A DNA stretch of 64,000 nucleotides from an uncultured bacterium (lineage in GTDB: Bacteria > Bacillota_I > Bacilli_A > RF39 > UBA660), in contig CAMODU010000001.1 of NCBI GenBank assembly GCA_946611605.1, positions 170 to 64,169 on the forward strand, given 5' to 3'. The notes under the pieces were generated by a model that saw only the letters and a list, made by a program, of their open reading frames with translations, did no database searches and was not told where the DNA came from. A program made the position numbers and the translations under genes. Positions 1 to 64,000 of the stretch are shown here, one piece after another (positions within the stretch are counted from its first letter, which is position 1; each line of letters opens with the position of its first letter).

Positions 1-979
1 ATTCATGTGAATAGGAATAAGCTAACGAATAAATCTCATCTCTTTTTCTTTTTCTAGAATTAGAAGAAGATGAATTAATAACATCACCGATTTTATTTTT
101 TAAAATATTATAATCATTGTAGACATTATTAATATTGCCATGAACAACATCAGATCGTATACTATAAATAAAGTTTATAATTGAACTCAATTGCTCAGAA
201 TTATTTTTAGATAATTCAGACTTAGTTCTATAAACAAGCAATCCACATTTAGCAATAAAGTTTTTCTCTATATTACTGTTAGATGCCATTAAAAGGCTTT
301 CTAAAACTAATACATTATTTACAAGCTTATTCTTGTTATTAAATGTATCCGTAAACCAAAACTCTAAAACATCTATTATTTTTTCTATATCTTCATTATT
401 AGACTTAGAAAAGAAAGAGGCTAAATTCTTAAGGTAATCATTATATTTTGAACAAAACATATCCACAGGAACAGTATTGTTTTTTACAAGAAAATAATAC
501 ACTAACAATCCACAGATATCATAATCAGTTAGTTCCTTTTTGGGCAAATTTTTTCTCATAACCAAAGGACGACGCATAAAAATGTCAAAACAATCATTTA
601 CAAATATTAATCTATGATATCTATCAATGTGTGATCTAGCAGATACGCTCTCATTCAAATATAACTCATTATATAGATTAAATATTCTTCTTAAGAAAGA
701 ATAATGAGTCCATTCATCTATATATTTGTTAAGTTTATCTTTAGACACTTCAATAACAAATAAACTTCGCACAAAATCAAAAAAATCCTTCTCGTTTATC
801 TTCTTTCTGTTGGTTTTTTGAGTTATGTTATTATAACATTCATTTGCTGTGTTTATAAGTTCCTTATCAACGTATTTTTCCTCTATTACTTGAATTTCTT
901 TTTCGTTAATTGGTCGAAATTGAATGCCTATTTTATCAAATTCTATTTTATCTTCTAATTTTAAATCCATTATTAGCAT
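1..979 (-). CDS. HEPN-motif protein, partial (326 aa within window; C-terminus lies beyond window start)
   Basis: Open frame translated by hand across 1..979. ATG at 979 has an AGGTGA RBS 7 nt upstream and an upstream in-frame TGA. It is absent from the ORF track because there is no stop inside the window. A C-terminal region carries I-R-S-D-V-V-H-G (Rx4H), a HEPN-type RNase motif. No other recognisable domain. Confidence 0.45.
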   Translation of the reverse strand, partial: MLIMDLKLEDKIEFDKIGIQFRPINEKEIQVIEEKYVDKELINTANECYNNITQKTNRKKINEKDFFDFVRSLFVIEVSKDKLNKYIDEWTHYSFLRRIFNLYNELYLNESVSARSHIDRYHRLIFVNDCFDIFMRRPLVMRKNLPKKELTDYDICGLLVYYFLVKNNTVPVDMFCSKYNDYLKNLASFFSKSNNEDIEKIIDVLEFWFTDTFNNKNKLVNNVLVLESLLMASNSNIEKNFIAKCGLLVYRTKSELSKNNSEQLSSIINFIYSIRSDVVHGNINNVYNDYNILKNKIGDVINSSSSNSRKRKRDEIYSLAYSYSHE

Positions 980-989
980 TTTATTTCAC

Positions 990-1307
990 CTACAATCTGT
1001 CATATTTCGTACTTACACCTTTAGCTTTTTCAACTGGATATTTCTTAGCTGTCTTTTCCATCTTATCTAATACTATTTGTTTAGGATCTACTCCTAACTT
1101 ATTAGCCATTTGAATACAATAGTTTAAAACATCAGCTAATTCCTCTTTTACCTCTTCTATATCATAGTTGTCTTCATTCCATTGAAAACACTCAAGTAAT
1201 TCTCCTGCTTCAATAGATATACTCTTTGCCAAATTAGCTGGTGAATGAAATTGATCCCAGTCTCTTTCTTCATTAAACTTTTCTATCTTTTCTTGAAGTT
1301 CTTTCAT
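990..1307 (-). CDS. MazG-like nucleoside triphosphate pyrophosphohydrolase (small all-alpha NTP-PPase)
   Basis: 105 aa with an EAGELLE...EELAD EExxE/ExxD-type metal-binding pattern typical of the MazG/YpjD family. RBS AGGTGA and an extended -10 (TGATATAAT) upstream. Tightly followed by the HEPN-motif ORF. Confidence 0.7.
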   Translation of the reverse strand: MKELQEKIEKFNEERDWDQFHSPANLAKSISIEAGELLECFQWNEDNYDIEEVKEELADVLNYCIQMANKLGVDPKQIVLDKMEKTAKKYPVEKAKGVSTKYDRL

Positions 1308-1381
1308 AAGATATCACCTATTTAAATTATATCATTTATTTGTCGAAAAAAGTCGAAAAACGACATTCTTCGACTTATTAT

Positions 1382-1717
1382 TTATTCCTTCTTTTTTATA
1401 TAACTTATTCCGATTCCTCCTGCTACAGCTCCTCCAACAAATAACAGTAACTTAGTAAAAAAATCATCAGAATCATCTTTACTATTTTTGGCTTTTTCAA
1501 CAGGTTTAGTAGTAGTTTTAGTAGTATTAGATTCAGATAAGGAATAAGAACCGCTATTTGGATTATCAGTACATCCTCCATGTCTAGAACAACATCCTCT
1601 ATGACAATCACCGCATGTCTTACTAATTGTTCCGTCATTACAAGTTATATTAGCTTTTGCATTAAATGGAATAAAGACCACTAATAAAACTAAAAATCTA
1701 ATCAATCTCTTCTTCAC
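1382..1717 (-). CDS. small secreted Cys-rich protein with C-terminal membrane anchor (DUF3761-like CxDGTxS...CCSRHGGC motif)
   Basis: GTG start with GGGTGA RBS. N-terminal signal peptide. Motif C-N-DGT-I-S-K-T-C-G-D-C-H-R-G-C-C-S-R-HGGC. Ser/Thr-rich linker and a C-terminal hydrophobic segment plus KKKE tail. Confidence 0.4.
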   Translation of the reverse strand: MKKRLIRFLVLLVVFIPFNAKANITCNDGTISKTCGDCHRGCCSRHGGCTDNPNSGSYSLSESNTTKTTTKPVEKAKNSKDDSDDFFTKLLLFVGGAVAGGIGISYIKKKE

Positions 1718-1740
1718 TAGATATCACCCATTAAAAAAAA

Positions 1741-1890
1741 TCAGTCACATTTAACAGATAAACCCAAGACACTCTCACATTGAGTTTCTCCATCAACAGT
1801 TTTAACTATTAATGGATAAAACAATAGAAAATATGCAACTAATCCTAATACAACTAAAACACCTATTATTTTACCTTTAATGTTTTCCAT
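1741..1890 (-). CDS. unannotated 49-aa small membrane peptide
   Basis: ATG 1890 with GAAGGTGA RBS 7 nt upstream. One TM helix (IIGVLVVLGLVAYFLLFYPLIV) then ETQCESVLGLSVKCD. Stop TGA at 1741, just upstream of the Cys-rich secreted protein gene on the same strand. Below the ORF-track length cutoff. Confidence 0.3.
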   Translation of the reverse strand: MENIKGKIIGVLVVLGLVAYFLLFYPLIVKTVDGETQCESVLGLSVKCD

Positions 1891-2038
1891 ACCAATCACC
1901 TTCTTTTATTATATAAAAAATCTGTATATAAAAACATACAAAAATCGACATTTCTCGATTATTTATACTATAATAAATACTATATTTTAAATATAATAAT
2001 GATATAATATTAATATAATATTGAATGAAGGTGTTTGT

Positions 2039-2851
2039 ATGAAATTAATTCAATTAAAATGTCCTAGTTGTGGAGCAAAATTAGAAGTAAATCCAAGCTT
2101 AGATAAATATACATGTAATTACTGTGGAGTAACTACTGTTCTAGATGATGAAAAAATCATAGTTAAGAATGTTTCTAGTAAATTACAAAACTACTTGACT
2201 GAACTTGAAGAATACTATGACAATGGCAATTATAGAAAATGTCATGCTATGGCACAACAATTATTAGAAGAATATCCTAAGAATAAAGAAATTAAAGATT
2301 ACTATGAAAAATGTCATGAAGAATTATTTGGTGAAGAAGAAAGACGCCAAAAGAAACTAGAAGAAGAAAGACAAAGAAGACTTGAAGAAGCAAGAAAACA
2401 ACGTGCAGAATGGGAAAGACAACAAAAAGAAGAAGAGCAAAGGAAAATCGCTGAACAACAAGCAAGAAAAGAAAAGATTAATGAAAGTGCTAGAAAGATA
2501 ACTGGTGGAATAGCAACAGGAGCTGCGATTGCTGGTACTGCCGCAGGAATCATTATTTTCAAAATATTAAATATAGTATTATATGTATTTGGTGGAATGA
2601 TAATACTTGCTTCTCCGTTCATTTCTAGCGTAAGCATATTAGGAAAAATATTATACTTTTTATGGGGAATAAGTTTACTTAAAGTATGTTACTCTAAGAT
2701 ACCTAATAATAATTTAAGAATCGCTTTAAGAATAATAGTTCCAATTATAATATTAATTTTAATTGGAGTAATGGTGCCAATTAATAACAACAATAATACA
2801 AACACTAATGATCAAACAACTACTACAACTACAACTGTAGTAGCTCAATAA
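2039..2851 (+). CDS. zinc-ribbon / coiled-coil / multi-TM membrane protein (hypothetical)
   Basis: The ORF track starts at 2021, but GAAGGTG lies 6 nt upstream of the ATG at 2039 (MKLIQLKCPSCG...). N-terminal CPxCG...CNYCG zinc ribbon, charged ER/K-rich coiled coil, then 3-4 TM segments and an Asn/Thr-rich tail. Confidence 0.5.
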   Translation: MKLIQLKCPSCGAKLEVNPSLDKYTCNYCGVTTVLDDEKIIVKNVSSKLQNYLTELEEYYDNGNYRKCHAMAQQLLEEYPKNKEIKDYYEKCHEELFGEEERRQKKLEEERQRRLEEARKQRAEWERQQKEEEQRKIAEQQARKEKINESARKITGGIATGAAIAGTAAGIIIFKILNIVLYVFGGMIILASPFISSVSILGKILYFLWGISLLKVCYSKIPNNNLRIALRIIVPIIILILIGVMVPINNNNNTNTNDQTTTTTTTVVAQ

Positions 2852-2895
2852 GGGAAGCACACATTCATTATTCTTTTTATTACATAAAAATAATC

Positions 2896-2923
2896 AAAAG
2901 CCATCCTAGGCTTTTCTTTTTAT
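2896..2923. terminator. bidirectional rho-independent terminator
   Basis: AAAAGCC-atccta-GGCTTTT hairpin followed by CTTTTTAT on plus and a T-rich run on minus. Lies between convergent genes 2039-2851 (+) and 2939-3568 (-). Confidence 0.55.
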
Positions 2924-2938
2924 CTAATACTATTAATA

Positions 2939-3568
2939 TTATTTATGTGTATTTATATTAAATCCATATATACCTAATATACCAGTGAAGATTACTGCAC
3001 TGTAGGTACTAAATCTCTCAAATATACCAAATATTTCTTTTGGTACATTTTGTGATACTACTGCTCCTATAAACATTAAGAGTAATGATATTATTGATAA
3101 TACTCCAAGTAATTTATATTTACTTTTAAATGATCCAATTGCTATTAATATAAGTGATATTATCGATAGTAATACTACTATAATAGTTATTATATATACA
3201 TGAATAAAACTTTGTAGTGTTCCATCATATCCACTACTTGATAATGGAAATAATGCATATCCAATTGCAGATATGAAATTCATTATTGATAATAAGTATA
3301 TACCTAGTCTTAATGATTTCTTATTTTCATTTTTTATTAATATACATAATAAAGCACAACATAAACAGTTAAGTATTTTATATACTGTTACATATCCATT
3401 TGATATTACAAAAGATGGAGCATCTGTAGCTGTTAAATCACTTACAGCTTGACTCATCCAGTTATATCCAGGATAATTCATAGCACCAATTATATCATGT
3501 AATAAGTAAAATATAATACTTATAATACCAGATAGACATAACCAATTAATTAATCTTTTATTCTTCAT
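2939..3568 (-). CDS. polytopic membrane protein of unknown function
   Basis: 209 aa, about 6 hydrophobic helices, no recognisable motif. Confidence 0.5.
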   Translation of the reverse strand: MKNKRLINWLCLSGIISIIFYLLHDIIGAMNYPGYNWMSQAVSDLTATDAPSFVISNGYVTVYKILNCLCCALLCILIKNENKKSLRLGIYLLSIMNFISAIGYALFPLSSSGYDGTLQSFIHVYIITIIVVLLSIISLILIAIGSFKSKYKLLGVLSIISLLLMFIGAVVSQNVPKEIFGIFERFSTYSAVIFTGILGIYGFNINTHK

Positions 3569-3591
3569 TATTACACCTCTATTATGATTAA

Positions 3592-4647
3592 TTAGAATTT
3601 ACTTAATAGATCTATTAATCTAGTATTCTTATATATACTTTCTCTACCAACTTTTTCATATTCTAATAATCCTGCTTCCACAAGACTATTTAGATATGTT
3701 GCAGCTGTTTGTCTAGTAACACCACATCTATCTTCTATATAATTAATCTTTGTATATACTTCATAGAATACTGAATCTAATAATTCATCAGAATATATCT
3801 TAGGTAATTTAGTTATAAATTCTTCTTTATATGAATCAATTAATGATTGTATTTTTTTAATTAATTCTATTGTGTGTTTAGATGTTATATCTACTCCTTT
3901 AAGAATATATATAATCCAATCCTCATAATTGTTATTATTTCTTAAATCAGATAATAATCTATAATATTCATCTTTTGTATCATTTATATAATTACTTAAA
4001 TATAGAATAGGACTATCTAATAAGTTATTTAATACTAGATATAAAACATTTAGAATTCTTCCTGTTCTTCCATTTCCATCATAGAATGGATGAATAGATT
4101 CAAATTGATAATGTATTAATGCCATTTTAATTAAAGGATCAATACCATCATCTTTTGTATTAATATAGTCTTCTAAGTTCTTTAAATAATCTCTTATTTC
4201 TTTTTCTTCTTGTGGTGGTGTGTATATTACTTCACCTGTTTTACTATTAACTAATTGAGTACCTGCAGTTTTTCTTATACCTGATTTATTTGGTTCAATC
4301 ATAGATTGTAAGTCCACTAAAACATTTGTTGATATGAAACCTTTTTTATTAATCACTTCATAGCCATGCCAAATAGCTCCTCTATAATCTACTACTTCTT
4401 TAGCTGCATCTTCCTTATATCCACTTTCAGTTAATACTTTATATATACTATCATGTGTTGTAACTATATTTTCTATTGCACTACTATCAATAGCTTCATT
4501 TATTGTGATAGCATTAATTAAAATGTGTTGATTAGGAATTGAACTAGCAAATCCTTTTAGTTCTGCAAGAGATCTAGATGCTTCATTAAGAGCTTCCATT
4601 ATTCTTGGAGTTTTATAATCATATTCATTGAATGGTAATAATTTCAT
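3592..4647 (-). CDS. Fic/DOC family protein (AMPylator-type, class II with N-terminal inhibitory helix, C-terminal winged helix)
   Basis: Canonical Fic motif HPFYDGNGRTGR. N-terminal S-S-A-I-E-N matches the (S/T)xxxE(G/N) auto-inhibition motif. Start trimmed to ATG 4647 (MKLLPF...), which has a GGAGGG RBS 5 nt upstream; the ORF-track start at 4698 has none. Confidence 0.85.
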   Translation of the reverse strand: MKLLPFNEYDYKTPRIMEALNEASRSLAELKGFASSIPNQHILINAITINEAIDSSAIENIVTTHDSIYKVLTESGYKEDAAKEVVDYRGAIWHGYEVINKKGFISTNVLVDLQSMIEPNKSGIRKTAGTQLVNSKTGEVIYTPPQEEKEIRDYLKNLEDYINTKDDGIDPLIKMALIHYQFESIHPFYDGNGRTGRILNVLYLVLNNLLDSPILYLSNYINDTKDEYYRLLSDLRNNNNYEDWIIYILKGVDITSKHTIELIKKIQSLIDSYKEEFITKLPKIYSDELLDSVFYEVYTKINYIEDRCGVTRQTAATYLNSLVEAGLLEYEKVGRESIYKNTRLIDLLSKF

Positions 4648-4680
4648 ATTATCCCTCCTTACATATATAATTTTACTATA

Positions 4681-4751
4681 TTTTTTTAACATATTCAAAT
4701 AATACGTTAAATTTTTGCTGTTTTTTTAACATATTTAAATAATGTGTTAAA
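4681..4751. promoter_or_regulatory. two tandem 31-bp direct repeats (TTTTTTTAACATATTYAAATAATRYGTTAAA, period 40 bp), each an imperfect palindrome TTAACAT-N12-AYGTTAA, overlapping the likely fic promoter
   Basis: Repeat copies at 4681-4711 and 4721-4751, 34 bp upstream of the fic ATG. On the fic sense strand TTGAAT-N17-TAAAAT overlaps copy 1. Confidence 0.4.
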
Positions 4752-4807
4752 GAATGAATTTGAAGGGATTAAAGAATACAATCTATAGAATGGATTACAT
4801 ATTAACA

Positions 4808-4896
4808 GTTTACTGATGTCAGTAAACCGATAATAAAAATTGCCGCCATTGGCGGCAAAATCTTAAAATCACTAAATTTGCACACACTGTGTGCAA
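4808..4896. repeat. three perfect short-centre palindromes: GTTTACTGA-tg-TCAGTAAAC (4808-4827), TTGCCGCCA-t-TGGCGGCAA (4840-4858), TTGCACACA-c-TGTGTGCAA (4878-4896)
   Basis: Read directly. 9-bp arms with 1-2 nt centres. The last two share a TTGC...GCAA frame. GC-rich relative to surroundings. Confidence 0.5.
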
Positions 4897-4904
4897 AATC
4901 AAAA

Positions 4905-4931
4905 AGAGAAGTACTCCTTCTCTTCTTTTTA
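4905..4931. terminator. bidirectional rho-independent terminator
   Basis: AGAGAAG-tactc-CTTCTCT followed by TCTTTTTAT on plus and TTTTTGATTTTG on minus. Confidence 0.55.
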
Positions 4932-4946
4932 TCTCATACACATAAA

Positions 4947-4974
4947 AAAAGAGATATTAATCTCTTTTATTCAT
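4947..4974 (-). terminator. rho-independent terminator of the ABC transporter operon
   Basis: AAAGAGAT-atta-ATCTCTTT hairpin overlapping the permease stop codon, followed on the minus strand by TTTTTTTATG. Confidence 0.55.
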
Positions 4975-7342
4975 TAGCTTTTAAACTAGTAACCATATCT
5001 ATCTTCTTTATATTTCTAGATAAGAATCTAGATACTAAATAAGATATAACAAATGTACCTACAGCTGCTATTACATATGATATAGGCCTAATAGATGCAC
5101 CAAAGTCATATGTTTCTTCTATAGCTGTTTTAAATAACCAATCAGTTAAATAGAATCCACCAGGTAATCCAAATATAATTGATACAATTGCTATCCAGTT
5201 ATTTTGTTTAATAAATATTTTCTTTATTTGTTTATCTTCAAAACCTAATACTTTTAATGTAGCAAATTGATATTGTTTTTCTGTATAAGAAAGTATTCCT
5301 AAATTATATATAATAACTGCACCTAAAAGAATAGCTATTGCTATAATTAATACAAGCATTGTTTTCATCATAGATAACATACCTTGCATACCATTCTTTA
5401 ATGATTCAATATCTTGGATGTTTTCAACATTCTTAATTTCTTTAACATTCTTTAAATCTACATTTGTATATAATGCATCAGGTTTATATTCTATACCTAA
5501 TGACTCTAAATACTTTCTAGTCATGGATATATTTTGATTTTGAGGATCTTTATTAAATCCGATTATCTTAGATTTATAGTATTTACTATCACCATATATA
5601 TGCCACTCGATAGTATCACCTAGTTTATATCCTTTAGTTTTAGCTAATTTATATGTAACAAATATACCATCATCATCTGGTTTATTCTTAATATTATTCT
5701 TATCATCTACAAATCTTACATATTCATTTGCATCAGTTACAAATATATTATTAGCTTCTCTATTACCTTCATTATCTTTTATTTCAATACCTAAGTATTT
5801 AGATGTATTATTACCATATTTATCATATAAGATATTTAAATCATCATTAGATATATCTTCTTTAATATTTAATTTATAATCAAAATTATAGATAGTTTCA
5901 AATTGTAATTTAACAAAGAAGTTCATAGAATCTAACATACCTAATGCACATACAATTAAAGTACAACAACCAACTACACCAGCAAGTCCCATGAATGTTC
6001 TCATTTTATTTCTTAAGATATCTCTTATATTCCATAGAGATTCAAAAGACATATGTTTAAATATTTTAGATCTAGTAATATTTAATGCATTACCTTTGAT
6101 ACTTGGTATTTTAGTTCTTAATGTTTCAGCAGGATTTTCTCTTAATATTGATCTACCTGTTATATAAGTTATTAAAGCTACTATTAATACAACAATACCT
6201 GCAACATAATAACTTGTAATATCCATTGAAGGAGCACCATTAGGTATTTCAAAGAATGCCATCTCTAAATCAATAAATACTTTACCTATTGCATAATAAC
6301 CTAATACTAAACCAACAATGGATGCAAATACAGATACCCAGAAACCATATCCCATATAATGGAATAATATTTTATTATTACTAAAACCTAATGCTTTTAA
6401 TGTTCCTATTTGAACTCTTTGATTCTTAACTACTCTTGTCATGGTAGTTATAACAGATAACATAGCAATAAATAAGAATATACCAGAGAATACTCCTACA
6501 TAAGTTTTTCCTTCATCTATTTCTCCTTGATATGCTGAATATGATGATGAATCTTCTATATTAATTATTGCTTTAGCATTTTCTACTTTATCTTCTATTT
6601 CTTCTTTTAGTTTATTTCTTTTATCTTTATCCTTAACATCTATCATGATAGATGAATATGGTATATAATCTTTATAATTAAAATCAGGTACAACCATATC
6701 AAATACTTTTTTATCTTCTATACCTGCTTCTTTCATAGCTTTAGATTTAATATAATCTTCAGTTATTTCATTGATAGATACATAAGCAAAACCAAATTCT
6801 TTTCTATCTGGATATAATTCAGATGAATCTCTTACATCATATAAATGATCAGGTATATTAACCAATGCTCTTACCTTTTCATGTAATTCCATAGTTTCAT
6901 ATTTAACTAGTATTACATCACCTACATGTATATTATTTTCTTTTGCATAAAATTCATCTAACCATACACCTGATTTATTATCAAATGGTTCTCCATCAAC
7001 AATATAGAATTTAGATATATTATTAGATTCAATAAAATTTAATAATAATGTTTTATCATTATCAGTTAAACCAGATACAGATAATTTTAATTCAGCATCA
7101 TTAACATTATCCATCTTTTTAATCATATTTAAATCATCATGTTTTAAATAACCCATGACATCCATATCTTGTAAGTTATTTTCAGTATAGAACTTATCAG
7201 CTGTTTTAGTCATACCATCCATATATGCTTTTATACCAGAGAAAGCCATGATACCAATCATAACCATTAAAAAGATTGTTATAAATTGAGATAAATTTTT
7301 TCTTATATCTCTAAACATCTTTCTATTTAACATGATTACCAC
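4967..7342 (-). CDS. ABC transporter permease, FtsX-like family (two FtsX-type 4-TM modules with large extracytoplasmic domains)
   Basis: 791 aa. N-terminal TM then a large soluble domain then 3 TM, repeated twice. This is the MacB/YtrF-like architecture. Start overlaps the ATPase gene end by 7 nt. Confidence 0.8.
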   Translation of the reverse strand: MVIMLNRKMFRDIRKNLSQFITIFLMVMIGIMAFSGIKAYMDGMTKTADKFYTENNLQDMDVMGYLKHDDLNMIKKMDNVNDAELKLSVSGLTDNDKTLLLNFIESNNISKFYIVDGEPFDNKSGVWLDEFYAKENNIHVGDVILVKYETMELHEKVRALVNIPDHLYDVRDSSELYPDRKEFGFAYVSINEITEDYIKSKAMKEAGIEDKKVFDMVVPDFNYKDYIPYSSIMIDVKDKDKRNKLKEEIEDKVENAKAIINIEDSSSYSAYQGEIDEGKTYVGVFSGIFLFIAMLSVITTMTRVVKNQRVQIGTLKALGFSNNKILFHYMGYGFWVSVFASIVGLVLGYYAIGKVFIDLEMAFFEIPNGAPSMDITSYYVAGIVVLIVALITYITGRSILRENPAETLRTKIPSIKGNALNITRSKIFKHMSFESLWNIRDILRNKMRTFMGLAGVVGCCTLIVCALGMLDSMNFFVKLQFETIYNFDYKLNIKEDISNDDLNILYDKYGNNTSKYLGIEIKDNEGNREANNIFVTDANEYVRFVDDKNNIKNKPDDDGIFVTYKLAKTKGYKLGDTIEWHIYGDSKYYKSKIIGFNKDPQNQNISMTRKYLESLGIEYKPDALYTNVDLKNVKEIKNVENIQDIESLKNGMQGMLSMMKTMLVLIIAIAILLGAVIIYNLGILSYTEKQYQFATLKVLGFEDKQIKKIFIKQNNWIAIVSIIFGLPGGFYLTDWLFKTAIEETYDFGASIRPISYVIAAVGTFVISYLVSRFLSRNIKKIDMVTSLKANE

Positions 7343-8034
7343 TTAACCTCATCGATGTTCTTTGGATGTTTATTTATTTCATTAGATTCAACTAAACCAT
7401 TTTTAATTCTAATTACTCTATCAGCTATATCAGCTATTAATGCATTATGAGTAACTATAATAACTGTAGTATCATTATCACTTTGTTCTCTTAAAAGTTT
7501 TAATACTTCAACACCTGTTTTAGAATCAAGTGCACCAGTTGGTTCATCACATAATAATACTTTAGGATTCTTCATGATTGCTCTAGCAATAGATACTCTT
7601 TGTTGTTCACCACCAGATAATTCTTGTGGGAACTTATTAGCATGTCTAGATAATCCAACAGCTTTTAATACTTCTTTAGAATCTTTTGAAGTATTAGTTA
7701 CATCTTTAATAAGATTAACATTTTCTTCAACTGTTAAAGTAGGCATTATATTATAGAATTGGAAAATAAATCCTACATCATTAGCTCTATATCTAGTTAA
7801 TTCTTTATCATTATATTTGGCTATATCATTATCACCTATCATAATAGATCCAGATGTTGCTTTATCCATTCCTCCAAGTAAATTTAATAAAGTAGATTTA
7901 CCAGCACCAGAAGGTCCAAGTATAACAACAAACTCACCTTGTTCAATTGATAAATCAATACCATCAAGAGCGTTAAATTTTTGATCTCCTACTATATATG
8001 TCTTTTTAACATTATTTAATTCAATAAAACTCAT
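7336..8034 (-). CDS. ABC transporter ATP-binding protein (MacB/LolD-like)
   Basis: Walker [10 protein letters not shown], signature [14 protein letters not shown], Walker [13 protein letters not shown]-loop VTHN. Confidence 0.9.
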
Positions 8035-8043
8035 TTATGTTCC

Positions 8044-8120
8044 TTCTTTCTAAATATGAAATTTATTTCATATTCCATTATACTCTTATGAAATGATAAG
8101 TCAATGAAAAATATGAATAT
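8044..8120. promoter_or_regulatory. two copies of an inverted repeat ATATGAAAT-tt-ATTTCATAT (8044-8063 perfect; 8101-8120 one mismatch) in the tetR / ABC-operon divergent region; candidate TetR operators
   Basis: Read directly. An extended -10 TGTTATAAT and AAGGA RBS lie upstream of tetR. Confidence 0.45.
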
Positions 8121-8171
8121 TATTTCATATTCGTAAAATATATGTTATAATTCAATCAAGGATGTGTATTT

Positions 8172-8783
8172 ATGATAGATACAATAAGAGAACCTAAACA
8201 AAAAAGAGCAATAGAAAAGAAAGAAAGAATCATTAAAGAAGGATTCGATCTTATCTGTAAGGAAGGCTATTATAATATTAATACTCAAGATATAGCTAAG
8301 GCTGCTGGAGTATCAACAGGAATAATATATCAATACTTCAATGATAAATATGATATCTTAATTGAAGGTTTAGAAAAATATGGTGATGATATATTCTTTC
8401 CTATGTTAAAAGATAAAGATTATAAATTAGATATAGATAATTTTGATAATCTAATTAATAAGATGATTAATAATTATATAAAGAATCATAAAATATCTAA
8501 TGTAGCTCATGAAGAAATAATGTCTATGATTCACTCAGATAAAAATGTAGCTGAATTTTATTATAAGAGAGAATTAGATATGACTAATTCTATAAAAGAT
8601 ATATTAGTATCTAATGGATTTAAAGATAATAACTTAACTGAAAAAGTTCATATTATGTTAGGTCTTATAGATAACTTATGTCATGAAGTTATTTACCATA
8701 AACATGATCATATGGATTATAAGATTATGGAAAAACTAGTAATAGATAATATAAAGAATTTATTTAAAGATGATATAAAATAA
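8172..8783 (+). CDS. TetR/AcrR family transcriptional regulator
   Basis: N-terminal HTH (...NTQDIAKAAGVSTGIIYQYFNDKYDIL...) typical of TetR. About 200 aa, all-alpha. Divergent from the ABC exporter. Confidence 0.8.
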   Translation: MIDTIREPKQKRAIEKKERIIKEGFDLICKEGYYNINTQDIAKAAGVSTGIIYQYFNDKYDILIEGLEKYGDDIFFPMLKDKDYKLDIDNFDNLINKMINNYIKNHKISNVAHEEIMSMIHSDKNVAEFYYKRELDMTNSIKDILVSNGFKDNNLTEKVHIMLGLIDNLCHEVIYHKHDHMDYKIMEKLVIDNIKNLFKDDIK

Positions 8784-8806
8784 AAGGAACTAATAATAGT
8801 TCCTTT
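8783..8806. terminator. bidirectional rho-independent terminator
   Basis: AAAGGAACTA-ataa-TAGTTCCTTT 10-bp stem between convergent tetR (+) and SDR (-), T-rich on both sides. Confidence 0.6.
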
Positions 8807-8808
8807 TA

Positions 8809-9579
8809 TTATACACAAGTATATCCACCATCAATAGGTAATATTACACCAGTAACATAACTAGCTTCATCACTAGCTAAGAATATAGCACCTGCATTAA
8901 GTTCTCCTTCTTTACCATATCTTTTCATTGGTACATGATTATTAGCAAATTCTTTAAAATAATCACTATCAAGAACTTCTGTAGTTAATTCAGTATAGAA
9001 GTATCCAGGACATATAGCATTAACTGTAATGTTATATGGTGCTAGTTCAGCTGCTGCTGCTCTAGTAAAGTTAACTACTCCACCCTTAGATGAATGATAT
9101 GCTATAGTAGGTATTTCAGTATTACCTACTAGCCCATACATAGAAGCTATATTAATTATTCTTCCATAGTTATTCTTTTTCATAAGATTAGCAAATGCTC
9201 TAGTCATTTTAAATACAGATGTAAGATCAGTATTAATTGTGAAATCCCATTCATCATCTTGCATATCAAGTACACCTTTATCTTTTGATGAACCAGCACA
9301 ATTAACTAAGATATCTACTTTACCAAATTCTTTTTCAGTTAATTCAACTGCATTATTAATATCTTCTGTAGATGTTACATCACATTTAATAGGTATTATT
9401 CTAACTCCTGTAGAAGATAATTCATTTTTAAGTTCTTCTAATCTTTCTATTCTTCTTGCAAGTATAACTAGATCAGCACCTTGATTAGCAAACGCCTTAG
9501 CCATTTGTTTACCTAATCCAGATGATGCCCCAGATATAACTGCTACTCTTCCTTTTAAGTTAAACATCTTATTCACCAC
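8809..9579 (-). CDS. SDR family NAD(P)-dependent oxidoreductase (FabG/KduD-like)
   Basis: VAVISGASSGLGK Rossmann motif, NAG, catalytic YxxxK region, 256 aa. Confidence 0.8.
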   Translation of the reverse strand: MVNKMFNLKGRVAVISGASSGLGKQMAKAFANQGADLVILARRIERLEELKNELSSTGVRIIPIKCDVTSTEDINNAVELTEKEFGKVDILVNCAGSSKDKGVLDMQDDEWDFTINTDLTSVFKMTRAFANLMKKNNYGRIINIASMYGLVGNTEIPTIAYHSSKGGVVNFTRAAAAELAPYNITVNAICPGYFYTELTTEVLDSDYFKEFANNHVPMKRYGKEGELNAGAIFLASDEASYVTGVILPIDGGYTCV

Positions 9580-10468
9580 TTTCTATATATTTAATAGCAT
9601 TAGTGGCAGCAACAGCACCATCAGATGTAGCTGTAACTAATTGCCTTACTTCTTTAGTTCTATTATCACCTGCTACAAATATAAATGGTATATTAGTCTT
9701 ACAATCTTCATTAGCTATTACATAACCTTGATCATCTAGATTAATTATATTTTTATAATAATCATTTGAAGGTACTCTTCCTATAGCTACAAATAAACCA
9801 TCTATATTAATAGTATTAATAGAACCATCTTTATTAGTCACTTCTATACCAGTTAATTTATCATCACTTATTAATTTAGTTACTGTACTATTAAGTATTA
9901 ATTCTATATTATCTTTTTGTTTAATTAAATTAAATGATTTATCTTCTCCTCTGAATTCATCTCTTCTATGTATTATATATACTTTATTAGCTAAGTTAGA
10001 TAAATATAATGCATCTTCAAGTGCAGTATTACCTCCACCTACAACTGCTACATCTTTCCCTTTAAAGAATGCTCCATCACATGTAGCACAGTAAGACACT
10101 CCTTTACCTATTAATTCATCTTCATTAGGTAAACCTAACTTTCTATTATCTGATCCTGTAGCAATAATAATAGCTTTAGCATTATATTTATTATTAGCTG
10201 TAATAACTTCTTTATTATTAGTTATTTCTATTACTTTATCAAATACTATTTCAGCACCTAATTCTTTGGCTTGATTATATAAATTAGTTGCAAAGTCAAA
10301 TCCAGATATATGATTATTAGCTGGATAGTTTTCAATATCTAATGTATTAATTATTTGTCCACCATAAGATTTAGCTTCTAAAACTAATACACTCTTATTA
10401 GCTCTTCTTCCATATATAGCTGCAGTTAATCCTGCAGGTCCTGCTCCTATTATAATAATATCGTACAT
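9569..10468 (-). CDS. trxB: thioredoxin-disulfide reductase
   Basis: FAD motif IIGAGPAGLTAA, redox CATCDG, NADPH motif VAVVGGGNTALEDA. 299 aa. Confidence 0.9.
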   Translation of the reverse strand: MYDIIIIGAGPAGLTAAIYGRRANKSVLVLEAKSYGGQIINTLDIENYPANNHISGFDFATNLYNQAKELGAEIVFDKVIEITNNKEVITANNKYNAKAIIIATGSDNRKLGLPNEDELIGKGVSYCATCDGAFFKGKDVAVVGGGNTALEDALYLSNLANKVYIIHRRDEFRGEDKSFNLIKQKDNIELILNSTVTKLISDDKLTGIEVTNKDGSINTINIDGLFVAIGRVPSNDYYKNIINLDDQGYVIANEDCKTNIPFIFVAGDNRTKEVRQLVTATSDGAVAATNAIKYIESGE

Positions 10469-10469
10469 A

Positions 10470-10778
10470 TTATTTACCTCCTATGAAAGAATCTAATTCT
10501 GATCTAGATATTAAACCAACACTTCTATTTATTTCTTCACCATTTTCAATTAATACTAAACATGGTATAGAAGATATATTATATTTACTAGCTAATTCAT
10601 CTTCATTATCTACATTAATAGATACTATTTTAATATCATTATTGGATGTTGATATTTCTTCTAAAACAGGTTTCATCATTTTACATGGTCCACACCATTC
10701 AGCATTAAAATCAACTAATACTCTTTTTTCACTTTGTAATACTTCTTTATCAAAGTTATCTTTATTTACTTCTATCAT
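10470..10778 (-). CDS. trxA: thioredoxin
   Basis: WCGPCK active site, 102 aa. AGGAGG RBS inside the ohrR 3' end. TAATG 1-nt overlap with ohrR. Confidence 0.85.
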   Translation of the reverse strand: MIEVNKDNFDKEVLQSEKRVLVDFNAEWCGPCKMMKPVLEEISTSNNDIKIVSINVDNEDELASKYNISSIPCLVLIENGEEINRSVGLISRSELDSFIGGK

Positions 10779-11221
10779 TATTCTTCCTCCTTACTTAAGT
10801 TACCTACTATTTTATACATAAGAGAATATAATGTTTTAACTTCTTCTTCAGATAAGTTAATACATTTACCCATTTCACATGGAACAGATAAAGCTTTATC
10901 TCTTAAAGCTAATCCTTTTTTAGTAATAGTTACATCTAAGTTTCTTTCATCTTTTAATGATCTAGTTCTAGTAATATAATCTTTAGCTTCTAACTTCTTT
11001 AATAAAGGTGTTAAAGTACCTGAATCTAAGAATAAAGCATCACTTATATCTTTAACATTACTTGTATTATGTTCCCATAGATACATCATAGTTATATATT
11101 GAGTATATGTTAAATCTAAATCATCTAATAAAGGTGTATATCTTCTTATTATTTCTTTTGAACATAAATAAATAGGAAAACATAATTGATTCTTAAGAGT
11201 TAATGAATCATATTTATTCAT
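10778..11221 (-). CDS. ohrR: MarR-family organic hydroperoxide resistance regulator OhrR
   Basis: LKNQLCFPIYLCSKEIIRRYTPLLDDLDLTYTQYITMMYLWEH and DSGTLTPLLKKLE closely parallel B. subtilis OhrR (recalled from memory), including the sensing Cys in the QLCF motif. Confidence 0.8.
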   Translation of the reverse strand: MNKYDSLTLKNQLCFPIYLCSKEIIRRYTPLLDDLDLTYTQYITMMYLWEHNTSNVKDISDALFLDSGTLTPLLKKLEAKDYITRTRSLKDERNLDVTITKKGLALRDKALSVPCEMGKCINLSEEEVKTLYSLMYKIVGNLSKEEE

Positions 11222-11233
11222 ACAATCACTTCC

Positions 11234-11773
11234 TTATAATAATTCTAATATATCTTTTTCTATATTAGCTGGATCAAATGTAGGATCATATCTTTTAACA
11301 GCATTACCATCTTTATCAACTAAGAACTTAGTAAAGTTCCATTTAATATCTGATTGTTTCTTACATGTAGTACTTATCTTAGATACTGCTTTCATAGCCA
11401 TTTTATTCTTAAGTCCTACTATTTCTTCAGCAGGTTGTTGTTCTTTTAAGATTTTAAATACTTCAGATTCATTTTCACCATTTACATCTATTTTATCAAA
11501 TTGATCAAACTTAGTATTATATTTAGCAGTACAGAATTCATGTATTTCATCATTACTACCTGGTGCTTGATGTCCGAATTGATTACATGGGAAATCTAAC
11601 ACTTCAAATCCTTTGTCATGATATTTTTCATATAACTTCTCTATTCCTTCATATTGTGGAGTAAATCCACATCCTGTAGCAGTATTAACTACTAATGATA
11701 CTTTCCCTTTCAAATTATTTAAATCAAAAACACTACCAGATCTTGTTTTTACTTTTAAATCATATATATTCAT
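11234..11773 (-). CDS. gpx: glutathione peroxidase
   Basis: VVNTATGCGFTPQYEGIEKLYEKY and FPCNQFGHQAPG are classic Gpx motifs. AAAAGGAGA RBS. Confidence 0.85.
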   Translation of the reverse strand: MNIYDLKVKTRSGSVFDLNNLKGKVSLVVNTATGCGFTPQYEGIEKLYEKYHDKGFEVLDFPCNQFGHQAPGSNDEIHEFCTAKYNTKFDQFDKIDVNGENESEVFKILKEQQPAEEIVGLKNKMAMKAVSKISTTCKKQSDIKWNFTKFLVDKDGNAVKRYDPTFDPANIEKDILELL

Positions 11774-11795
11774 ACTAATTTCTCCTTTTTGGTTG

Positions 11796-11835
11796 TACGC
11801 AATTTAATTGTACCCTGTTAAATAAGGTTTGTCAA
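11796..11835 (-). promoter_or_regulatory. near-consensus sigma-A promoter TTGACA-N17-TACAAT with an OhrR-box-like inverted repeat overlapping the -10
   Basis: On the minus strand: TTGACA (11835-11830), 17-nt spacer, TACAAT (11812-11807), then TACAATTAAATTGcgTAC. This resembles the B. subtilis ohrA operator TACAATT-AAATTGTA. Confidence 0.6.
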
Positions 11836-11846
11836 TAAAAAAGAAG

Positions 11847-13394
11847 TTATTCACTAACTTCTTCTTTATTATCATTTCCAACTAAACCTAATTTATCTAG
11901 TTCATCATAGAATCTTACATCATTTATATCTAGATCAGAAATAGATAAATATTCATAGTTAATTAATTCTTGAATATCATCTATTACTTTATCTAAATGA
12001 TCAGGTTCTAATGTTTCAGGTTGTAGATTAAAGTCATTTAAATTATATTTATTAATTATTAATAATTTAATTTCTTTTTCATCTAATAAAGCTAAATGAT
12101 TTAATAAACTAAAATCTATATAATCTAAACTATCCTTTAATTCTTCAAAGTTAAATGTTATATCTTGTAATGGAATATTTTCATCATGTTTCTTATATTC
12201 ATATACAAAATATAAGTAATTAGATGTAATAAAATCAAATATAACATCTACACTTGAATCTTTAGATAACTTATTATAAATAGTATCATTGAAACATATA
12301 TCATCAAACTTATCAAACTTATCTAATAAAGATTTAATAGTTTCATTATAATTGAATAGCCATTTTTCATCACTCTTCTTCTTAAAGAATAATATAGGTT
12401 TCTTATCTCTACTAGCATTTAACTTTCTTATCTTGTTTTCATCTTGTTGTATTTCTTTAATAGCATTAGCTTTTAAACCTTTATAAGAATCTTTATTATC
12501 TAATCTTTCTTTCATATTATTAAGTAAGAAAGAATAATCTAATAATAATTTATATTCCAATAAAGAATACTTAAACTTAAGTAGATTTTCTAATGAATAA
12601 CCATTATCTTTAAAATATAAGTATTTAGTTTTAGCTATATCAGCATCATTAAAGTCACCTAATAGCCATTCCTTATTCTTAAATTTATTAAATAATATAT
12701 AAGGATCAACACTTTCAATATGTTCAATTTGATTAATTAATTTTTCTTTTAAATTCTTAATCTCTTGTTCTGAATGTTCTTTTAAGAATTCTTGATGTCT
12801 ATCAACATAGTATTTTTGTATTTTCTTTTCATATCTTATATATATACTCTTAAAATTAATCTCAATAATTTTAATTATTTCAGGAACATGCCAATAGAAA
12901 TCTTCGAAGGCATTAACTAATTCTTCTTCAGACTTATTATTAATAATCATATCAACATATATAGCAGCATGATGATTATAATCAAAGTCAGCCTTAGTTA
13001 ATTCTATTCCTACCTTCTTAAATGCATCTAATACTTTTCTAATTACTTGATTAATACTACGTAGATCTTCTTTATAGAATCTATGTAATTGATATAAGTA
13101 ATAATCTAAATGCATTTTTTCATATGGAGTATTATATTCATTCCATTCATTTAAAATATTACAATTTTCTAATTCCTTCTTTAGATTATCTATTTCAGGA
13201 TTAGGTTGATATACATCAAATCGAGTAAGACGAGATTTAATCTCATCTTCCACGATCTTTAATTGTTCATTTACTTCATTTTCTGCATCTAATACTACTT
13301 TTTCTCTTTTCTTTCTTTGATCAACTGTTTTAGTTGGTAAGACTTCAATGACACCTTTAAATTCTTCTATTTTATTTTCTAATTCTTCTATCAT
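11847..13394 (-). CDS. hypothetical acidic, largely alpha-helical cytoplasmic protein (515 aa)
   Basis: No TM or signal, no recognisable motif. Start overlaps the stop of the upstream 39-aa ORF (ATGA). Confidence 0.5.
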   Translation of the reverse strand: MIEELENKIEEFKGVIEVLPTKTVDQRKKREKVVLDAENEVNEQLKIVEDEIKSRLTRFDVYQPNPEIDNLKKELENCNILNEWNEYNTPYEKMHLDYYLYQLHRFYKEDLRSINQVIRKVLDAFKKVGIELTKADFDYNHHAAIYVDMIINNKSEEELVNAFEDFYWHVPEIIKIIEINFKSIYIRYEKKIQKYYVDRHQEFLKEHSEQEIKNLKEKLINQIEHIESVDPYILFNKFKNKEWLLGDFNDADIAKTKYLYFKDNGYSLENLLKFKYSLLEYKLLLDYSFLLNNMKERLDNKDSYKGLKANAIKEIQQDENKIRKLNASRDKKPILFFKKKSDEKWLFNYNETIKSLLDKFDKFDDICFNDTIYNKLSKDSSVDVIFDFITSNYLYFVYEYKKHDENIPLQDITFNFEELKDSLDYIDFSLLNHLALLDEKEIKLLIINKYNLNDFNLQPETLEPDHLDKVIDDIQELINYEYLSISDLDINDVRFYDELDKLGLVGNDNKEEVSE

Positions 13395-13510
13395 TTCTTC
13401 TCACCAGCCTCTTGATTCTTCTCGGCTTTTATTACATCTAAATAATCTAATAATAGACGATATAATTGTATTATTTCAGCATTAGATAAATCTTTAATTT
13501 TTTCTTTCAT
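13391..13510 (-). CDS. unannotated 39-aa ORF (MKEKIKDLSNAEIIQLYRLLLDYLDVIKAEKNQEAGEKK), translationally coupled (ATGA overlap) to the 515-aa gene
   Basis: Hand translation. GTGAGG RBS 8 nt upstream of ATG 13510. Lies 10 nt downstream of the giant gene stop. Confidence 0.4.
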   Translation of the reverse strand: MKEKIKDLSNAEIIQLYRLLLDYLDVIKAEKNQEAGEKK

Positions 13511-13520
13511 GTTGATAACC

Positions 13521-16500
13521 TCACTTTATAATTATATACCTAGTTACATCTCCAATGAAAGTAGAGTTGTCATATAGTTTAAATACTAATCTATATGTAC
13601 CTGTTGTCATTGTTTCTTTCATCTTAAATGAATAATCTATAGATGCAACTGGTCTACCAGATAATATGTATTCATGATTATTTTCAGATGGGGTTAATTC
13701 TTGATCTATAAAATCTTGTAAATCCACTTCAACATAATCAGTGTCATAATAATCATCATATGTTCTTCTATACATTTGAATTCTAGTATTAGGATTACTT
13801 AATAATGAATTATACTTAATATTAAAGTTCAATGATTTATCATTATTAGTTCCATTAAATATAACTGAATTATCACTTATAGTAGGATTAATACCATACT
13901 TACTATTGATAATAGTTTTATTCATTTCAAATGTATAAGATGTATCAGAGAAGTATATACCATCAGGAGATCCAAATGCTTCAAATACAAATTTATAATC
14001 ACCTGAAGGTAAGTTAGAATTTTCTGTATTGAATGTAATCCACTTTTTAACATTACCTACTTTTTCAGCAATACTCATATGTGTAATACCATCAATATCA
14101 GAATAATACTTAACTCCATCCATTTGGAAATAACATCCTGTAAGGTCAGTTCCTGATACTATATGACCATCTTCTGTTTCTAAATGTATTTGTAATCCTA
14201 ATTTAGAATCAAAGTATTGTGTATCTATTACTGCAGTTCCACTGTCAGATGAATTATGATAATCAATTGTTACATCCATATTATCATTATAACCAATATA
14301 TAATGTATTATTCTTAGATGTAGCTACACCATTAATAATTGAATCTTTATTAGCATATATATTATATGTTAATTGATTATGTTCAATACCTAATACAGTT
14401 ACTAAGGTTTCATCTTGATCATCTCTTAATTCAATTAATAACCTAGAATTCATTTTATCAGTTGTTATATTAGCATCTGATAAATCAACTATAAATATAA
14501 ATTCTTCTGAACTATCTCTTCCATCATAATAAATACTATTCATGTATTCATCATTATATTTCTGAGATGTATCATCTGTACCCATCCTTGTAAAATTAGA
14601 CAATGGATAAGATGCTTCATGATGAATTCTTAATTCATTTGTTGCTCTAGCCTCTTCATCAGGAGTAACTATATAGTAATAGTAATAAGGTTCATCATTA
14701 GTATAATCTATCATAGTTATTTTAGTATTAGTTGGGAACACAATATTTGAAGATAATACTCTATGATAACCTTCTTTATATAAATTATTGTTTTCTGAAT
14801 ATATAGAGTAATAAGCAGAGAATTTACTCTTAGCTGATATATTAGTTGTTGTTGATGCAAACAACTCATACTTATCACCTGGAGTCATAGCTCCTTCATA
14901 TTCATCAGTTTGGAATAATGCAGTAGACATATTAACATTGATAACTAATCTTCTTACTTTACTCTCTAATGCACTTTCCTTTGTTATTGCCATTATTGAA
15001 ATTCTAACAGTTCCTAATTCTTTCTCTTCAGAGATATTTTTAGAATGGTATAAATAGAAAAGCATAGTTGGAACATTGCTAGAGTTTTCACCTACATAAT
15101 AATCTTGTCCACTCATAGATGGTTCACCAGTATAGAATGAGGTCTTACCTTTTGTTAACCATCCAGAGTTTGATGCTTCCATAGATAAACCAAATACATT
15201 ATTTTCAGTTCCTTCACCTATTCTAGGTATTTGATCTTTATCCACTAATGATATACCATCAGCTACATCATTAGCATTTGAATTTAATATTTGGAATGAT
15301 GTATTAGGTGCAGAGAATTCTAAGAATGATAACTCTGTAGATCCTAATGTAGAATACTTAGATGCTACTAGATTAACATTATATTCAATAACATTCTCAC
15401 CTATAAACCACATATAGAAGTTTGAACTTTCTGGTGTTGGTTCAATATATTTAACTTCATTTATTAAAGTATCTTCATCCATATAATTAGAATAGAATCC
15501 ATTTACTCTAATATCATGATTAGTTTGATGTTTACCTAATACATATGAACCACGGTCAAATGTTTCAGCATATGAAACATGATCACCATTGTTAACTGTA
15601 TGAGAGTAAATACCTGTATGAACATGACCATTACCATCATAGTTATACATACCAAAGAATGACATACCTTGAACATCACCATAATCAGTAACTTGTTGGT
15701 CTCTTGCAATATTTAAGTTTTTACCTTCATACATATATATTCTATTATCAACATTACGAGTAACATTACCATCTTCTATTTGAACAGTAGCTAAGTTATC
15801 ATCTTTATCAACTGATCTATATACTTCAAGTAAGTTAGCACCTGCTTCTAAATATAAATCAGAATTATCTTTTAATGTTAATAATGGAACTCTTGATATA
15901 GCAAATAATTCTTTATCATAATCATTAGCTCTATCCATTGCACCTGTTAATATCATACTTGAGTTTTCTATAGTTGCATAAGTAACTCTTTGAATAGATA
16001 TATTCTTTTGAGGATTATCTCTTGATCCATAGTTCTTAATATTTAAGCAACTATCACCTGCAGATGTAGATGCATTACCACCACCATAGAAAGAACCATC
16101 TATTTTGTATGAATCATAATCAGTTGCATCAATATTAATTTCTGTTCCTTCTGTAACAGATATAAAGTACCAGTCATATATTTCAGATCCAGCAGCATTA
16201 GCTTCACCACCACCAAAGATATGACCTTTAATATATATTGGTGATTTAGTTAATCCATCCATAGATGATAAATTATTAGCTCCTATATTAACTAATGCAT
16301 TACCATTTATAACTGATGTATTAGCTCCACCATATACATTACCATATATTGTTCCACCTACTATATCAACAGTAGATGTAGAATTACCTAATTCAGTACC
16401 AGTGAAAGCTTTATTACCTCCACCAAATACACATCCAGATGCCGGAGTAATAGATTCAGGTGTACCAACAATTGTATTACCATCTACTACTATATGTGTA

Positions 16501-19500
16501 TTACCTTGTACTGTTGCACTGTTACCATTACCACCTGCATAAGCAGAACCACCTATTGTTACATCAGTAACATTAACATGTGTATTACCATATACAACAC
16601 CATAGTTACCTCCACCATAGATGTTACCAGTTATAGTACCTCCATTAATATCAACATGTGTATCTTCATTAACTGAAGCATAATTAGCTCCACCATAGAT
16701 ATCAGTAATGGTACCTTTAGTTAAAGTAATATTTGTATTACCTACATCAGCATTATTACCTCCACCATATACTTTATAGATTCTGCCATCAGTATTTATT
16801 TCTATTTGAGTACTTGGTACAGTACCAGTATTATTAGAACCACCATAAATATTATTGATATTACCACCATTAATATATACATGTGATTGATCTAATCCTG
16901 CTGAGTTTCCTCCACCAAAGATAGTACCTATTTCACCATTATTAATATTTAATGTAGTATTACCACTGTTGGCTTGATTACCTCCACCATAAATTGTATT
17001 AGTTCTACCACCATTATAATTAATAGTTGAAGTAATAGTGTTACCACCAGCATTATTACCACCAAAGATATTATCAATAGTACCTGTTGTTACATTTATA
17101 GTTGATGTATTAACAGTTCCTGATGAATTAGATCCACCAAAGATATTTCCATATTCACCAGTTACTATATCTAAATTAACAGTAGTAACACTTGCTGAAT
17201 TACCTCCACCATATACATTATTAATTTTACCTGTATGTGTTTTAATTGATACATTAGATGTAGCAGTATTAACTTCATTACCACCACCATAGATATCTCC
17301 TATAGAAGCAGTACCTTCAACAGTAATATTAGATGTATTACATGTACCACCTTTATTATTTCCACCAAAGATAGAACCAATAGTACCAGCATTAATTAAT
17401 AATGTTGTTGATGTAACATTACCTGAGTTATTAGAACCACCATAGATATTTGTTACATTAGAACCATTAGCATATACATGTGTATTAGTAACTCCTGATG
17501 AATTACCTCCACCAAATACATTTGTTATAGTTCCACCATTTAAATAAATATTATTATCTTTTGAATGTGATCCAGCTAAATCGTTACCACCATATACATT
17601 AGTTACATTACCACCATTAATATCAACTTCAATATTACCTAATACATATGGAGTATATTGATTACTACCTTCACCACCACCAAATACTGAACCAGTTACA
17701 ATACCATTATGAACAATTACTTTAGTATTACCACCAGCAGTAGATTGATTAGTTGTAGTACCATTAACAGTACCATATCCAGAACCACCATATACATTAC
17801 CTTTAATAGTTGGTACATTTAATATTTCTTCTTGTCCAACTACTACATTTGTATCCTTAGCAATAAATGTGTTTTGACCTTTACCACCACCATAGACATT
17901 TGTATTGATAGTTCCATCTTTAATATTTAAGTTTGTAGAACCATATATAGTACCAGATACATTAGATCCACCAAATATATTACCTAATACAGTTCCACCT
18001 GTTTGATTGATAGTAACTGTAGCACTCTTATTATTAGTACCAGCACCATTTTGGTTACCACCACCATAGACATCTTGTCTAATAGTACCACCTAAGATAT
18101 TAATAATTGTTTCAGTAGTATTAGAAGAACTAGATACACCAGTTGCACCATAGTTACCTCCACCATATACTGAACCTTTAATATCAGCATTACCATCTAT
18201 TATTAAATATGAGTTATCATTTGATCCAATACCAGAGTATCCACTCTTACCATTACCATTACCAAATACTGAACCAGATGCTATACCCCACATCTTAGTA
18301 TTATTACTTACTAATGTATCATCACCTATAGTTGCATTACCACCGATATAAATATATGATGAACCATTTACTGTACCATCTCCATCATTGGCATCACTAC
18401 CAGAACCATTAGATCCACCTAGTACACCATAATTAACTTTACCACCAGTAACAGAAATAATACGGTTACCATAAGTAGGAGATCTACCTGCACCACCAAT
18501 GATAACATCAACATTACCACCAGTCATATAAATATATGTATCATTATAAGATGCTCTAGATGAGTCTGTTAATGGACCACCAATCATATTGTTGACCCAT
18601 CCACCTTCCATCTTAATCTTTCTTGCAGCATAATGAGTACCACCAGTTAATCCACCAACATAGATACCTGTATACATATCGGCTTGAGATGTACCAAACT
18701 TACCACTCTTAACAGTTAAGTCTGTAGCACACTCTTCAGTTGATCTAACAGTACCAGAGAATGATGATGCAGCTTCATAATAAACTGATAAGTTATTATT
18801 ATCCGGATCTAATATTTTATCTATATCAGAACCAAATGTTGTTTTGTTAGCTACATATATAGATGCACTTGTATTATATGGAAGTGTTAAAGCAGTTGAA
18901 CTGAAATGACCTGATTCAATAATCATATTATATTTAGTTGAACTACTAGATGATCCTGTACTAGAAGATCCACCCCATATATAATCAAATGTTGCATTGT
19001 TTGTATTATATTGTTTAATACCTCTACCAAGTTTTAAATTATGCCAGTTAGCATTTAAGGTTGCATAGTATGTTGTACTACCGAACCATCCACCAGATGA
19101 AGCACTAGTTTGAGGATCGACAGTATTAAATTGTTTACTGTTATAAATAGTTAAATGTTCAATAGTAGTATCATTGTATAAAGTTATATTATTACTTGTA
19201 ACAGACCAATCATATGTTGTTTGTCTTCCATTATGTAATCCTGTTAAAGTAAATGGTTTATTATTACCACTATCCCAATAAGATGTAATATCACCAGTTA
19301 AATAAGCTATATTAGTATCTCTTGTAACTAAATAATAATATTCTCTACCAAAATCTACAACTGGTCTATTACCATTTTCATCATATGATTGTAATAATTC
19401 ATAGTAAGTACATTTAGCTTGATTACATGTACCTGATACTTGATTACCACTTAAATCATAATAACCTGCATAAGACGTTCCACGGTCGAAGTCTCTTTCC

Positions 19501-21290
19501 ATATATAAACCAGCAGTAACAAAATCATCATTTACTACTCTAGTAGTTTCACAATCTAAATGATATTGAGATGTATCTAATTGATACATATTATTATTAC
19601 TGTAATAATAATATGTTTCCCCAGGAACAAATTGTTCATCATCTTCTATTTCTTCATAGTAAGGGCATCCATTACGAGAATTACAATATCTAGAAGTTGT
19701 ATAAGTATATCTACCATTACTTTGTCGATAATATCCAGTATAGTATGAATATCTAGGAGCAACTTGATAAGTATAATATCCTTGCATTGAAGGTCCAGTA
19801 CAATCAGTTCTAGTTGTTTCTACTCTCTTTAATCCAGGACTATCAAATTGATCAAATGCATAATCCCAATTATTTCCAGATAAGCCATATTCATTTGCAT
19901 CAATCCAACTAGCATGGAAGTTTACTGCAACGGGATCATATTCACCATTTTCATTAGGTGCTACATTGAATTCAGCAAATCTTTCATATCTAATTCTATC
20001 AATTGATATAGTAACACCAGTTACATCACTTATCCAGTTATTAAATCCTTTACCATTAGGTCTATTAGTAAATGGATTATCTACAAGTAATAATTTAACC
20101 TTACCATTTTCTACAGGTACATAATGATAATAAACTATCTTATTATAATTTTCAGTAGATGAAACAGTACCAGTTAATGTAGTTCCATTATTTTGTTCTA
20201 TACCTGAATAAGATACCATAACTTTTATTAAGTTATGTGAATTATACTTATTCTTATTTTCCATAGTTGGTAATTTACTAATATCTGATGAAGCATAGTT
20301 ATAACCAGTATAATAATTTAAATCATTAACTAAATCATTAACATATAATGTTGTACCATCAGAACCAGTAGAATGTTCACTATAATCACCAGATATAATA
20401 GTTGGTTCATATGGATTTTCCTCATCTTGTAATGAGAACTCACCATTGTTAATGAATATCTTATATTGTCCATTACCCATTCTATCTAATATAGTTGGAT
20501 CATCTAAGACTAATGTATTACCTTCTACTTTATACTTATTAACTTGTAAGTCTGCTGGTTTTTGAACGAAGTCATCCCATTCAGCATATCTAGTAATAAT
20601 ATTTTCATATATATCAGTTCCTGTAGCATAAGCTACATTATAAGTATTATTAGCAGTACAATTATCTTTAAAGTTATTCATTAATACAATATTCTTAAAT
20701 GTTGAATTAACAGATGAATAAGTAATACCACCAAATAAATTGTTTTCATCTGATTTATATATGTTTTGTTTAATAATAACTGTATCAACAACTGTATTAC
20801 CAATTGTTCTAGATAAGAAACCACCTTGATAATCATTTAAATAATAATCTATATCATCATATTCAACATTCTTAATAGTTGCATTAGCTAAGTTATAAAA
20901 TAATCCATTAGTAACTGATGCATTATACAATGCATGACCTTGTCCATCAAATACACCTTGGAATGTAGTCCAGTTACCAATACTGATATCATGACCACCA
21001 AAGTTTAAATCAGCAGTAACAACATAATACTTATTAACATATATCCATGAATCATATCCTTCAAGTAATTCTTTCATGTACATGTATTCACCAGGAGTGG
21101 ATATTTCATAAGGAGATTCTTCAGTACCAGTTCCTGATTTAAAAGATGTAGCAACTACTCCATCCCATGCAGAAGAAGTAGTCTTTCTAGAATATGAGAT
21201 ACTTAAAATCCATAGTGATCCTACGGCTAAAATTAACAGCAATAACACTAGTATTTTCTTAGATTTAATCCCGTTCACTAAATCTTTCAT
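13521..21290 (-). CDS. giant (2589 aa) secreted/surface protein with central Gly-rich parallel beta-helix-type repeats (Pmp/autotransporter-passenger-like), putative adhesin or fibre protein
   Basis: N-terminal K-rich/hydrophobic signal ending ...LWILSISYSRKT. About 25-30 tandem ~21-aa repeats of the form xIYGG(G/S)NxxGxVxxTxInI. Asn/Thr/Tyr-rich flanking domains. Confidence 0.7.
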   Translation of the reverse strand: MKDLVNGIKSKKILVLLLLILAVGSLWILSISYSRKTTSSAWDGVVATSFKSGTGTEESPYEISTPGEYMYMKELLEGYDSWIYVNKYYVVTADLNFGGHDISIGNWTTFQGVFDGQGHALYNASVTNGLFYNLANATIKNVEYDDIDYYLNDYQGGFLSRTIGNTVVDTVIIKQNIYKSDENNLFGGITYSSVNSTFKNIVLMNNFKDNCTANNTYNVAYATGTDIYENIITRYAEWDDFVQKPADLQVNKYKVEGNTLVLDDPTILDRMGNGQYKIFINNGEFSLQDEENPYEPTIISGDYSEHSTGSDGTTLYVNDLVNDLNYYTGYNYASSDISKLPTMENKNKYNSHNLIKVMVSYSGIEQNNGTTLTGTVSSTENYNKIVYYHYVPVENGKVKLLLVDNPFTNRPNGKGFNNWISDVTGVTISIDRIRYERFAEFNVAPNENGEYDPVAVNFHASWIDANEYGLSGNNWDYAFDQFDSPGLKRVETTRTDCTGPSMQGYYTYQVAPRYSYYTGYYRQSNGRYTYTTSRYCNSRNGCPYYEEIEDDEQFVPGETYYYYSNNNMYQLDTSQYHLDCETTRVVNDDFVTAGLYMERDFDRGTSYAGYYDLSGNQVSGTCNQAKCTYYELLQSYDENGNRPVVDFGREYYYLVTRDTNIAYLTGDITSYWDSGNNKPFTLTGLHNGRQTTYDWSVTSNNITLYNDTTIEHLTIYNSKQFNTVDPQTSASSGGWFGSTTYYATLNANWHNLKLGRGIKQYNTNNATFDYIWGGSSSTGSSSSSTKYNMIIESGHFSSTALTLPYNTSASIYVANKTTFGSDIDKILDPDNNNLSVYYEAASSFSGTVRSTEECATDLTVKSGKFGTSQADMYTGIYVGGLTGGTHYAARKIKMEGGWVNNMIGGPLTDSSRASYNDTYIYMTGGNVDVIIGGAGRSPTYGNRIISVTGGKVNYGVLGGSNGSGSDANDGDGTVNGSSYIYIGGNATIGDDTLVSNNTKMWGIASGSVFGNGNGKSGYSGIGSNDNSYLIIDGNADIKGSVYGGGNYGATGVSSSSNTTETIINILGGTIRQDVYGGGNQNGAGTNNKSATVTINQTGGTVLGNIFGGSNVSGTIYGSTNLNIKDGTINTNVYGGGKGQNTFIAKDTNVVVGQEEILNVPTIKGNVYGGSGYGTVNGTTTNQSTAGGNTKVIVHNGIVTGSVFGGGEGSNQYTPYVLGNIEVDINGGNVTNVYGGNDLAGSHSKDNNIYLNGGTITNVFGGGNSSGVTNTHVYANGSNVTNIYGGSNNSGNVTSTTLLINAGTIGSIFGGNNKGGTCNTSNITVEGTASIGDIYGGGNEVNTATSNVSIKTHTGKINNVYGGGNSASVTTVNLDIVTGEYGNIFGGSNSSGTVNTSTINVTTGTIDNIFGGNNAGGNTITSTINYNGGRTNTIYGGGNQANSGNTTLNINNGEIGTIFGGGNSAGLDQSHVYINGGNINNIYGGSNNTGTVPSTQIEINTDGRIYKVYGGGNNADVGNTNITLTKGTITDIYGGANYASVNEDTHVDINGGTITGNIYGGGNYGVVYGNTHVNVTDVTIGGSAYAGGNGNSATVQGNTHIVVDGNTIVGTPESITPASGCVFGGGNKAFTGTELGNSTSTVDIVGGTIYGNVYGGANTSVINGNALVNIGANNLSSMDGLTKSPIYIKGHIFGGGEANAAGSEIYDWYFISVTEGTEINIDATDYDSYKIDGSFYGGGNASTSAGDSCLNIKNYGSRDNPQKNISIQRVTYATIENSSMILTGAMDRANDYDKELFAISRVPLLTLKDNSDLYLEAGANLLEVYRSVDKDDNLATVQIEDGNVTRNVDNRIYMYEGKNLNIARDQQVTDYGDVQGMSFFGMYNYDGNGHVHTGIYSHTVNNGDHVSYAETFDRGSYVLGKHQTNHDIRVNGFYSNYMDEDTLINEVKYIEPTPESSNFYMWFIGENVIEYNVNLVASKYSTLGSTELSFLEFSAPNTSFQILNSNANDVADGISLVDKDQIPRIGEGTENNVFGLSMEASNSGWLTKGKTSFYTGEPSMSGQDYYVGENSSNVPTMLFYLYHSKNISEEKELGTVRISIMAITKESALESKVRRLVINVNMSTALFQTDEYEGAMTPGDKYELFASTTTNISAKSKFSAYYSIYSENNNLYKEGYHRVLSSNIVFPTNTKITMIDYTNDEPYYYYYIVTPDEEARATNELRIHHEASYPLSNFTRMGTDDTSQKYNDEYMNSIYYDGRDSSEEFIFIVDLSDANITTDKMNSRLLIELRDDQDETLVTVLGIEHNQLTYNIYANKDSIINGVATSKNNTLYIGYNDNMDVTIDYHNSSDSGTAVIDTQYFDSKLGLQIHLETEDGHIVSGTDLTGCYFQMDGVKYYSDIDGITHMSIAEKVGNVKKWITFNTENSNLPSGDYKFVFEAFGSPDGIYFSDTSYTFEMNKTIINSKYGINPTISDNSVIFNGTNNDKSLNFNIKYNSLLSNPNTRIQMYRRTYDDYYDTDYVEVDLQDFIDQELTPSENNHEYILSGRPVASIDYSFKMKETMTTGTYRLVFKLYDNSTFIGDVTRYIIIK
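16050..18600 (-). repeat. intragenic tandem repeat array (DNA period ~63-66 bp) encoding the Gly-rich beta-helix rungs
   Basis: Recurrent ACCACCACCATA / ATATCC...ACC words on the plus strand. Boundaries are approximate. Confidence 0.5.
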
Positions 21291-21371
21291 ACCTATGCTC
21301 CCATTTTCTATTATACCTATAATTATTTTACCATAAAACGATATAAAAAGTCTTTAATAATCGCATAAAAA

Positions 21372-21393
21372 AAGAAGATATTTCTATCTTCTT
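21372..21393. terminator. rho-independent terminator separating the fibre locus from the giant gene
   Basis: AAGAAGAT-atttct-ATCTTCTT preceded by A7 (T7 on minus) and followed by TTTTAT on plus. Confidence 0.55.
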
Positions 21394-21404
21394 TTTATAA
21401 TCTA

Positions 21405-22406
21405 TTAGTCAGTTATAGCAAATTGTAAATTATAAGAAATACTAGCTCCTGTTGCATAGTTTTCACAATCGATATCTTGTCCTTCAACCCACATGTAAAT
21501 TCTCATCTTAGTTACACCTGCAGAAAGACTAAATACTTGTTTATAATCTTCAACTTTATTACCATCAGCATCTAATTCAGTACCAAATGCGGCTAATGTA
21601 GCTAAATCTGGAGTAACTAATTCTGAATTATCAGTATTAGTACCATTAACTGTTTCAATTAATGATTGAGGAGTAGTAAATGCTCCATTAATACCATAAT
21701 AAGGAGTCTTATCATTAGCAACTAATGATACACCATATGTTGATGATAATTGATTCTTAACTGTATCAGCATGTGCATCAGCATTTGGTTCCCAAATGAA
21801 TGCTTTAGCAGCAGCAGAATTGTTTAATTTAATTAACTCACCTGGAGCTTTAGATGCATCTCCAGTACCAATTTCAACAAATGCTACACGAGCAGAGTTT
21901 TGTAATCCCTTATCAGTATCTTTATTAACTACTGATGAGTTTTGAGTTAAATAAATTTGTTCATCTTTATCAACTTTTAAGAATACATCAAATGCTACAA
22001 ACTTACCATTTGCAGATGTAGTTGATGCTTCATTTTCTTTATTAGTGAAAATAGTATAATTACCTTCATCATCGTTTCCGATTACTCCACTATACATATC
22101 CATTAAATGGTTAGTAATAGCACCATTTGTAGATACAGCAGTAACTGTTGCAGGTAATATGTTATTAGCACCAGCATAACCAGATGTAATATCATCATTA
22201 GTTATAACAGTCTTCCATGTACTTGCATCAGTAGATATTTGTAATCCGTTACTAGCTTCTACTTTAACATCAATTTGATTGATTGTTACTACACGGTTAG
22301 CAGTAAACCATGCATATGTTGATGTACCTAACATTACTACAGTAATAAGTAATAATAGGATCAACAAACTTAATTTCTTTTTGTTTTTCTTTTGTTTCTT
22401 TGCCAT
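21405..22406 (-). CDS. TasA/CalY (camelysin, peptidase M73)-like secreted protein with SipW-cognate-type signal
   Basis: N-terminus MAKKQKKNKKK + hydrophobic + GTSTYAWFTAN, compared to TasA GGGTWAAFND. C-terminal ...RIYMWVEGQD...ISYNLQFAITD resembles the CalY/TasA terminal strands. GAAGGAGA RBS. Confidence 0.55.
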   Translation of the reverse strand: MAKKQKKNKKKLSLLILLLLITVVMLGTSTYAWFTANRVVTINQIDVKVEASNGLQISTDASTWKTVITNDDITSGYAGANNILPATVTAVSTNGAITNHLMDMYSGVIGNDDEGNYTIFTNKENEASTTSANGKFVAFDVFLKVDKDEQIYLTQNSSVVNKDTDKGLQNSARVAFVEIGTGDASKAPGELIKLNNSAAAKAFIWEPNADAHADTVKNQLSSTYGVSLVANDKTPYYGINGAFTTPQSLIETVNGTNTDNSELVTPDLATLAAFGTELDADGNKVEDYKQVFSLSAGVTKMRIYMWVEGQDIDCENYATGASISYNLQFAITD

Positions 22407-22408
22407 AA

Positions 22409-23131
22409 TTATTCTCCTTCTTGTTCAATATGTTCTTCTGTAATTTTCATACGCATTTTTAATTCTCCACCAATAAGTGGATCAGTACAGTCAGGATCAT
22501 CACCCTCAAGCCATACTACAATAGTCATCTTATCAAAATCACCTGGTCTGAAATTTTCTCTTTTCTCTAAGATAATAGTTCCGTTATCTCCATCGATTTC
22601 TTTGAATCTAGTAGTTCCAGGTTCTGCTTCATCTGCTATTGAATTCTTTTTAGCATATGTTACATACTCGCCATTAAGATATATTCTGAATCTAACAGCT
22701 TCATCAACATTCTTAATAACGTCATCGATTATTACTTCGTACCAATAATTTAATACGTCTTTCCCCTGATTCTCAATGAAGAAAGTATAAGCAATATAGT
22801 TTTCTCCATTATGAGAGCCTTCATAGTTTCCATCTATATCATCAGGTAACCATTTATAGGAAATATTATCCATAAATTTAATTGGTATTGCTTCGAGTTT
22901 CCTTTTAGGTTGAGAATTATTTAAGCTATCAAATATAGCAAGCCCACTATTAATTGTTTCTTGAGAATCCAATGTAATAGTAAAACTACCTTGACTATAA
23001 GCAATGCTTAATATTCCGTAAAGACATATCAAAAACAGCAATAACACTAATGATGTAATCTTTACTACTCTAGAAGTAACTTTCTTCCTTTTGACTTTAT
23101 CAGCGGTTACTATTACATTTTTACCAAACAT
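22409..23131 (-). CDS. TasA-like paralog (start trimmed to MFGKN...)
   Basis: GGTGGTGGA RBS before ATG 23131. KRKK + hydrophobic + GILSIAYSQGSF. C-terminal TIVVWLEGDDPD motif. Confidence 0.45.
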   Translation of the reverse strand: MFGKNVIVTADKVKRKKVTSRVVKITSLVLLLFLICLYGILSIAYSQGSFTITLDSQETINSGLAIFDSLNNSQPKRKLEAIPIKFMDNISYKWLPDDIDGNYEGSHNGENYIAYTFFIENQGKDVLNYWYEVIIDDVIKNVDEAVRFRIYLNGEYVTYAKKNSIADEAEPGTTRFKEIDGDNGTIILEKRENFRPGDFDKMTIVVWLEGDDPDCTDPLIGGELKMRMKITEEHIEQEGE

Positions 23132-23349
23132 AATCCACCACCACAAAATATTTCTATATGACACCCTTCTATCATACAATCTCATTATAATTCAAACACA
23201 GATTTTTATCAATATCAATTTATAATAATTATTCCTTTTTACGATACTAGTCAGTATATATTTACGTCAAATACAATATACTTTATATTATATTTACATT
23301 ATATGGTTTTTAGCATGATAAAATAATAGTATAGGAAGGGATGTATATT

Positions 23350-23946
23350 ATGAGTAATATACTAAATAATAAGCGTATTAATCTATTTATAGCACTTATA
23401 TCATTGCTATTACTCATTACAATGGTACAAAATACATATGCTAAATATGTATCTAGTGCTAATGCAGATACTAACTTCACAATAGCAACATGGGCATTCG
23501 TAATCAATAGACAAGATGTATTAAGTAATTCCAACTTTAGTAATACTATTACACCAGTATTTATCAACAATGATAATATTAAACAAGGTGTTATAGCTCC
23601 TACTTCAGAAGGATATTTTGATTTAGCAATTGATGCTTCTGGAACTGATGTATCATTTACTGAAACTATAACAGTTGCTAATTCAGTAAATAATAAAATA
23701 AGTGATTTAAAGATAACTGGATATCAAATAAATGGTGGAGATTTAGTTGAATTCACTGAAACAACAAATACCATTACTACAGATCATTTATTAAGCGATC
23801 ATACAAGAACAACTACATATCGTATATTTATTAAATGGTATGATGGCGAAGGCGAAAACATGGATAACCAAGCCGATACTCAAGCATCACTTAATGATAC
23901 TGCTAAAGTAAACGTTAATGTCGGGTTCATACAAAAAGCTAATTAG
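23350..23946 (+). CDS. TasA-like paralog (only plus-strand member)
   Basis: GGAAGGG RBS. MSNILNNKR + hydrophobic + NTYAKYVSS. C-terminal YRIFIKWYDGEGEN. Confidence 0.45.
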   Translation: MSNILNNKRINLFIALISLLLLITMVQNTYAKYVSSANADTNFTIATWAFVINRQDVLSNSNFSNTITPVFINNDNIKQGVIAPTSEGYFDLAIDASGTDVSFTETITVANSVNNKISDLKITGYQINGGDLVEFTETTNTITTDHLLSDHTRTTTYRIFIKWYDGEGENMDNQADTQASLNDTAKVNVNVGFIQKAN

Positions 23947-23955
23947 TATTACTAA

Positions 23956-24588
23956 TTAGCTATTATTTTGTGTAATTATTACTTTTATTCTTAAAGTTAT
24001 GCTGGATAAATCAGGATGACTTTTTTTATAGTTACTAGCTATTATTCCCCATCTAGTATCTTCCTCATCATCACCAGTTTCAAATGGCCATACAACATTA
24101 AAATTATATGTTGCAATACCATCATGTGAAGATATATTAGTACTAGATATTCCAACTGTAATAGTAAAAGGATAATTATTAGCTAGTTTATTTAATAACT
24201 CAGCTGATGTCATATCTCCTTCTTGCACTTCTTCTTTTCTTGATTCTCTACCCTCAACTGTTATATACGTATCATCAAATATTCTAGCTTCCAACACTTC
24301 ATATGATAATGTAGCATCTACATCACCTTGGTTTCTAGCTTGTAAGCTATATACATAATCTTCCATACCTGGGTATATACTATCAACATCTAGATTAACA
24401 TAATCTTCTACAGCTTGTTCACCTGCTTGGAATAATACATTCCACGCTCTAACATGAACATCAACCTTATTATCTACTTTAGTAGTATATATAAACCATG
24501 CAAAGGTATTACCTACAACTAAGAATAAGATGAATATTAACCTAAGAATTATAAATTTTTTATTTGTCTTCTTTCTTTGGTTCTTCAT
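23956..24588 (-). CDS. TasA-like paralog
   Basis: MKNQRKKTNKK + hydrophobic + GNTFAWFIY. C-terminal FNVVWPFETGDDEED...ITLRIKVIITQ. Confidence 0.5.
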   Translation of the reverse strand: MKNQRKKTNKKFIILRLIFILFLVVGNTFAWFIYTTKVDNKVDVHVRAWNVLFQAGEQAVEDYVNLDVDSIYPGMEDYVYSLQARNQGDVDATLSYEVLEARIFDDTYITVEGRESRKEEVQEGDMTSAELLNKLANNYPFTITVGISSTNISSHDGIATYNFNVVWPFETGDDEEDTRWGIIASNYKKSHPDLSSITLRIKVIITQNNS

Positions 24589-25123
24589 CTTCTTCAGAAT
24601 CCTTTACAAATAATCCTCTTAATAAATCAAACGCAATAGATAAACCTACTATTACAAATATTCCATAGTAGACTGTATTATTTTGCATTAATCTACCTAA
24701 GAAACTTAATATAATTGAATGATATAATACTTTACCATATATCATATCACCAGATATTTTAGGATCTTCTACATCGTTTGCTATACCTTGAGTAGTAAAT
24801 GTATATTTACCATTATTCTCATCTATTTTTATAATTCTATGTGTTATAACTATTCCTTTATTATATCCATTAGGATCACTTTTATAAGTAACATCATCAC
24901 CTACTTTATAAGTAGATACATCTTGTTTCTTAACAACTATTAAATCACCTATTTTATATTCAGGTTCCATTGATCCTGATACTACTTGGAATATATAAAA
25001 ATTACCTATAGTTAAATTGTTTTTAGTAGTTCTTTGTAATATAACAATAGCTAACATAATAATTAATAATATAGTTATAATTATTCTTATTATATTAAAA
25101 GTTTTCATCACTACTTTTTTCAT
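24560..25123 (-). CDS. sipW: signal peptidase I, SipW/ER-type (S26B)
   Basis: TM anchor then VVSGSMEPEYKIGDLIVV (Ser nucleophile), ITHRII (His), ANDVEDP, and a C-terminal TM. Confidence 0.75.
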   Translation of the reverse strand: MKKVVMKTFNIIRIIITILLIIMLAIVILQRTTKNNLTIGNFYIFQVVSGSMEPEYKIGDLIVVKKQDVSTYKVGDDVTYKSDPNGYNKGIVITHRIIKIDENNGKYTFTTQGIANDVEDPKISGDMIYGKVLYHSIILSFLGRLMQNNTVYYGIFVIVGLSIAFDLLRGLFVKDSEEDEEPKKEDK

Positions 25124-25127
25124 AATA

Positions 25128-26246
25128 TCATCCCAAATCTATATTTTCTATTCTCTCTAGATAAGCTTTAATACTAGTTGAGAACACATTTTCAATTTCA
25201 GATAAACTAGCTTCTCTTTTAAATCTAGTAATAGCTATCTTATCTCCTATTTTCTTCTTTAATTGTTCCATATCTAAATCAGTATTTAATTCTACTATTC
25301 TTTGAATTAAGTTATCAGTTATTTCTTCAACTGCTCTATCTTTATCTTCTTTAGATTTAACATTACTTAATGTATTCATAGCAACATAATCCATTAAGAA
25401 AGTATTATTAATATACTCTTTTAAGATACCATTATCTTCATAATCTTTTTTACTCTTAACTATTTTAGTATCATCATCTGTATGAGCTTGTAGATAATCC
25501 CATAGTTTCATTGCATATTGGAAGTTAGTATTCTTTAAGATAACATTAGTCTTTTTAATTGGAGGTATTACTTTAGCTACATGAGCTTTATGTAATAACT
25601 TATATGTTTCCTCAGATTGAAGCATTTTAATGTCATCTTCAAGTCTTTTAACTCTTTCCTCAATAGATAATTCACCTTGTTCTTCTTCTTTATCTATTAA
25701 AGATGAAGTATAGTAAAATTCCATTGAAATTTGTTCTTTACCTACTTTACTCTTAGCATGATATTCAGCCTTCTTTATATCCTTATAACTAGAACCATTT
25801 ACTAATGTTTTCTTTTTTAATTCTACAAAGTTAGCCATATTATTTACTAAAGTATATATTAATCTGTTTTCATATGTATCATATGATTCATCTTTATTAA
25901 TATTTAAGATTTTAGATGGTTTAACATCACCATTATCTTCAATCTTTTGAATCATATTTGTATGTTTAGCTAAATGTCTAATACTTTCAACAGTAACTCT
26001 TCTAGCTAATTCAACTTTAACTATTTCTTCTTCATTTATAATGAATCTATTTGGGTTTCTAAAAATATTATCTATATATTTAACAGTATCTTCCATTAGG
26101 TCAAGCCATTCAAAACTTGTTTCTACTTTCTTTATATCAGTAGAAATGTTTAAACTTGATCTAGTATTATTTAAGAAACTAGTTTTATTAGTTTTATGGT
26201 CATCATAATATAAATCTATTATTTTTAAATCACCCATAGATATCAT
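25128..26246 (-). CDS. hypothetical cytoplasmic protein (372 aa), candidate partner of the McrB-like NTPase
   Basis: Coiled-coil-rich, no TM or signal. No nuclease motif recognisable by eye. 2-nt spacing to the upstream ATPase gene. Confidence 0.4.
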   Translation of the reverse strand: MISMGDLKIIDLYYDDHKTNKTSFLNNTRSSLNISTDIKKVETSFEWLDLMEDTVKYIDNIFRNPNRFIINEEEIVKVELARRVTVESIRHLAKHTNMIQKIEDNGDVKPSKILNINKDESYDTYENRLIYTLVNNMANFVELKKKTLVNGSSYKDIKKAEYHAKSKVGKEQISMEFYYTSSLIDKEEEQGELSIEERVKRLEDDIKMLQSEETYKLLHKAHVAKVIPPIKKTNVILKNTNFQYAMKLWDYLQAHTDDDTKIVKSKKDYEDNGILKEYINNTFLMDYVAMNTLSNVKSKEDKDRAVEEITDNLIQRIVELNTDLDMEQLKKKIGDKIAITRFKREASLSEIENVFSTSIKAYLERIENIDLG

Positions 26247-26247
26247 C

Positions 26248-27771
26248 CTAACTCATTTTCTTAAGTCTTAATAAATATTCAGTACATTCTTTCATTTTTC
26301 CTTTACCAAATTTATTATCTAGGAATTTAACGAAATCATCTATTTCATCACGAATGTATGCAATATTTAATTGTTCAAACTTTCTTAAAATCTTTCTTGC
26401 AATGAAGTAATCTATTCCATCTACTTCATCTCCACCACATGCTACATACACAGGAACGAACTTTTTCATGTGTGCAACAATACGGTTACCAAATGCAATA
26501 CGGAAATGTTGTATTACATAGTTATCCATTTCTTCTATCTTGTCTAAATTCTCTTGATGTATAGGATAATTAGCTATAGCATCTTGAATCTTTTCATCAA
26601 AATAAGAATAGTTAATATCCATCGCTTCTGTTTCAACAGGCTCAAATACTTCACCTTTATCATTTATATCAATTGGCATAGCACGGTCATATACCTTATC
26701 AGTAACCATGAATGTTGAGTCATCGTTATTGATTGTGCCGATGTACCATACATTTGGAGGTATTTTTAATTTACCTTCAATTAATTTCTTTGGATCGTTC
26801 TTCCATGCAGATGGAACTATTTCAACAATCCATTCATCTTTATTAGGCATTTCAAGTATAGATAGCATTTCTGCAAAATAGTATTCTACACGTGAAATGT
26901 TCATTTCATCTAAGATAACTGTATATATATCATCTGTATATCCAGCTACATATAATTCTTTTAATACTTCTGTTTCATTAAACTTCTTTGTAAATTCGTT
27001 GAAGTATCCAAATAACTCAGTTCTATCACGCCAAGATGGTTGAACAGACGCAATACATGAATCATGTTTTAAGAATTTTCCCCAAGCATATGCTAAGGAA
27101 GTTTTACCTGTACCAGAGATACCTTGTAAGATTACAAGTTTAGTAGATGCTAACGATGCAATAAATAATCTAATCATATCTTCTTTATAATATAGTTTTA
27201 ATTTACTTGCAGCAAAGTTTCTAAATGCATTAACTAAATCAGGTAATTCAAATGTATTGTTATATACTTGTACTTTATAATTTTCAAATTTTTGATCAAC
27301 TTCATATAATTTAGGGAATCTTATATCAGATGCAGGATTAACAGCATCCCCTTCTTCTTGAGTAGTATCTCCTTCAGCTTCATCAGGTTTTATACCTAGA
27401 TTAGATACTTTCATTGCTAATATATCTTCTTTTTCTTTCATTAGTTTTGCAACTTCATGATTTAAATCAGATACTTCTTCTAGTAATGATTCTTGATCTA
27501 CTAATGATTTTCTAAATCTAACATATTTTCTAATTAGTAGATAAATACCAAATATAATTAAAGCAACTACTGTAACAACTATAATAATTGCTATTGCAAA
27601 GAATAACCATTCAGGTCCATTAAAATCTTGCTTATAATTATCCGCTATTCTTGAGTACGCTGAAAAATCAAATAGAGTTCTAAATCCATTTGCTATACCC
27701 TCAAATATATATTTGAAAGAGTTAAAAAATTGAGTTAAGAATTCATATAGAAATCTAAAAAATGTTTCCAT
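26248..27771 (-). CDS. membrane-anchored McrB-like (AAA_5) NTPase
   Basis: One N-terminal TM helix (WLFFAIAIIIVVTVVALIIFGIYLLI) and a coiled coil. Walker A QGISGTGKTS. Walker B VILDEMNISRVEYYFAEMLSILE parallels the McrB IIDEINRANLSKVFGEVMMLME block (recalled from memory). GGAAGGAAG RBS. Confidence 0.55.
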   Translation of the reverse strand: METFFRFLYEFLTQFFNSFKYIFEGIANGFRTLFDFSAYSRIADNYKQDFNGPEWLFFAIAIIIVVTVVALIIFGIYLLIRKYVRFRKSLVDQESLLEEVSDLNHEVAKLMKEKEDILAMKVSNLGIKPDEAEGDTTQEEGDAVNPASDIRFPKLYEVDQKFENYKVQVYNNTFELPDLVNAFRNFAASKLKLYYKEDMIRLFIASLASTKLVILQGISGTGKTSLAYAWGKFLKHDSCIASVQPSWRDRTELFGYFNEFTKKFNETEVLKELYVAGYTDDIYTVILDEMNISRVEYYFAEMLSILEMPNKDEWIVEIVPSAWKNDPKKLIEGKLKIPPNVWYIGTINNDDSTFMVTDKVYDRAMPIDINDKGEVFEPVETEAMDINYSYFDEKIQDAIANYPIHQENLDKIEEMDNYVIQHFRIAFGNRIVAHMKKFVPVYVACGGDEVDGIDYFIARKILRKFEQLNIAYIRDEIDDFVKFLDNKFGKGKMKECTEYLLRLKKMS

Positions 27772-27784
27772 ATAATCTTCCTTC

Positions 27785-28762
27785 CTACATCTTTATTATT
27801 TTGCTCTCTATCTTATCCTCATTATCCTTAATCATATCAAAAAATTCACTATCTTCATAGATAAATATATATGAAAATATTGGTAAACTATTAATTTTTC
27901 CATCAAATGTATCATCTATTATAATTGCTACATTATAACCATATTTAATTATAAGATCAAATATTTCCTTATTTTTAATATATGTAGAATATGTGATTCT
28001 TAGATGAATAAACTTTCTTGCTAATGTATTATCAATAGTACTTAATAGTCTTTTAAACTTCTTATCTTTAGCTACTAAAGTAGCAGGAATATCTATAATA
28101 TATTTTCTAGTAAAATCTAGACTAATAGCATTCTTTAATAGTTCATATGAACATTTAATTAACATGATAAATAATTTATCTTCATTTATAACTGGTGTAT
28201 TATATGCTTTATCAATAGCATATTCAGAATATAAATTAGATATTTTTATATTACTATCTAATCCTAATAAATATGTTTTTCTATATACACTTTTCTCAGT
28301 TAATATAAAATCATTTGATACTATTGAATCAAAGAATTTCTCTTTAGTTCTAGAATAATTATTTAACCATTTCTTTATTTCTTTAATAGATTCATTAGAT
28401 AGATTTAACTTTAATGTTTCATCTTTAGTTAATAAATCTAAAACTGAATCACCATCTTCTATTGGATATACATCATCTACATATGCTATATAGATAAATA
28501 ATGCTACTGCTGTTTTTAATAATTCATCTTCTTCAGATGTTTTATTTTCATTATAAACATCTAATAATTCTTTATTAAGACGAGTAACAAAATCTCTTGT
28601 TGATGTATAATTAGTTTCATTAAAATATCTAACATCTATATATTTATTAACAAATAACTTACATACTTTCTTAGGATAATTATTACCTATAACTAATCTT
28701 AAGAATTCAAGTAATTCTCTCTTAACAAACTTAATATATTTACTTATTATATTGTATTCCAT
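27785..28762 (-). CDS. hypothetical protein with possible degenerate EAL-like C-terminal domain
   Basis: Start trimmed to ATG 28762 (AGGAGTGG RBS overlapping the upstream stop). The C-terminal ~110 aa follow the EAL layout (see findings) but with the catalytic ExxE, DDFGTG and K-I-D positions substituted. Confidence 0.3.
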   Translation of the reverse strand: MEYNIISKYIKFVKRELLEFLRLVIGNNYPKKVCKLFVNKYIDVRYFNETNYTSTRDFVTRLNKELLDVYNENKTSEEDELLKTAVALFIYIAYVDDVYPIEDGDSVLDLLTKDETLKLNLSNESIKEIKKWLNNYSRTKEKFFDSIVSNDFILTEKSVYRKTYLLGLDSNIKISNLYSEYAIDKAYNTPVINEDKLFIMLIKCSYELLKNAISLDFTRKYIIDIPATLVAKDKKFKRLLSTIDNTLARKFIHLRITYSTYIKNKEIFDLIIKYGYNVAIIIDDTFDGKINSLPIFSYIFIYEDSEFFDMIKDNEDKIESKIIKM

Positions 28763-28772
28763 AAGACCACTC

Positions 28773-29693
28773 CTAATTTGGATCTTCAACATTTAGTGAA
28801 ATAATACTAGTATTATTATCAAATGGATAAGTATAATTCTTTGTTGTATCTTTCTTATAGAATCTTAAAGCAGTTGAACTTAAAGGATCTATAGGAATTC
28901 TTACACTGTTGATGTATTGTACTCCATTATAATCTGTTGTTGTGTATTGTGCATTCTTTAATACATTACTAGTATTATCAAAGAACACATCATCATTATC
29001 AAATGCTAATGTTACATATTTACTTACACATTTTGATTGATTATCTTTAGATAATTTTCTATAGGTTTTATTATCTATAACATCACCTACATTATAATCA
29101 TCAAATGCTTCAGTTATTGTACATGAGTTATTAGCATTAGTAATTTTAAATACTAAATATGTTCTATTCTTTTCATCTTCTATTTCATATGTTAAACCTT
29201 TTTTACCAACTATATATTCAAACGTAGCACTTAAAGTTTTAACATATGGAGATGTTGATTTTGCATATATTTTAATAACCATTGATTCTTGTTCATTGTA
29301 TTCTCTTTGAGGATTAACATTTATTGTAACAGTAGAAGAATGGTTAATACTTGATGCATAAACTGTTCCTTCTCCATTTGATGTTGAACATATAACATCA
29401 GATGGACATTCAAACCATACTACATATGGAATATCATAATCAGTAAAAGTAAGATTATTCTTCATAGATAATAAATCAAATGATATATCAAATGCACCTA
29501 CACCAGACCAGTTATTAATCTGATATAAAGGTTCTTTATCAGTTAATCTATTACTTGAAAAATAGAAGTTCTTACTATTCAAATAGTAATCATGATATTC
29601 TTGTACTGCATATCTTGCAAATGTATATACACCAAATCCTAATACAATAACAAGTATAATAATAATTGCAATTCTTATATTCTTCTTTTTCAT
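28773..29693 (-). CDS. secreted protein with SipW-cognate-like signal (306 aa)
   Basis: MKKKNIR + hydrophobic + GVYTFARYAV. Asn/Tyr-rich. The C-terminal motif is less clear than in its paralogs. Confidence 0.4.
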   Translation of the reverse strand: MKKKNIRIAIIIILVIVLGFGVYTFARYAVQEYHDYYLNSKNFYFSSNRLTDKEPLYQINNWSGVGAFDISFDLLSMKNNLTFTDYDIPYVVWFECPSDVICSTSNGEGTVYASSINHSSTVTINVNPQREYNEQESMVIKIYAKSTSPYVKTLSATFEYIVGKKGLTYEIEDEKNRTYLVFKITNANNSCTITEAFDDYNVGDVIDNKTYRKLSKDNQSKCVSKYVTLAFDNDDVFFDNTSNVLKNAQYTTTDYNGVQYINSVRIPIDPLSSTALRFYKKDTTKNYTYPFDNNTSIISLNVEDPN

Positions 29694-29695
29694 TA

Positions 29696-30283
29696 TTACA
29701 CAACCTGTTCTGCATTTATCTTGATGTCTACTAAATCTATATTACCTGAATAATGTTCAGGAGAATTTTCATATTGTTTAGGAAATTTAACCCATAAATA
29801 ATAAACATCTGTTTTCTTATTACTAAAATACATAGGATTAATATCATCTATTATTAGATGTTTATAGAACACTCCATTATCATCTGTAGTATATGTAGTA
29901 TTACTTACTATATCATTAGATAAATCAGGATCTTTAAACACTTTAAACTCTAATGGCATATTTGTAGTTGTAATTAATTCTATTTTATATCTTAAATCTA
30001 CATTAGCTTTCTTATTATCTTTAAAGTTAGATACATCAAATCTATACATATATGGTTCATCAGATGGTACCATACTTTCTAATTTAATACTTTGAGTTTG
30101 ATTAGTTACATCAACTATAAAGAATGCAATAGCAGGTTTAAGATTAACTTTTGTATTTGTTTCATATTTTGAATAAGTAATATTAGATGTACTAATAACT
30201 ACTCCTACTAAAACTAAAAGAACGAATAATATACTATATCGTTTGAAATATTGATTATTCATTAACTCCTTTAGTTTATTCAT
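29696..30283 (-). CDS. TasA/CalY-like paralog
   Basis: Hydrophobic + NITYSKYETN. C-terminal VYYLWVKFPKQYEN...IDLVDIKINAEQ closely parallels the CalY end ...YLWVQFEFVDDG...LELQWTFNANQ. Confidence 0.5.
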   Translation of the reverse strand: MNKLKELMNNQYFKRYSILFVLLVLVGVVISTSNITYSKYETNTKVNLKPAIAFFIVDVTNQTQSIKLESMVPSDEPYMYRFDVSNFKDNKKANVDLRYKIELITTTNMPLEFKVFKDPDLSNDIVSNTTYTTDDNGVFYKHLIIDDINPMYFSNKKTDVYYLWVKFPKQYENSPEHYSGNIDLVDIKINAEQVV

Positions 30284-30291
30284 AGTTACAC

Positions 30292-31125
30292 CTACTTAAC
30301 TCTATCTTTAATTCTCTTTTGTATTTCAGATAAATCTAAACGCATAGTATAATTTATAAACTCTTTTTGTTTATCTTCTAAATCATCTACCGTTTTCTTT
30401 TCTTCATCTATTTCCTTAATATCTTTCTTTAATTCGTTAACTTCTTTTGTTGTCATCTTATATTCATCATTTTTAGCTAACATTTTATTTATTTCAGTAA
30501 GATCTATTGTCTTAGTGAACTCTAATAATTCTTCTTTATTTATTTGAGGAGTTTCATCAGGTAATTCTACCTTAGTAATAGTTATTTCTTCTTCCTCTTC
30601 CTTCTTTTCTTCTTTCTTTTTTTCTTCAGGTTTCTTTCTTGATAATGCTATATCAAATAATACTAAAGTAATAAATAACACTAGTATTATTTGAGGTTCA
30701 GAGAATACTTTTTTCCATATACCTAACTTAGGATATATTTTAACTACCTCACCTATTATCATACTTTTAGTAATAGTTGTATCTATAGTATTATTAGCAT
30801 CACCCTTACAAGTATATTTATCTCCATCAATAAACATTACCCTGTGAGTAATAATTGAACCTTCAGATATGTAAGAAATAATATCATCTTTTTGTACATT
30901 GTTATTATCTAGTTTAACTAGAATAATATCACTTGTACTTATAGTAGGTTCCATTGAACCTGATTCAACTTGTAATACTGTGTATCCAAAGAAATTAGGA
31001 TACATATTATTAGTAAAAGTCATTACTGCTTTACCATATATTATTAGGATTAATATGGCTAATAATATATAAGTAAAAACATTAACTATATTTTTAACTA
31101 TCTTTTTAACATCAATAGTTATCAT
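30292..31125 (-). CDS. sipW: signal peptidase I, SipW-type, with ~110-aa highly charged C-terminal extension
   Basis: VESGSMEPTIS, ITHRVM, KGDANN, second TM, then EKKKEEKKEEEEE... K/E-rich tail. Confidence 0.7.
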   Translation of the reverse strand: MITIDVKKIVKNIVNVFTYILLAILILIIYGKAVMTFTNNMYPNFFGYTVLQVESGSMEPTISTSDIILVKLDNNNVQKDDIISYISEGSIITHRVMFIDGDKYTCKGDANNTIDTTITKSMIIGEVVKIYPKLGIWKKVFSEPQIILVLFITLVLFDIALSRKKPEEKKKEEKKEEEEEITITKVELPDETPQINKEELLEFTKTIDLTEINKMLAKNDEYKMTTKEVNELKKDIKEIDEEKKTVDDLEDKQKEFINYTMRLDLSEIQKRIKDRVK

Positions 31126-31151
31126 TAGCCAATCAACCCTTTCTATTTATT

Positions 31152-31706
31152 TTATTCTCCAGTATATTGTTTAAAATTACTATTTATAACAATATCTAAT
31201 GAACCACCTATTAGTTCATTATCATTTTCATTATATTCTTCTATATCATTCCAAATTATTTGTATTTTAATTTTTCTAGTTTTATCTTGATCAGATAATC
31301 TAATTACTCCTGTTAATACTTCATCACTTACTTCTTGGTTTGTTGCTTCATCTACAATTCGTAATTCTATATTTGGATGATTATCAAACTTTGTTGTATC
31401 AAATGATAAATTATATTCAACAGAAGTATCACAGTTAGATACATCTATATCAACTTCAAACTCACCAGTAGATCCAGGAGCTAAATATCCTTCTTCTGTA
31501 TGAGTACTACCTGTTACAACAAAATCATTAAATGATATACTTTGTTGCAATGTTATATTAGTATCATTTAAAGATATACTCCACTTACCTACAGTCATAA
31601 CTGTTTCAGCTCTTGCATTAGTTTCAAATAAACCATATGTCTTAACTATATTTAATGAAACTATAGCAATAAGCAATATACTAATTAGAATTAGCTTCTT
31701 CTTCAT
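31152..31706 (-). CDS. TasA-like paralog
   Basis: MKKKLILISILLIAIVSLNIVKTYGLFETN. C-terminal KIQIIWNDIEEYNEND...LDIVINSN. Confidence 0.5.
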   Translation of the reverse strand: MKKKLILISILLIAIVSLNIVKTYGLFETNARAETVMTVGKWSISLNDTNITLQQSISFNDFVVTGSTHTEEGYLAPGSTGEFEVDIDVSNCDTSVEYNLSFDTTKFDNHPNIELRIVDEATNQEVSDEVLTGVIRLSDQDKTRKIKIQIIWNDIEEYNENDNELIGGSLDIVINSNFKQYTGE

Positions 31707-32232
31707 TTACTTTCTTATTTTCCTTAACTAATTCAATAATCATCATTATTTCATAAACAATAGCAAATAATGTTGGTAATATAATTAAGAATAAGAATCC
31801 CCATTTAGATGTTAGTATTCCAAGTACAGTACCTAGTCCATGATAAACTCTAGCTGTATCTTGTTTACCTATTACATATTCACCTGATACTTTATTATCA
31901 TTAACAGTGAATGTAGATTCAAATTGAGTAACTGTTTCTTTATCTGTTACTTCACCAGTATAAATAAATACTGAACTAGTTTTAGCTGAATTATAATAGA
32001 AGATTTTATCTCCTTTATTTATCTTATTGTCACTGTTACGTTTTACAATAACTAAATCCCCTTCTTTATAATCTGGTTCTAATTGATCATTATCAATAAT
32101 AATCAAAGTATTATTACCTAATACAGTAGTTTTATAATCGTTATAAGATAATAAACATACTGATACAAATACAGCAATAATAAACCAACATGTAATTAAA
32201 AGATCAATAAATAATTTCCCTATCTTTTGCAT
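31681..32232 (-). CDS. SipW paralog lacking catalytic Ser/His (pseudo-signal-peptidase)
   Basis: Same TM...x-x-LEPDYKEGDLVIVK...C-terminal TM architecture as the two SipW proteins. However NDQLEP replaces SGSMEP, IYTGEV replaces ITHRxx, and the GDAN box is absent. Confidence 0.5.
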   Translation of the reverse strand: MQKIGKLFIDLLITCWFIIAVFVSVCLLSYNDYKTTVLGNNTLIIIDNDQLEPDYKEGDLVIVKRNSDNKINKGDKIFYYNSAKTSSVFIYTGEVTDKETVTQFESTFTVNDNKVSGEYVIGKQDTARVYHGLGTVLGILTSKWGFLFLIILPTLFAIVYEIMMIIELVKENKKVNEEEANSN

Positions 32233-32327
32233 AAATTTCTCTCCGTCCTATCCTATTTTTCTACATATACTATTTTACCATAAATAGATAGTATTTTAAA
32301 CAACTTTTAGTAAAGAGTTTTACTAAA

Positions 32328-32351
32328 AAAGAGGCATATTTATGCCTCTTT
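32328..32351 (-). terminator. rho-independent terminator upstream boundary of fibre locus
   Basis: AAAGAGGCATA-tt-TATGCCTCTTT perfect 11-bp arms followed on minus by TTTTTTAGT. Terminates gene 32359-32994. Confidence 0.55.
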
Positions 32352-32358
32352 AAATAAA

Positions 32359-32994
32359 CTATAAATTATCAACAATTAATGATGCAATACCAGCAACAAA
32401 TAAACCTAGTACTATAGCTAATAATACTGAATCAGTTAATAATACTGTAGGAACCATTACCATAGTAGCAGCAATAGCAATTATAGTGCCTTTATTCTTT
32501 TCCTTTTTCTCTTCTTTTTTCTTTTCTTGTTGCTCTTGTTTCACATTCCTATAGCTTCTATCGTAAATATCCATTAAAACACTTTCATCAATAATGATTG
32601 CCATGACTTTTTCAACAAGCACTTCAAGTTTTTTAGATAAACTATTAAGTTCTTTCTTGGTTTCTTCAACATCTGATGCAGCTTTTTCTCTCCATTCATC
32701 AATATGATTATTTCTATCATCAGCTTTCAATGCAGAATAAACTCCAGCACCAACACCTGCTATACCTTGAGCAGCGCCACCAGCAATATAAGGATCTACT
32801 TTATGAGTTTTAAGTGAATTAACATGGCTTTGTAGATTTGATAAATGCCTCCATTGAACAGAGCAATATTCATTATAAACATGATGTAGATCACGAAGTA
32901 ATTCTTGTAATTCAACTCTCTTTTTCTTTGAACTCTTACATAACTCATCTCTAACATTTAAAATTACATATGCTTTATCTTGAGTTTCTTTCAT
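32359..32994 (-). CDS. hypothetical protein with Gly-rich segment and C-terminal TM helices
   Basis: 211 aa, no known motif. Confidence 0.45.
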   Translation of the reverse strand: MKETQDKAYVILNVRDELCKSSKKKRVELQELLRDLHHVYNEYCSVQWRHLSNLQSHVNSLKTHKVDPYIAGGAAQGIAGVGAGVYSALKADDRNNHIDEWREKAASDVEETKKELNSLSKKLEVLVEKVMAIIIDESVLMDIYDRSYRNVKQEQQEKKKEEKKEKNKGTIIAIAATMVMVPTVLLTDSVLLAIVLGLFVAGIASLIVDNL

Positions 32995-33050
32995 AGCATC
33001 ACTTCCAATTGTATTATAACATTAAGTAATTAAAAATAAATATATGTTTA

Positions 33051-33716
33051 TTATCTATTTCTTACTTCTCCTACTTTTTCAAGTATTCTTAATTTACCTT
33101 GTACTAAGTATTCATTAGTTTTATCATTTAAATCTTTCTTCTTAGGATGAAAATAATTATAAGATGCTTTTACTTTATCACCATAAGATAACTCTTCATA
33201 AGGTAATAAACTTTCATTAGATACAAATGGTTCTTCCATTACATCAAGTCTATATATATCTAAATCATTATCTCTTATTTGTGATAACCAGAAGTTAATT
33301 CCTTCTTCTGAACATGCAAATAATGAATGTAATCTAGATGGTATATTTGGAGTATTAATTCTTCTATATTCTTCCATTGCTGTTTCTCTCAAATTAATAC
33401 CTTCAGATAAAATAATTTCTTTAGATGCTTTTAATAAGTTTATTAATTCTTCTTGAGAGCATCCTCTTTTTAATACATATTCTATTAATTCTCCTGGATT
33501 AATTCTATCACCAAATCCACCCATTCCATATATAGATAATAGATGATTTAATTCATCAACTATATCTTTAAAGTCAGATGAATTAACAGTTGTATTCATA
33601 TCATATATTCTTTTATATATTCTATTATTAAATTTATCAGGATCTATTGTGAATTCTTTATTAGGTTCATATAAATAATCATGATTACCCAATAAATGTA
33701 AATGATACAATTCCAT
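33051..33716 (-). CDS. hypothetical cytoplasmic protein (221 aa)
   Basis: No motif recognised. Confidence 0.45.
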   Translation of the reverse strand: MELYHLHLLGNHDYLYEPNKEFTIDPDKFNNRIYKRIYDMNTTVNSSDFKDIVDELNHLLSIYGMGGFGDRINPGELIEYVLKRGCSQEELINLLKASKEIILSEGINLRETAMEEYRRINTPNIPSRLHSLFACSEEGINFWLSQIRDNDLDIYRLDVMEEPFVSNESLLPYEELSYGDKVKASYNYFHPKKKDLNDKTNEYLVQGKLRILEKVGEVRNR

Positions 33717-33783
33717 ATCAAATACCCCCTTGATTAGTTATTTATTATAGCATTAAAGATTATAAATAACAAAAAAGGAAGAA

Positions 33784-34506
33784 TTAATCTTCCATATCAA
33801 CATTAGTATAAATATTAGTTACATCATCTATTTGATCTAATAAATTATAAATAATATTAAATGTTTCTAAATCTTCACCAACAAGCGTGATCATTTCTTT
33901 AGCATACCAACCAGATTCATCTACATCATAATCAATGTTAGGAATTAGTTTTTCTAATGCTTCTTTTGTTTTATATGTATCTTGATATTTAACAGATAAT
34001 TCTATAATACCATCATGTGATTCTAATTCAAATGGTTCAATTCCTTCATCTAGTAATGCCATTAAAACAGAATCTTCATCATCATATTTAAATGCTAATA
34101 CAGTTAAATTATCATAGTTATATGAAACAGAATTAGTTACACCCAAAGATTTATTCTTTTTATTAAATGCTGCTCTTACTTCACCAACAGTTCTATTAAC
34201 GTTGTCAGTTAATGTTTTAATCATGAATGTTGATGCACCAGGACCAAATCCTTCATACATTATTTCTTCATATTCATCTTTACCAGCACCTTTAGCTTTA
34301 TCTAATGCTCTCTTAATAACATCTTGAGGTACTTGTTCTTTCTTAGCTTTTTCTATTAAGTGTCTTAAAGCTAGATTTGATTCTACTTCAGTTCCACCTC
34401 TTTTAGCAACTAAATATATTTCTTTTGCATAAGTAGTATATAACTTACCTTTAGCTGCTCCTGTTTCTTTTATTTTTTTCTCTCTAACAGCATATGCTCT
34501 TCCCAT
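33784..34506 (-). CDS. yebC: YebC/PmpR family DNA-binding transcriptional regulator
   Basis: MGRAYAVREKKIKETGAAKGKLYTTYAKEIYLVAKRGG is a diagnostic N-terminus. 240 aa. Confidence 0.85.
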   Translation of the reverse strand: MGRAYAVREKKIKETGAAKGKLYTTYAKEIYLVAKRGGTEVESNLALRHLIEKAKKEQVPQDVIKRALDKAKGAGKDEYEEIMYEGFGPGASTFMIKTLTDNVNRTVGEVRAAFNKKNKSLGVTNSVSYNYDNLTVLAFKYDDEDSVLMALLDEGIEPFELESHDGIIELSVKYQDTYKTKEALEKLIPNIDYDVDESGWYAKEMITLVGEDLETFNIIYNLLDQIDDVTNIYTNVDMED

Positions 34507-34537
34507 TTAAATCACCTATTCAATTCTATAATAATTA

Positions 34538-35086
34538 TTATTTATTTTCAACATCAAATGATAGATTAGGATTTTCTATAATATCAATGTTATAAACATC
34601 TTTATATATAGTTTGAACATCTAATGTAGTAATTCTATCTTTAGATATTCCTAATATATCTAATGTATTATATACTTCATCTTCATCCTTACCTTCTATT
34701 TCTAAATATGTAGGTATCTTAGGCCATGTATCTATATCTATTTCTACTCCATTTATATTATATTTAATTCTTTTGTTTTCTTGTAATCCTTTTGGAATAT
34801 AACCTAACTCATTTAATATTTCATTTGTTTTATCAAAGTCATCTACTATTATTTCTAATTCTTTAGTACCATCTATAGTTTTTTCAGTTACATCTTTAAT
34901 AGTTAATGTAGTAGTAGTTCCATTTGTTCTTAATCTAATCCATTTATTTGGATTAACTGGATTAAAATCATATACATATCTTCTTTGGAATGAATCTTCT
35001 ACTAAAGTAGCATTTAATTCATTTAATTTGCTTATAATTTCATCCTTATTTATTTCTAAAACTCTTACTTCATATTCAGTGTTCAT
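34538..35086 (-). CDS. CYTH-like domain protein (triphosphate tunnel metalloenzyme family)
   Basis: N-terminal E-Y-E-V-R (ExExK-like) and overall 180-aa beta-rich pattern. Moderate confidence. Confidence 0.45.
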   Translation of the reverse strand: MNTEYEVRVLEINKDEIISKLNELNATLVEDSFQRRYVYDFNPVNPNKWIRLRTNGTTTTLTIKDVTEKTIDGTKELEIIVDDFDKTNEILNELGYIPKGLQENKRIKYNINGVEIDIDTWPKIPTYLEIEGKDEDEVYNTLDILGISKDRITTLDVQTIYKDVYNIDIIENPNLSFDVENK

Positions 35087-35202
35087 ATTTATCCCTTCTT
35101 ACTTAAACATATATTAATATAATTTATTAATAATATCAATGAAATCGTTTACAAAAGAATTATAAATTGTTATAATTTTATATAGAATAAGAAGGTGTTT
35201 GT

Positions 35203-36081
35203 ATGAATACTAGTTTAATTAAAGAGACTAATACTAAATTACAAGAAATAGTTGATAATATTAGATCTATTAAAGATGAATATGAAGTTAAATTAGCTGA
35301 AAATAAAAATCAAATAGATGAAGAATTATCAAAAGTAGATGAATATAAAAGATTATTCAATGAAGCTAAAAAGAAAATTCAAAAGATGTCTGATGATATC
35401 AATGGATTTGAAGAAGATTATCGTAATTTAGTTGAAAAGTTCCAAGATGATGAATTATCTAATATATTAACTGGTGTTTCCAAAGAGATTAATTCTAAGA
35501 TCAAAGAAAAGAAAAGAAATATTCAAAAAGATCAACAAGAAATGAACTCTTTAATTGATAAAGCACAAGATGCTAAGAAAGCATTAGTAAAACTAACATC
35601 AGAAAAGAAAGCATTAGAAACTGTTCTAAGACAAGTAACTGATGTATATAAATATTATGATGAAGAATTTGAAAAATTAATTACATTCACAGATGATCAC
35701 TTTGATAACTTACATCCAGATGATGATGCATTTGAAGTTGATGATGTAGAAGAAAATATTAATTTTGATGATATAGAAATAGATGAAAAAGAAGAACTAA
35801 TAACAGATGAAGATGTAGAAAAGAAAGTTGTTGAAGATGTTGATGATGATGAACCAACATTTAAAGAAGACGATGAAGATGATATGTCTGAGTTTGCTAT
35901 ATTAGATGAAGATGTTCCTCCTACTGAAGAAGTAGAAGAAACAAAAGAAGAAGAGGAAACATCTGATGAAATTGCTAACAGTATTGAAAACTTAGTATTA
36001 AATGATGACTTAGATCAAGATGATGAAGAATCTATTGAATCATTCCTAGCTAAGGATGAAAATGATTTAGATGAAGAATAA
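35203..36081 (+). CDS. hypothetical coiled-coil protein with strongly acidic C-terminal tail
   Basis: 292 aa. GAAGGTG RBS. DE-rich C-terminus. Confidence 0.5.
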   Translation: MNTSLIKETNTKLQEIVDNIRSIKDEYEVKLAENKNQIDEELSKVDEYKRLFNEAKKKIQKMSDDINGFEEDYRNLVEKFQDDELSNILTGVSKEINSKIKEKKRNIQKDQQEMNSLIDKAQDAKKALVKLTSEKKALETVLRQVTDVYKYYDEEFEKLITFTDDHFDNLHPDDDAFEVDDVEENINFDDIEIDEKEELITDEDVEKKVVEDVDDDEPTFKEDDEDDMSEFAILDEDVPPTEEVEETKEEEETSDEIANSIENLVLNDDLDQDDEESIESFLAKDENDLDEE

Positions 36082-36084
36082 AAA

Positions 36085-36108
36085 AACTATAAGTATTAAC
36101 TTATAGTT
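36085..36108. terminator. bidirectional rho-independent terminator
   Basis: AACTATAAGT-atta-ACTTATAGTT followed by TTTATTTTAC, between convergent genes. Confidence 0.55.
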
Positions 36109-36109
36109 T

Positions 36110-37186
36110 TTATTTTACTAATTTATTTCTACCAGTTTTCTTAGCAACGTATAAATTCTTATCTGCATTTGAAATAGCTTCATCAACAGTTAAATCATCA
36201 TTTAAACGAGCAGCACCAATTGAAATAGTAACTTTAATTCTTCTACCATCTTCTGATTTAAACTTAGTAGATTCAACTTTCTTTCTTATTTTTTCTAGTC
36301 TATTACAGAAAGCAGCATATTCAACTGAAGAAGGAGCAATCATTACAAACTCTTCTCCACCCCATCTACCAGATTTAATTCTCTTAGTAGAAAAATCTAT
36401 AATTATTTCTGCTACTCCTTTTAATACTATATCACCTGTTTGATGACCATATGTATCATTTATCTTTTTAAAATGATCTAAGTCAAATATAGCTACACAG
36501 TAATATCCTTTAGATACTATTGAATTATATATAATACCTTTAGCTAAGTAATTAAATGAATGTCTGTTATACATTTCAGTTAATTCATCAAAATCAGCTT
36601 TTCTTGTTAATTCATGTACTCTAGATTCATTTCTGATTGTATAGAATATAGATAATAAGATAATTGCAATAAATACTATCATATTATTGAAAGTAAATAA
36701 TGTTCTTAATAACCAACCATCTACTTCAGTATAGATAGTCATTGGAATTACATGTATTAATACTGAGAATAATAAATAAGATATTATAACTATAGTTGCA
36801 TATGCTAATGATGCTTTATAGTTAGTTTTAGTTCCTTCTGTTTTAAATGATGGTAAGAAGGTACCAACTAATAGAGCGAATGTCCAGTTTTGATAAGCAG
36901 CATGCCATCCAAATGAACACATACCACATAACATATGAAGCCATATCTCTAAGAAAGTAAATCCAATATATACTTCCTTCTTCTTATAACAACTTAAGAA
37001 CCATACTGAATAGAATAATAATGATACTATATTAATTATTACCATAAACTTATGTCCTACTATTAAATATAATACCATCAAGAATATATGAGTCATCAAT
37101 AAGAACACATTCAAAAAGAATATAGTAATATCTATACGTCCTTGTGAATCTCTTTTATTCTGCCATAACTGTCTAATGTCTTTCAT
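36110..37186 (-). CDS. membrane-bound diguanylate cyclase (GGDEF domain; GGEEF active site, no RxxD I-site)
   Basis: 5-6 N-terminal TM helices. DELTEMYNRHSF, RWGGEEFVM. Confidence 0.85.
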   Translation of the reverse strand: MKDIRQLWQNKRDSQGRIDITIFFLNVFLLMTHIFLMVLYLIVGHKFMVIINIVSLLFYSVWFLSCYKKKEVYIGFTFLEIWLHMLCGMCSFGWHAAYQNWTFALLVGTFLPSFKTEGTKTNYKASLAYATIVIISYLLFSVLIHVIPMTIYTEVDGWLLRTLFTFNNMIVFIAIILLSIFYTIRNESRVHELTRKADFDELTEMYNRHSFNYLAKGIIYNSIVSKGYYCVAIFDLDHFKKINDTYGHQTGDIVLKGVAEIIIDFSTKRIKSGRWGGEEFVMIAPSSVEYAAFCNRLEKIRKKVESTKFKSEDGRRIKVTISIGAARLNDDLTVDEAISNADKNLYVAKKTGRNKLVK

Positions 37187-37244
37187 AAGATTTATTCCCC
37201 TCTTGTTCTTTTAATATTAACACTTAGAAGATATAAATACAATA

Positions 37245-38039
37245 CTATTTATATATCTTATTATTTATATTTATAATACTATTATAATCTATATCTCTTA
37301 ATACTGAAATACTATTATTGATAGTTATTTCAACACTTATTAAATCTTTAATAGGAATCATTTTTCCATCTACTATTATAGATATAGAATTATCCTTATT
37401 AATAGGTTTAATAATAATTCTATTCTTATCACTTGTTATATATGAATTAGAAATATTCTTATTAATATTATTATTAATAGGTGCTATTGGAGTTAATTCA
37501 ACAACATTAGAATCATTATCTAAAATTGTTCCTCCTAAACTCATATTATATGCAGTACTACCAGTTGGAGTACAAACATTTATACCATCACCTGATAATT
37601 TATATAACATATTATTATTAATAAATACTGATAAGTATAATGTTTTTAATAAAGTATTTCTAATACTTATTTCATTTATAGCTTTATATGTTGTTTCATT
37701 ATATTCATCATTAGTATTAATTCTAATATCTAAAAATTTTAACTTTTCAACTATAAAACTATTAGTATTTAAATCTTGTATAAATGATGATAAATCATCT
37801 TTATTTGTAGTAGTTAAATATCCAAGGTTACCAGTGTTGATAGCTGCATACCTTTTAGTAGTATCAAAGTCACATTCATGTAACATTGATATAAATTTTC
37901 CATCTCCACCTACAGATATAGCTAATTCATAATCATCTTTATTAGATAATTCATATCCATTAGATACTAGTTTTTCTTCTAATTCATTTCTAGTAGTTTC
38001 AGATATTTCATTATTTTTAGAGAATAATCTAATCTTCAT
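37245..38039 (-). CDS. nadK: NAD(+) kinase
   Basis: GGDGKF (GGDGT-like) and NTGNLGYL (NxGxLGFL) motifs. Start trimmed to ATG 38039 (GGGAGAG RBS). Confidence 0.7.
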   Translation of the reverse strand: MKIRLFSKNNEISETTRNELEEKLVSNGYELSNKDDYELAISVGGDGKFISMLHECDFDTTKRYAAINTGNLGYLTTTNKDDLSSFIQDLNTNSFIVEKLKFLDIRINTNDEYNETTYKAINEISIRNTLLKTLYLSVFINNNMLYKLSGDGINVCTPTGSTAYNMSLGGTILDNDSNVVELTPIAPINNNINKNISNSYITSDKNRIIIKPINKDNSISIIVDGKMIPIKDLISVEITINNSISVLRDIDYNSIININNKIYK

Positions 38040-38916
38040 ATTTTGTACTCTCCCATCTTGCAAATATACCACATGGTAATATGATATCTGAATCTTTAAC
38101 AGGTAATCCTATTTCATCAGATGTAATATAACCTTGATATTTATTTTCAACAGTTAACTTTAATATATTAACTAATACAGTTTGAGATAATCCTGTTGTA
38201 TAAGAATTAATTAAGAACATGATTGGATCATCAGATAATAATTCAGAACACTTCTTAACTAAATCATATAAATCATTTTCAATATTCCAAACTTCTTTAT
38301 TCGCTCCTCTTCCAAATGAAGGAGGATCCATTAGTATAATATCGTATTTATGTCCTCTTCTTATTTCTCTTTCTACAAACTTAACTACATCATCAACTAA
38401 GAAATGACATTCTTCATTTTCTAATCCTGATGATTTAACATTTTCTTTTGCCCAGTCAACCATACCACGTGATGAATCAACGTGAGTAACAATAGCATGT
38501 TCAGATAAAGCTGCAACAGTAGCTCCACCTGTATATGCAAATAAATTTAATACTTTAACTTCTCTATTAGCTTCTTTAATTTTCTTTCTTATAATATTCC
38601 AATTATAAGATTGTTCAGGAAATAATCCTGTATGTTTAAATCCCATTAATTTTAAGTTAAATGTTAAATCTTTATAATGGATTTGCCAACTATCTTTTAT
38701 TCTATTATTATTCTTAGTCCAGGCTCCTCCACCTTTATTAGATCTAGTGTAGAAAGCATCAGGTTCCCATTTACTATTCAGTAACTTATCATTCCAAATA
38801 ACTTCAGGATCTGGTCTAACTAATCTTATATTATTCCAGTTTTCATACTTGTTACCATCTGATAAATCTAATATTTGATATTCATCAAAATCCTTGATTA
38901 CTTTCATTATAATCAC
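38029..38916 (-). CDS. class I SAM-dependent RNA methyltransferase (RlmI/YccW-like core without PUA)
   Basis: FAYTGGATVAAL SAM-binding motif I, DPPSF motif IV. 295 aa. Confidence 0.6.
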   Translation of the reverse strand: MIIMKVIKDFDEYQILDLSDGNKYENWNNIRLVRPDPEVIWNDKLLNSKWEPDAFYTRSNKGGGAWTKNNNRIKDSWQIHYKDLTFNLKLMGFKHTGLFPEQSYNWNIIRKKIKEANREVKVLNLFAYTGGATVAALSEHAIVTHVDSSRGMVDWAKENVKSSGLENEECHFLVDDVVKFVEREIRRGHKYDIILMDPPSFGRGANKEVWNIENDLYDLVKKCSELLSDDPIMFLINSYTTGLSQTVLVNILKLTVENKYQGYITSDEIGLPVKDSDIILPCGIFARWESTKYED

Positions 38917-38994
38917 CTACTATAATTATATCAAAAATAGATATTAATTTATATATATTTGTATTATAATATTTGTAAGAAAGGAAGAGATTAT

Positions 38995-39780
38995 ATGGAA
39001 TATATTTTAGGGCCAGCTCTATTTATAGTTGGTATGATTATCTTATCATCTATAAGACAAGTAAACGAATATGAAAGAGGAGTATTATTTCAATTAGGTA
39101 AGTTTAAAAGAATACTTAATCCAGGATGGAATATAGTATTACCTATTATTCAATCATTCAATAAAGTTGATATAAGAACTAAAGCAGTAGACGTACCTGA
39201 ACAAGATGCTATTACTAAAGATAACGTATCAATTAGAATTAATGCAGTTATCTACTATAAAGTATTTGATGCATCTAAGGCATTAATTGCTGTTCAAAAT
39301 TATCAATATGCTGTTGGTCAATTAGCTCAAACAACTATGCGTAATGCAGTTGGTGCTATCTCATTAGATGAATTATTATCTGAAAGAGATAAGATATCTT
39401 CTGAAATATGTAAGATAATTGATGAAGCAACTGACCCATGGGGAATCAAAGTTGAAAATGTTGAATTAAAAGATATTAAGTTACCTGAAGAAATGCAAAG
39501 AGTTATTGCTAAAGTTGCTGAAGCAGAAAGAGAAAAGATGGCAGTTATTACTAAATCTAAAGGTGAAGTTGAATCTGCAGCTAACTTAGCTCAAGCAGCT
39601 GAAACTATGGCATCAACTCCTGGTGCATTACATTTAAGAACTTTAGCTACATTAAATGATTTATCATCTGATCAATCTAATACAATTATATTTGCTATTC
39701 CAATTGAAGTATTAAATGCATTTGGACAACAAAATATGCAAAAAGCTGCTGAAAAAATTAAAGACATAACAAAAAAATAG
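38995..39780 (+). CDS. SPFH/Band 7 (stomatin-like) membrane protein
   Basis: N-terminal TM then a typical SPFH core (VDIRTKAVDVPEQDAITKDNVSIRINAVIYYKV...). The ORF track starts at a TTG at 38959; ATG 38995 has an AAGGAAGAG RBS. Confidence 0.8.
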   Translation: MEYILGPALFIVGMIILSSIRQVNEYERGVLFQLGKFKRILNPGWNIVLPIIQSFNKVDIRTKAVDVPEQDAITKDNVSIRINAVIYYKVFDASKALIAVQNYQYAVGQLAQTTMRNAVGAISLDELLSERDKISSEICKIIDEATDPWGIKVENVELKDIKLPEEMQRVIAKVAEAEREKMAVITKSKGEVESAANLAQAAETMASTPGALHLRTLATLNDLSSDQSNTIIFAIPIEVLNAFGQQNMQKAAEKIKDITKK

Positions 39781-39786
39781 AGCTTA

Positions 39787-40602
39787 TTAAAGCTCTTTTT
39801 TCTTTCCTAATCCTCTTTCTTCTTGACTAAGAATTCTATCATATACATTTAAGAAATCTTGTTTAAAAGTATTAAATACTAATTTATCATCTTCATTCAT
39901 ACTATTAAGAATATACTTAACTTTAACTATTAAATTAGAATGTGTTTTATGATCTAATTCAAATAATAAAGTAAGTGGATTACTACCTTGACAATATAAA
40001 TATGTAATAACATCTAATAAACCACTTTCATCTGTATCTAATAAATAATAAAATCCTTTATGTTCAGATGCATTAGGTATATTATTATGTGTCCACCAAT
40101 AATTAATTATTTCTCTTACTGTATGAGTTCTTGGTGTTCTATTATATATTTCAGTATTAATATCTACATATAATTTCTTAATAATATATTTATCTAATCC
40201 TTCATAATAATTTTCATCAATATATTCAAATTCTTCAGGCAATAAATATTTTAATTCATTTTTACTCATTTCCATATATTCTATATATTGTTGACCAATA
40301 TTATATACAAATATACCAGCAGCAATTCCTACTGCTATAAAATATTCAAATAATTCTAAAGATTTCTTATCATATATATTAATCCATACTTTATGATCAA
40401 CAGCATATCTTAATGTATCATATAAAGCAGAATCACCACATATAAATACATTACTTAAATAACCATCAATAATCTTATCCTTATCTTCATTAACTTTATC
40501 TATATCTACACCTACATATTTAGTTAATGCTTCTACTTTATAAGGGCTATTATTATCTATATATTTATAAATAAGTCTTTTAATTACATCTTGTCTTTCC
40601 AT
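39787..40602 (-). CDS. hypothetical protein (271 aa)
   Basis: No motif recognised. Confidence 0.45.
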   Translation of the reverse strand: MERQDVIKRLIYKYIDNNSPYKVEALTKYVGVDIDKVNEDKDKIIDGYLSNVFICGDSALYDTLRYAVDHKVWINIYDKKSLELFEYFIAVGIAAGIFVYNIGQQYIEYMEMSKNELKYLLPEEFEYIDENYYEGLDKYIIKKLYVDINTEIYNRTPRTHTVREIINYWWTHNNIPNASEHKGFYYLLDTDESGLLDVITYLYCQGSNPLTLLFELDHKTHSNLIVKVKYILNSMNEDDKLVFNTFKQDFLNVYDRILSQEERGLGKKKEL

Positions 40603-40628
40603 TAAAATCCCCTCTTTAATGGAAAATA

Positions 40629-41393
40629 TTATAAACCTTTTTTACTTGTTTTTGCAACTTGATACTTAGAAATAAACTTCATAGCTAACTTTTTAGGTAT
40701 AAATTTATATAAGAATAATCCAAGTTTAATTCTTAATCCTGGAATAATAGTCATCTTACCTTTTAGCATTCCATCTACTGCTATCTTAGCTACCCTATCA
40801 GCTTTCATTCCTTTTCCTACAAATGTTCCACCTGCTACTTTATTAAATTCAGTATCAACAGGTCCAGGGCATAAAGACGATATCTTAACATGAGATTTCA
40901 TTTCTTTTAATTCTTGATAGATAGCTTCATCTAATCTACATACATAATTCTTAGTTGCGTAGTAAGTAGATAAATGAGGTCCTGACATAAATCCTGCAGA
41001 TGATGCAACATTTAATATATATCCTTTATCTTTCTTTATAAAATCATATAAGAATAATTTAGTCATATAATGAACTGCTTTAATATTAACATCTATCATT
41101 TCAAATTCTCTAGTTATATCAGTTTCATTGAAATTACCAAATAAACCAAATCCAGCATTATTAACTACAATATCTATATCTTCATTTCTAACTTCTTTAT
41201 ATAAATATTCTATATTCTTCATATCAGATATATCTAATTGATAGCATTTAACATTAACAGGTAATACACTCTTTAATTCTTTTAATACTAATCCTCTTCT
41301 TGCAACTAATATTAAATCTATTCCTCTTGATGCTAATTCATATGCTATAGCTTTACCTATACCTGAAGATGCTCCAGTTATTAATGCTTTCAT
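40629..41393 (-). CDS. SDR family oxidoreductase
   Basis: ITGASSGIGKAIAYELA, NAG, YxxxK. 254 aa. Confidence 0.8.
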   Translation of the reverse strand: MKALITGASSGIGKAIAYELASRGIDLILVARRGLVLKELKSVLPVNVKCYQLDISDMKNIEYLYKEVRNEDIDIVVNNAGFGLFGNFNETDITREFEMIDVNIKAVHYMTKLFLYDFIKKDKGYILNVASSAGFMSGPHLSTYYATKNYVCRLDEAIYQELKEMKSHVKISSLCPGPVDTEFNKVAGGTFVGKGMKADRVAKIAVDGMLKGKMTIIPGLRIKLGLFLYKFIPKKLAMKFISKYQVAKTSKKGL

Positions 41394-41911
41394 TTATTAC
41401 CTCCAAATATAGATAATACTTTACTTAAAGATAAGATAATATTATCAGCATTCTTAATTGCTATTTGTTTAAAGATAGCTTTACCACCTACAGTAAAAGC
41501 AGATATAAATGCTGCTAATACTATACTTACTATAGTATTATTTATATTTAATGTATTAGATAAACTAATAGCTAGTATTGCACCTATAGAACCAGATATA
41601 ATACCACATATATCTCCTACTATATCATTACAAATAGATGATATCTTATTATTATTCTTAACTATATATATACCTTGTTTAGCACCTTTAATTTTCTTAC
41701 TATTTAAAGCATGAAATGTTGCTTCATTTGCCGATATAGCAGCAGTACCAATTACATCAAATAAAATACCAAATGATATAGTTAATACTAATATAATAAA
41801 GAATAATATATTATTACCTGTTAATACTATTAAATTAGATACAGTACTAAATATTATAGATAATATAAATGTTAATAAAAATACAATTAATATCCAATGA
41901 TCTTTTTTCAT
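41390..41911 (-). CDS. small polytopic membrane protein (4-5 TM), unknown function
   Basis: Hydrophobicity pattern only. Confidence 0.45.
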   Translation of the reverse strand: MKKDHWILIVFLLTFILSIIFSTVSNLIVLTGNNILFFIILVLTISFGILFDVIGTAAISANEATFHALNSKKIKGAKQGIYIVKNNNKISSICNDIVGDICGIISGSIGAILAISLSNTLNINNTIVSIVLAAFISAFTVGGKAIFKQIAIKNADNIILSLSKVLSIFGGNK

Positions 41912-41940
41912 TTAAACCACCATGAAATAATTATACCAAA

Positions 41941-41962
41941 TAAAAAGATAGTATTAAACTAT
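41941..41962 (-). terminator. rho-independent terminator (copy 1 of duplicated cassette terminator)
   Basis: AAGATAGT-attaa-ACTATCTT followed by TTTTATTTGG on minus. A near-identical copy lies at 43714-43736. Confidence 0.5.
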
Positions 41963-41963
41963 C

Positions 41964-43691
41964 TTAATATCTATTATAGTATGTTTTCTTACTATATACT
42001 TTATATATCTTAAATGATATTAGTAATAATACTATTATAGTAAATGTATTTTTAAATACTCCTGTCTTAGGATTTTCTTTTATTTCTTCTACACCTTTTA
42101 CTTTTTCTTCAGTATAAATAATATTAAATGTTGAAGGAGTAGGATTATTTCTTGGTCTTATTGCTAATGTTGTATCTATATCTATATAGTTTCTTCCAAT
42201 TTCATTTCCTTCATCATCTTTAATTGGAACATATCCCATCTTCATATATGTTACAAAATCACTTGATATTAATGTGATATTAGAATTAGGAAAATACCAA
42301 TATGAATCAGATTGATCTAATATACTTTCAAAATCTCGCTTATCATGTTGAACACCTTCATATTCATAAGTTTCTAATAAAGGATATTCATTTCTATTGC
42401 CTATCTTAACAACACTTAATGAATCAGCTTCATAGAACACTCCCCATGACATTTTACCTCTATAAGGCAAATTAACATATTTAGCATCTTGATTAAATAA
42501 CAACATATAATCCAATATTTTACGATTCATTAAAGAACCAAAATTAACACCAGTAAAATCTAATGACTCAGTTCCACCATAATAAGTAAAATATTCAGTA
42601 TCAGCATAGCTATAAGTTGCTCCATTCATAGCTGAACTAAAATCAAGATTACTAATATTAACATGTTTCAATGAAGGAGTACCAGTTAAAAAGTAATGCC
42701 AACTTTCAACTTTGGATGTATCGAAGTTATCAATATATAATTCTTCTAATGAATAACAATATGCAAACATATAATACATTGACTTCGCATTTGAAGTATC
42801 CCATGTTGATAAATCTATTGTTTTTAGTGAATAATCGTTATAGAACATATAGTCAAATTTTACTAAATCAGATGTATCTACTTTATCTAAACCTTCTATT
42901 TCTTCAAGATTTGGCATATAGTCAAACATATCATAAGAACGATCTCCTTGTATTTTAATTGGATCTTTGATTATGATTTTCTTAACAACATTCTTATAAT
43001 CATAAGGAAGATAATTAGTACTCCACCAGTCACTATCATCTTCTTTAGCAGGTTCTGCATGATTAATGTAATACTTTCCATCTACTTCTTGATTATATGA
43101 ATACTTACCTGGTTCATCTCTAAAATAGGTTGCAACTTTTGTTTCAGGATCAAAAACGATGTATGCTTCTCCCCATAACTCTTCTTCAGTTGCATGATAT
43201 ATTTTAGCATCTTTTTTTGTAGGACCATGTATATTTAAACTCTCTGGATTTTTTAAATAATTAACAACTATAGGTTTTGCATCAGTTGAATACTTACCAG
43301 CTCCAACTCCAACATATACTATTTCATTATCTAATTGGTAATGATTATCTTTATTATTAACTATATTAATTGTATAAAAGATATTCTCTGATTCATGAGA
43401 ATTGTATCCACATGAAGTTTGATTTCTAGGACAAGACTTAGATCTATCCATATCACGAATATCAAACATATTCTTTAGTGTCTTAAATACTACTTTACCA
43501 TCTTTATCATTTGTAGCAGTATCTATTACTTCACCTTTATCATTTCTTAATTCAAAAGTAAATTCTCCTGCTTCTATATCTTTACCTTGAAGATTAACAT
43601 ATGTTTCTATTGTATATGGATATTCAACAGGTGCTGCAAATACTCCAAATGGTATCAATAATAAGATTAATAATAATAAATATTTCTTCAT
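41964..43691 (-). CDS. cell-wall-anchored surface protein with BspA-type leucine-rich repeats and NPKTG sorting signal
   Basis: Signal peptide. Repeats of the F..C.SL..I.L. type (e.g. MFAYCYSLEELYIDNFDTSKVES). C-terminal NPKTG + hydrophobic + KIYKVYSKK tail. Confidence 0.65.
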   Translation of the reverse strand: MKKYLLLLILLLIPFGVFAAPVEYPYTIETYVNLQGKDIEAGEFTFELRNDKGEVIDTATNDKDGKVVFKTLKNMFDIRDMDRSKSCPRNQTSCGYNSHESENIFYTINIVNNKDNHYQLDNEIVYVGVGAGKYSTDAKPIVVNYLKNPESLNIHGPTKKDAKIYHATEEELWGEAYIVFDPETKVATYFRDEPGKYSYNQEVDGKYYINHAEPAKEDDSDWWSTNYLPYDYKNVVKKIIIKDPIKIQGDRSYDMFDYMPNLEEIEGLDKVDTSDLVKFDYMFYNDYSLKTIDLSTWDTSNAKSMYYMFAYCYSLEELYIDNFDTSKVESWHYFLTGTPSLKHVNISNLDFSSAMNGATYSYADTEYFTYYGGTESLDFTGVNFGSLMNRKILDYMLLFNQDAKYVNLPYRGKMSWGVFYEADSLSVVKIGNRNEYPLLETYEYEGVQHDKRDFESILDQSDSYWYFPNSNITLISSDFVTYMKMGYVPIKDDEGNEIGRNYIDIDTTLAIRPRNNPTPSTFNIIYTEEKVKGVEEIKENPKTGVFKNTFTIIVLLLISFKIYKVYSKKTYYNRY

Positions 43692-43745
43692 ATCATCACC
43701 TACTATAATAATTATAACAAAGAAAAAGATAGTTTATTAACTATC

Positions 43746-45386
43746 TTAATTATATTTATATAATGTTTTACATTTATATTTATGATGAATATATAAACTT
43801 ATCATTAATAAAGCTACTATTAATGAAGTATAAGTAAACACTCCTGTTTTAGGATTAGTTACTTCTTCTTCACCTTTAACTTTACCAAATATATATACAA
43901 ATTCTAAATCATCTTTTATATAATTTTCTGTAGATGGAACTACTTTCCAATAACCTTCTCCATCTCCTAACATACCTGTTGGTATTTCATCAGTTGTTAA
44001 TTTAGTCCAGATATCTTTAGTTATTACTATATCATCAGTAGTACCATCAGCCCAAGTTCCACCTTGTATTTTAAATGTAATAGTTTTCTTAGATGATAAT
44101 GTTACTGAAGAAGATAATTCATCATTTGAATAGAATAATTCATAAATATCTACAGGATCCCACTCATCATCTATATGAATAAGCTTTTGATTTAATTCAG
44201 TATTATTAATGTCAGTCAATTTTAAGCCATCATCTATTTTAATACTATAATATGCAAATGGTAATTCATCTTGATCATTTACTATTTTAAAATATGAATT
44301 ATTAATATTAGCTGAACCATATACAATAATTGATCCTATAAGATTAAAATAACTATCTTTTATATTTAACTCAGCATCATCAGAATAAAATGTCCATGCT
44401 CCTTTTTGATTCCAATAAGTATTATTAATATTTAATTTTTGAGCTGATATATTCCATGAAGCCATATCTTTTATATTTACTATGCAATTATTAAAGTTTA
44501 GATAGTTTGTTAATCCACCTGTTCTTAATGAATTTATATTTAATGTACTATTATCTATATATGCTCCTTTATATAAATTTAATTCGCCTACATCCAAAGT
44601 GGAATTCTTTACTTCTAAATCTCCTGCTACATCAGTATTACCATCAGATTGTAATAAGGCAACACGTATTGTTGAATTCTCAACTATTATTGTTTTTCTT
44701 TCAACAGTTGATGTCCACAAACGGGAATCCTCATCATCAGATTCTATTATTGAATCCACAAACTTAAAATAACCTTGATTAGCATTAGTATAATAAGATT
44801 TAAAACCATGTATATGTGAATTATTAACAATTATATATGGAGAATAATCTATCTTCATAGATTGTGGTTGTATATCAGAATTATTTATAACTACTGGCCC
44901 ATTACCAACAATATAACCTCCAGCTAATTTACAATTATTAATTTCAATACCATCTTTATGTACTTCAATTCTATCATAATTATCTGCTTCAACATTAGTA
45001 AGCTTTGCTGAGTTTAGACGTGATATATTAAAACGGTATGAATTATCAAGAGTTACTATTTTAGTATCATAAATGTTAACATCAGATTTATCCCAATCAT
45101 CATATACATAATCAATTCTTCCTAAACCAACAGGTTTATTATTAGATGTAATAGATATTTGTTTATGTAATAGTATTTCATTTATAATTGTATTTTCATT
45201 TATAGTTAATATATTATTGCTATAAGTGAAATCTTCTGAATAATCATCTACTACAGGTCCATTATAACCATCTTTAACAATTAATGAATCATCAGAGTTT
45301 AATTCTATAAAATAATTACGTGCATATACATTAGATGCAACAAACATAGTTAATAACAATACAATTATCATACATGCTTTTTTCAT
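43746..45386 (-). CDS. cell-wall-anchored surface protein with parallel beta-helix-like Asn-rich repeats and NPKTG sorting signal
   Basis: Signal peptide. Recurrent INN(S/T)/NxS rungs. C-terminal NPKTG + hydrophobic + HHKYKCK tail. Its 5'UTR/RBS is nearly identical to that of the LRR paralog. Confidence 0.6.
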   Translation of the reverse strand: MKKACMIIVLLLTMFVASNVYARNYFIELNSDDSLIVKDGYNGPVVDDYSEDFTYSNNILTINENTIINEILLHKQISITSNNKPVGLGRIDYVYDDWDKSDVNIYDTKIVTLDNSYRFNISRLNSAKLTNVEADNYDRIEVHKDGIEINNCKLAGGYIVGNGPVVINNSDIQPQSMKIDYSPYIIVNNSHIHGFKSYYTNANQGYFKFVDSIIESDDEDSRLWTSTVERKTIIVENSTIRVALLQSDGNTDVAGDLEVKNSTLDVGELNLYKGAYIDNSTLNINSLRTGGLTNYLNFNNCIVNIKDMASWNISAQKLNINNTYWNQKGAWTFYSDDAELNIKDSYFNLIGSIIVYGSANINNSYFKIVNDQDELPFAYYSIKIDDGLKLTDINNTELNQKLIHIDDEWDPVDIYELFYSNDELSSSVTLSSKKTITFKIQGGTWADGTTDDIVITKDIWTKLTTDEIPTGMLGDGEGYWKVVPSTENYIKDDLEFVYIFGKVKGEEEVTNPKTGVFTYTSLIVALLMISLYIHHKYKCKTLYKYN

Positions 45387-45454
45387 ATCATCACCTACTA
45401 TAATGATAACAATTATACAAGTTTATATAAATGTGATTAATAAAATTTGACACA

Positions 45455-45960
45455 AAAAAACATTATCGATTTCCCCCGATAATGTAGTTTTCTATGTGGT
45501 ATATCATAAATCAATTTTACGGCTTAGGTCGAGATGTATTTCACTATATCCCACTTAATATTACTATTAAGCACTTTCGTATTATGAGATATAACTAGAT
45601 ATCTAGTTCCTCGATTGCCACTTAGTCCGCACCTTAATACCTATGACATATACACGCTAGAGGTTTTCCCTAACAATAGTGACTATCCTTATATGCTTTT
45701 GCATTTATTGTTTCATCATATGAATCCCCAACAAACACTCACATCATGTATGTTATTATATTATTTTAGTGACGGGGTTAAAGGAATTTCTAATCAGTTA
45801 CATGCCATTGTAATTATCCTAAAACCTTAAATCATTTAACCACCCAGCCCTGGCAGACCAAGCAATTAAGTGAAGTGTCATGTCTACAATTGGTAGATTT
45901 TTAGCCCTACCTTCAAATAGTATAATGACTAGCATAATGCACCACACATATGTAAATTAT
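45455..45960 (-). ncRNA. candidate large structured non-coding RNA (unclassified); ORF-free ~500-nt transcription unit between two terminators
   Basis: No ORF longer than 71 aa in six frames. GC visibly higher than flanks. Bounded on the minus strand by terminator 45968-45992 (upstream) and hairpin+T7 45461-45484 (downstream). Several internal stems. No tmRNA, RNase P or SRP signatures seen. Confidence 0.3.
45461..45484 (-). terminator. rho-independent terminator
   Basis: CATTATCG-atttcccc-CGATAATG perfect 8-bp stem followed on minus by TTTTTTTGTG. Confidence 0.55.
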
Positions 45961-45967
45961 ATCAAAA

Positions 45968-45992
45968 AAAGTGATTTTTTGCAAATCACTTT
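45968..45992 (-). terminator. rho-independent terminator for gene 45991-46395
   Basis: AAAGTGATTT-tttgc-AAATCACTTT followed on minus by TTTTTTTGAT. Overlaps the stop codon. Confidence 0.55.
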
Positions 45993-46395
45993 ATTTCAAC
46001 ATATCGATTAAAATAGGTAGTTCAAATACAAAGAAACCTATAATAATTACTGCTAATACTAGTATTAATATTAATACCACTTTTGGGTTTTCTTTTTTAA
46101 CTTTTTCTACTTTAACAATATCATTAACTTCATGTAGTTTTTCTATATTAACTTGTTGATTATATAAATCAGCATTACTAACATTGAAGTTAGTTTGAGG
46201 TTTACTCATTTGTTCAGCTTGTTGTTGTATTTCTTCCATAGAAGCTTTTTCTTCTAAAGGAATATCAGCAACAGGATTATTAGCATTTTGTGCTCTAGCT
46301 ATATTCATAGCTTGTTCACTTGTAACCGCTATAGGTGCAGCTACACCTGCATCTAATGTTTGAGTAACAACCTTTACTTCTTTTTCTTCATTCAT
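45991..46395 (-). CDS. small protein with C-terminal TM anchor (134 aa), hypothetical
   Basis: Charged N-terminal region, one C-terminal TM helix. Confidence 0.45.
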   Translation of the reverse strand: MNEEKEVKVVTQTLDAGVAAPIAVTSEQAMNIARAQNANNPVADIPLEEKASMEEIQQQAEQMSKPQTNFNVSNADLYNQQVNIEKLHEVNDIVKVEKVKKENPKVVLILILVLAVIIIGFFVFELPILIDMLK

Positions 46396-46404
46396 TTTAT
46401 CACC

Positions 46405-48024
46405 TTAATTACTAAGTACTTCTAATATACATGGTACCATTTGTTTCTTACGAGATACAACTCCTTCAAGTAAATATCCTTGAGATAACTCTTCTATACC
46501 ATATGCTATTTCTAATATACTCTTAGAATTATCTGAATACAATAGATATGAATTATTATTAATAAAGTCTGTTACATATAATGCACATACTTCATAGTTA
46601 TGTCTATCTACTTCTTTATTTAATTCATCTACTAATTCATTTATTCTGTTCTTATATTGATTAAAGTCTGTTGTAAATATTTGAGATATTGATACTTTAT
46701 GATCATTTACTTCATATTGCTTACAATCTTTAAATACTATATCATCAGCAGGTACTCCTTCAATAGATACACCTGATTCTAATAATTCTATTCCATATTT
46801 ATCAATATTAACAGCAGCTAACTTAGCTAACTCCTTAGCAGCTTCTTTATCATATTCTGTTGTTGTAGGACTCTTTAAACATAATGTATCAGATAATATA
46901 CCAGATAACATAATACCTGCTATATCCCTAGGTATTTCAATATTATAATCTTTATACATTTGATATATTACTGTATTAGATGCACCTACTGCCATAGTTC
47001 TAACATTAATAGGATCCTTGGTAAATAAATCTCCCATATTATGATGATCTACTATTTCTAATATTTCAGCTTCATTTAAACCATCAACTGATTGAGATGG
47101 TGTATTATGATCAACTAATATTACTTTCTTTCTATTAACTTTATTAATATCTACTGTTCTTAACATACCTAAACATTTATTTTCGTTATTAATGATAGGA
47201 TAGTTAGTATGTTTTAATCTTTCTATAACATCTATAGCATCAGATAGATACATATTAATATTAAATGTTGTACACTTTTCATTTCTTTGAATAGTCTTAA
47301 TAGGATTAGCTAAACACATAACTCTTGCAACTTTAAATGAAGATTTATTAGCAGAAATAATATTTATATTATTTTGAGCAGCTAATCTCATTTGATCTTC
47401 AGTTAACTCTTTAGCATGAACCATGATAATAAGTTTTACTCCAACTTTTAATGCATGTTCAATTATTTGTTTTCTATCTCCAACTATTAATATACTTTTA
47501 TTATCTAATGGTATTTCTTTAATAAATGTTGCATCATCAAATGTTGTAGCATGAGCATATCCTTCTATATGATCATCTACTTTATAATAACTCTTAGCAT
47601 CTAATACTTTAACTAGATTATCAAATGATGTATCTACATATAATGATTCATTATAAATCATATCTGCAGCTATTTCTTTTAAAGAAACATATCCTTTAAA
47701 TCTATCTTCATCATCTACTAAAGGTACACCTGTAATTCCATTATCATGCATAAAATTAAAGGCATCTATAATAGCAGTATTTTCATTTATCATATATTCT
47801 TTATTATATGCTACATCTTTAATTTGTAATTTAACATCATTTAAATATTCAGGGACTTTAATCTTAAATCTATTTAAAGCAAATTGTGTTTCTTGATTAA
47901 TAGCACCTAATATTCTAGGCTCAGCATGAACACCTAACTTATACTTTAAATATGATAAACTAATAGATCCTGTTACAGCATCTGTATCTGGATTCTTATG
48001 ACCAATTACAAATATTTTATCCAT
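46405..48024 (-). CDS. ppaC: CBS-domain-containing family II (Mn-dependent, DHH-DHHA2) inorganic pyrophosphatase
   Basis: N-terminus FVIGHKNPDTDAV (DHH). Central CBS pair insert. C-terminal DHHA2-type region with DHHN, GxxSxT-like motifs. Confidence 0.75.
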   Translation of the reverse strand: MDKIFVIGHKNPDTDAVTGSISLSYLKYKLGVHAEPRILGAINQETQFALNRFKIKVPEYLNDVKLQIKDVAYNKEYMINENTAIIDAFNFMHDNGITGVPLVDDEDRFKGYVSLKEIAADMIYNESLYVDTSFDNLVKVLDAKSYYKVDDHIEGYAHATTFDDATFIKEIPLDNKSILIVGDRKQIIEHALKVGVKLIIMVHAKELTEDQMRLAAQNNINIISANKSSFKVARVMCLANPIKTIQRNEKCTTFNINMYLSDAIDVIERLKHTNYPIINNENKCLGMLRTVDINKVNRKKVILVDHNTPSQSVDGLNEAEILEIVDHHNMGDLFTKDPINVRTMAVGASNTVIYQMYKDYNIEIPRDIAGIMLSGILSDTLCLKSPTTTEYDKEAAKELAKLAAVNIDKYGIELLESGVSIEGVPADDIVFKDCKQYEVNDHKVSISQIFTTDFNQYKNRINELVDELNKEVDRHNYEVCALYVTDFINNNSYLLYSDNSKSILEIAYGIEELSQGYLLEGVVSRKKQMVPCILEVLSN

Positions 48025-48057
48025 GCTTTCACCTCCTCATATTAAGATATAAAAGAA

Positions 48058-48864
48058 CTACTTAGTTGTAGTTCCTGTTTTCTTTGTTCTGCTATGATGA
48101 CTCTTTTTCTTTTTATCATCATCAGCTTTAACTTCTTTTTTAACAACTTTCTTAGTTGGTTGTTTCTTAGTATCAGCTGCAACTAATTTCTTTAATTCTT
48201 TTAATTCAGCTTCCCTTTTAATTGATTGAATCTTTAATTCATCTATATCTGCTTTATAATCATCTATAGTTCTATCAAACTTAGAGTTTTCTCTAACGAT
48301 AGATAATCCTCTTCCAACTATTATTCTAACTACACCAGCAAATGCTATAAAGAATAATCCAGCAAATGATGTAGTTACATATACATCTAAGAACATATTT
48401 GTTGTAGTAGATAATATAAATAACATGATTGGCATTAAGAATGTCATCATAAATGAGATACTTAATAACTCACCAGCTAAATCATATGACTTTCTACTAA
48501 ATACATCACCTATAGTTATTTCTTTATATAACTTAATAGATCTACTAACTAATGCATATATAATAATATTGTTAATTGAATTAGCAACAGCATATCCACA
48601 TGATGCTACTAATACTTTACCCATTCCATAGTTAGTTACAAATAAATCTACATCTACTTTATTATATGGTAATAATACAGTAGTAAACTTAACTAATGTA
48701 TCAGTTGCTAATGAATCACCATATATAATAGCTGCAACTATTAATCCTATTGTTAAACCAACATATAGTACTGAGAATATTAATACTATCCATTTAATAA
48801 TATTTAATAATACATTTCCAGCTACATAAGCTTTTTTTCTTGTTTCTTCACTCATCTTAGCCAC
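48058..48864 (-). CDS. polytopic membrane protein with Lys-rich C-terminal tail, hypothetical
   Basis: About 6 TM, coiled coil, KKxxK-rich tail. Confidence 0.45.
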   Translation of the reverse strand: MAKMSEETRKKAYVAGNVLLNIIKWIVLIFSVLYVGLTIGLIVAAIIYGDSLATDTLVKFTTVLLPYNKVDVDLFVTNYGMGKVLVASCGYAVANSINNIIIYALVSRSIKLYKEITIGDVFSRKSYDLAGELLSISFMMTFLMPIMLFILSTTTNMFLDVYVTTSFAGLFFIAFAGVVRIIVGRGLSIVRENSKFDRTIDDYKADIDELKIQSIKREAELKELKKLVAADTKKQPTKKVVKKEVKADDDKKKKSHHSRTKKTGTTTK

Positions 48865-48946
48865 TCCCTATCTTATATAAATAATATCATATAATGACTT
48901 TATTTAAAAGTATTTATTTAATATAATTATAATAGGAGATAGTAAT

Positions 48947-50269
48947 ATGAAGAAAATATTGATAATGCTTATAACTTTTATTATTATCATTACTTCGGTA
49001 CTATTGTTAGCTTTAGACTACAGTAGAAAATATAAACCAATTAAGTTGAATGAATTAATTGTTCATTACGATAATATATTAAACAGTGATGATACTTACA
49101 ATGTAACTTTCACTTATTTAGATGATCCTGATGTTTATTGTTCTATTGATGCAGAAAACTATATACCTATTAAAGATTGTACTTTTAGATTAAAAGCAGG
49201 TACTTATAAACTATTCTTAAAAAGAAATATGTTAGATACATTTAAAGAATTTACTATACATCCTAAATTTGTTGGAACATTCTCATCTCCTATAGACGTA
49301 TTAAGTGAATATTATTTAGCATTAGGTGGTACTAAAGATTTAGATTTTACTTTTGATTATCCTGAAGAATATAAGACTAATAGAAAATATATTATAGAAG
49401 ATGAAAGTATTATATCTATTAAAAAAGATATAGTTAAAGGATTAAAAGTTGGTACTACTAGATTCACTGTTCAATTACCTGATGGTAATAATAAAACATA
49501 TACTGTAACTGTAACAGATTTAATACAACCTATTACATTAAATAATAATAAACCATATCTTCCTTGTAAGAAATATACTGAAGAACAAGCTCATTTATTA
49601 GATAAGATATTAGAATCTAGAATTAAAGAAGCAGGAGAAGGTACTAGAGGAGCTACTGTTGCTATTGCTAGATTCCTAACTATGGAGTTCCCTTATCAAA
49701 TAAGATATTTCAATGAAAATGGAAGATTAGATGGACATGGTAGACCTGTTATAGATGGAGAAGGAAGATATTATCATAAAGGATTATATTTGTCAGAAGA
49801 TAAATATAAAGATATAGTTAAATCTACTCCATCTGGACCTAAGATATGGGGATGTAATATATATGATCAATTCATTGCTAAGATGAATATGAATGGATTT
49901 ACTTGTTCAGGATTTGTTACTTGGGTATTATATAATGCAGGTTTAAATCCTGGTGATGTTGGTGCTGGTGATTATCCTCAGTTTAATGATGATTTATCTG
50001 ACATGGGACCACATCATGAAATAACTGAAGAATATATGAAAACAGGTAATTATAAAGTGGGAGATTTTATTGGTAGAAATGGACATGCAGCATTGATAAT
50101 AGGAATTGATGATGATACTATCTATACTGCTGAATCATTACCTCCTAAATTAAAAGTATATACATATGAAAGATATCAAGGTATAGTTCAAGATAAGAAT
50201 CTTACATATGTAATTGAAATGGATGATAATTATCCTAATGGAGAAGGATATTATAAAAATATGTGGTAA
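48947..50269 (+). CDS. secreted NlpC/P60-family cell-wall hydrolase with N-terminal Ig-like (Big_2-type) domain
   Basis: Signal/TM anchor. FTCSGFVTWVLYNAG (Cys nucleophile) and GHAALIIG (His). Confidence 0.6.
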   Translation: MKKILIMLITFIIIITSVLLLALDYSRKYKPIKLNELIVHYDNILNSDDTYNVTFTYLDDPDVYCSIDAENYIPIKDCTFRLKAGTYKLFLKRNMLDTFKEFTIHPKFVGTFSSPIDVLSEYYLALGGTKDLDFTFDYPEEYKTNRKYIIEDESIISIKKDIVKGLKVGTTRFTVQLPDGNNKTYTVTVTDLIQPITLNNNKPYLPCKKYTEEQAHLLDKILESRIKEAGEGTRGATVAIARFLTMEFPYQIRYFNENGRLDGHGRPVIDGEGRYYHKGLYLSEDKYKDIVKSTPSGPKIWGCNIYDQFIAKMNMNGFTCSGFVTWVLYNAGLNPGDVGAGDYPQFNDDLSDMGPHHEITEEYMKTGNYKVGDFIGRNGHAALIIGIDDDTIYTAESLPPKLKVYTYERYQGIVQDKNLTYVIEMDDNYPNGEGYYKNMW

Positions 50270-50271
50270 AT

Positions 50272-50301
50272 AAAAAGATACTTTATAATGTAAGTATCTT
50301 T
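50272..50301. terminator. bidirectional rho-independent terminator
   Basis: AAAAGATACTT-tataatgt-AAGTATCTTTT followed by CTTTTTC. Confidence 0.55.
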
Positions 50302-50816
50302 TCTTTTTCTTTTCTTATAGTATCAAAATCTAATCTTTCTCTACCATAGTCAATTATAGGAGTAAGATCACTTTTTGTTTCAGTATCTGGTCCATATTCT
50401 ATAACATTATTACCAAATTCATATGCAGCAACAGTAATCTTATATAATTCAAATATATGTCTATAGTATTCTTTTAAATCAGTTAAATATTCATATTCAT
50501 CTAAAGTGATAGTCTTAGGAAAATAGAATGCTATTATTTTAAATAATTCTGAATTCCAATACTTAATAGATATTAAATTATATAAATGAGTATCATATGA
50601 AGTACCATATATTTCATTTAATACTTCTTTAGTTGCTACTTCATGATCACCTATACCTAAATAATTAACTCCACTTTTCTTGTCTAATCCAACTGGATTA
50701 TAAACATGAATAGATTGTTTAGATGTAATAAATCCCATACCACCTATTCCCGATTTATTATTAAGTGATTCATATTTAGGATTGAAAAACTCATTTATAT
50801 CTAATTTATATAACAT
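50283..50816 (-). CDS. hypothetical protein (177 aa) immediately downstream of uvrB
   Basis: No motif. 1-nt spacing to the uvrB stop. Confidence 0.45.
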   Translation of the reverse strand: MLYKLDINEFFNPKYESLNNKSGIGGMGFITSKQSIHVYNPVGLDKKSGVNYLGIGDHEVATKEVLNEIYGTSYDTHLYNLISIKYWNSELFKIIAFYFPKTITLDEYEYLTDLKEYYRHIFELYKITVAAYEFGNNVIEYGPDTETKSDLTPIIDYGRERLDFDTIRKEKEKILTL

Positions 50817-50817
50817 A

Positions 50818-52782
50818 TTAATCCCCTGATTTCATTTCGAATATTAAGTCTCTTAGTTCCATAGCTTTCTCGAAATCTAAGTTAGCTGCTGCTTCCTTCA
50901 TTTCTTCTTCTAATGTATTAATAATACCTACTTTATCTTCTTTAGATAATTTTTTATCTTCTAGTTTTTCTATTTCTTCATTAGATACTACTTCATTTAT
51001 CTTCTTGATAATAGTCTTTGGAACTATGCCATGTTCTTTATTATATTCGTCTTGTATTTTTCTTCTTCTTTCAGTTTCTTTAATAGCATCTCTCATACTA
51101 TCAGATTCATTATCAGCATACATGATAACTTTACCTTCAGCATTTCTTGCACATCTACCAATAATTTGGATAAGTGATCTATAACTACGTAAGAAACCTT
51201 GCTTATCAGCATCTATTATAGCTATTAAAGATACTTCTGGCAAATCTAATCCTTCTCTTAATAGATTAATACCAACTAATACATCATATTTACCTTGTCT
51301 TAGTTCTTTAATTATTTTTAATCTTTCTAATGTTTTTACTTCAGTATGTAAGTATGCAACTTTTATACCTACTCCTTTTAAATATTGAGTAAGTTCTTCA
51401 GCCATACGAATAGTTAAAGTAGTAACAAGAACTCTTTCTTTCTTCTCTATTCTTTCATTTATTTCACCAATTAAATCATCTATTTGTCCTTCAGATGGTC
51501 TTACATCTATTAATGGATCTAATAAACCAGTTGGTCTAATTAATTGTTCTACTGGTTTAGGTGATAATTCTAATTCATAATCACCTGGTGTTGCAGATAC
51601 ATATATGACTTGATTAGTTTTTTCTTGAAACTCATCAAACTTTAAAGGTCTATTATCTAAAGCACTTGGTAATCTAAATCCATAGTCTACTAAAGTTTGT
51701 TTTCTCATTCTATCACCATTATACATACCTCTTACTTGAGGTAATGTGATATGTGATTCATCTATAAATAATAAATAATCTTCATCAAAGAAATCCATAA
51801 GAGTACAAGGAGTAGATCCTTCATCTCTTAAAGATAGATGTCTAGAATAGTTTTCTATACCATGACAGAAACCAGTCTCTCTTAACATCTCTAAATCATA
51901 ATTGCATCTTTGTTCTAATCTTTCAGCTTCTAATAATTTATTATTATCTCTAAAGAATTGTAATCTTTCTTTTAATTCATTTTCAATTCTATCACATGCT
52001 TGATTTAATTTTTCTTTATTAGTAACAAAGTGAGTAGCTGGGAATATCATGACAGTTTTCTTAGTCTTAATTATACTTCCAGTTAATACATCAAATTCAG
52101 ATATTCTATCTACTTCATCACCAAATAATTCTATTCTTATACCATTTTTCTTTTCAGCAGCAGGTACTATATCTATAGTATCTCCTTTTGATCTAAATGT
52201 ACCACGGTGGAAATCTAATTCATTTCTTTCATAGTTCATATCTATTAGTTTATGTAATATATCTTCTCTTTTTTTAGTATCTCCTACTTGTACAACTAAA
52301 CATTCATTTAAATAATCATCTTTATCTCCTAAACCATATATACATGATACAGATGCAACTACAATTGTATCTCTTCTTGTTAGAAGTGATTCAGTTGCTG
52401 AATGTCTTAGTTCATCTATTTCATCATTTATAGATGCATCCTTTTCTATATATGTATCTGAAGATGGTACATATGCTTCAGGTTGATAATAATCATAATA
52501 AGATACAAAATACTCTACTCTATTATTAGGAAATATTTCTTTCATCTCAGCATATAATTGTCCTGCTAAAGTTTTATTAGGTTCAAGTATTAAAGTAGGT
52601 TTATTCTCTCTTGCTATAACATTAGCCATGGTAAAAGTTTTACCTGAACCTGTTACACCTAATAATACTTGATGTTTATTTCCTTCATCAATTGATTTGC
52701 ATAAAGCATCAATCGCTTTAGGTTGATCTCCTGATGGTTTATAATCAGATACTATTTCAAACTTATTATCCATGACTTTCAC
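50818..52782 (-). CDS. uvrB: excinuclease ABC subunit B
   Basis: N-terminus [17 protein letters not shown], Walker A GVTGSGKT, helicase motifs, C-terminal UvrB/UvrC-interaction coiled coil. 654 aa. Confidence 0.95.
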
Positions 52783-52890
52783 CTCTTTCTATATGTATTC
52801 TACCATTAATGTATATTAATTAAAATATAAAAAGTTTTTATTGATTTATTAATCATATTATAATATTATAAGTTCAAGGAGTGTGAAAGT

Positions 52891-53241
52891 ATGGTTCAAA
52901 GAAGAGACATAGCTGTAGCTATCATTTTATCTTTAGTAACTTGTGGAATCTATGGTATTTACTGGTTCATAGTTATGACTGATGATGTTAAGACTGCTTC
53001 TTCAGATACTCAAGTAGCATCTGGTGGATTAGCATTCTTATTCACAATATTAACTTGTGGAATCTATCAAGTATACTGGGGATATAAGATGGGCGAATTA
53101 ATGAAAACTGCTCAAGAAGCTAAGAAGCTACCAGTTAAAGACAATTCTGTATTATACTTAATTTTAAATCTATTTGGATTTGGTATAATTACTTATGCAT
53201 TAATTCAATCTGATTTAAATGCAATAGCAGATGCGAAATAA
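52891..53241 (+). CDS. DUF4234-like small membrane protein
   Basis: Duplicated TCGIYxxYW helices. Confidence 0.5.
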   Translation: MVQRRDIAVAIILSLVTCGIYGIYWFIVMTDDVKTASSDTQVASGGLAFLFTILTCGIYQVYWGYKMGELMKTAQEAKKLPVKDNSVLYLILNLFGFGIITYALIQSDLNAIADAK

Positions 53242-53271
53242 GCCTTATGGCTTTTTTCTTTTATAGGAAAT

Positions 53272-53649
53272 ATGAAAATAATTAAAAGACATATAATATT
53301 ATTCTTAATATTGGTAGCATACTTTATATTCGGACACTTCACTCATTTATATATACCATGTCCTATACATTCTATATTTCATGTATATTGTCCTGGATGT
53401 GGTATTACTAGATTATTTATTGCATTATTTAAATTAGATTTTGCTACAGCATTTAGATCTAATCAATTAATATTTATATTATTACCATTTGCAATAATAA
53501 TATATATAAATTATATTTATTCAATTATAAAGAATAAGACATCATGGTATTCTAAAATACCTACATGGATATTCTATGTATTAATAGTTATAGTATTAGC
53601 ATTTGGAGTAATAAGAAACTTTATTCCATATCTAATGCCAATAGAATAA
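53272..53649 (+). CDS. DUF2752-like membrane protein
   Basis: CPGCGITR motif between TM helices. Confidence 0.5.
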   Translation: MKIIKRHIILFLILVAYFIFGHFTHLYIPCPIHSIFHVYCPGCGITRLFIALFKLDFATAFRSNQLIFILLPFAIIIYINYIYSIIKNKTSWYSKIPTWIFYVLIVIVLAFGVIRNFIPYLMPIE

Positions 53650-53650
53650 A

Positions 53651-53674
53651 AAAAGATATCAAACGATATCTTTT
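53651..53674. terminator. bidirectional rho-independent terminator
   Basis: AAAAGATATC-aaac-GATATCTTTT followed by TATTTTTC. Confidence 0.55.
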
Positions 53675-54801
53675 TATTTTTCTAAAATTATAACAGGTCG
53701 AACACCGAAATTAAAAGAAGCTGATGCATAATCTTTAGATACATGTCTCATACCACCATCATAGTCAACAAACCATACACGATCGGTTGCAGCTGCAGTT
53801 CCAGTCCAAAAATTTACTCCAAATAACCAATCATTAACTCCATCAATAGAAGAACCTTGTCCATAAGATGCAACACCCAAAGATTCCATTTCTTGCTCAG
53901 TAATTAAACGACCACTTACATCAGCACCAGTAGAGTTTAAATAAGCAACATAATTATCTACGTGCGATTGCAATCCATTAATAAAATCATTAGCATTATC
54001 AACAGTCAACGTAATTGCACCTCTACATAAGTCATCAGCTGGACGCGTACCATCCGATGGATTACGTGGATTAGCAGGGCATCCTAATGCACTGGATTCT
54101 TGCTTATTAGTAGGAGTATCATATCCTATTCCTACACCTAAGTTATATTTTGATAATAATTTAACATGATCTGTATCTTCTTGTCCTATTACATAAAATT
54201 CTTCATCAGCTATTTTTACTACTGAACCTACTGTATCTAAATCACCAGATACTATTTGATAACGTGGCCCAACAGCTTCTTCAATTCTTTCTACAGCACT
54301 AGGAACTAGAGTTAAAGTAAATTTAATTTCTACTTCTTTTAATAAAGCTTGTACTAGAGTAATAGTTATTTTACCACTCTTGGTAGTTTTACCAGGCATT
54401 AAAGTTGTATGATCACTTGTAGTTGGATCAAATCCTTCAAATGAAATAGTATAGTAATCAGAGTAGTCTACTCCATCTACTGTATTAACAGCATTAAACT
54501 CTACATTAACATTTGCATCATATTGAGATGAATTATTATAAACAGTATAATTTAATTCTGTTGAATTACCTACAAATGATAACTTCTTAGATACAAAAGT
54601 TATACTTTTATTATTAGATGGATCTATTGTAGCAGTTCCACCTTCATCAGTTGATGCTTCAGTAAAATAAATATCGAAGTCATCCGTATTTGCATTAATA
54701 TTAGCTTGTCCATTTATAATTAAGTTAGTTGCAACAGTAGCAAAACCAACAGCTAATAATATAACAAGTATTAATATACCTGAACCAACATGTCTTTTCA
54801 T
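53674..54801 (-). CDS. secreted hypothetical protein (375 aa)
   Basis: Signal peptide, Thr/Asn-rich, no motif. Confidence 0.45.
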   Translation of the reverse strand: MKRHVGSGILILVILLAVGFATVATNLIINGQANINANTDDFDIYFTEASTDEGGTATIDPSNNKSITFVSKKLSFVGNSTELNYTVYNNSSQYDANVNVEFNAVNTVDGVDYSDYYTISFEGFDPTTSDHTTLMPGKTTKSGKITITLVQALLKEVEIKFTLTLVPSAVERIEEAVGPRYQIVSGDLDTVGSVVKIADEEFYVIGQEDTDHVKLLSKYNLGVGIGYDTPTNKQESSALGCPANPRNPSDGTRPADDLCRGAITLTVDNANDFINGLQSHVDNYVAYLNSTGADVSGRLITEQEMESLGVASYGQGSSIDGVNDWLFGVNFWTGTAAATDRVWFVDYDGGMRHVSKDYASASFNFGVRPVIILEK

Positions 54802-54854
54802 AAGTCCTCCTATTATTACAATATAATTATAATAAAAATTAAAGAGATAGTAAA

Positions 54855-55754
54855 CTATCTCTTTATAATTACTTGATCTCCTACAGTTAATTTTTTAACT
54901 AATGTCTTAGCATTTTCCTTTGGCATATTAACACATCCATGAGAACCATTTGTTAAATATGTTTCTCCACCAAAGTCTGTATCAGGTCTCCATGAAGCAT
55001 CATGGAATCCTTCAGCATCATCATCAAACTTAGCATATACATCAACTGGAACATTCCATCCTGGTCCTTTTAATCTAGTATTCTTTCTTATTTGAATAAT
55101 TTCATGATATCCCATATTAGTTTCATGTCCAGGACCACCTGTAACAACATCACTTTCTAATGTTAATCTATTATTCTCATAATATTTTAAATGTTGATCA
55201 GATATATCAACTACAACTACCTTATCAGATAATTCAGTACAATCATCTGCTCTAACACATCCTGTTACACCATTAGTATTAACATAATACATACCATTTA
55301 ATTCACCCAATACTTCACATACTTCATATTGATGTATATCATCTATTTCTCTTACTCCTAGTATATTATCATATACAGGTGTAGTAGGTTTATTAACATA
55401 TACTAGCTTATCAAATTGAGGAGGTAATATAGTTACAACTTCTTCTTTAGAATAATCTTTAGATACATACCCTATTTGATTATTATAATTAACTATATAG
55501 AAGTCATCATATTCTCCTACTTTACTTACTTGTTCATCTATGCTCATTAAACCTATTGCTTCAGATGCGGTTGTAGGTAATTTTCTAACAAATACATTAG
55601 CAGTTGCTTGAATAACTGTATTATATTCTACTCCATCTACTTCTTCTTCAACAGGTGTTGGTAATTCAACAGCATGAGCTGTAATACCATTTGATAAAAC
55701 AATACCACCAGCTAAAGCTAATGCTAATGCTTTTTTATATAATTTTATATTCAT
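54855..55754 (-). CDS. L,D-transpeptidase (YkuD domain) with N-terminal SH3-like repeats
   Basis: Signal peptide. Catalytic HGCVNMP motif near the C-terminus. Confidence 0.7.
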   Translation of the reverse strand: MNIKLYKKALALALAGGIVLSNGITAHAVELPTPVEEEVDGVEYNTVIQATANVFVRKLPTTASEAIGLMSIDEQVSKVGEYDDFYIVNYNNQIGYVSKDYSKEEVVTILPPQFDKLVYVNKPTTPVYDNILGVREIDDIHQYEVCEVLGELNGMYYVNTNGVTGCVRADDCTELSDKVVVVDISDQHLKYYENNRLTLESDVVTGGPGHETNMGYHEIIQIRKNTRLKGPGWNVPVDVYAKFDDDAEGFHDASWRPDTDFGGETYLTNGSHGCVNMPKENAKTLVKKLTVGDQVIIKR

Positions 55755-55828
55755 TTTATTCTTTTCCCCTTTTTAAACGAACAAACAATATTATATACTT
55801 TTTCATTAAAAAAGCAAATTAAAAGAGT

Positions 55829-56122
55829 TTATTTTTTCATAAACTCTTCCATCTCAGATTTACTAGCCATACCTACATGTCTAGATACTTCTTCACCATC
55901 TTTAAACTTAATAAAACAAGGAATAGACATAATACCTAATGATAATGCTAGTTCATTATTATCATCTGTATTAATCTTATATATTGTATTATCTTTAGCT
56001 AATTCTTCCATAACTGGCATCATCATTTGGCATGGTCCACACCAATCAGCATAAAAATCAACTACACATTCTTCTTTATCTTCTATTACTTTCTTATTAA
56101 ATTCTTCTTCATTAATAATCAT
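55829..56122 (-). CDS. thioredoxin-family protein
   Basis: WCGPCQ active site, 97 aa. Confidence 0.8.
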   Translation of the reverse strand: MIINEEEFNKKVIEDKEECVVDFYADWCGPCQMMMPVMEELAKDNTIYKINTDDNNELALSLGIMSIPCFIKFKDGEEVSRHVGMASKSEMEEFMKK

Positions 56123-56165
56123 ATTATATTCTCCTTACAATAATTATAATTTATATTACTACTTA

Positions 56166-57635
56166 TTACAAATTAAAATCTTCAGGATTCTTTACCATTT
56201 CTTTTTTAAGTTTTAATGTTTTAGGGATTTCATGACAATCATCTATTTCATCTATCATGGCACCTTCTAATTTAATAAATGCATTTGTAATTATCTTAGA
56301 TAAACTTCTTCCACCTGCTTCAGTCTTTAAAGCCGAATCTATTATCTCATCTAAGAAATCTGTATCATATTCTATAGTACATCCATATTCTTCAAGTAAT
56401 CTTTCTTTTTCTTGTACTAAAGGAGATATCTTAGATTTAGTTAATAATAATCTTAAGCCATCTAAGTCTAATGGTTTATAAGTATATATTAAAGGGAATC
56501 TTGCAACAAACTCAGGAATAAATCCAAAGTCTATTATATCTGCATCTATTAATTGTTTTTCCTCTAATACTTCATCTTTAGCACCAAATCCGATACCATG
56601 TTTTTGTTTATTCTTATCAAATAAATCATTGAAAGCTCCAGCACCTATCTTAGTAATAAATGTTGTATCTAAATGTATTTGCCCATTTCCTCTTTTATTC
56701 TCAAATGAGAAATTAAATCCTTCTAGTAACTTTAATAAAGATTGTTGAACATCTATATCTTTAATAGGATCTCCACGTGATGCTAACTTATCTATTTCAT
56801 CTAATAATAAAATAGATCTAGATGCTTTTATTAAATTACCACCTGATTTAGAATATATATCTTTAAATATATCTTCAACCGAATTACCTACAAAACCTTC
56901 AGCAGTTAACTTAGTACAATCATATATAGTAAATGGTAGATCTGCATATTCAGCTATTAACTTAAATGTTTCTGATTTACCAGATCCTGTTGGACCTACA
57001 CATAATAGGTTCTTCATTAATCTAGGATTAGTAGCTCTAAAGTTAGCAACTATAACTGTAGCTATATCATCCATTAAAGAATCATTCATTAATATTCTTT
57101 CTTTTAAATATGTAGCTAAGGCTCTTCTTTTAATAGATGATAAATCAGCTATATCTTGTTTTTCACTTTCTTTTAAATCAAAGTTAATTTGTTTTTCATG
57201 ATATTCTTTTTCTATCTTCTCATTTAATTTTCTTAAATCTTCTTTATCTCTTTTAACAACAGTTTCTATAGTTACTTCTTCAGATGTTTCTGTTCTATAT
57301 ATTAAATGAATATTTTTTCTAATTTCTCTATAATAAGCTACCATTAATTCAGTAGATGTAGTCTTATCAGGATATCTTTTTTTTAATTCGGATAATTCCA
57401 TAGGAAAAGCAAAATATCTACTTTCATGTTCATTCATATATGTTTCTTCAAATCTAGATACTTCTAAATATTTTGCACCTGTATCTTCAGCAGTAAAAGT
57501 ATTGGAATCATCTACTTTTCCAATTGCTACTTCTTGAGGTATAAGTGCATAGTTATCATAGTTTGAATCTATTGGTTTAATAGTACATATTATACCTATT
57601 AAATCATTAGGTTGGTTTTGTATAATCTTTTCCAT
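56166..57635 (-). CDS. ClpX/HslU-family AAA+ ATPase lacking the ClpX zinc-binding domain
   Basis: LLCVGPTGSGKSETFKLIAEYADLPFTIYDCTKLTAEGFVG parallels the ClpX Walker A region. LLLDEIDK Walker B. The N-terminal ~200 aa are unrelated to the ClpX ZBD. Confidence 0.6.
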   Translation of the reverse strand: MEKIIQNQPNDLIGIICTIKPIDSNYDNYALIPQEVAIGKVDDSNTFTAEDTGAKYLEVSRFEETYMNEHESRYFAFPMELSELKKRYPDKTTSTELMVAYYREIRKNIHLIYRTETSEEVTIETVVKRDKEDLRKLNEKIEKEYHEKQINFDLKESEKQDIADLSSIKRRALATYLKERILMNDSLMDDIATVIVANFRATNPRLMKNLLCVGPTGSGKSETFKLIAEYADLPFTIYDCTKLTAEGFVGNSVEDIFKDIYSKSGGNLIKASRSILLLDEIDKLASRGDPIKDIDVQQSLLKLLEGFNFSFENKRGNGQIHLDTTFITKIGAGAFNDLFDKNKQKHGIGFGAKDEVLEEKQLIDADIIDFGFIPEFVARFPLIYTYKPLDLDGLRLLLTKSKISPLVQEKERLLEEYGCTIEYDTDFLDEIIDSALKTEAGGRSLSKIITNAFIKLEGAMIDEIDDCHEIPKTLKLKKEMVKNPEDFNL

Positions 57636-57712
57636 ATTATCACCCTTAATGGTTATATATAATAATACAAAATATAGAATTTCTCAATAAAAAAAGAGTA
57701 TATTCAATACTC

Positions 57713-58882
57713 TTATGCAATTAAAGTTGTTCTTAAGGAATAAATAGTACCATTATCATTAATATATAATGATTTATTAGCATTAATATCTACTCTTATA
57801 ATTCCTTCTTTATTAACTTTATATGATTTTAATTTGCCATCTGTAGTTACTATAAGTAATTCTACTTCTTTATCAAAATTATAAGCTATATAATTATACA
57901 TATTAGATATCTTATAACTTCCTTTATAAGGGTTTGCACTAGTTAATCTATCTTCATATTCATCTAATGATAAATCAACTAAAGCATCATAGCTATCATT
58001 AGCAACTAATTCAGTAGGATTATAATTACCTATTAAATCAGAATATAAGTTATATGATCTACCAATAAATGATACATCTTCACTAGATATATTACTTGTA
58101 TAATCTATATCATCTGTATTAGATGTTATAGAAGTTATTCTACCCATATAATCTATATCTAATCTTAAATCTTTAGTAACATCTTTATCTTGGTTATATG
58201 ATAAAGCAATCTTATTCTTATATATAGCAAAACCTCTTATATAATCTAATGATACATAACTAATCATATTACCCATGTTATCAAATCCTCTTAACATAGA
58301 ATTATAATCATTAGTATTACCAACCATATAATAAATATCATTCATACCAATTTGAGATTTAACATCAAATGAATAAATATTATTATCAAATGCTTCTATA
58401 GGCATTTCTATTGTTTTAGATGTTCCATCTTCTAGTTTTAATGTAATAAAGTTATTACTATCAGCATATAATCCATATACAGGTATTATATGGTTCTTAG
58501 ATCTTTCAACGTTTGTTTTAACAGAATCGTTTATAGATACTTCTACTCTTGTTTCTTCTTCTGTATTAAATATTATTAATGCAGTTAATGGATTTAATTC
58601 ATATGGTCTTTTTAATACCAATGGATTATCTAAAGTATATCCACCATTTATAGATAAGTCTTGTATCTTATTATCTATATCTTTTTGTTTCTTAAGTAAT
58701 TCACTTAGTTTATTTTGTTTCTTATCATTATAAGATGAGAAATACTTACTAGTTGGAGATGATAAATTCATACCAAAATAAGTAACAAATATTATAGCTA
58801 TAATGAAGATAACTATAATAGATATCATCATTATAGGAGAAACATCATTATTAACTGTATTCACTGTTTTTTTCTTAGCCAT
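57713..58882 (-). CDS. membrane-anchored hypothetical protein (389 aa)
   Basis: N-terminal TM, no motif. TTTACT-N17-TATAAT promoter with TG extension upstream. Confidence 0.45.
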   Translation of the reverse strand: MAKKKTVNTVNNDVSPIMMISIIVIFIIAIIFVTYFGMNLSSPTSKYFSSYNDKKQNKLSELLKKQKDIDNKIQDLSINGGYTLDNPLVLKRPYELNPLTALIIFNTEEETRVEVSINDSVKTNVERSKNHIIPVYGLYADSNNFITLKLEDGTSKTIEMPIEAFDNNIYSFDVKSQIGMNDIYYMVGNTNDYNSMLRGFDNMGNMISYVSLDYIRGFAIYKNKIALSYNQDKDVTKDLRLDIDYMGRITSITSNTDDIDYTSNISSEDVSFIGRSYNLYSDLIGNYNPTELVANDSYDALVDLSLDEYEDRLTSANPYKGSYKISNMYNYIAYNFDKEVELLIVTTDGKLKSYKVNKEGIIRVDINANKSLYINDNGTIYSLRTTLIA

Positions 58883-59273
58883 ATTATATTCCCTCTATTC
58901 TATATAGATTATAACAATATCATATATAAAAGTAAATAATTCCACAAAAAAACTCCGGCCTGATAAACCAAAGTTTTTTTGAGTTTTTTTAAAAATAATT
59001 GACTAAACGAAATCGTTAATTATCAGTTAACAGTTCCGCCTTGTAACTAAAGATAGAGTGTTCTTTCTCTAATATGATCATATACTTAGTAATTGTTACA
59101 ACCTCTTGGTAGTCCAAAAGTAAGAATCGAAATAATGAATCGAACTTAATCGAGACAAAATTAAATGTTCTTACGCAAAAATATTTATAAAGTAATTAGT
59201 CATACTAATAAATATTTTTTAAAAATAATTTACTAAGTATCTAAATTATATATCACTACTATAAGGATGTCAA

Positions 59274-61367
59274 TTACTTAAATTCAAATTTTATTTTTTT
59301 GTCATCAAGAATTAACTTAGCAGTAAATTCTTTGCCTTGTTTAGAAATAAAACCATCAATAAAATCAGTTTTCTTATTTTTAATTAATTGATCAAATATG
59401 TCCTTAGTAATATATTTCTTACATATATTAAAGTTAATATTAAATTTACATTCTTTATAATCTTCACAGGCATATGAATATTTAGTCACCTTCATATCCT
59501 TACCACAGTAAGGACACTTACCTACTACATCGCCAAAGAATGGAGTTTCATCTTTTTTATTAAATACTTCTGATATTTCATCTTCAGCTAGTTTAACTGA
59601 ATCTTCTACTTTTATTTCGTTATGATAAACTTTCTTTAAGGCTTTACCTAATTCAGAAGTTTTATATTTATCCATTGATATACCCATATGAGAAATAGAT
59701 TCAATTAAATATTCTCCATCAGGTAATATATAATAAACATCTTTCTTTAATTCTATATAATTAGATTTTCTAGCATTATCAATAATACCTGTTCTTGTTG
59801 CTTCAGTTCCTAACTCTAATCCTTCAAAGATTGCTTTATAATCTTCTGTATCATCTACTTCTTCATTATTCTCTTCTTCTAATCTTTTCTTATCATCTTT
59901 AAAAGGATTCTTTAAATAGTTATTTAATGTTTCAATTGTATAATGCTTAGGTGGAGTAGTTTCTTTTTCTTTAGGTTTAAAATCATGATTGACTTTATCT
60001 CCTATATTTAAATTAGGTAATATCTTATCCTTAGAATTAGGTTCTTCAAATTTAGTCCAACCTGGTTCTAAGATCATCATACCCTTAAGATTGAATTCTT
60101 CATAATCTCCTACCATGATTTTTATTTCAGTCTTTTGTACTACACATTCATTTGCACAGAAGACTGCAACAAATCTTTTAAATACAGTTTGATAAACTGT
60201 CATTTCTTCTTCAGTTAAATTCTTAGGATTAGGTATTTTATATGTTGGTGTTAATGCTGAGTGAGATTCTATCTTACTATCATCAAAGATGGTCTTCTTA
60301 TCAACAAACTTAACTGGATAACCTAATTCTTTAATATTATTAATTATCTTTTTAACTTTATCCTTTTCAGCTACTGCTAAATATTCTGAATTTGTTCTTG
60401 GATAAGTTAAGTATCCTTTTTCATATAATCCTTGAGTAATAGCTAATGATTTTTCCATACTCATTTTATATTTCTTACCTAAGTAGTTTTGTAATTTAGT
60501 AAGTGAGAATAACTTAGGAGGATTCATAGTATCCTTCTTTTGTTTTTTATCAGTTACTATAGCATCTACTTCATTATATTTTTTACATAAATCTAAAGCA
60601 CGCTGTTGTTCATTCTTTTCAAACTTTTCTTTAGAATTCAATTCAACAGGTTCTCCATTTGTTATTTCATTAGAAGTTATTCCATAGTAAGTTTCAGGAA
60701 CAAAGTTTCTTATAGCTAAGTCTCTATCATATATAGCTTTAACAATTGGAACTATTACTCTTCCTACTCTAAGTAATGTACCAGTTTTTAAAGTAGCATA
60801 TCTAGTTAAGTTAACTCCATATAACCAATCTATATATGTTCTTGCAAATCCCTCATTAGCAAGATTATCATATTCTTTATCTTCTTTTAAATCTGCTAAT
60901 GCTTCTTTAATAGTCTCAGGTGTTTGATCTGGTAACCATAATCTAGTTTTCTTTTTATTATTATCTTCTAATGCATGTTGAATAATAAGTCTTACTATTA
61001 CTTCACCTTCACGATCAGCATCTCCTGCATTTATGATATTATCAACATCTTCTCTATTAATTAATGTTTTAATAATGTTATATTGTTTTTCTACACCAGC
61101 ATCTACTTTTTTAGATGCATCTCTTTTAAGATTAAACTTAAATGTTTCAGGATAACATGGAATATTATTCATACTCCATTTTCCATCACCTTCATGTCCA
61201 GGATAATCTTCTATATCAGCTAAAGTAAATAGATGACCAAATACATAAGTTACTATATATTCATCATTGATGTAATAACCAGTTTGTTGTTTCATATTAC
61301 CAATTGCTCCAACTATATTACGAGCAAGACTTGGTTTTTCTGCTATAATAACTTTCATTTGTTTCAC
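59274..61367 (-). CDS. topB: DNA topoisomerase III (type IA) with C-terminal zinc ribbon
   Basis: N-terminus VIIAEKPSLARNI (Toprim). Catalytic-Tyr region. C-terminal CPYCG...C..C ribbon. 697 aa. Confidence 0.85.
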   Translation of the reverse strand: MKQMKVIIAEKPSLARNIVGAIGNMKQQTGYYINDEYIVTYVFGHLFTLADIEDYPGHEGDGKWSMNNIPCYPETFKFNLKRDASKKVDAGVEKQYNIIKTLINREDVDNIINAGDADREGEVIVRLIIQHALEDNNKKKTRLWLPDQTPETIKEALADLKEDKEYDNLANEGFARTYIDWLYGVNLTRYATLKTGTLLRVGRVIVPIVKAIYDRDLAIRNFVPETYYGITSNEITNGEPVELNSKEKFEKNEQQRALDLCKKYNEVDAIVTDKKQKKDTMNPPKLFSLTKLQNYLGKKYKMSMEKSLAITQGLYEKGYLTYPRTNSEYLAVAEKDKVKKIINNIKELGYPVKFVDKKTIFDDSKIESHSALTPTYKIPNPKNLTEEEMTVYQTVFKRFVAVFCANECVVQKTEIKIMVGDYEEFNLKGMMILEPGWTKFEEPNSKDKILPNLNIGDKVNHDFKPKEKETTPPKHYTIETLNNYLKNPFKDDKKRLEEENNEEVDDTEDYKAIFEGLELGTEATRTGIIDNARKSNYIELKKDVYYILPDGEYLIESISHMGISMDKYKTSELGKALKKVYHNEIKVEDSVKLAEDEISEVFNKKDETPFFGDVVGKCPYCGKDMKVTKYSYACEDYKECKFNINFNICKKYITKDIFDQLIKNKKTDFIDGFISKQGKEFTAKLILDDKKIKFEFK

Positions 61368-61409
61368 CTACTTTCTTTTTAATACAAGTATTTCTATTAT
61401 ACCATAAAA

Positions 61410-61433
61410 AAGAATACAAATAATTGTATTCTT
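61410..61433 (-). terminator. rho-independent terminator
   Basis: AAGAATACAA-ataa-TTGTATTCTT preceded by A-run (T-run on minus). Confidence 0.5.
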
Positions 61434-62166
61434 ATGGATTACATGAATATTTAATAAATGCATCACTTTTAGCTTGCTTATTAAAGTCTATATATTTTAT
61501 TTCACAGTTATATCCATTAAACTCTTCAACAGCAACTGGAGATATATAATAAACTATATTATCTTGTATAAATGGTATAGCAGGAGCTTTATCTTTTGTA
61601 CCTGTATGATTAATAATAGAATCAGTTAATACTATAGTTCCACCATTATATACAGTTATATTACCTAATAAACCATTTGCAGGTACATTATATACAATAT
61701 AATATTTATCGTTTTTATAAACTGCTACTTTAACTGTATTATCTTGATTTAATACAGTATTTAATCTAACTACTTTATTAATTACTAATGAAGCAGATGT
61801 TTTATTAGCATCACAAGTAAATGTAATAGTATTACCTTTAGAATCAGTATATTCTTCTCCTGATTCACAATAAGTTAATATATCTGGTATTTCTATTTCA
61901 TCAAATGATTTATCTTTTAAACTAATAGAATTAATATCTCCTCTACTACTTGTATATGAAGTAAATGTGCTTAAGTTAGTCATGAATATAAGTTTATCTA
62001 TTTCTTTAGTTGTTGTAGTTTCTATTTCTTCAGTTGTTGTTCTATCTTGATTAGGATGATCTTTTTTATATTTCATAAACCTAACAGTAAAAGCAACACC
62101 AACAATAACTATTAGGAAGAAGAATAGAATTACGTATGTTATATTATTTCCATCATAATCACTCAT
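61432..62166 (-). CDS. membrane-anchored hypothetical protein, paralog A (244 aa)
   Basis: N-terminal TM then a Thr/Glu linker. Same length and layout as the adjacent gene. Confidence 0.45.
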   Translation of the reverse strand: MSDYDGNNITYVILFFFLIVIVGVAFTVRFMKYKKDHPNQDRTTTEEIETTTTKEIDKLIFMTNLSTFTSYTSSRGDINSISLKDKSFDEIEIPDILTYCESGEEYTDSKGNTITFTCDANKTSASLVINKVVRLNTVLNQDNTVKVAVYKNDKYYIVYNVPANGLLGNITVYNGGTIVLTDSIINHTGTKDKAPAIPFIQDNIVYYISPVAVEEFNGYNCEIKYIDFNKQAKSDAFIKYSCNP

Positions 62167-62175
62167 ATTATCCTC

Positions 62176-62910
62176 CTAACATGCAAATGACGTTAAATCT
62201 TTTTTCTCTTTAGATTCAAAATCATAATAGTTAACTCTACATATACCGTTTTCATCTTTAGTTATATAGTAAAGAATATTCTTACTTACAAATGGTCTTA
62301 CTCTTTCTTCTTTATTCTTATAGAAAACAGGCCATTCAATAGCTACTCTTTCAATTTGATTAACATCTTTATCATATATTTCTATAAATGTTTTCATATC
62401 ATGAATATCAGATGAACCAAGACATCCTTGTTTAACATATCTTATATAATAATCTCCATTAGAATAATAAATATCATTTAAACCACATGAATCATCAGTA
62501 AAATAAGCAACTTCTAATTTATCATTTACTCTACCTCTTACTTCCCATGTATCATATTTACCTTGAACAGCATTACATTTATACATGATATGATTACCAT
62601 TTCTTTCAAATTCAACAGTTTGGTAATTTCTACTACATCTATTACTTACTTCTAAATCTATTTTCTTAAAACTATCATCTCTTAAATATAAATCTCTATT
62701 AGTATTATTAACAGGAGAATTATATCTATAGTTTTCAAATGATTTAATCTCTAATAATCTAACAGCTTCTCTAGTTGTTGTAGTTGTTGTTGTAGTTGTT
62801 GTAACTTCTTCTTTATTCTTTATTTTATCTGAAACAAAATAATAAATAGCACCAAATCCAACTATTAGTATTATTAAAAATATAGTTATTTCAGCACCTT
62901 TACCCTTCAT
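62176..62910 (-). CDS. membrane-anchored hypothetical protein, paralog B (244 aa) with poly-Thr tract
   Basis: N-terminal TM then T10 linker encoded by an (ACA/ACT)n tract. Confidence 0.45.
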   Translation of the reverse strand: MKGKGAEITIFLIILIVGFGAIYYFVSDKIKNKEEVTTTTTTTTTTREAVRLLEIKSFENYRYNSPVNNTNRDLYLRDDSFKKIDLEVSNRCSRNYQTVEFERNGNHIMYKCNAVQGKYDTWEVRGRVNDKLEVAYFTDDSCGLNDIYYSNGDYYIRYVKQGCLGSSDIHDMKTFIEIYDKDVNQIERVAIEWPVFYKNKEERVRPFVSKNILYYITKDENGICRVNYYDFESKEKKDLTSFAC

Positions 62911-62959
62911 AGTATCCCTCTATTCTAATAATTATTATATAACAAATAAAATAAAAAGA

Positions 62960-62981
62960 GAATACAACTAGTATTGTATTC
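62960..62981 (-). terminator. rho-independent terminator of proS
   Basis: GAATACAA-ctagta-TTGTATTC overlapping the proS stop. Confidence 0.5.
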
Positions 62982-64000
62982 CCCAGATTACGTGTTCCTT
63001 TGCTGGTTTACCACAGCAAACACATTTATCATCTATTCTTTCTCCATCTTCTACGATACATCTAGACTTACATCCTTTAATCTCTTTAATTCTATTCTCA
63101 CATGCTTCATCTCCACACCACATAGCATGAATGAATCCTGGTTGAGTATTTAGAATCTTTTCCATGTCTTCTAGATTATGAGCTTCGAAAGTTAATTTAT
63201 CTCTTCTTTCAGTTGCTCTTTCAAACATATCTCTTTGAATGGTATCTAATAATACTTTAATATAAGTAACTATATCAGTATCAGCATCAGTTGTAAGTTT
63301 TTCTCTTGTATCTCTTCTTGCTACTGTTATTTTATTTTCAGCTAAATCTCTTGCACCTACTTCTATTCTTACAGGTATACCATTTACTTCTGCTTCAGCA
63401 AATTTAAATCCTGGAGATTTATCTGAATTATCTATATAACAATCTACTCCTGCTTTAGTTAATTTATCTTTATATTCATTACATAACTTATTTACTTCTT
63501 CATTATCTTTACCAATAGGTATAATAACTACTTGTTTAGGAGCAATTCTTGGAGGAAGAACTAAACCATAGTCATCTGCATGTACCATGATAATTGCAGC
63601 TATTGCTCTTGTTGTTTTACCCCAAGTAGTATAGTATGCATATTCATCTTTATTATCTTTATTAGTAAATTTAACATCATATGCTTTACTAAACTTTTGA
63701 CCAAAGTAATGAGATGTACCATCTTGTAAGCATACACCATTATACATTAAGTCTTCATTAGTTAAAGTATACTCAGCACCTGCAAATTTTTCTTTTTCAG
63801 TCTTCTTACCAGTTATAGATGGAATAGCAAGTATTTCATGATTAAACCATTTATATACATCCATCATTTGTTTTGTTTCAGCTTCAGCTTCTTCAGCTGT
63901 AGCATGAACAGTATGTCCTTCTTGCCATAAGAATTCTCTAGATCTTAAAAATGGTCTAGTTTCTTTTTCATATCTAAATACATTACACCATTGATTATAT
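62968..64000 (-). CDS. proS: proline--tRNA ligase, archaeal/eukaryotic type, C-terminal part (N-terminus beyond window end)
   Basis: The frame stays open upstream of the track's first Met to the window edge. Class II motif ...RPFLRSREFLWQEGHT... and a C-terminal zinc-binding CxxC...CxxC domain. Confidence 0.85.
   Translation of the reverse strand, partial: YNQWCNVFRYEKETRPFLRSREFLWQEGHTVHATAEEAEAETKQMMDVYKWFNHEILAIPSITGKKTEKEKFAGAEYTLTNEDLMYNGVCLQDGTSHYFGQKFSKAYDVKFTNKDNKDEYAYYTTWGKTTRAIAAIIMVHADDYGLVLPPRIAPKQVVIIPIGKDNEEVNKLCNEYKDKLTKAGVDCYIDNSDKSPGFKFAEAEVNGIPVRIEVGARDLAENKITVARRDTREKLTTDADTDIVTYIKVLLDTIQRDMFERATERRDKLTFEAHNLEDMEKILNTQPGFIHAMWCGDEACENRIKEIKGCKSRCIVEDGERIDDKCVCCGKPAKEHVIWGIQY

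Follow-up and report, generated by a model that had tools for sequence, protein, structure and literature searches.

A predicted non-catalytic SipW paralog heads a conserved cell-surface locus of 14 genes in uncultured Bacilli

The window that we have analysed, i.e. the whole stretch of 64,000 nucleotides, contains the gene g1 (31681..32232, (-)), which a first-pass annotation had described as a paralog of the signal peptidase SipW that lacks the catalytic serine, the catalytic histidine and the GDAN box, located at the head of a “fibre operon”. The open reading frame is intact, starts with ATG and encodes 183 residues. Its place at the head of the locus is confirmed: g1 opens a conserved cell-surface locus of 14 genes (g1 to g14) of uncultured gut and rumen Bacilli, the gene upstream of it ends at 32359, and a promoter-like site (TTTAAA, a spacer of 17 nt and a TG-extended TAAAAT) is found by consensus scan at 32272..32300 (-); this site is a pattern match only, the count of such sites in the region being not above the shuffle expectation.

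All the retained parts of the SipW architecture that had been listed for the protein, i.e. the N-terminal membrane segment, the GDLVIVK block and the C-terminal membrane segment, are present. The N-terminal membrane helix spans approximately residues 7–29 (32146..32214, (-); helix 2–28 in the structural model) and is followed by the near-universal Asn31. Next come the degenerate box B, NDQLEP (residues 48–53; 32074..32091, (-)), at the place where SGSMEP is expected and with Gln50 at the position of the nucleophile, and the retained box C, GDLVIVK (residues 58–64; 32041..32061, (-)). The C-terminal membrane helix (residues 142–166; 31735..31809, (-)) carries the motif S-x-W-G...P...Y-E; by per-column conservation it is the best-conserved part of the family, and this motif is not found in the active paralogs.

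Among the NCBIfam models, g1 matches TIGR02228 (archaeal/ER-type signal peptidase I; E 5e-9, 36.2 bits) and NF046067 (SipW; E 1.4e-8, 34.6 bits), missing the curated cut-offs of 51.85 and 190, respectively, and the bacterial-type model TIGR02227 is the weaker match (6.4e-5); as judged from the profile comparison, the homology to SipW-type peptidases is significant, although the curated family cut-off is not reached. The g1 family itself is without a model in Pfam or NCBIfam. The AlphaFold2 model of g1 (pLDDT 85.3) finds, as its best Foldseek matches in the PDB, SEC11C (7p2q_A) and SEC11A (7p2p_A), both with probability 1.0, followed in third place by the non-catalytic SipA (4n31_A). The S26 beta-barrel-like fold of the catalytic domain is thus predicted by the model to be kept between the two membrane helices, with the N-terminus inside, the domain outside and the C-terminus inside. 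Both the best family model, TIGR02228, and the best structures, SEC11A and SEC11C, place the descent of g1 in the archaeal/ER-type S26B, not in the bacterial-type S26A.

The loss of the serine, the histidine and the GDAN box is borne out by the alignments, those with the paralogs and with SEC11A among them, none of which places a Ser/His pair at the catalytic positions. Compared with both paralogs of the window, Gln50 aligns with the nucleophile serine (NDQLEP on SGSMEP), and the alignment with human SEC11A, taken from the PDB, sets SDELEP over SGSMEP. The stretch that faces ITHR is ambiguous, being TSSV in one alignment and IYTG in another, neither of which has a histidine; residues 1–130 are free of histidine, and the only one of the protein, H131, lies just ahead of the second membrane helix and is not conserved. 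The GDxN box is gone, with ESTF where GDAN is expected, and D112, which aligns with the distal aspartate, varies among the relatives, with D71/N39/E5 and G68/D26/N19 in the two candidate columns.

The same holds for the relatives of g1. Across 121 close members of the family, the counts are E93/A10/Q7/S6/F2 at the nucleophile column and S40/N39/K19/D8/E5 at the histidine column, histidine never occurring in the latter; the outer domain of 104 of the 121 has no histidine at all, and the six members with a serine at the nucleophile column have neither histidine nor lysine at the position of the base. Among the best 150 representatives of the 50% identity clusters, 149 are without the nucleophile serine and none has a histidine at the catalytic column, nearly any residue being tolerated at the replaced columns of the wider family; since these columns vary freely, they do not form a new catalytic centre. 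In 117 distant representatives, too, the outer domain shows no conservation of Ser, His, Lys, Asp or Glu apart from the structural positions, and an alternative catalytic centre has been rejected for lack of any candidate residue conserved across them. One distant member, P0192, located on a 575-nt contig, keeps TGSMEP and a nearby histidine and is a possible active-like intermediate. On these alignments, we classify g1 as a predicted non-catalytic paralog of the S26B signal peptidase SipW.

The gene is kept by purifying selection, with a dN/dS (0.160) similar to those of the two intact SipW genes of the locus (0.122 for SipW_A and 0.274 for SipW_B); decay to a pseudogene was looked for in related genomes, where the reading frame is likewise intact and under purifying selection. 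Our searches have returned 266 homologs of g1; the profile search gives 1903 hits, and no fewer than 360 clusters at 50% identity reach E<1e-10 with the family profile. In each of the 22 other species-level genomes where a contig contains the entire gene, a full-length ortholog likewise stands first in the 14-gene locus. The close family has 35 invariant columns, among them the remnant of box B (L/M-E-P) and the GDL of box C (G58, D59 and L60), which line half of the substrate groove. In the 117 distant representatives, the GDL residues are still dominant, and the best-conserved positions are N31 (114/117), S142 (110/117), P153 (108/117), G145 (103/117), E/Q161 (99/117) and Y160 (92/117), together with G134, all located in or beside the membrane, whereas box B (D49, E52, P53) decays, E52 being kept in 35 and P53 in 33 of the 117.

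The gene order g1-g2-SipW_A-g4-g5-g6-g7-g8-SipW_B-g10 and onwards is identical in every locus that is long enough, down to 34% identity, and persists with variations in loci L027, L028 and L029. Two genes encode intact SipW proteins: g3, or SipW_A (30292..31125, (-); 277 residues; TIGR02228 67.6 bits), has SGSMEP, ITHR, GDAN and TID, and a charged cytoplasmic tail of approximately 125 residues, while g9, or SipW_B (24560..25123, (-); 187 residues; 93.8 bits), has SGSMEP, ITHR and the distal aspartate, with G-I-A-N instead of GDxN. Both lie above the TIGR02228 cut-off and keep the serine, the histidine and the distal aspartate in all loci (in SipW_A, the three are invariant in 22 sequences); by these retained residues, both are probably active SipWs, encoded together with putative substrates.

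The putative substrates are secreted proteins with SipW-type signals. The first, g2 (31152..31706, (-); 184 residues; signal ...KTYGLFETNA), has 26 nt in common with the end of g1, and it is adjacent to or overlaps g1 in all 22 loci that hold both genes; in locus L028, g2 is missing and g1 still lies beside SipW_A. By reading frame, synteny and motif, g4 (29696..30283, (-); 195 residues) and g5 (28773..29693, (-); 306 residues) are of the same kind. In the distal part of the locus (g10–g14; 13521..24588), an N-terminal hydrophobic signal is found in g10 (23956..24588, (-)), g11 (23341..23946, (+)), g12 (22409..23185, (-)), g13 (21405..22406, (-)) and g14 (13521..21290, (-)), a giant repeat protein of 2589 residues. 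A conserved motif, T-[YF]-A-x-[YF], follows the hydrophobic region in six proteins of the locus, including g10, g11 and g13; g12 has only a loose resemblance to it. By sequence, the locus encodes no fewer than seven secreted proteins that have an N-terminal signal, and in six of these the SipW-type motif is clear. A GGDEF gene near the locus in the window is common only to the closest relatives, and neither a diguanylate cyclase nor any other conserved upstream neighbour is found in loci L001–L023.

Bearing on the “fibre operon” are the SipW/TasA-type motif and a sub-threshold match of residues 16–45 of g13 to TIGR04088 (SipW-dependent-type signal peptide; 15.3 bits, cut-off 19). Homology of the neighbours to TasA has been rejected: g2, g4, g5 and g10–g14 have no match to the TasA/camelysin (Peptidase_M73) domain in Pfam, nor in the NCBIfam scans; the PDB profile search with the locus neighbours has given only spurious matches to phage and adenovirus fibres (E>0.006); and hhalign of the g13/g10 profile with TasA aligns the signal region only, with a probability of 1%. 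The fibre itself stays an assumption.

Between the genes of the secreted proteins lie three that encode a putative cytoplasmic module. The first, g6 (27785..28762, (-); start from P0271), encodes a cytoplasmic protein of 325 residues with a helical N-terminal half and an alpha/beta half (AlphaFold2 pLDDT 90.3); approximately the top 40 Foldseek matches of the model are EAL domains (E 1e-3 to 1e-2, target-normalised TM 0.45–0.52), and neither single-sequence Pfam, nor the PDB profile search, nor Pfam on 63 family members has detected EAL by sequence, so that g6 is called EAL-like on its predicted fold only. The second, g7 (26248..27771, (-)), is an McrB-like AAA+ NTPase of 507 residues with an N-terminal membrane segment (NCBIfam McrB, E 4e-5; McrB in the PDB, 6hz4, E 4e-4), which also matches the candidate anti-phage protein PDC-M26A of PADLOC (E 6.5e-37). 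The third, g8 (25128..26246, (-)), is a 372-residue protein with DUF2357, the McrC-like N-terminal domain (Pfam PF09823, E 8.2e-10), in which no nuclease domain has been detected. It is conceivable that g7 and g8 form a module without relation to the rest of the locus; the strict synteny counts against this.

Of the three, g6 is linked to g1 by gene fusions: in two lineages, on three contigs, the g1-type protein is fused to a g6 domain, joined after the second membrane helix and encoded directly upstream of g7. The fusion proteins (P0231, 681 residues, on two contigs, and P0263, 689 residues) belong to separate 50% identity clusters; they were found with local HMMs, Pfam having given no informative domains in the C-terminal extensions of the longer family members. 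The fusion genomes may also keep a stand-alone copy of the g1-type gene (locus L027), in which case a specialised role would be conceivable for the fused copy.

The loss of the catalytic residues under continued purifying selection makes g1 most likely a scaffold rather than an enzyme. The explanation that we favour, and for which we judge the chances to be evenly balanced, is that g1 is a non-cutting membrane scaffold or adaptor, linking SipW-dependent export or assembly on the outside to the cytoplasmic module. Contacts with the g6/g7/g8 module would be made by the highly conserved second membrane helix and by the short cytoplasmic tail, while on the outside the relic of the peptidase domain would dock SipW-type preproteins or the active SipW_A that is encoded just downstream; the surface proteins would thereby have their export, cleavage or assembly coupled to an NTP-driven, possibly nucleotide-gated module in the cytoplasm, and g1 itself would cut nothing. 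Scaffolding or docking is favoured because box B decays in the wider family, the second membrane helix is the best-conserved part and the fusions join g1 to the cytoplasmic g6. We regard as doubtful a more specific version, in which g1 would be the transmembrane coupling subunit of an undescribed surface-assembly machine: built around SipW-type processing, this machine would have as its drive the membrane-anchored AAA+ pair, which is McrB/McrC-like and nuclease-less, and as its gate g6, a degenerate EAL-like protein that possibly binds cyclic dinucleotides, and the cytoplasmic state would be passed outward, controlling the cleavage or polymerisation of approximately eight secreted subunits.

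The first-pass annotation had suggested a substrate-holding chaperone, a docking factor or a regulator, of which docking is retained here in the form of the scaffold. A purely extracellular, SipA-like chaperone, the relic groove of which would bind at least one SipW-type preprotein (e.g. g2) at its cleavage region and present it either to polymerisation or to SipW_A, which would cleave it, the coupling to the cytoplasm being inessential, is less well supported by the same conservation and fusion evidence, and we rate it as a tentative, somewhat unlikely reading. SipA keeps its peptide-binding cleft though catalysis is lost (PMC4049620), it is the third-best structural match of g1, and g2 adjoins g1 wherever both are present; as far as the invariant residues of boxes B and C in the close family are concerned, such a peptide-binding chaperone would fit equally well. 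Against it stand the decay of E52 and P53 in the wider family, where the membrane helix stays conserved, the retention of g1 beside SipW_A in the locus without g2, and the fusions to g6, which it leaves unexplained. It is improbable, in our judgement, that g1 is a negative regulator or decoy that competes for preproteins, or that pairs with SipW_A and inhibits it, so that cleavage is delayed and the subunits stay anchored in the membrane until assembly is licensed: a pure decoy would be expected to have the whole binding groove, which the distant members do not keep, even though the gene of an active SipW invariably follows g1 a short way downstream, and the present evidence is the same for inhibition as for scaffolding. 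Dead paralogs that regulate their active relatives, e.g. the iRhoms, are well known (for reviews, see PMC6451368 and PMC10211241). SipW itself has a regulatory role on matrix genes besides its peptidase role, according to Terra et al. 2012 as cited in PMC4551309 and bioRxiv 10.1101/2022.06.16.496330, and the peptidase-independent role that the first-pass annotation had mentioned for it is thus roughly right.

That g1 is still an enzyme, with a migrated active site or a different chemistry, is very improbable. Some apparent pseudoenzymes do have relocated catalytic residues, as PMC10211241 describes, and the serine of six close relatives and the TGSMEP of P0192, with its nearby histidine, speak for this reading; however, those six relatives have no base residue, and no polar residue of the outer domain is conserved outside the structural GDL block, H131 being a proline in most of the distant representatives and S116 and K98 being not universal. 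In SipA, moreover, the residues that replace the catalytic ones are neither conserved nor important, and their mutation has no effect (PMC4049620). A decaying SipW duplicate without function, which the loss of all three catalytic motifs might suggest, is scarcely credible and has been rejected, given the low dN/dS, the full-length reading frames of the 22 other species-level genomes with their invariant columns, and the hundreds of clusters in the family.

With the SipW/Sec11 peptidases (MEROPS S26B; TIGR02228, NF046067), g1 shares the sequence homology, the fold, the N- and C-terminal membrane helices, the GDL(V/I)VK box and the proximity to genes of proteins with SipW-type signals; g1 is, in addition, encoded beside two genuine SipWs. 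It differs from them by the replacement of the nucleophile serine by glutamine (glutamate in most of its relatives), by the loss of the catalytic histidine and of GDxN, by its score below the family cut-off and by its own second-helix motif. Present annotations of the g1 family read only “hypothetical protein” or, in error, “signal peptidase I”, and automated pipelines should not label these proteins as peptidases. The operons tapA-sipW-tasA of Bacillus subtilis and sipW-tasA-calY of Bacillus cereus likewise encode a dedicated SipW with its substrates, which carry an aromatic-rich motif right behind the hydrophobic signal region; in contrast to these operons, the g1 locus has no detected TasA/camelysin homologs, is much larger, with 14 genes, and has as extra components the dead SipW, a second active SipW, the McrB-like AAA+ protein with its DUF2357 partner and the giant repeat protein. 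The iRhoms and Derlins of the rhomboid family are also dead paralogs of membrane-associated serine proteases under selection, which act as adaptors or regulators via their membrane segments; their fold and family are unrelated to g1, and the likeness is an analogy only. LapD/LapG has an inside-out logic similar to that of the coupling machine that we propose as a possibility, with unrelated parts.

The closest precedent for g1 is SipA (also called LepA) of Streptococcus pyogenes, a signal peptidase I homolog of the pilus (FCT) operons, which lacks the serine and the lysine and is essential for pilus polymerisation (PDB ID: 4n31; PMC4049620). Like g1, SipA is a dead signal peptidase homolog that has lost both catalytic residues, and it is encoded in an operon of a surface structure. 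The two differ in descent, SipA being of bacterial, Ser/Lys (S26A) origin and g1 of Ser/His (S26B) origin. The partners of SipA are a class B sortase and LPXTG pilins; those proteins of the g1 locus that were scanned against Pfam show no sortase domain, and in this locus g1 is accompanied by a pair of active SipWs and by the AAA+ and EAL-like proteins. Finally, SipA has one membrane anchor, while g1 has two, of which the second is the best conserved. To our knowledge, this streptococcal protein, of the bacterial Ser/Lys type, is so far the one case of a dead signal peptidase that helps to build a surface structure. The g1 family represents a second, independent origin of dead signal peptidases, from the Ser/His (SipW/Sec11) type; it is large, and it marks a strictly conserved 14-gene locus that combines SipW processing with a motor-like AAA+ pair and an EAL-like protein, the fusions giving a concrete candidate partner, g6, and the conserved second membrane helix a defined surface.

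The gene g1 (31681..32232, minus strand; 183 aa) is a selected, non-catalytic S26B paralog, located at the head of a conserved multi-gene envelope locus. It matches both the archaeal/ER-type signal peptidase I model TIGR02228 (E 5e-9, 36.2 bits) and the SipW model NF046067 (E 1.4e-8), under the curated cut-offs of both; its intact paralogs in the locus, SipW_A (g3) and SipW_B (g9), score 67.6 and 93.8 bits and exceed the TIGR02228 cut-off. In its AlphaFold2 model (pLDDT 85.3), g1 starts with a membrane helix at residues 2-28, continues as a beta-rich domain over residues 36-130 and ends in a long helix that spans residues 143-182; its best PDB matches in Foldseek are, in this order, human SEC11C (7p2q_A), human SEC11A (7p2p_A) and S. 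pyogenes SipA (4n31_A), the last being itself a signal peptidase homolog devoid of catalysis. The first-pass annotation had described g1 as a SipW paralog in which the catalytic serine, the catalytic histidine and the GDAN box are replaced, and this description is correct: the NDQLEP stretch is aligned with SGSMEP in a three-way alignment, in an alignment of 124 sequences and in a profile-to-PDB alignment with human SEC11A, which places Gln50 at the position of the nucleophile serine, while GDAN is replaced by ESTF. The placement of the histidine box alone is ambiguous, the counterpart of ITHR being TSSV or IYTG depending on the alignment, with the catalytic histidine in neither; the single histidine of g1, H131, is located right ahead of the second membrane helix. 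Alignment with S26B members thus yields no Ser/His pair at the catalytic positions of g1.

In 121 close family members, the nucleophile column is occupied by Glu (93), Ala (10), Gln (7), Ser (6) or Phe (2), and the histidine column by Ser (40), Asn (39), Lys (19), Asp (8) or Glu (5), never by His; the six relatives with serine at the nucleophile column have asparagine or serine where the base would be, and the outer domain is wholly devoid of histidine in 104 of the 121. Ser, His and the distal Asp are kept by SipW_A and SipW_B in every genome and never by g1; SipW_B (24560..25123, minus strand) retains these three residues and lacks the Asp of GDxN, reading G-I/T-x-N in 18/18 orthologs. By HMM scores, SipW_B is the intact paralog closer to g1, with a median of 35.5 bits against 17.5 bits for SipW_A. 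Among the best 150 representatives of the profile search, the GSMEP box is kept by P0192 alone, a g1-family protein of 176 aa from a 575-nt contig (E 1.8e-28 against the pseudo-SipW profile), which retains TGSMEP and a nearby histidine (ITDH stretch), already has the helix-2 motif of the family, and may be an intermediate between the active and the dead forms.

The locus reads g1-g2-SipW_A-g4-g5-g6-g7-g8-SipW_B-g10-g11-g12-g13-g14, with g11 on the opposite strand, and this order is constant in 23 species-level genomes wherever the contig suffices, down to 34% identity in g1; the variants are a g14-g12-g13 block upstream of g1 in two relatives (L014, L015) and g14 upstream of g1 in a third (L022). 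The 23 genomes are rumen/gut MAGs with inconsistent labels (Erysipelotrichaceae, Tenericutes, Bacilli, Bacillales, Clostridia, Clostridiales, even Muribaculaceae), plus Clostridium sp. CAG:1193. As g1 and g2 are separated by 13 nt at most or overlap (by 26 nt in the window), we assign them to one operon; a pattern match upstream of g1 gives a candidate extended -10 promoter-like element. A T-[YF]-A-x-[YF] motif, which resembles the SipW/TasA-type signal, is conserved right behind the hydrophobic signal region of g2, g4, g5, g10, g11 and g13, and g13 matches TIGR04088 below threshold; sequence comparison of the mature parts of the secreted locus proteins detected no TasA/camelysin homology. Consequently, of the earlier proposal that a dead SipW paralog heads a fibre operon, the dead paralog at the head of the locus stands and the fibre operon stays an assumption. 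SipW_A (30292..31125, minus strand) has a charged cytoplasmic tail of ~125 aa, whose extreme end (…YTMRLDLSEIQKRIK) is strongly conserved across genomes and recalls the reported second, non-proteolytic function of B. subtilis SipW. At the end of the locus, g14 (13521..21290, minus strand; 2589 aa) has an N-terminal hydrophobic signal, long G-G-N/S-rich repeats that look beta-helix-like by eye, and no Pfam match; its homologs vary in length (ORFs of ~2780 aa in L022 and ~2060 aa in L014), and a 1073-aa gene in relative L029, which the homology scan did not detect, is possibly related.

The protein g6 (27785..28762, minus strand), earlier without any annotation, has a true length of 325 aa. HMMs derived from orthologs of the locus proteins have revealed pseudo-SipW/g6 fusions in two distant 50%-identity clusters, P0231 (681 aa, two contigs) and P0263 (689 aa), in which a pseudo-SipW part (~5-175) is followed by a linker of ~170 aa and a g6-homologous domain (E 6e-22 and 1.6e-21); the fused gene (5855..7900 in L027, 9805..11874 in L029) sits immediately upstream of g7 in both. 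The two proteins are joined behind the second membrane helix, and g6 is devoid of a signal sequence, which places their connection in the cytoplasm. In the AlphaFold2 model of g6 (pLDDT 90.3, pTM 0.86), roughly the top 40 Foldseek matches of the C-terminal half are EAL domains (probabilities 0.9-1.0, E-values 1e-3 to 1e-1, target-normalised TM-scores 0.45-0.52), among them those of FimX and LapD, which are degenerate c-di-GMP receptors; no EAL signal was found in g6 at the sequence level. Both the reading of g6 as EAL-like and any connection with cyclic dinucleotides are tentative, because the resemblance is at the fold level and the surroundings of the locus contain no conserved GGDEF gene. 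A membrane GGDEF protein is encoded ~4 kb upstream of the locus (36110..37186, minus strand) and is duplicated in L024, the closest relative (3510..4586 and 5611..6687); the 23 genomes that are more distant do not share this neighbourhood. The adjoining pair g7 and g8 (25128..27771, minus strand) keeps its mid-locus position in every locus of sufficient length: g7 belongs to the McrB-like AAA+ proteins, has a membrane segment at its N-terminus and strongly matches PDC-M26A, a candidate defence protein of PADLOC (E 6.5e-37), and g8 bears DUF2357, which McrC-like proteins have as their N-terminal domain, and in which no nuclease could be recognised. Possibly, a restriction-type motor has been repurposed here; alternatively, PDC-M26 may have a function other than defence.

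Elsewhere in the window, there is a full-length OLE (ornate large extremophilic) RNA (45480..45961, minus strand; Rfam RF01071, 204 bits, E 6e-56), with a 134-aa membrane-anchored ORF (45991..46395, minus strand) and a 539-aa ORF upstream on the same strand. Two large secreted proteins of 575 aa (41964..43691, minus strand) and 546 aa (43746..45386, minus strand) both have C-terminal membrane anchors; the former carries DTS-x-V-x-x-M-x-x-MF repeats that resemble, by eye, BspA-like leucine-rich repeats.

The reading of g1 as a pseudogene, considered already in the first-pass annotation, is effectively excluded by the low dN/dS of g1 (0.160 against L024, at 87% protein identity), by intact homologs across genomes and by the size of the family; in the same comparison, SipW_A has 0.122, SipW_B 0.274 and the remaining locus genes 0.07-0.21. 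Our search of 5.8 billion proteins returned 266 homologs, the best 120 of which range from 54 to 99% in identity and from 162 to 273 aa in length (mostly 175-186 aa), and an alignment of 65 sequences has 35 invariant columns. The g1 profile, run against 1.84 billion representatives (50% identity clusters), gave 1903 matches at E<1e-3, of which 360 stay below 1e-10 and 59 below 1e-30. A relocated active site is likewise effectively excluded, given that column conservation across 117 full-length distant representatives has revealed no alternative catalytic centre. Within the close family, box B always reads L/M-E-P and box C always GDL, and box B erodes in the distant representatives (E52 in 35/117, P53 in 33/117), where the position of H131 is mostly Pro. 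The columns that are kept lie beside the membrane (N31 in 114, G134 in 116), in the outer domain (G122 in 112) and in the second membrane helix (S142 in 110, G145 in 103, P153 in 108, Y160 in 92, E/Q161 in 99); across the 23 genomes, this helix is near-invariant in g1 and distinctly less so in SipW_B. It follows that what the family conserves functionally is located in or at the membrane.

We infer that g1 is a membrane scaffold or adaptor, whose second helix and cytoplasmic tail would contact the g6/g7/g8 module, and whose outer, relic domain would offer a docking site to preproteins or SipW_A. The present data are also compatible with two other, less likely roles: g1 may be a purely extracellular, SipA-like chaperone, or it may inhibit the active SipWs or serve as their decoy. 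Members of the g1 family are named "hypothetical protein" or "signal peptidase I" in the databases, and no Pfam or NCBIfam family covering them was found; the family is large, unannotated or mis-annotated, and tied to a conserved locus that is itself uncharacterised and offers a concrete partner for tests.

Terra and colleagues are said to have described, in 2012, a regulatory role of B. subtilis SipW besides cleavage, from which it follows that SipW-type proteins can act without proteolysis. The nearest precedent for g1 is SipA of the S. pyogenes pilus operons, which has the signal peptidase fold with Ser and Lys replaced by residues that are dispensable, and a conserved cleft, and which is essential for polymerisation (PMC4049620). 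Because the catalytic features that we tested are absent, g1 is not filed in the S26B peptidase family; judged by its sequence, it is homologous to S26B and stands outside the peptidases. By analogy, g1 would work like SipA while being outside the SipA family: unlike SipA, it descends from S26B peptidases of the Ser/His type and spans the membrane a second time, with a helix that is more conserved than the rest of the protein; it is accompanied by two active SipWs and an AAA+/EAL-like module, and no sortase was found among the locus proteins scanned against Pfam.

Follow-up and report, generated by a model that had tools for sequence, protein, structure and literature searches.

The minus strand at positions 45455-45960 of the 64,000-nt stretch of DNA analyzed here (hereafter the window) almost certainly carries a gene for OLE RNA, in a reduced form without the stems P7 and P8 ("variant 2"). 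The gene is real but already known: the class reportedly dates from 2006, when Puerta-Fernandez et al. described the ornate, large, extremophilic (OLE) RNA, and the reduced form, too, is already published. A sequence-only reading had proposed a large structured non-coding RNA in this region, within the size class of OLE, GOLLD and ROOL, but had recognized no known family. The size class was right, while the lack of a recognizable family and the novelty this implied did not survive a 204-bit match to the Rfam family RF01071.

An RNA of the OLE family

The Infernal search against Rfam that had been suggested as a check identifies OLE RNA at once. RF01071 (OLE) is the sole Rfam 15 match at gathering threshold in the 64-kb window; it extends over 45961..45480 on the minus strand (482 nt) and covers model positions 1-616, untruncated, with 204.3 bits (E = 6e-56), about four times the gathering score of 50. 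This score is low for the family, since full-length OLE RNAs score far higher, and the cut-off of 235 bits used by Fernando and Breaker belongs to their own OLE model and is not comparable with Rfam bits. Among the highly conserved (upper-case) positions of the consensus, 165 of 234 are identical in the window copy and 14 lie in deleted stems, and in a MAFFT alignment the window copy agrees with 69 homologues at all columns in which these are invariant. The coordinates of the gene and its surroundings are collected in Table 1.

Table 1. Features of the ole locus in the window, with the basis for each assignment.
Feature	Position	Strand	Basis
OLE RNA gene (ole), ~495-nt predicted transcript	45455..45949	-	RF01071, covariation in 69 homologues, -10 box, terminator
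ole promoter (TTGCAA, 17-nt spacer, TGaTATAAT)	45956..45984	-	10/12 consensus matches plus TG extension
ole intrinsic terminator: 10-bp stem 45485..45460 (3 G-C pairs), 6-nt loop, T6-7	45453..45485	-	
Weak intrinsic-terminator hairpin of the upstream 134-aa gene	45968..45992	-	Read from sequence
Closing helix, 5' strand (UGUGUGGU), overlapping the conserved GUGGUGCA block	45941..45948	-	MFE fold and 69 sequences
Closing helix, 3' strand, pairing with 45941-45948	45493..45500	-	MFE fold and 69 sequences
A/U-rich unpaired linker in place of P7/P8	45746..45775	-	RF01071 alignment
Truncated P13 hairpin AACUAG-AUAU-CUAGUU (the 16-nt palindrome)	45593..45608	-	RF01071 alignment
3' domain (P12 to P15 region)	45511..45650	-	Alignment, pair projection, covariation (helices 9-16)
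oapA, 173 aa, OLE-associated membrane protein A	41390..41911	-	CNNM match, DxxxD, Foldseek, synteny with OLE
Promoter-like site upstream of oapA (TTAATA, 16-nt spacer, TGgTATAAT)	41930..41957	-	Consensus match only
Two surface-protein genes (546 aa, 575 aa), C-terminal NPKTG and transmembrane tail	41964..45386	-	Outside the OLE system

An undescribed class of large ornate RNA would fit the size and degree of structure of the region and the fact that no match had been found by eye. Its probability is nevertheless negligible, given a full-length RF01071 match at four times the gathering score, an oapA gene in the locus, and the presence of all OLE signature blocks: GUGGUGCA, CUAGUCA, CUAAAAAUC, CAAUGGCAUG, UGCAAAAG and GGAAAAC, followed by GUGCGGACUAAGUGG.AAUC, GACCUAAGCCGUAAAAUU and GACCUAAGCC.UAAAAUU. 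GOLLD and ROOL resemble OLE in being large, highly structured RNAs of unknown biochemistry; neither matches the window at gathering score, and neither is tied to oapA. The absence of tmRNA, RNase P and SRP hallmarks, noted at the outset, agrees with the Rfam scan, which returned no match to any of the three anywhere in the window. A match to JPX_2 at 45960-46029 (18 bits, E = 0.46) was dismissed as chance, JPX_2 being a eukaryotic lncRNA fragment.

The OLE RNA encoded here has the conserved multi-stem architecture of its family, closed by a helix that joins its two ends. When the pairs of the model are projected on the window copy, 101 of 104 are canonical. The comparative covariation analysis that the sequence-only reading had called for was carried out by counting the Rfam-derived pairs on a structure-independent MAFFT alignment of 69 OLE homologues: 88.3% of the cells form a standard pair, as against 38-41% when the 3' partner is slid by 1-3 columns; 66 of 102 pairs show changes on both sides (28-38 when slid); and the covariation score is 0.392 (0.07-0.11 when slid), a value reached in none of 500 shuffles. 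The minimum free energy (MFE) of the 496-nt transcript lies at z = -2.84 relative to shuffles, and most consensus stems are recovered in this fold without constraint. The closing helix is an extra element of the MFE fold, with 8 bp (45948-45941 with 45500-45493); across the 69 sequences its positions are paired in 86.9% of cases, compared with 26-61% when slid, with UA and AU exchanged at 41:21. The 3' domain contains the invariant blocks GUGCGGACUAAGUGG.AAUCGAG and GACCUAAGCCGUAAAAUU and keeps the P14.1 hairpin with its GUAA loop. Two of the internal stems originally picked out by eye, GGUAG...CUACC and GCUUAAUA-GUA-UAUUAAGU, belong to the family consensus. The third, AACCCC...GGGGAU, had to be rejected as unsupported by the OLE consensus structure, in which AACC pairs upstream in another stem and GGGGAU falls in the internal loop of the next.

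The region had been described as free of ORFs above 71 aa and richer in GC than its flanks, and both descriptions are accurate: the longest ORF in 45455-45960 has 71 aa (45615..45830, + strand), and GC is 0.30-0.34 across 45400-45999 as against 0.21-0.27 in the flanks. We rejected this ORF as a coding gene, as it is unconserved: any frame free of stops across the aligned stretch is found in just 3 of 68 relatives. The same ORF, on the strand opposite to ole, and the position of the region upstream of and on the same strand as the gene at 43746..45386 might be taken to indicate a degraded protein-coding gene, or else a long leader or regulatory 5'UTR of that surface-protein gene. Neither is credible in our view. 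The substitutions preserve base pairs and not codons, which, together with the lack of conservation of the ORF, makes the RNA reading secure and excludes a pseudogene or a UTR; a decayed pseudogene had been named beforehand as an outcome that would overturn the RNA proposal. Moreover, the region ends in a terminator, and a separate promoter-like site and RBS follow before the surface-protein gene, in line with the original argument that this is a transcription unit of its own, and in the relatives the gene downstream is oapA rather than a surface-protein gene.

Reduced stems and protein-binding sites

Three kinds of OLE RNA were distinguished by Fernando and Breaker in 2024, namely full-length OLE, variant 1 and variant 2 (PMC11332333). 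Variant 1 has a short P7 to P9, often lacks the OapB site on P13 and is typical of TANB77, variant 2 has neither P7 nor P8 and is typical of RF39, and both lineages are largely without OapB and OapC (PMC11332333). On its sequence, the window copy is a variant 2 RNA, P7/P8 being wholly absent and other conserved nucleotides retained; this call rests on the loss of stems, as the score bins of those authors (235-310 bits) belong to their own model. The P numbers used here were inferred from PMC11332333 and PMC12286853.

Compared with the full-length OLE RNAs of Halalkalibacterium halodurans and Clostridium acetobutylicum, the window copy has the same conserved blocks, the same order and pairing of stems, an accompanying oapA and a Bacillota host. 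It is not of the full-length type, for which about 600 nt, P7, P8 and an extended P9 are expected, as opposed to about 495 nt here. In the RF01071 alignment, the 80 model positions of the P7/P8 region (~197-277) are replaced by 23 nt, forming a linker whose length and sequence vary among relatives. Nothing remains of the 44 model positions that make up the tip of P9, and the copy also lacks the small hairpin at model positions 424-435.

P13 is also truncated. The 16-nt palindrome AACTAGATATCTAGTT, which had been located exactly at 45593-45608, turns out to be what is left of this hairpin, without the GNRA tetraloop and without the single-nucleotide bulge; most relatives keep G-GYRA-C at this place. 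Since OapB needs both the P13 GNRA tetraloop and the bulge (PMC7936274), the window copy would have no OapB site, unlike full-length OLE. The window shares this truncation with L029 and a few further loci, and as ole and oapA are still adjacent in L029, it is older than their separation in the window.

The site of OapC is a k-turn to which J4a/5, J5/6 and P6 (left shoulder) contribute and in which a C-G pair adjoins a 3-nt bulge (PMC9723947). By our manual reading of the RF01071 alignment, its 3' strand UUAAGG is conserved in the window copy, while the 5' strand reads GACAUGACA against a consensus of UCGAUGAAG and the C-G pair is not in the same register. With the OapB site missing and one strand of the OapC k-turn altered, part of the known ribonucleoprotein (RNP) would be unable to form.

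The window copy shares with the published variant 2 (Fernando and Breaker, mSphere 2024, PMC11332333) the complete lack of P7/P8 and an origin in uncultured gut Bacilli with small genomes, and the loss of the P13 site fits a lineage without OapB and OapC. It differs in that the loss of the P13 GNRA loop and OapB site was published for variant 1 and is here combined with the loss of P7/P8, and in the separation of ole from oapA, which is not described in PMC11332333. Two of the related loci contain still shorter OLE RNAs: L064:9617-9994 and L070:9616-9996 are only about 380 nt long (Rfam 136 and 134 bits), stand directly upstream of oapA and lack P5 and P6, including the k-turn region, besides P7 and P8. 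They are smaller than either variant in PMC11332333.

The oapA partner and the predicted autonomy of ole

OLE is defined by its near-obligate tie to oapA, which encodes a small, four-helix, CNNM-like membrane protein with a DxxxD motif (PMC11332333). The window contains such a gene on the same strand as ole, 3,544 nt downstream, the gene adjoining ole being one for a surface protein. The 173-aa product matches Pfam CNNM (PF01595) with 25.9 bits, below the gathering score of the family, and sub-threshold CNNM similarity is also reported for OapA (PMC11332333). The DxxxD motif, D96-I-V-G-D100, lies inside a C-N-D-x-V-G-D motif in which C, N, both D and G are invariant, and V98 nearly so, among 14 diverse homologues; in OapA this motif sets the protein apart from true CNNM domains, where it is absent (PMC11332333). 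Sequence matches in the PDB are confined to MtCorB (7M1T/7M1U). The AlphaFold model (pLDDT 76.5) has long helices at residues 3-29, 34-60, 87-121 and 125-153, which may be read as four transmembrane helices, and its Foldseek PDB matches 1-4 are again MtCorB (7M1T/7M1U; probability 0.99-1.00, TM-score 0.46-0.60), which PMC11332333 reports as the best match of H. halodurans OapA as well. The protein has DxxxD and four long predicted helices in common with the latter (WP_010898928.1), to which it was likened by description and not by sequence. Weak CNNM (PF01595) similarity and MtCorB as the closest solved structure link it to the CNNM/CorB/MpfA Mg2+ transporters, but it has neither the CBS nor the CorC domains of CorB and MpfA.

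For the wider association we assembled 80 loci by scanning one genome per species with the family of the 173-aa protein, and then sought OLE by nhmmer with the window RNA. Of the 74 loci that could be assessed, 72 have OLE 0-99 nt ahead of the oapA homologue, which confirms the association and identifies the 173-aa protein as OapA. The loci derive from uncultured gut or rumen metagenome-assembled genomes (MAGs) labelled Bacilli, Bacillota, Tenericutes, Mollicutes or Erysipelotrichaceae, apart from a small number of bins whose labels are evidently wrong. One of them, L052, is Clostridium sp. CAG:628, and the GTDB genus CAG-628 belongs to order RF39, family UBA660 (bioRxiv 10.1101/2021.05.11.441322). 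Judged from these relatives, the host is a member of the Bacillota, as expected for OLE.

The gene carries its own promoter and terminator motifs. Of 69 related OLE loci, 68 have a TG-extended promoter 6-13 nt before the conserved xUGGWGCA, and because the promoter lies just ahead of this block, the Rfam match in fact begins with the -10 box, which makes up its first six positions. From the position of this box the transcript probably starts with an A at about 45949, at the closing helix, and from that of the terminator its 3' end would be at about 45455. The minus-strand terminator that the sequence-only reading had placed downstream is well founded: terminator-like sites in the region number two (the same hairpin on either strand), whereas 0.2 are expected in shuffles. 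The hairpin that it had placed upstream also exists. It consists of AAAGTGATT-loop-AATCACTTT and a T run, with the -35 element of the ole promoter in its loop, and it failed our terminator scan because it contains just 2 G-C pairs and the rule demands three. An identical hairpin is found at 45964-45992 of the window and at L029:7607-7635 despite different genes upstream, that of the 134-aa protein in the window and a pyrophosphatase gene in L029. To judge by these two sequences, putative terminator and promoter are fused here in one conserved module.

A terminator between ole and oapA is exceptional. In most relatives 22-45 nt separate the 3' end of OLE from the start codon of oapA and there is no terminator, which implies co-transcription. 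Homologous ole terminators before oapA occur only in the subclade of the window (L029, L014, L004, L008, L011, L024, L040, L006); they have the form ACTTTA..GGGG..TAAAGT followed by Ts, with a new promoter also between OLE and oapA. The gene order in this subclade is membrane protein, CBS-DHH pyrophosphatase, (134-aa protein), ole, oapA, SDR, Band-7. The window keeps this order and differs by two genes for NPKTG surface proteins between ole and oapA. In contrast to full-length OLE, ole here has its own terminator, would not be co-transcribed with oapA and lies 3.5 kb away from it.

Upstream of ole, the pyrophosphatase gene of the window (46405-48024; CBS-domain, DHH-family, Mn-dependent) has counterparts upstream of ole in L004, L011, L012, L014, L024, L027, L029 and L040, in L027 at a distance of several kb. 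The gene for the 134-aa protein (45991-46395) stands between the pyrophosphatase gene and ole; its product ends in a hydrophobic helix and has no family match. L014 has a homologue (40% identity) in the corresponding place and L008 a partial match (33% identity) upstream of OLE; L029 and L004 lack the gene.

The two surface-protein genes, at 41964-43691 and 43746-45386, together take up 3.5 kb and are absent between ole and oapA in L029, L004, L014 and other syntenic loci. Both products are large and secreted, one with DUF285/PARCEL repeats and the other without a family match, and all they have in common is the C-terminal end, with a VKGxEE..NPKTGVF motif, a hydrophobic helix and a basic tail. 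This ending resembles a sortase-B-type sorting signal. Each gene is followed by a near-identical intergenic module (41912-41963 and 43692-43745), in which a terminator-like, AT-rich hairpin (AAGATAGTT..ACTATCTT) and its T run come before TGnTATAAT, an RBS and a start codon; by its sequence the repeated module looks like a cassette boundary. That the insertion is specific to the window holds only in part, because an NPKTG protein gene also lies upstream of oapA in L002, the closest relative by OapA (83% identity), on a contig that ends before any OLE. In another lineage, L006:3378-5328 is a 1.95-kb insertion with a 409-aa ORF between OLE and oapA, which we read as independent of that in the window. 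The genes upstream of OLE in L006 look phage-like, and a 211-aa ORF among them resembles, by eye, an M23-type peptidase with a LysM repeat.

The same features raise the question of whether the window copy is a decaying, non-functional relic, stranded when surface-protein genes were inserted before oapA. Its distance of 3.5 kb from oapA, unlike nearly all relatives, the loss of the P13 GNRA loop and bulge and of the P9 tip, and an Rfam score of 204 bits compared with 252 bits for the relative L006 would all be in keeping with decay, and rare defective OLE genes are reported (PMC11332333). We nevertheless regard a relic as very unlikely. Every nucleotide invariant across the 69 homologues is present, nearly all pairs (101 of 104) are canonical, and promoter and terminator are intact; oapA is likewise intact with its DxxxD motif, whereas the published defective copies sit in genomes without oapA (PMC11332333). 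The truncation of P13, being found also in L029 where ole and oapA are adjacent, predates the split and has been maintained.

Proposed working and significance

OLE has been tied to Mg2+ homeostasis. To our knowledge, the biochemical function of the OLE RNP is not known in any organism, and how OLE works therefore rests on genetics in one distant bacterium. In the systems of H. halodurans and C. acetobutylicum the RNA dimerizes and binds OapA dimers at the membrane, and cells depend on OLE to tolerate ethanol, cold, raised Mg2+ and poor carbon sources (PMC11332333, PMC9723947, PMC12286853, PMC12265935).

For the reduced OLE RNA of the window we propose the following scenario. Its own near-consensus, TG-extended promoter of the sigma-70 type would drive minus-strand transcription of ole, from about 45949 as far as about 45455, giving a transcript of about 495 nt that would fold into the OLE architecture with its ends closed by a helix. 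By analogy with H. halodurans, this RNA would bind the OapA encoded at 41390..41911, and the membrane-anchored OLE-OapA RNP may help the cell against alcohol, cold, excess Mg2+ and poor carbon sources; the binding of RNA to protein, the localization at the membrane and the role in stress are all carried over from published work on other species. The window OLE probably works with OapA alone, as has been proposed for the RF39 and TANB77 gut lineages. As to the origin of the arrangement, ole and oapA may first have become separately transcribed, and the insertions between them would have come after; we infer that it was separate transcription that made such insertions tolerable.

The discovery value of the locus is small, as any standard Rfam annotation labels it OLE and the short RF39-type form was published in 2024; that ole is separate from oapA, has a terminator of its own and carries a truncated P13 amounts to minor variation. 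As validation it has some value, in that a reading confined to the raw sequence rightly recognized a large structured RNA. A more ambitious interpretation is that of a natural minimal, uncoupled OLE system, which has lost P7, P8, the distal part of P9 and the OapB site, is transcribed autonomously and stands apart from oapA, with sortase-type (NPKTG) surface-protein genes in between. We consider this speculative and rather improbable. If it were a functional arrangement, co-expression of ole and oapA in cis would be dispensable and about 480 nt would be enough for OLE function with OapA alone; the clade with the copies of about 380 nt in L064 and L070 would then define an irreducible OLE core, of use in structural studies of the still unresolved 3' domain. 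At the least, the window copy of about 480 nt and these copies of about 380 nt may help to define the minimal functional core of OLE RNA, and the locus shows ole becoming autonomous in one small subclade and then separable from oapA.
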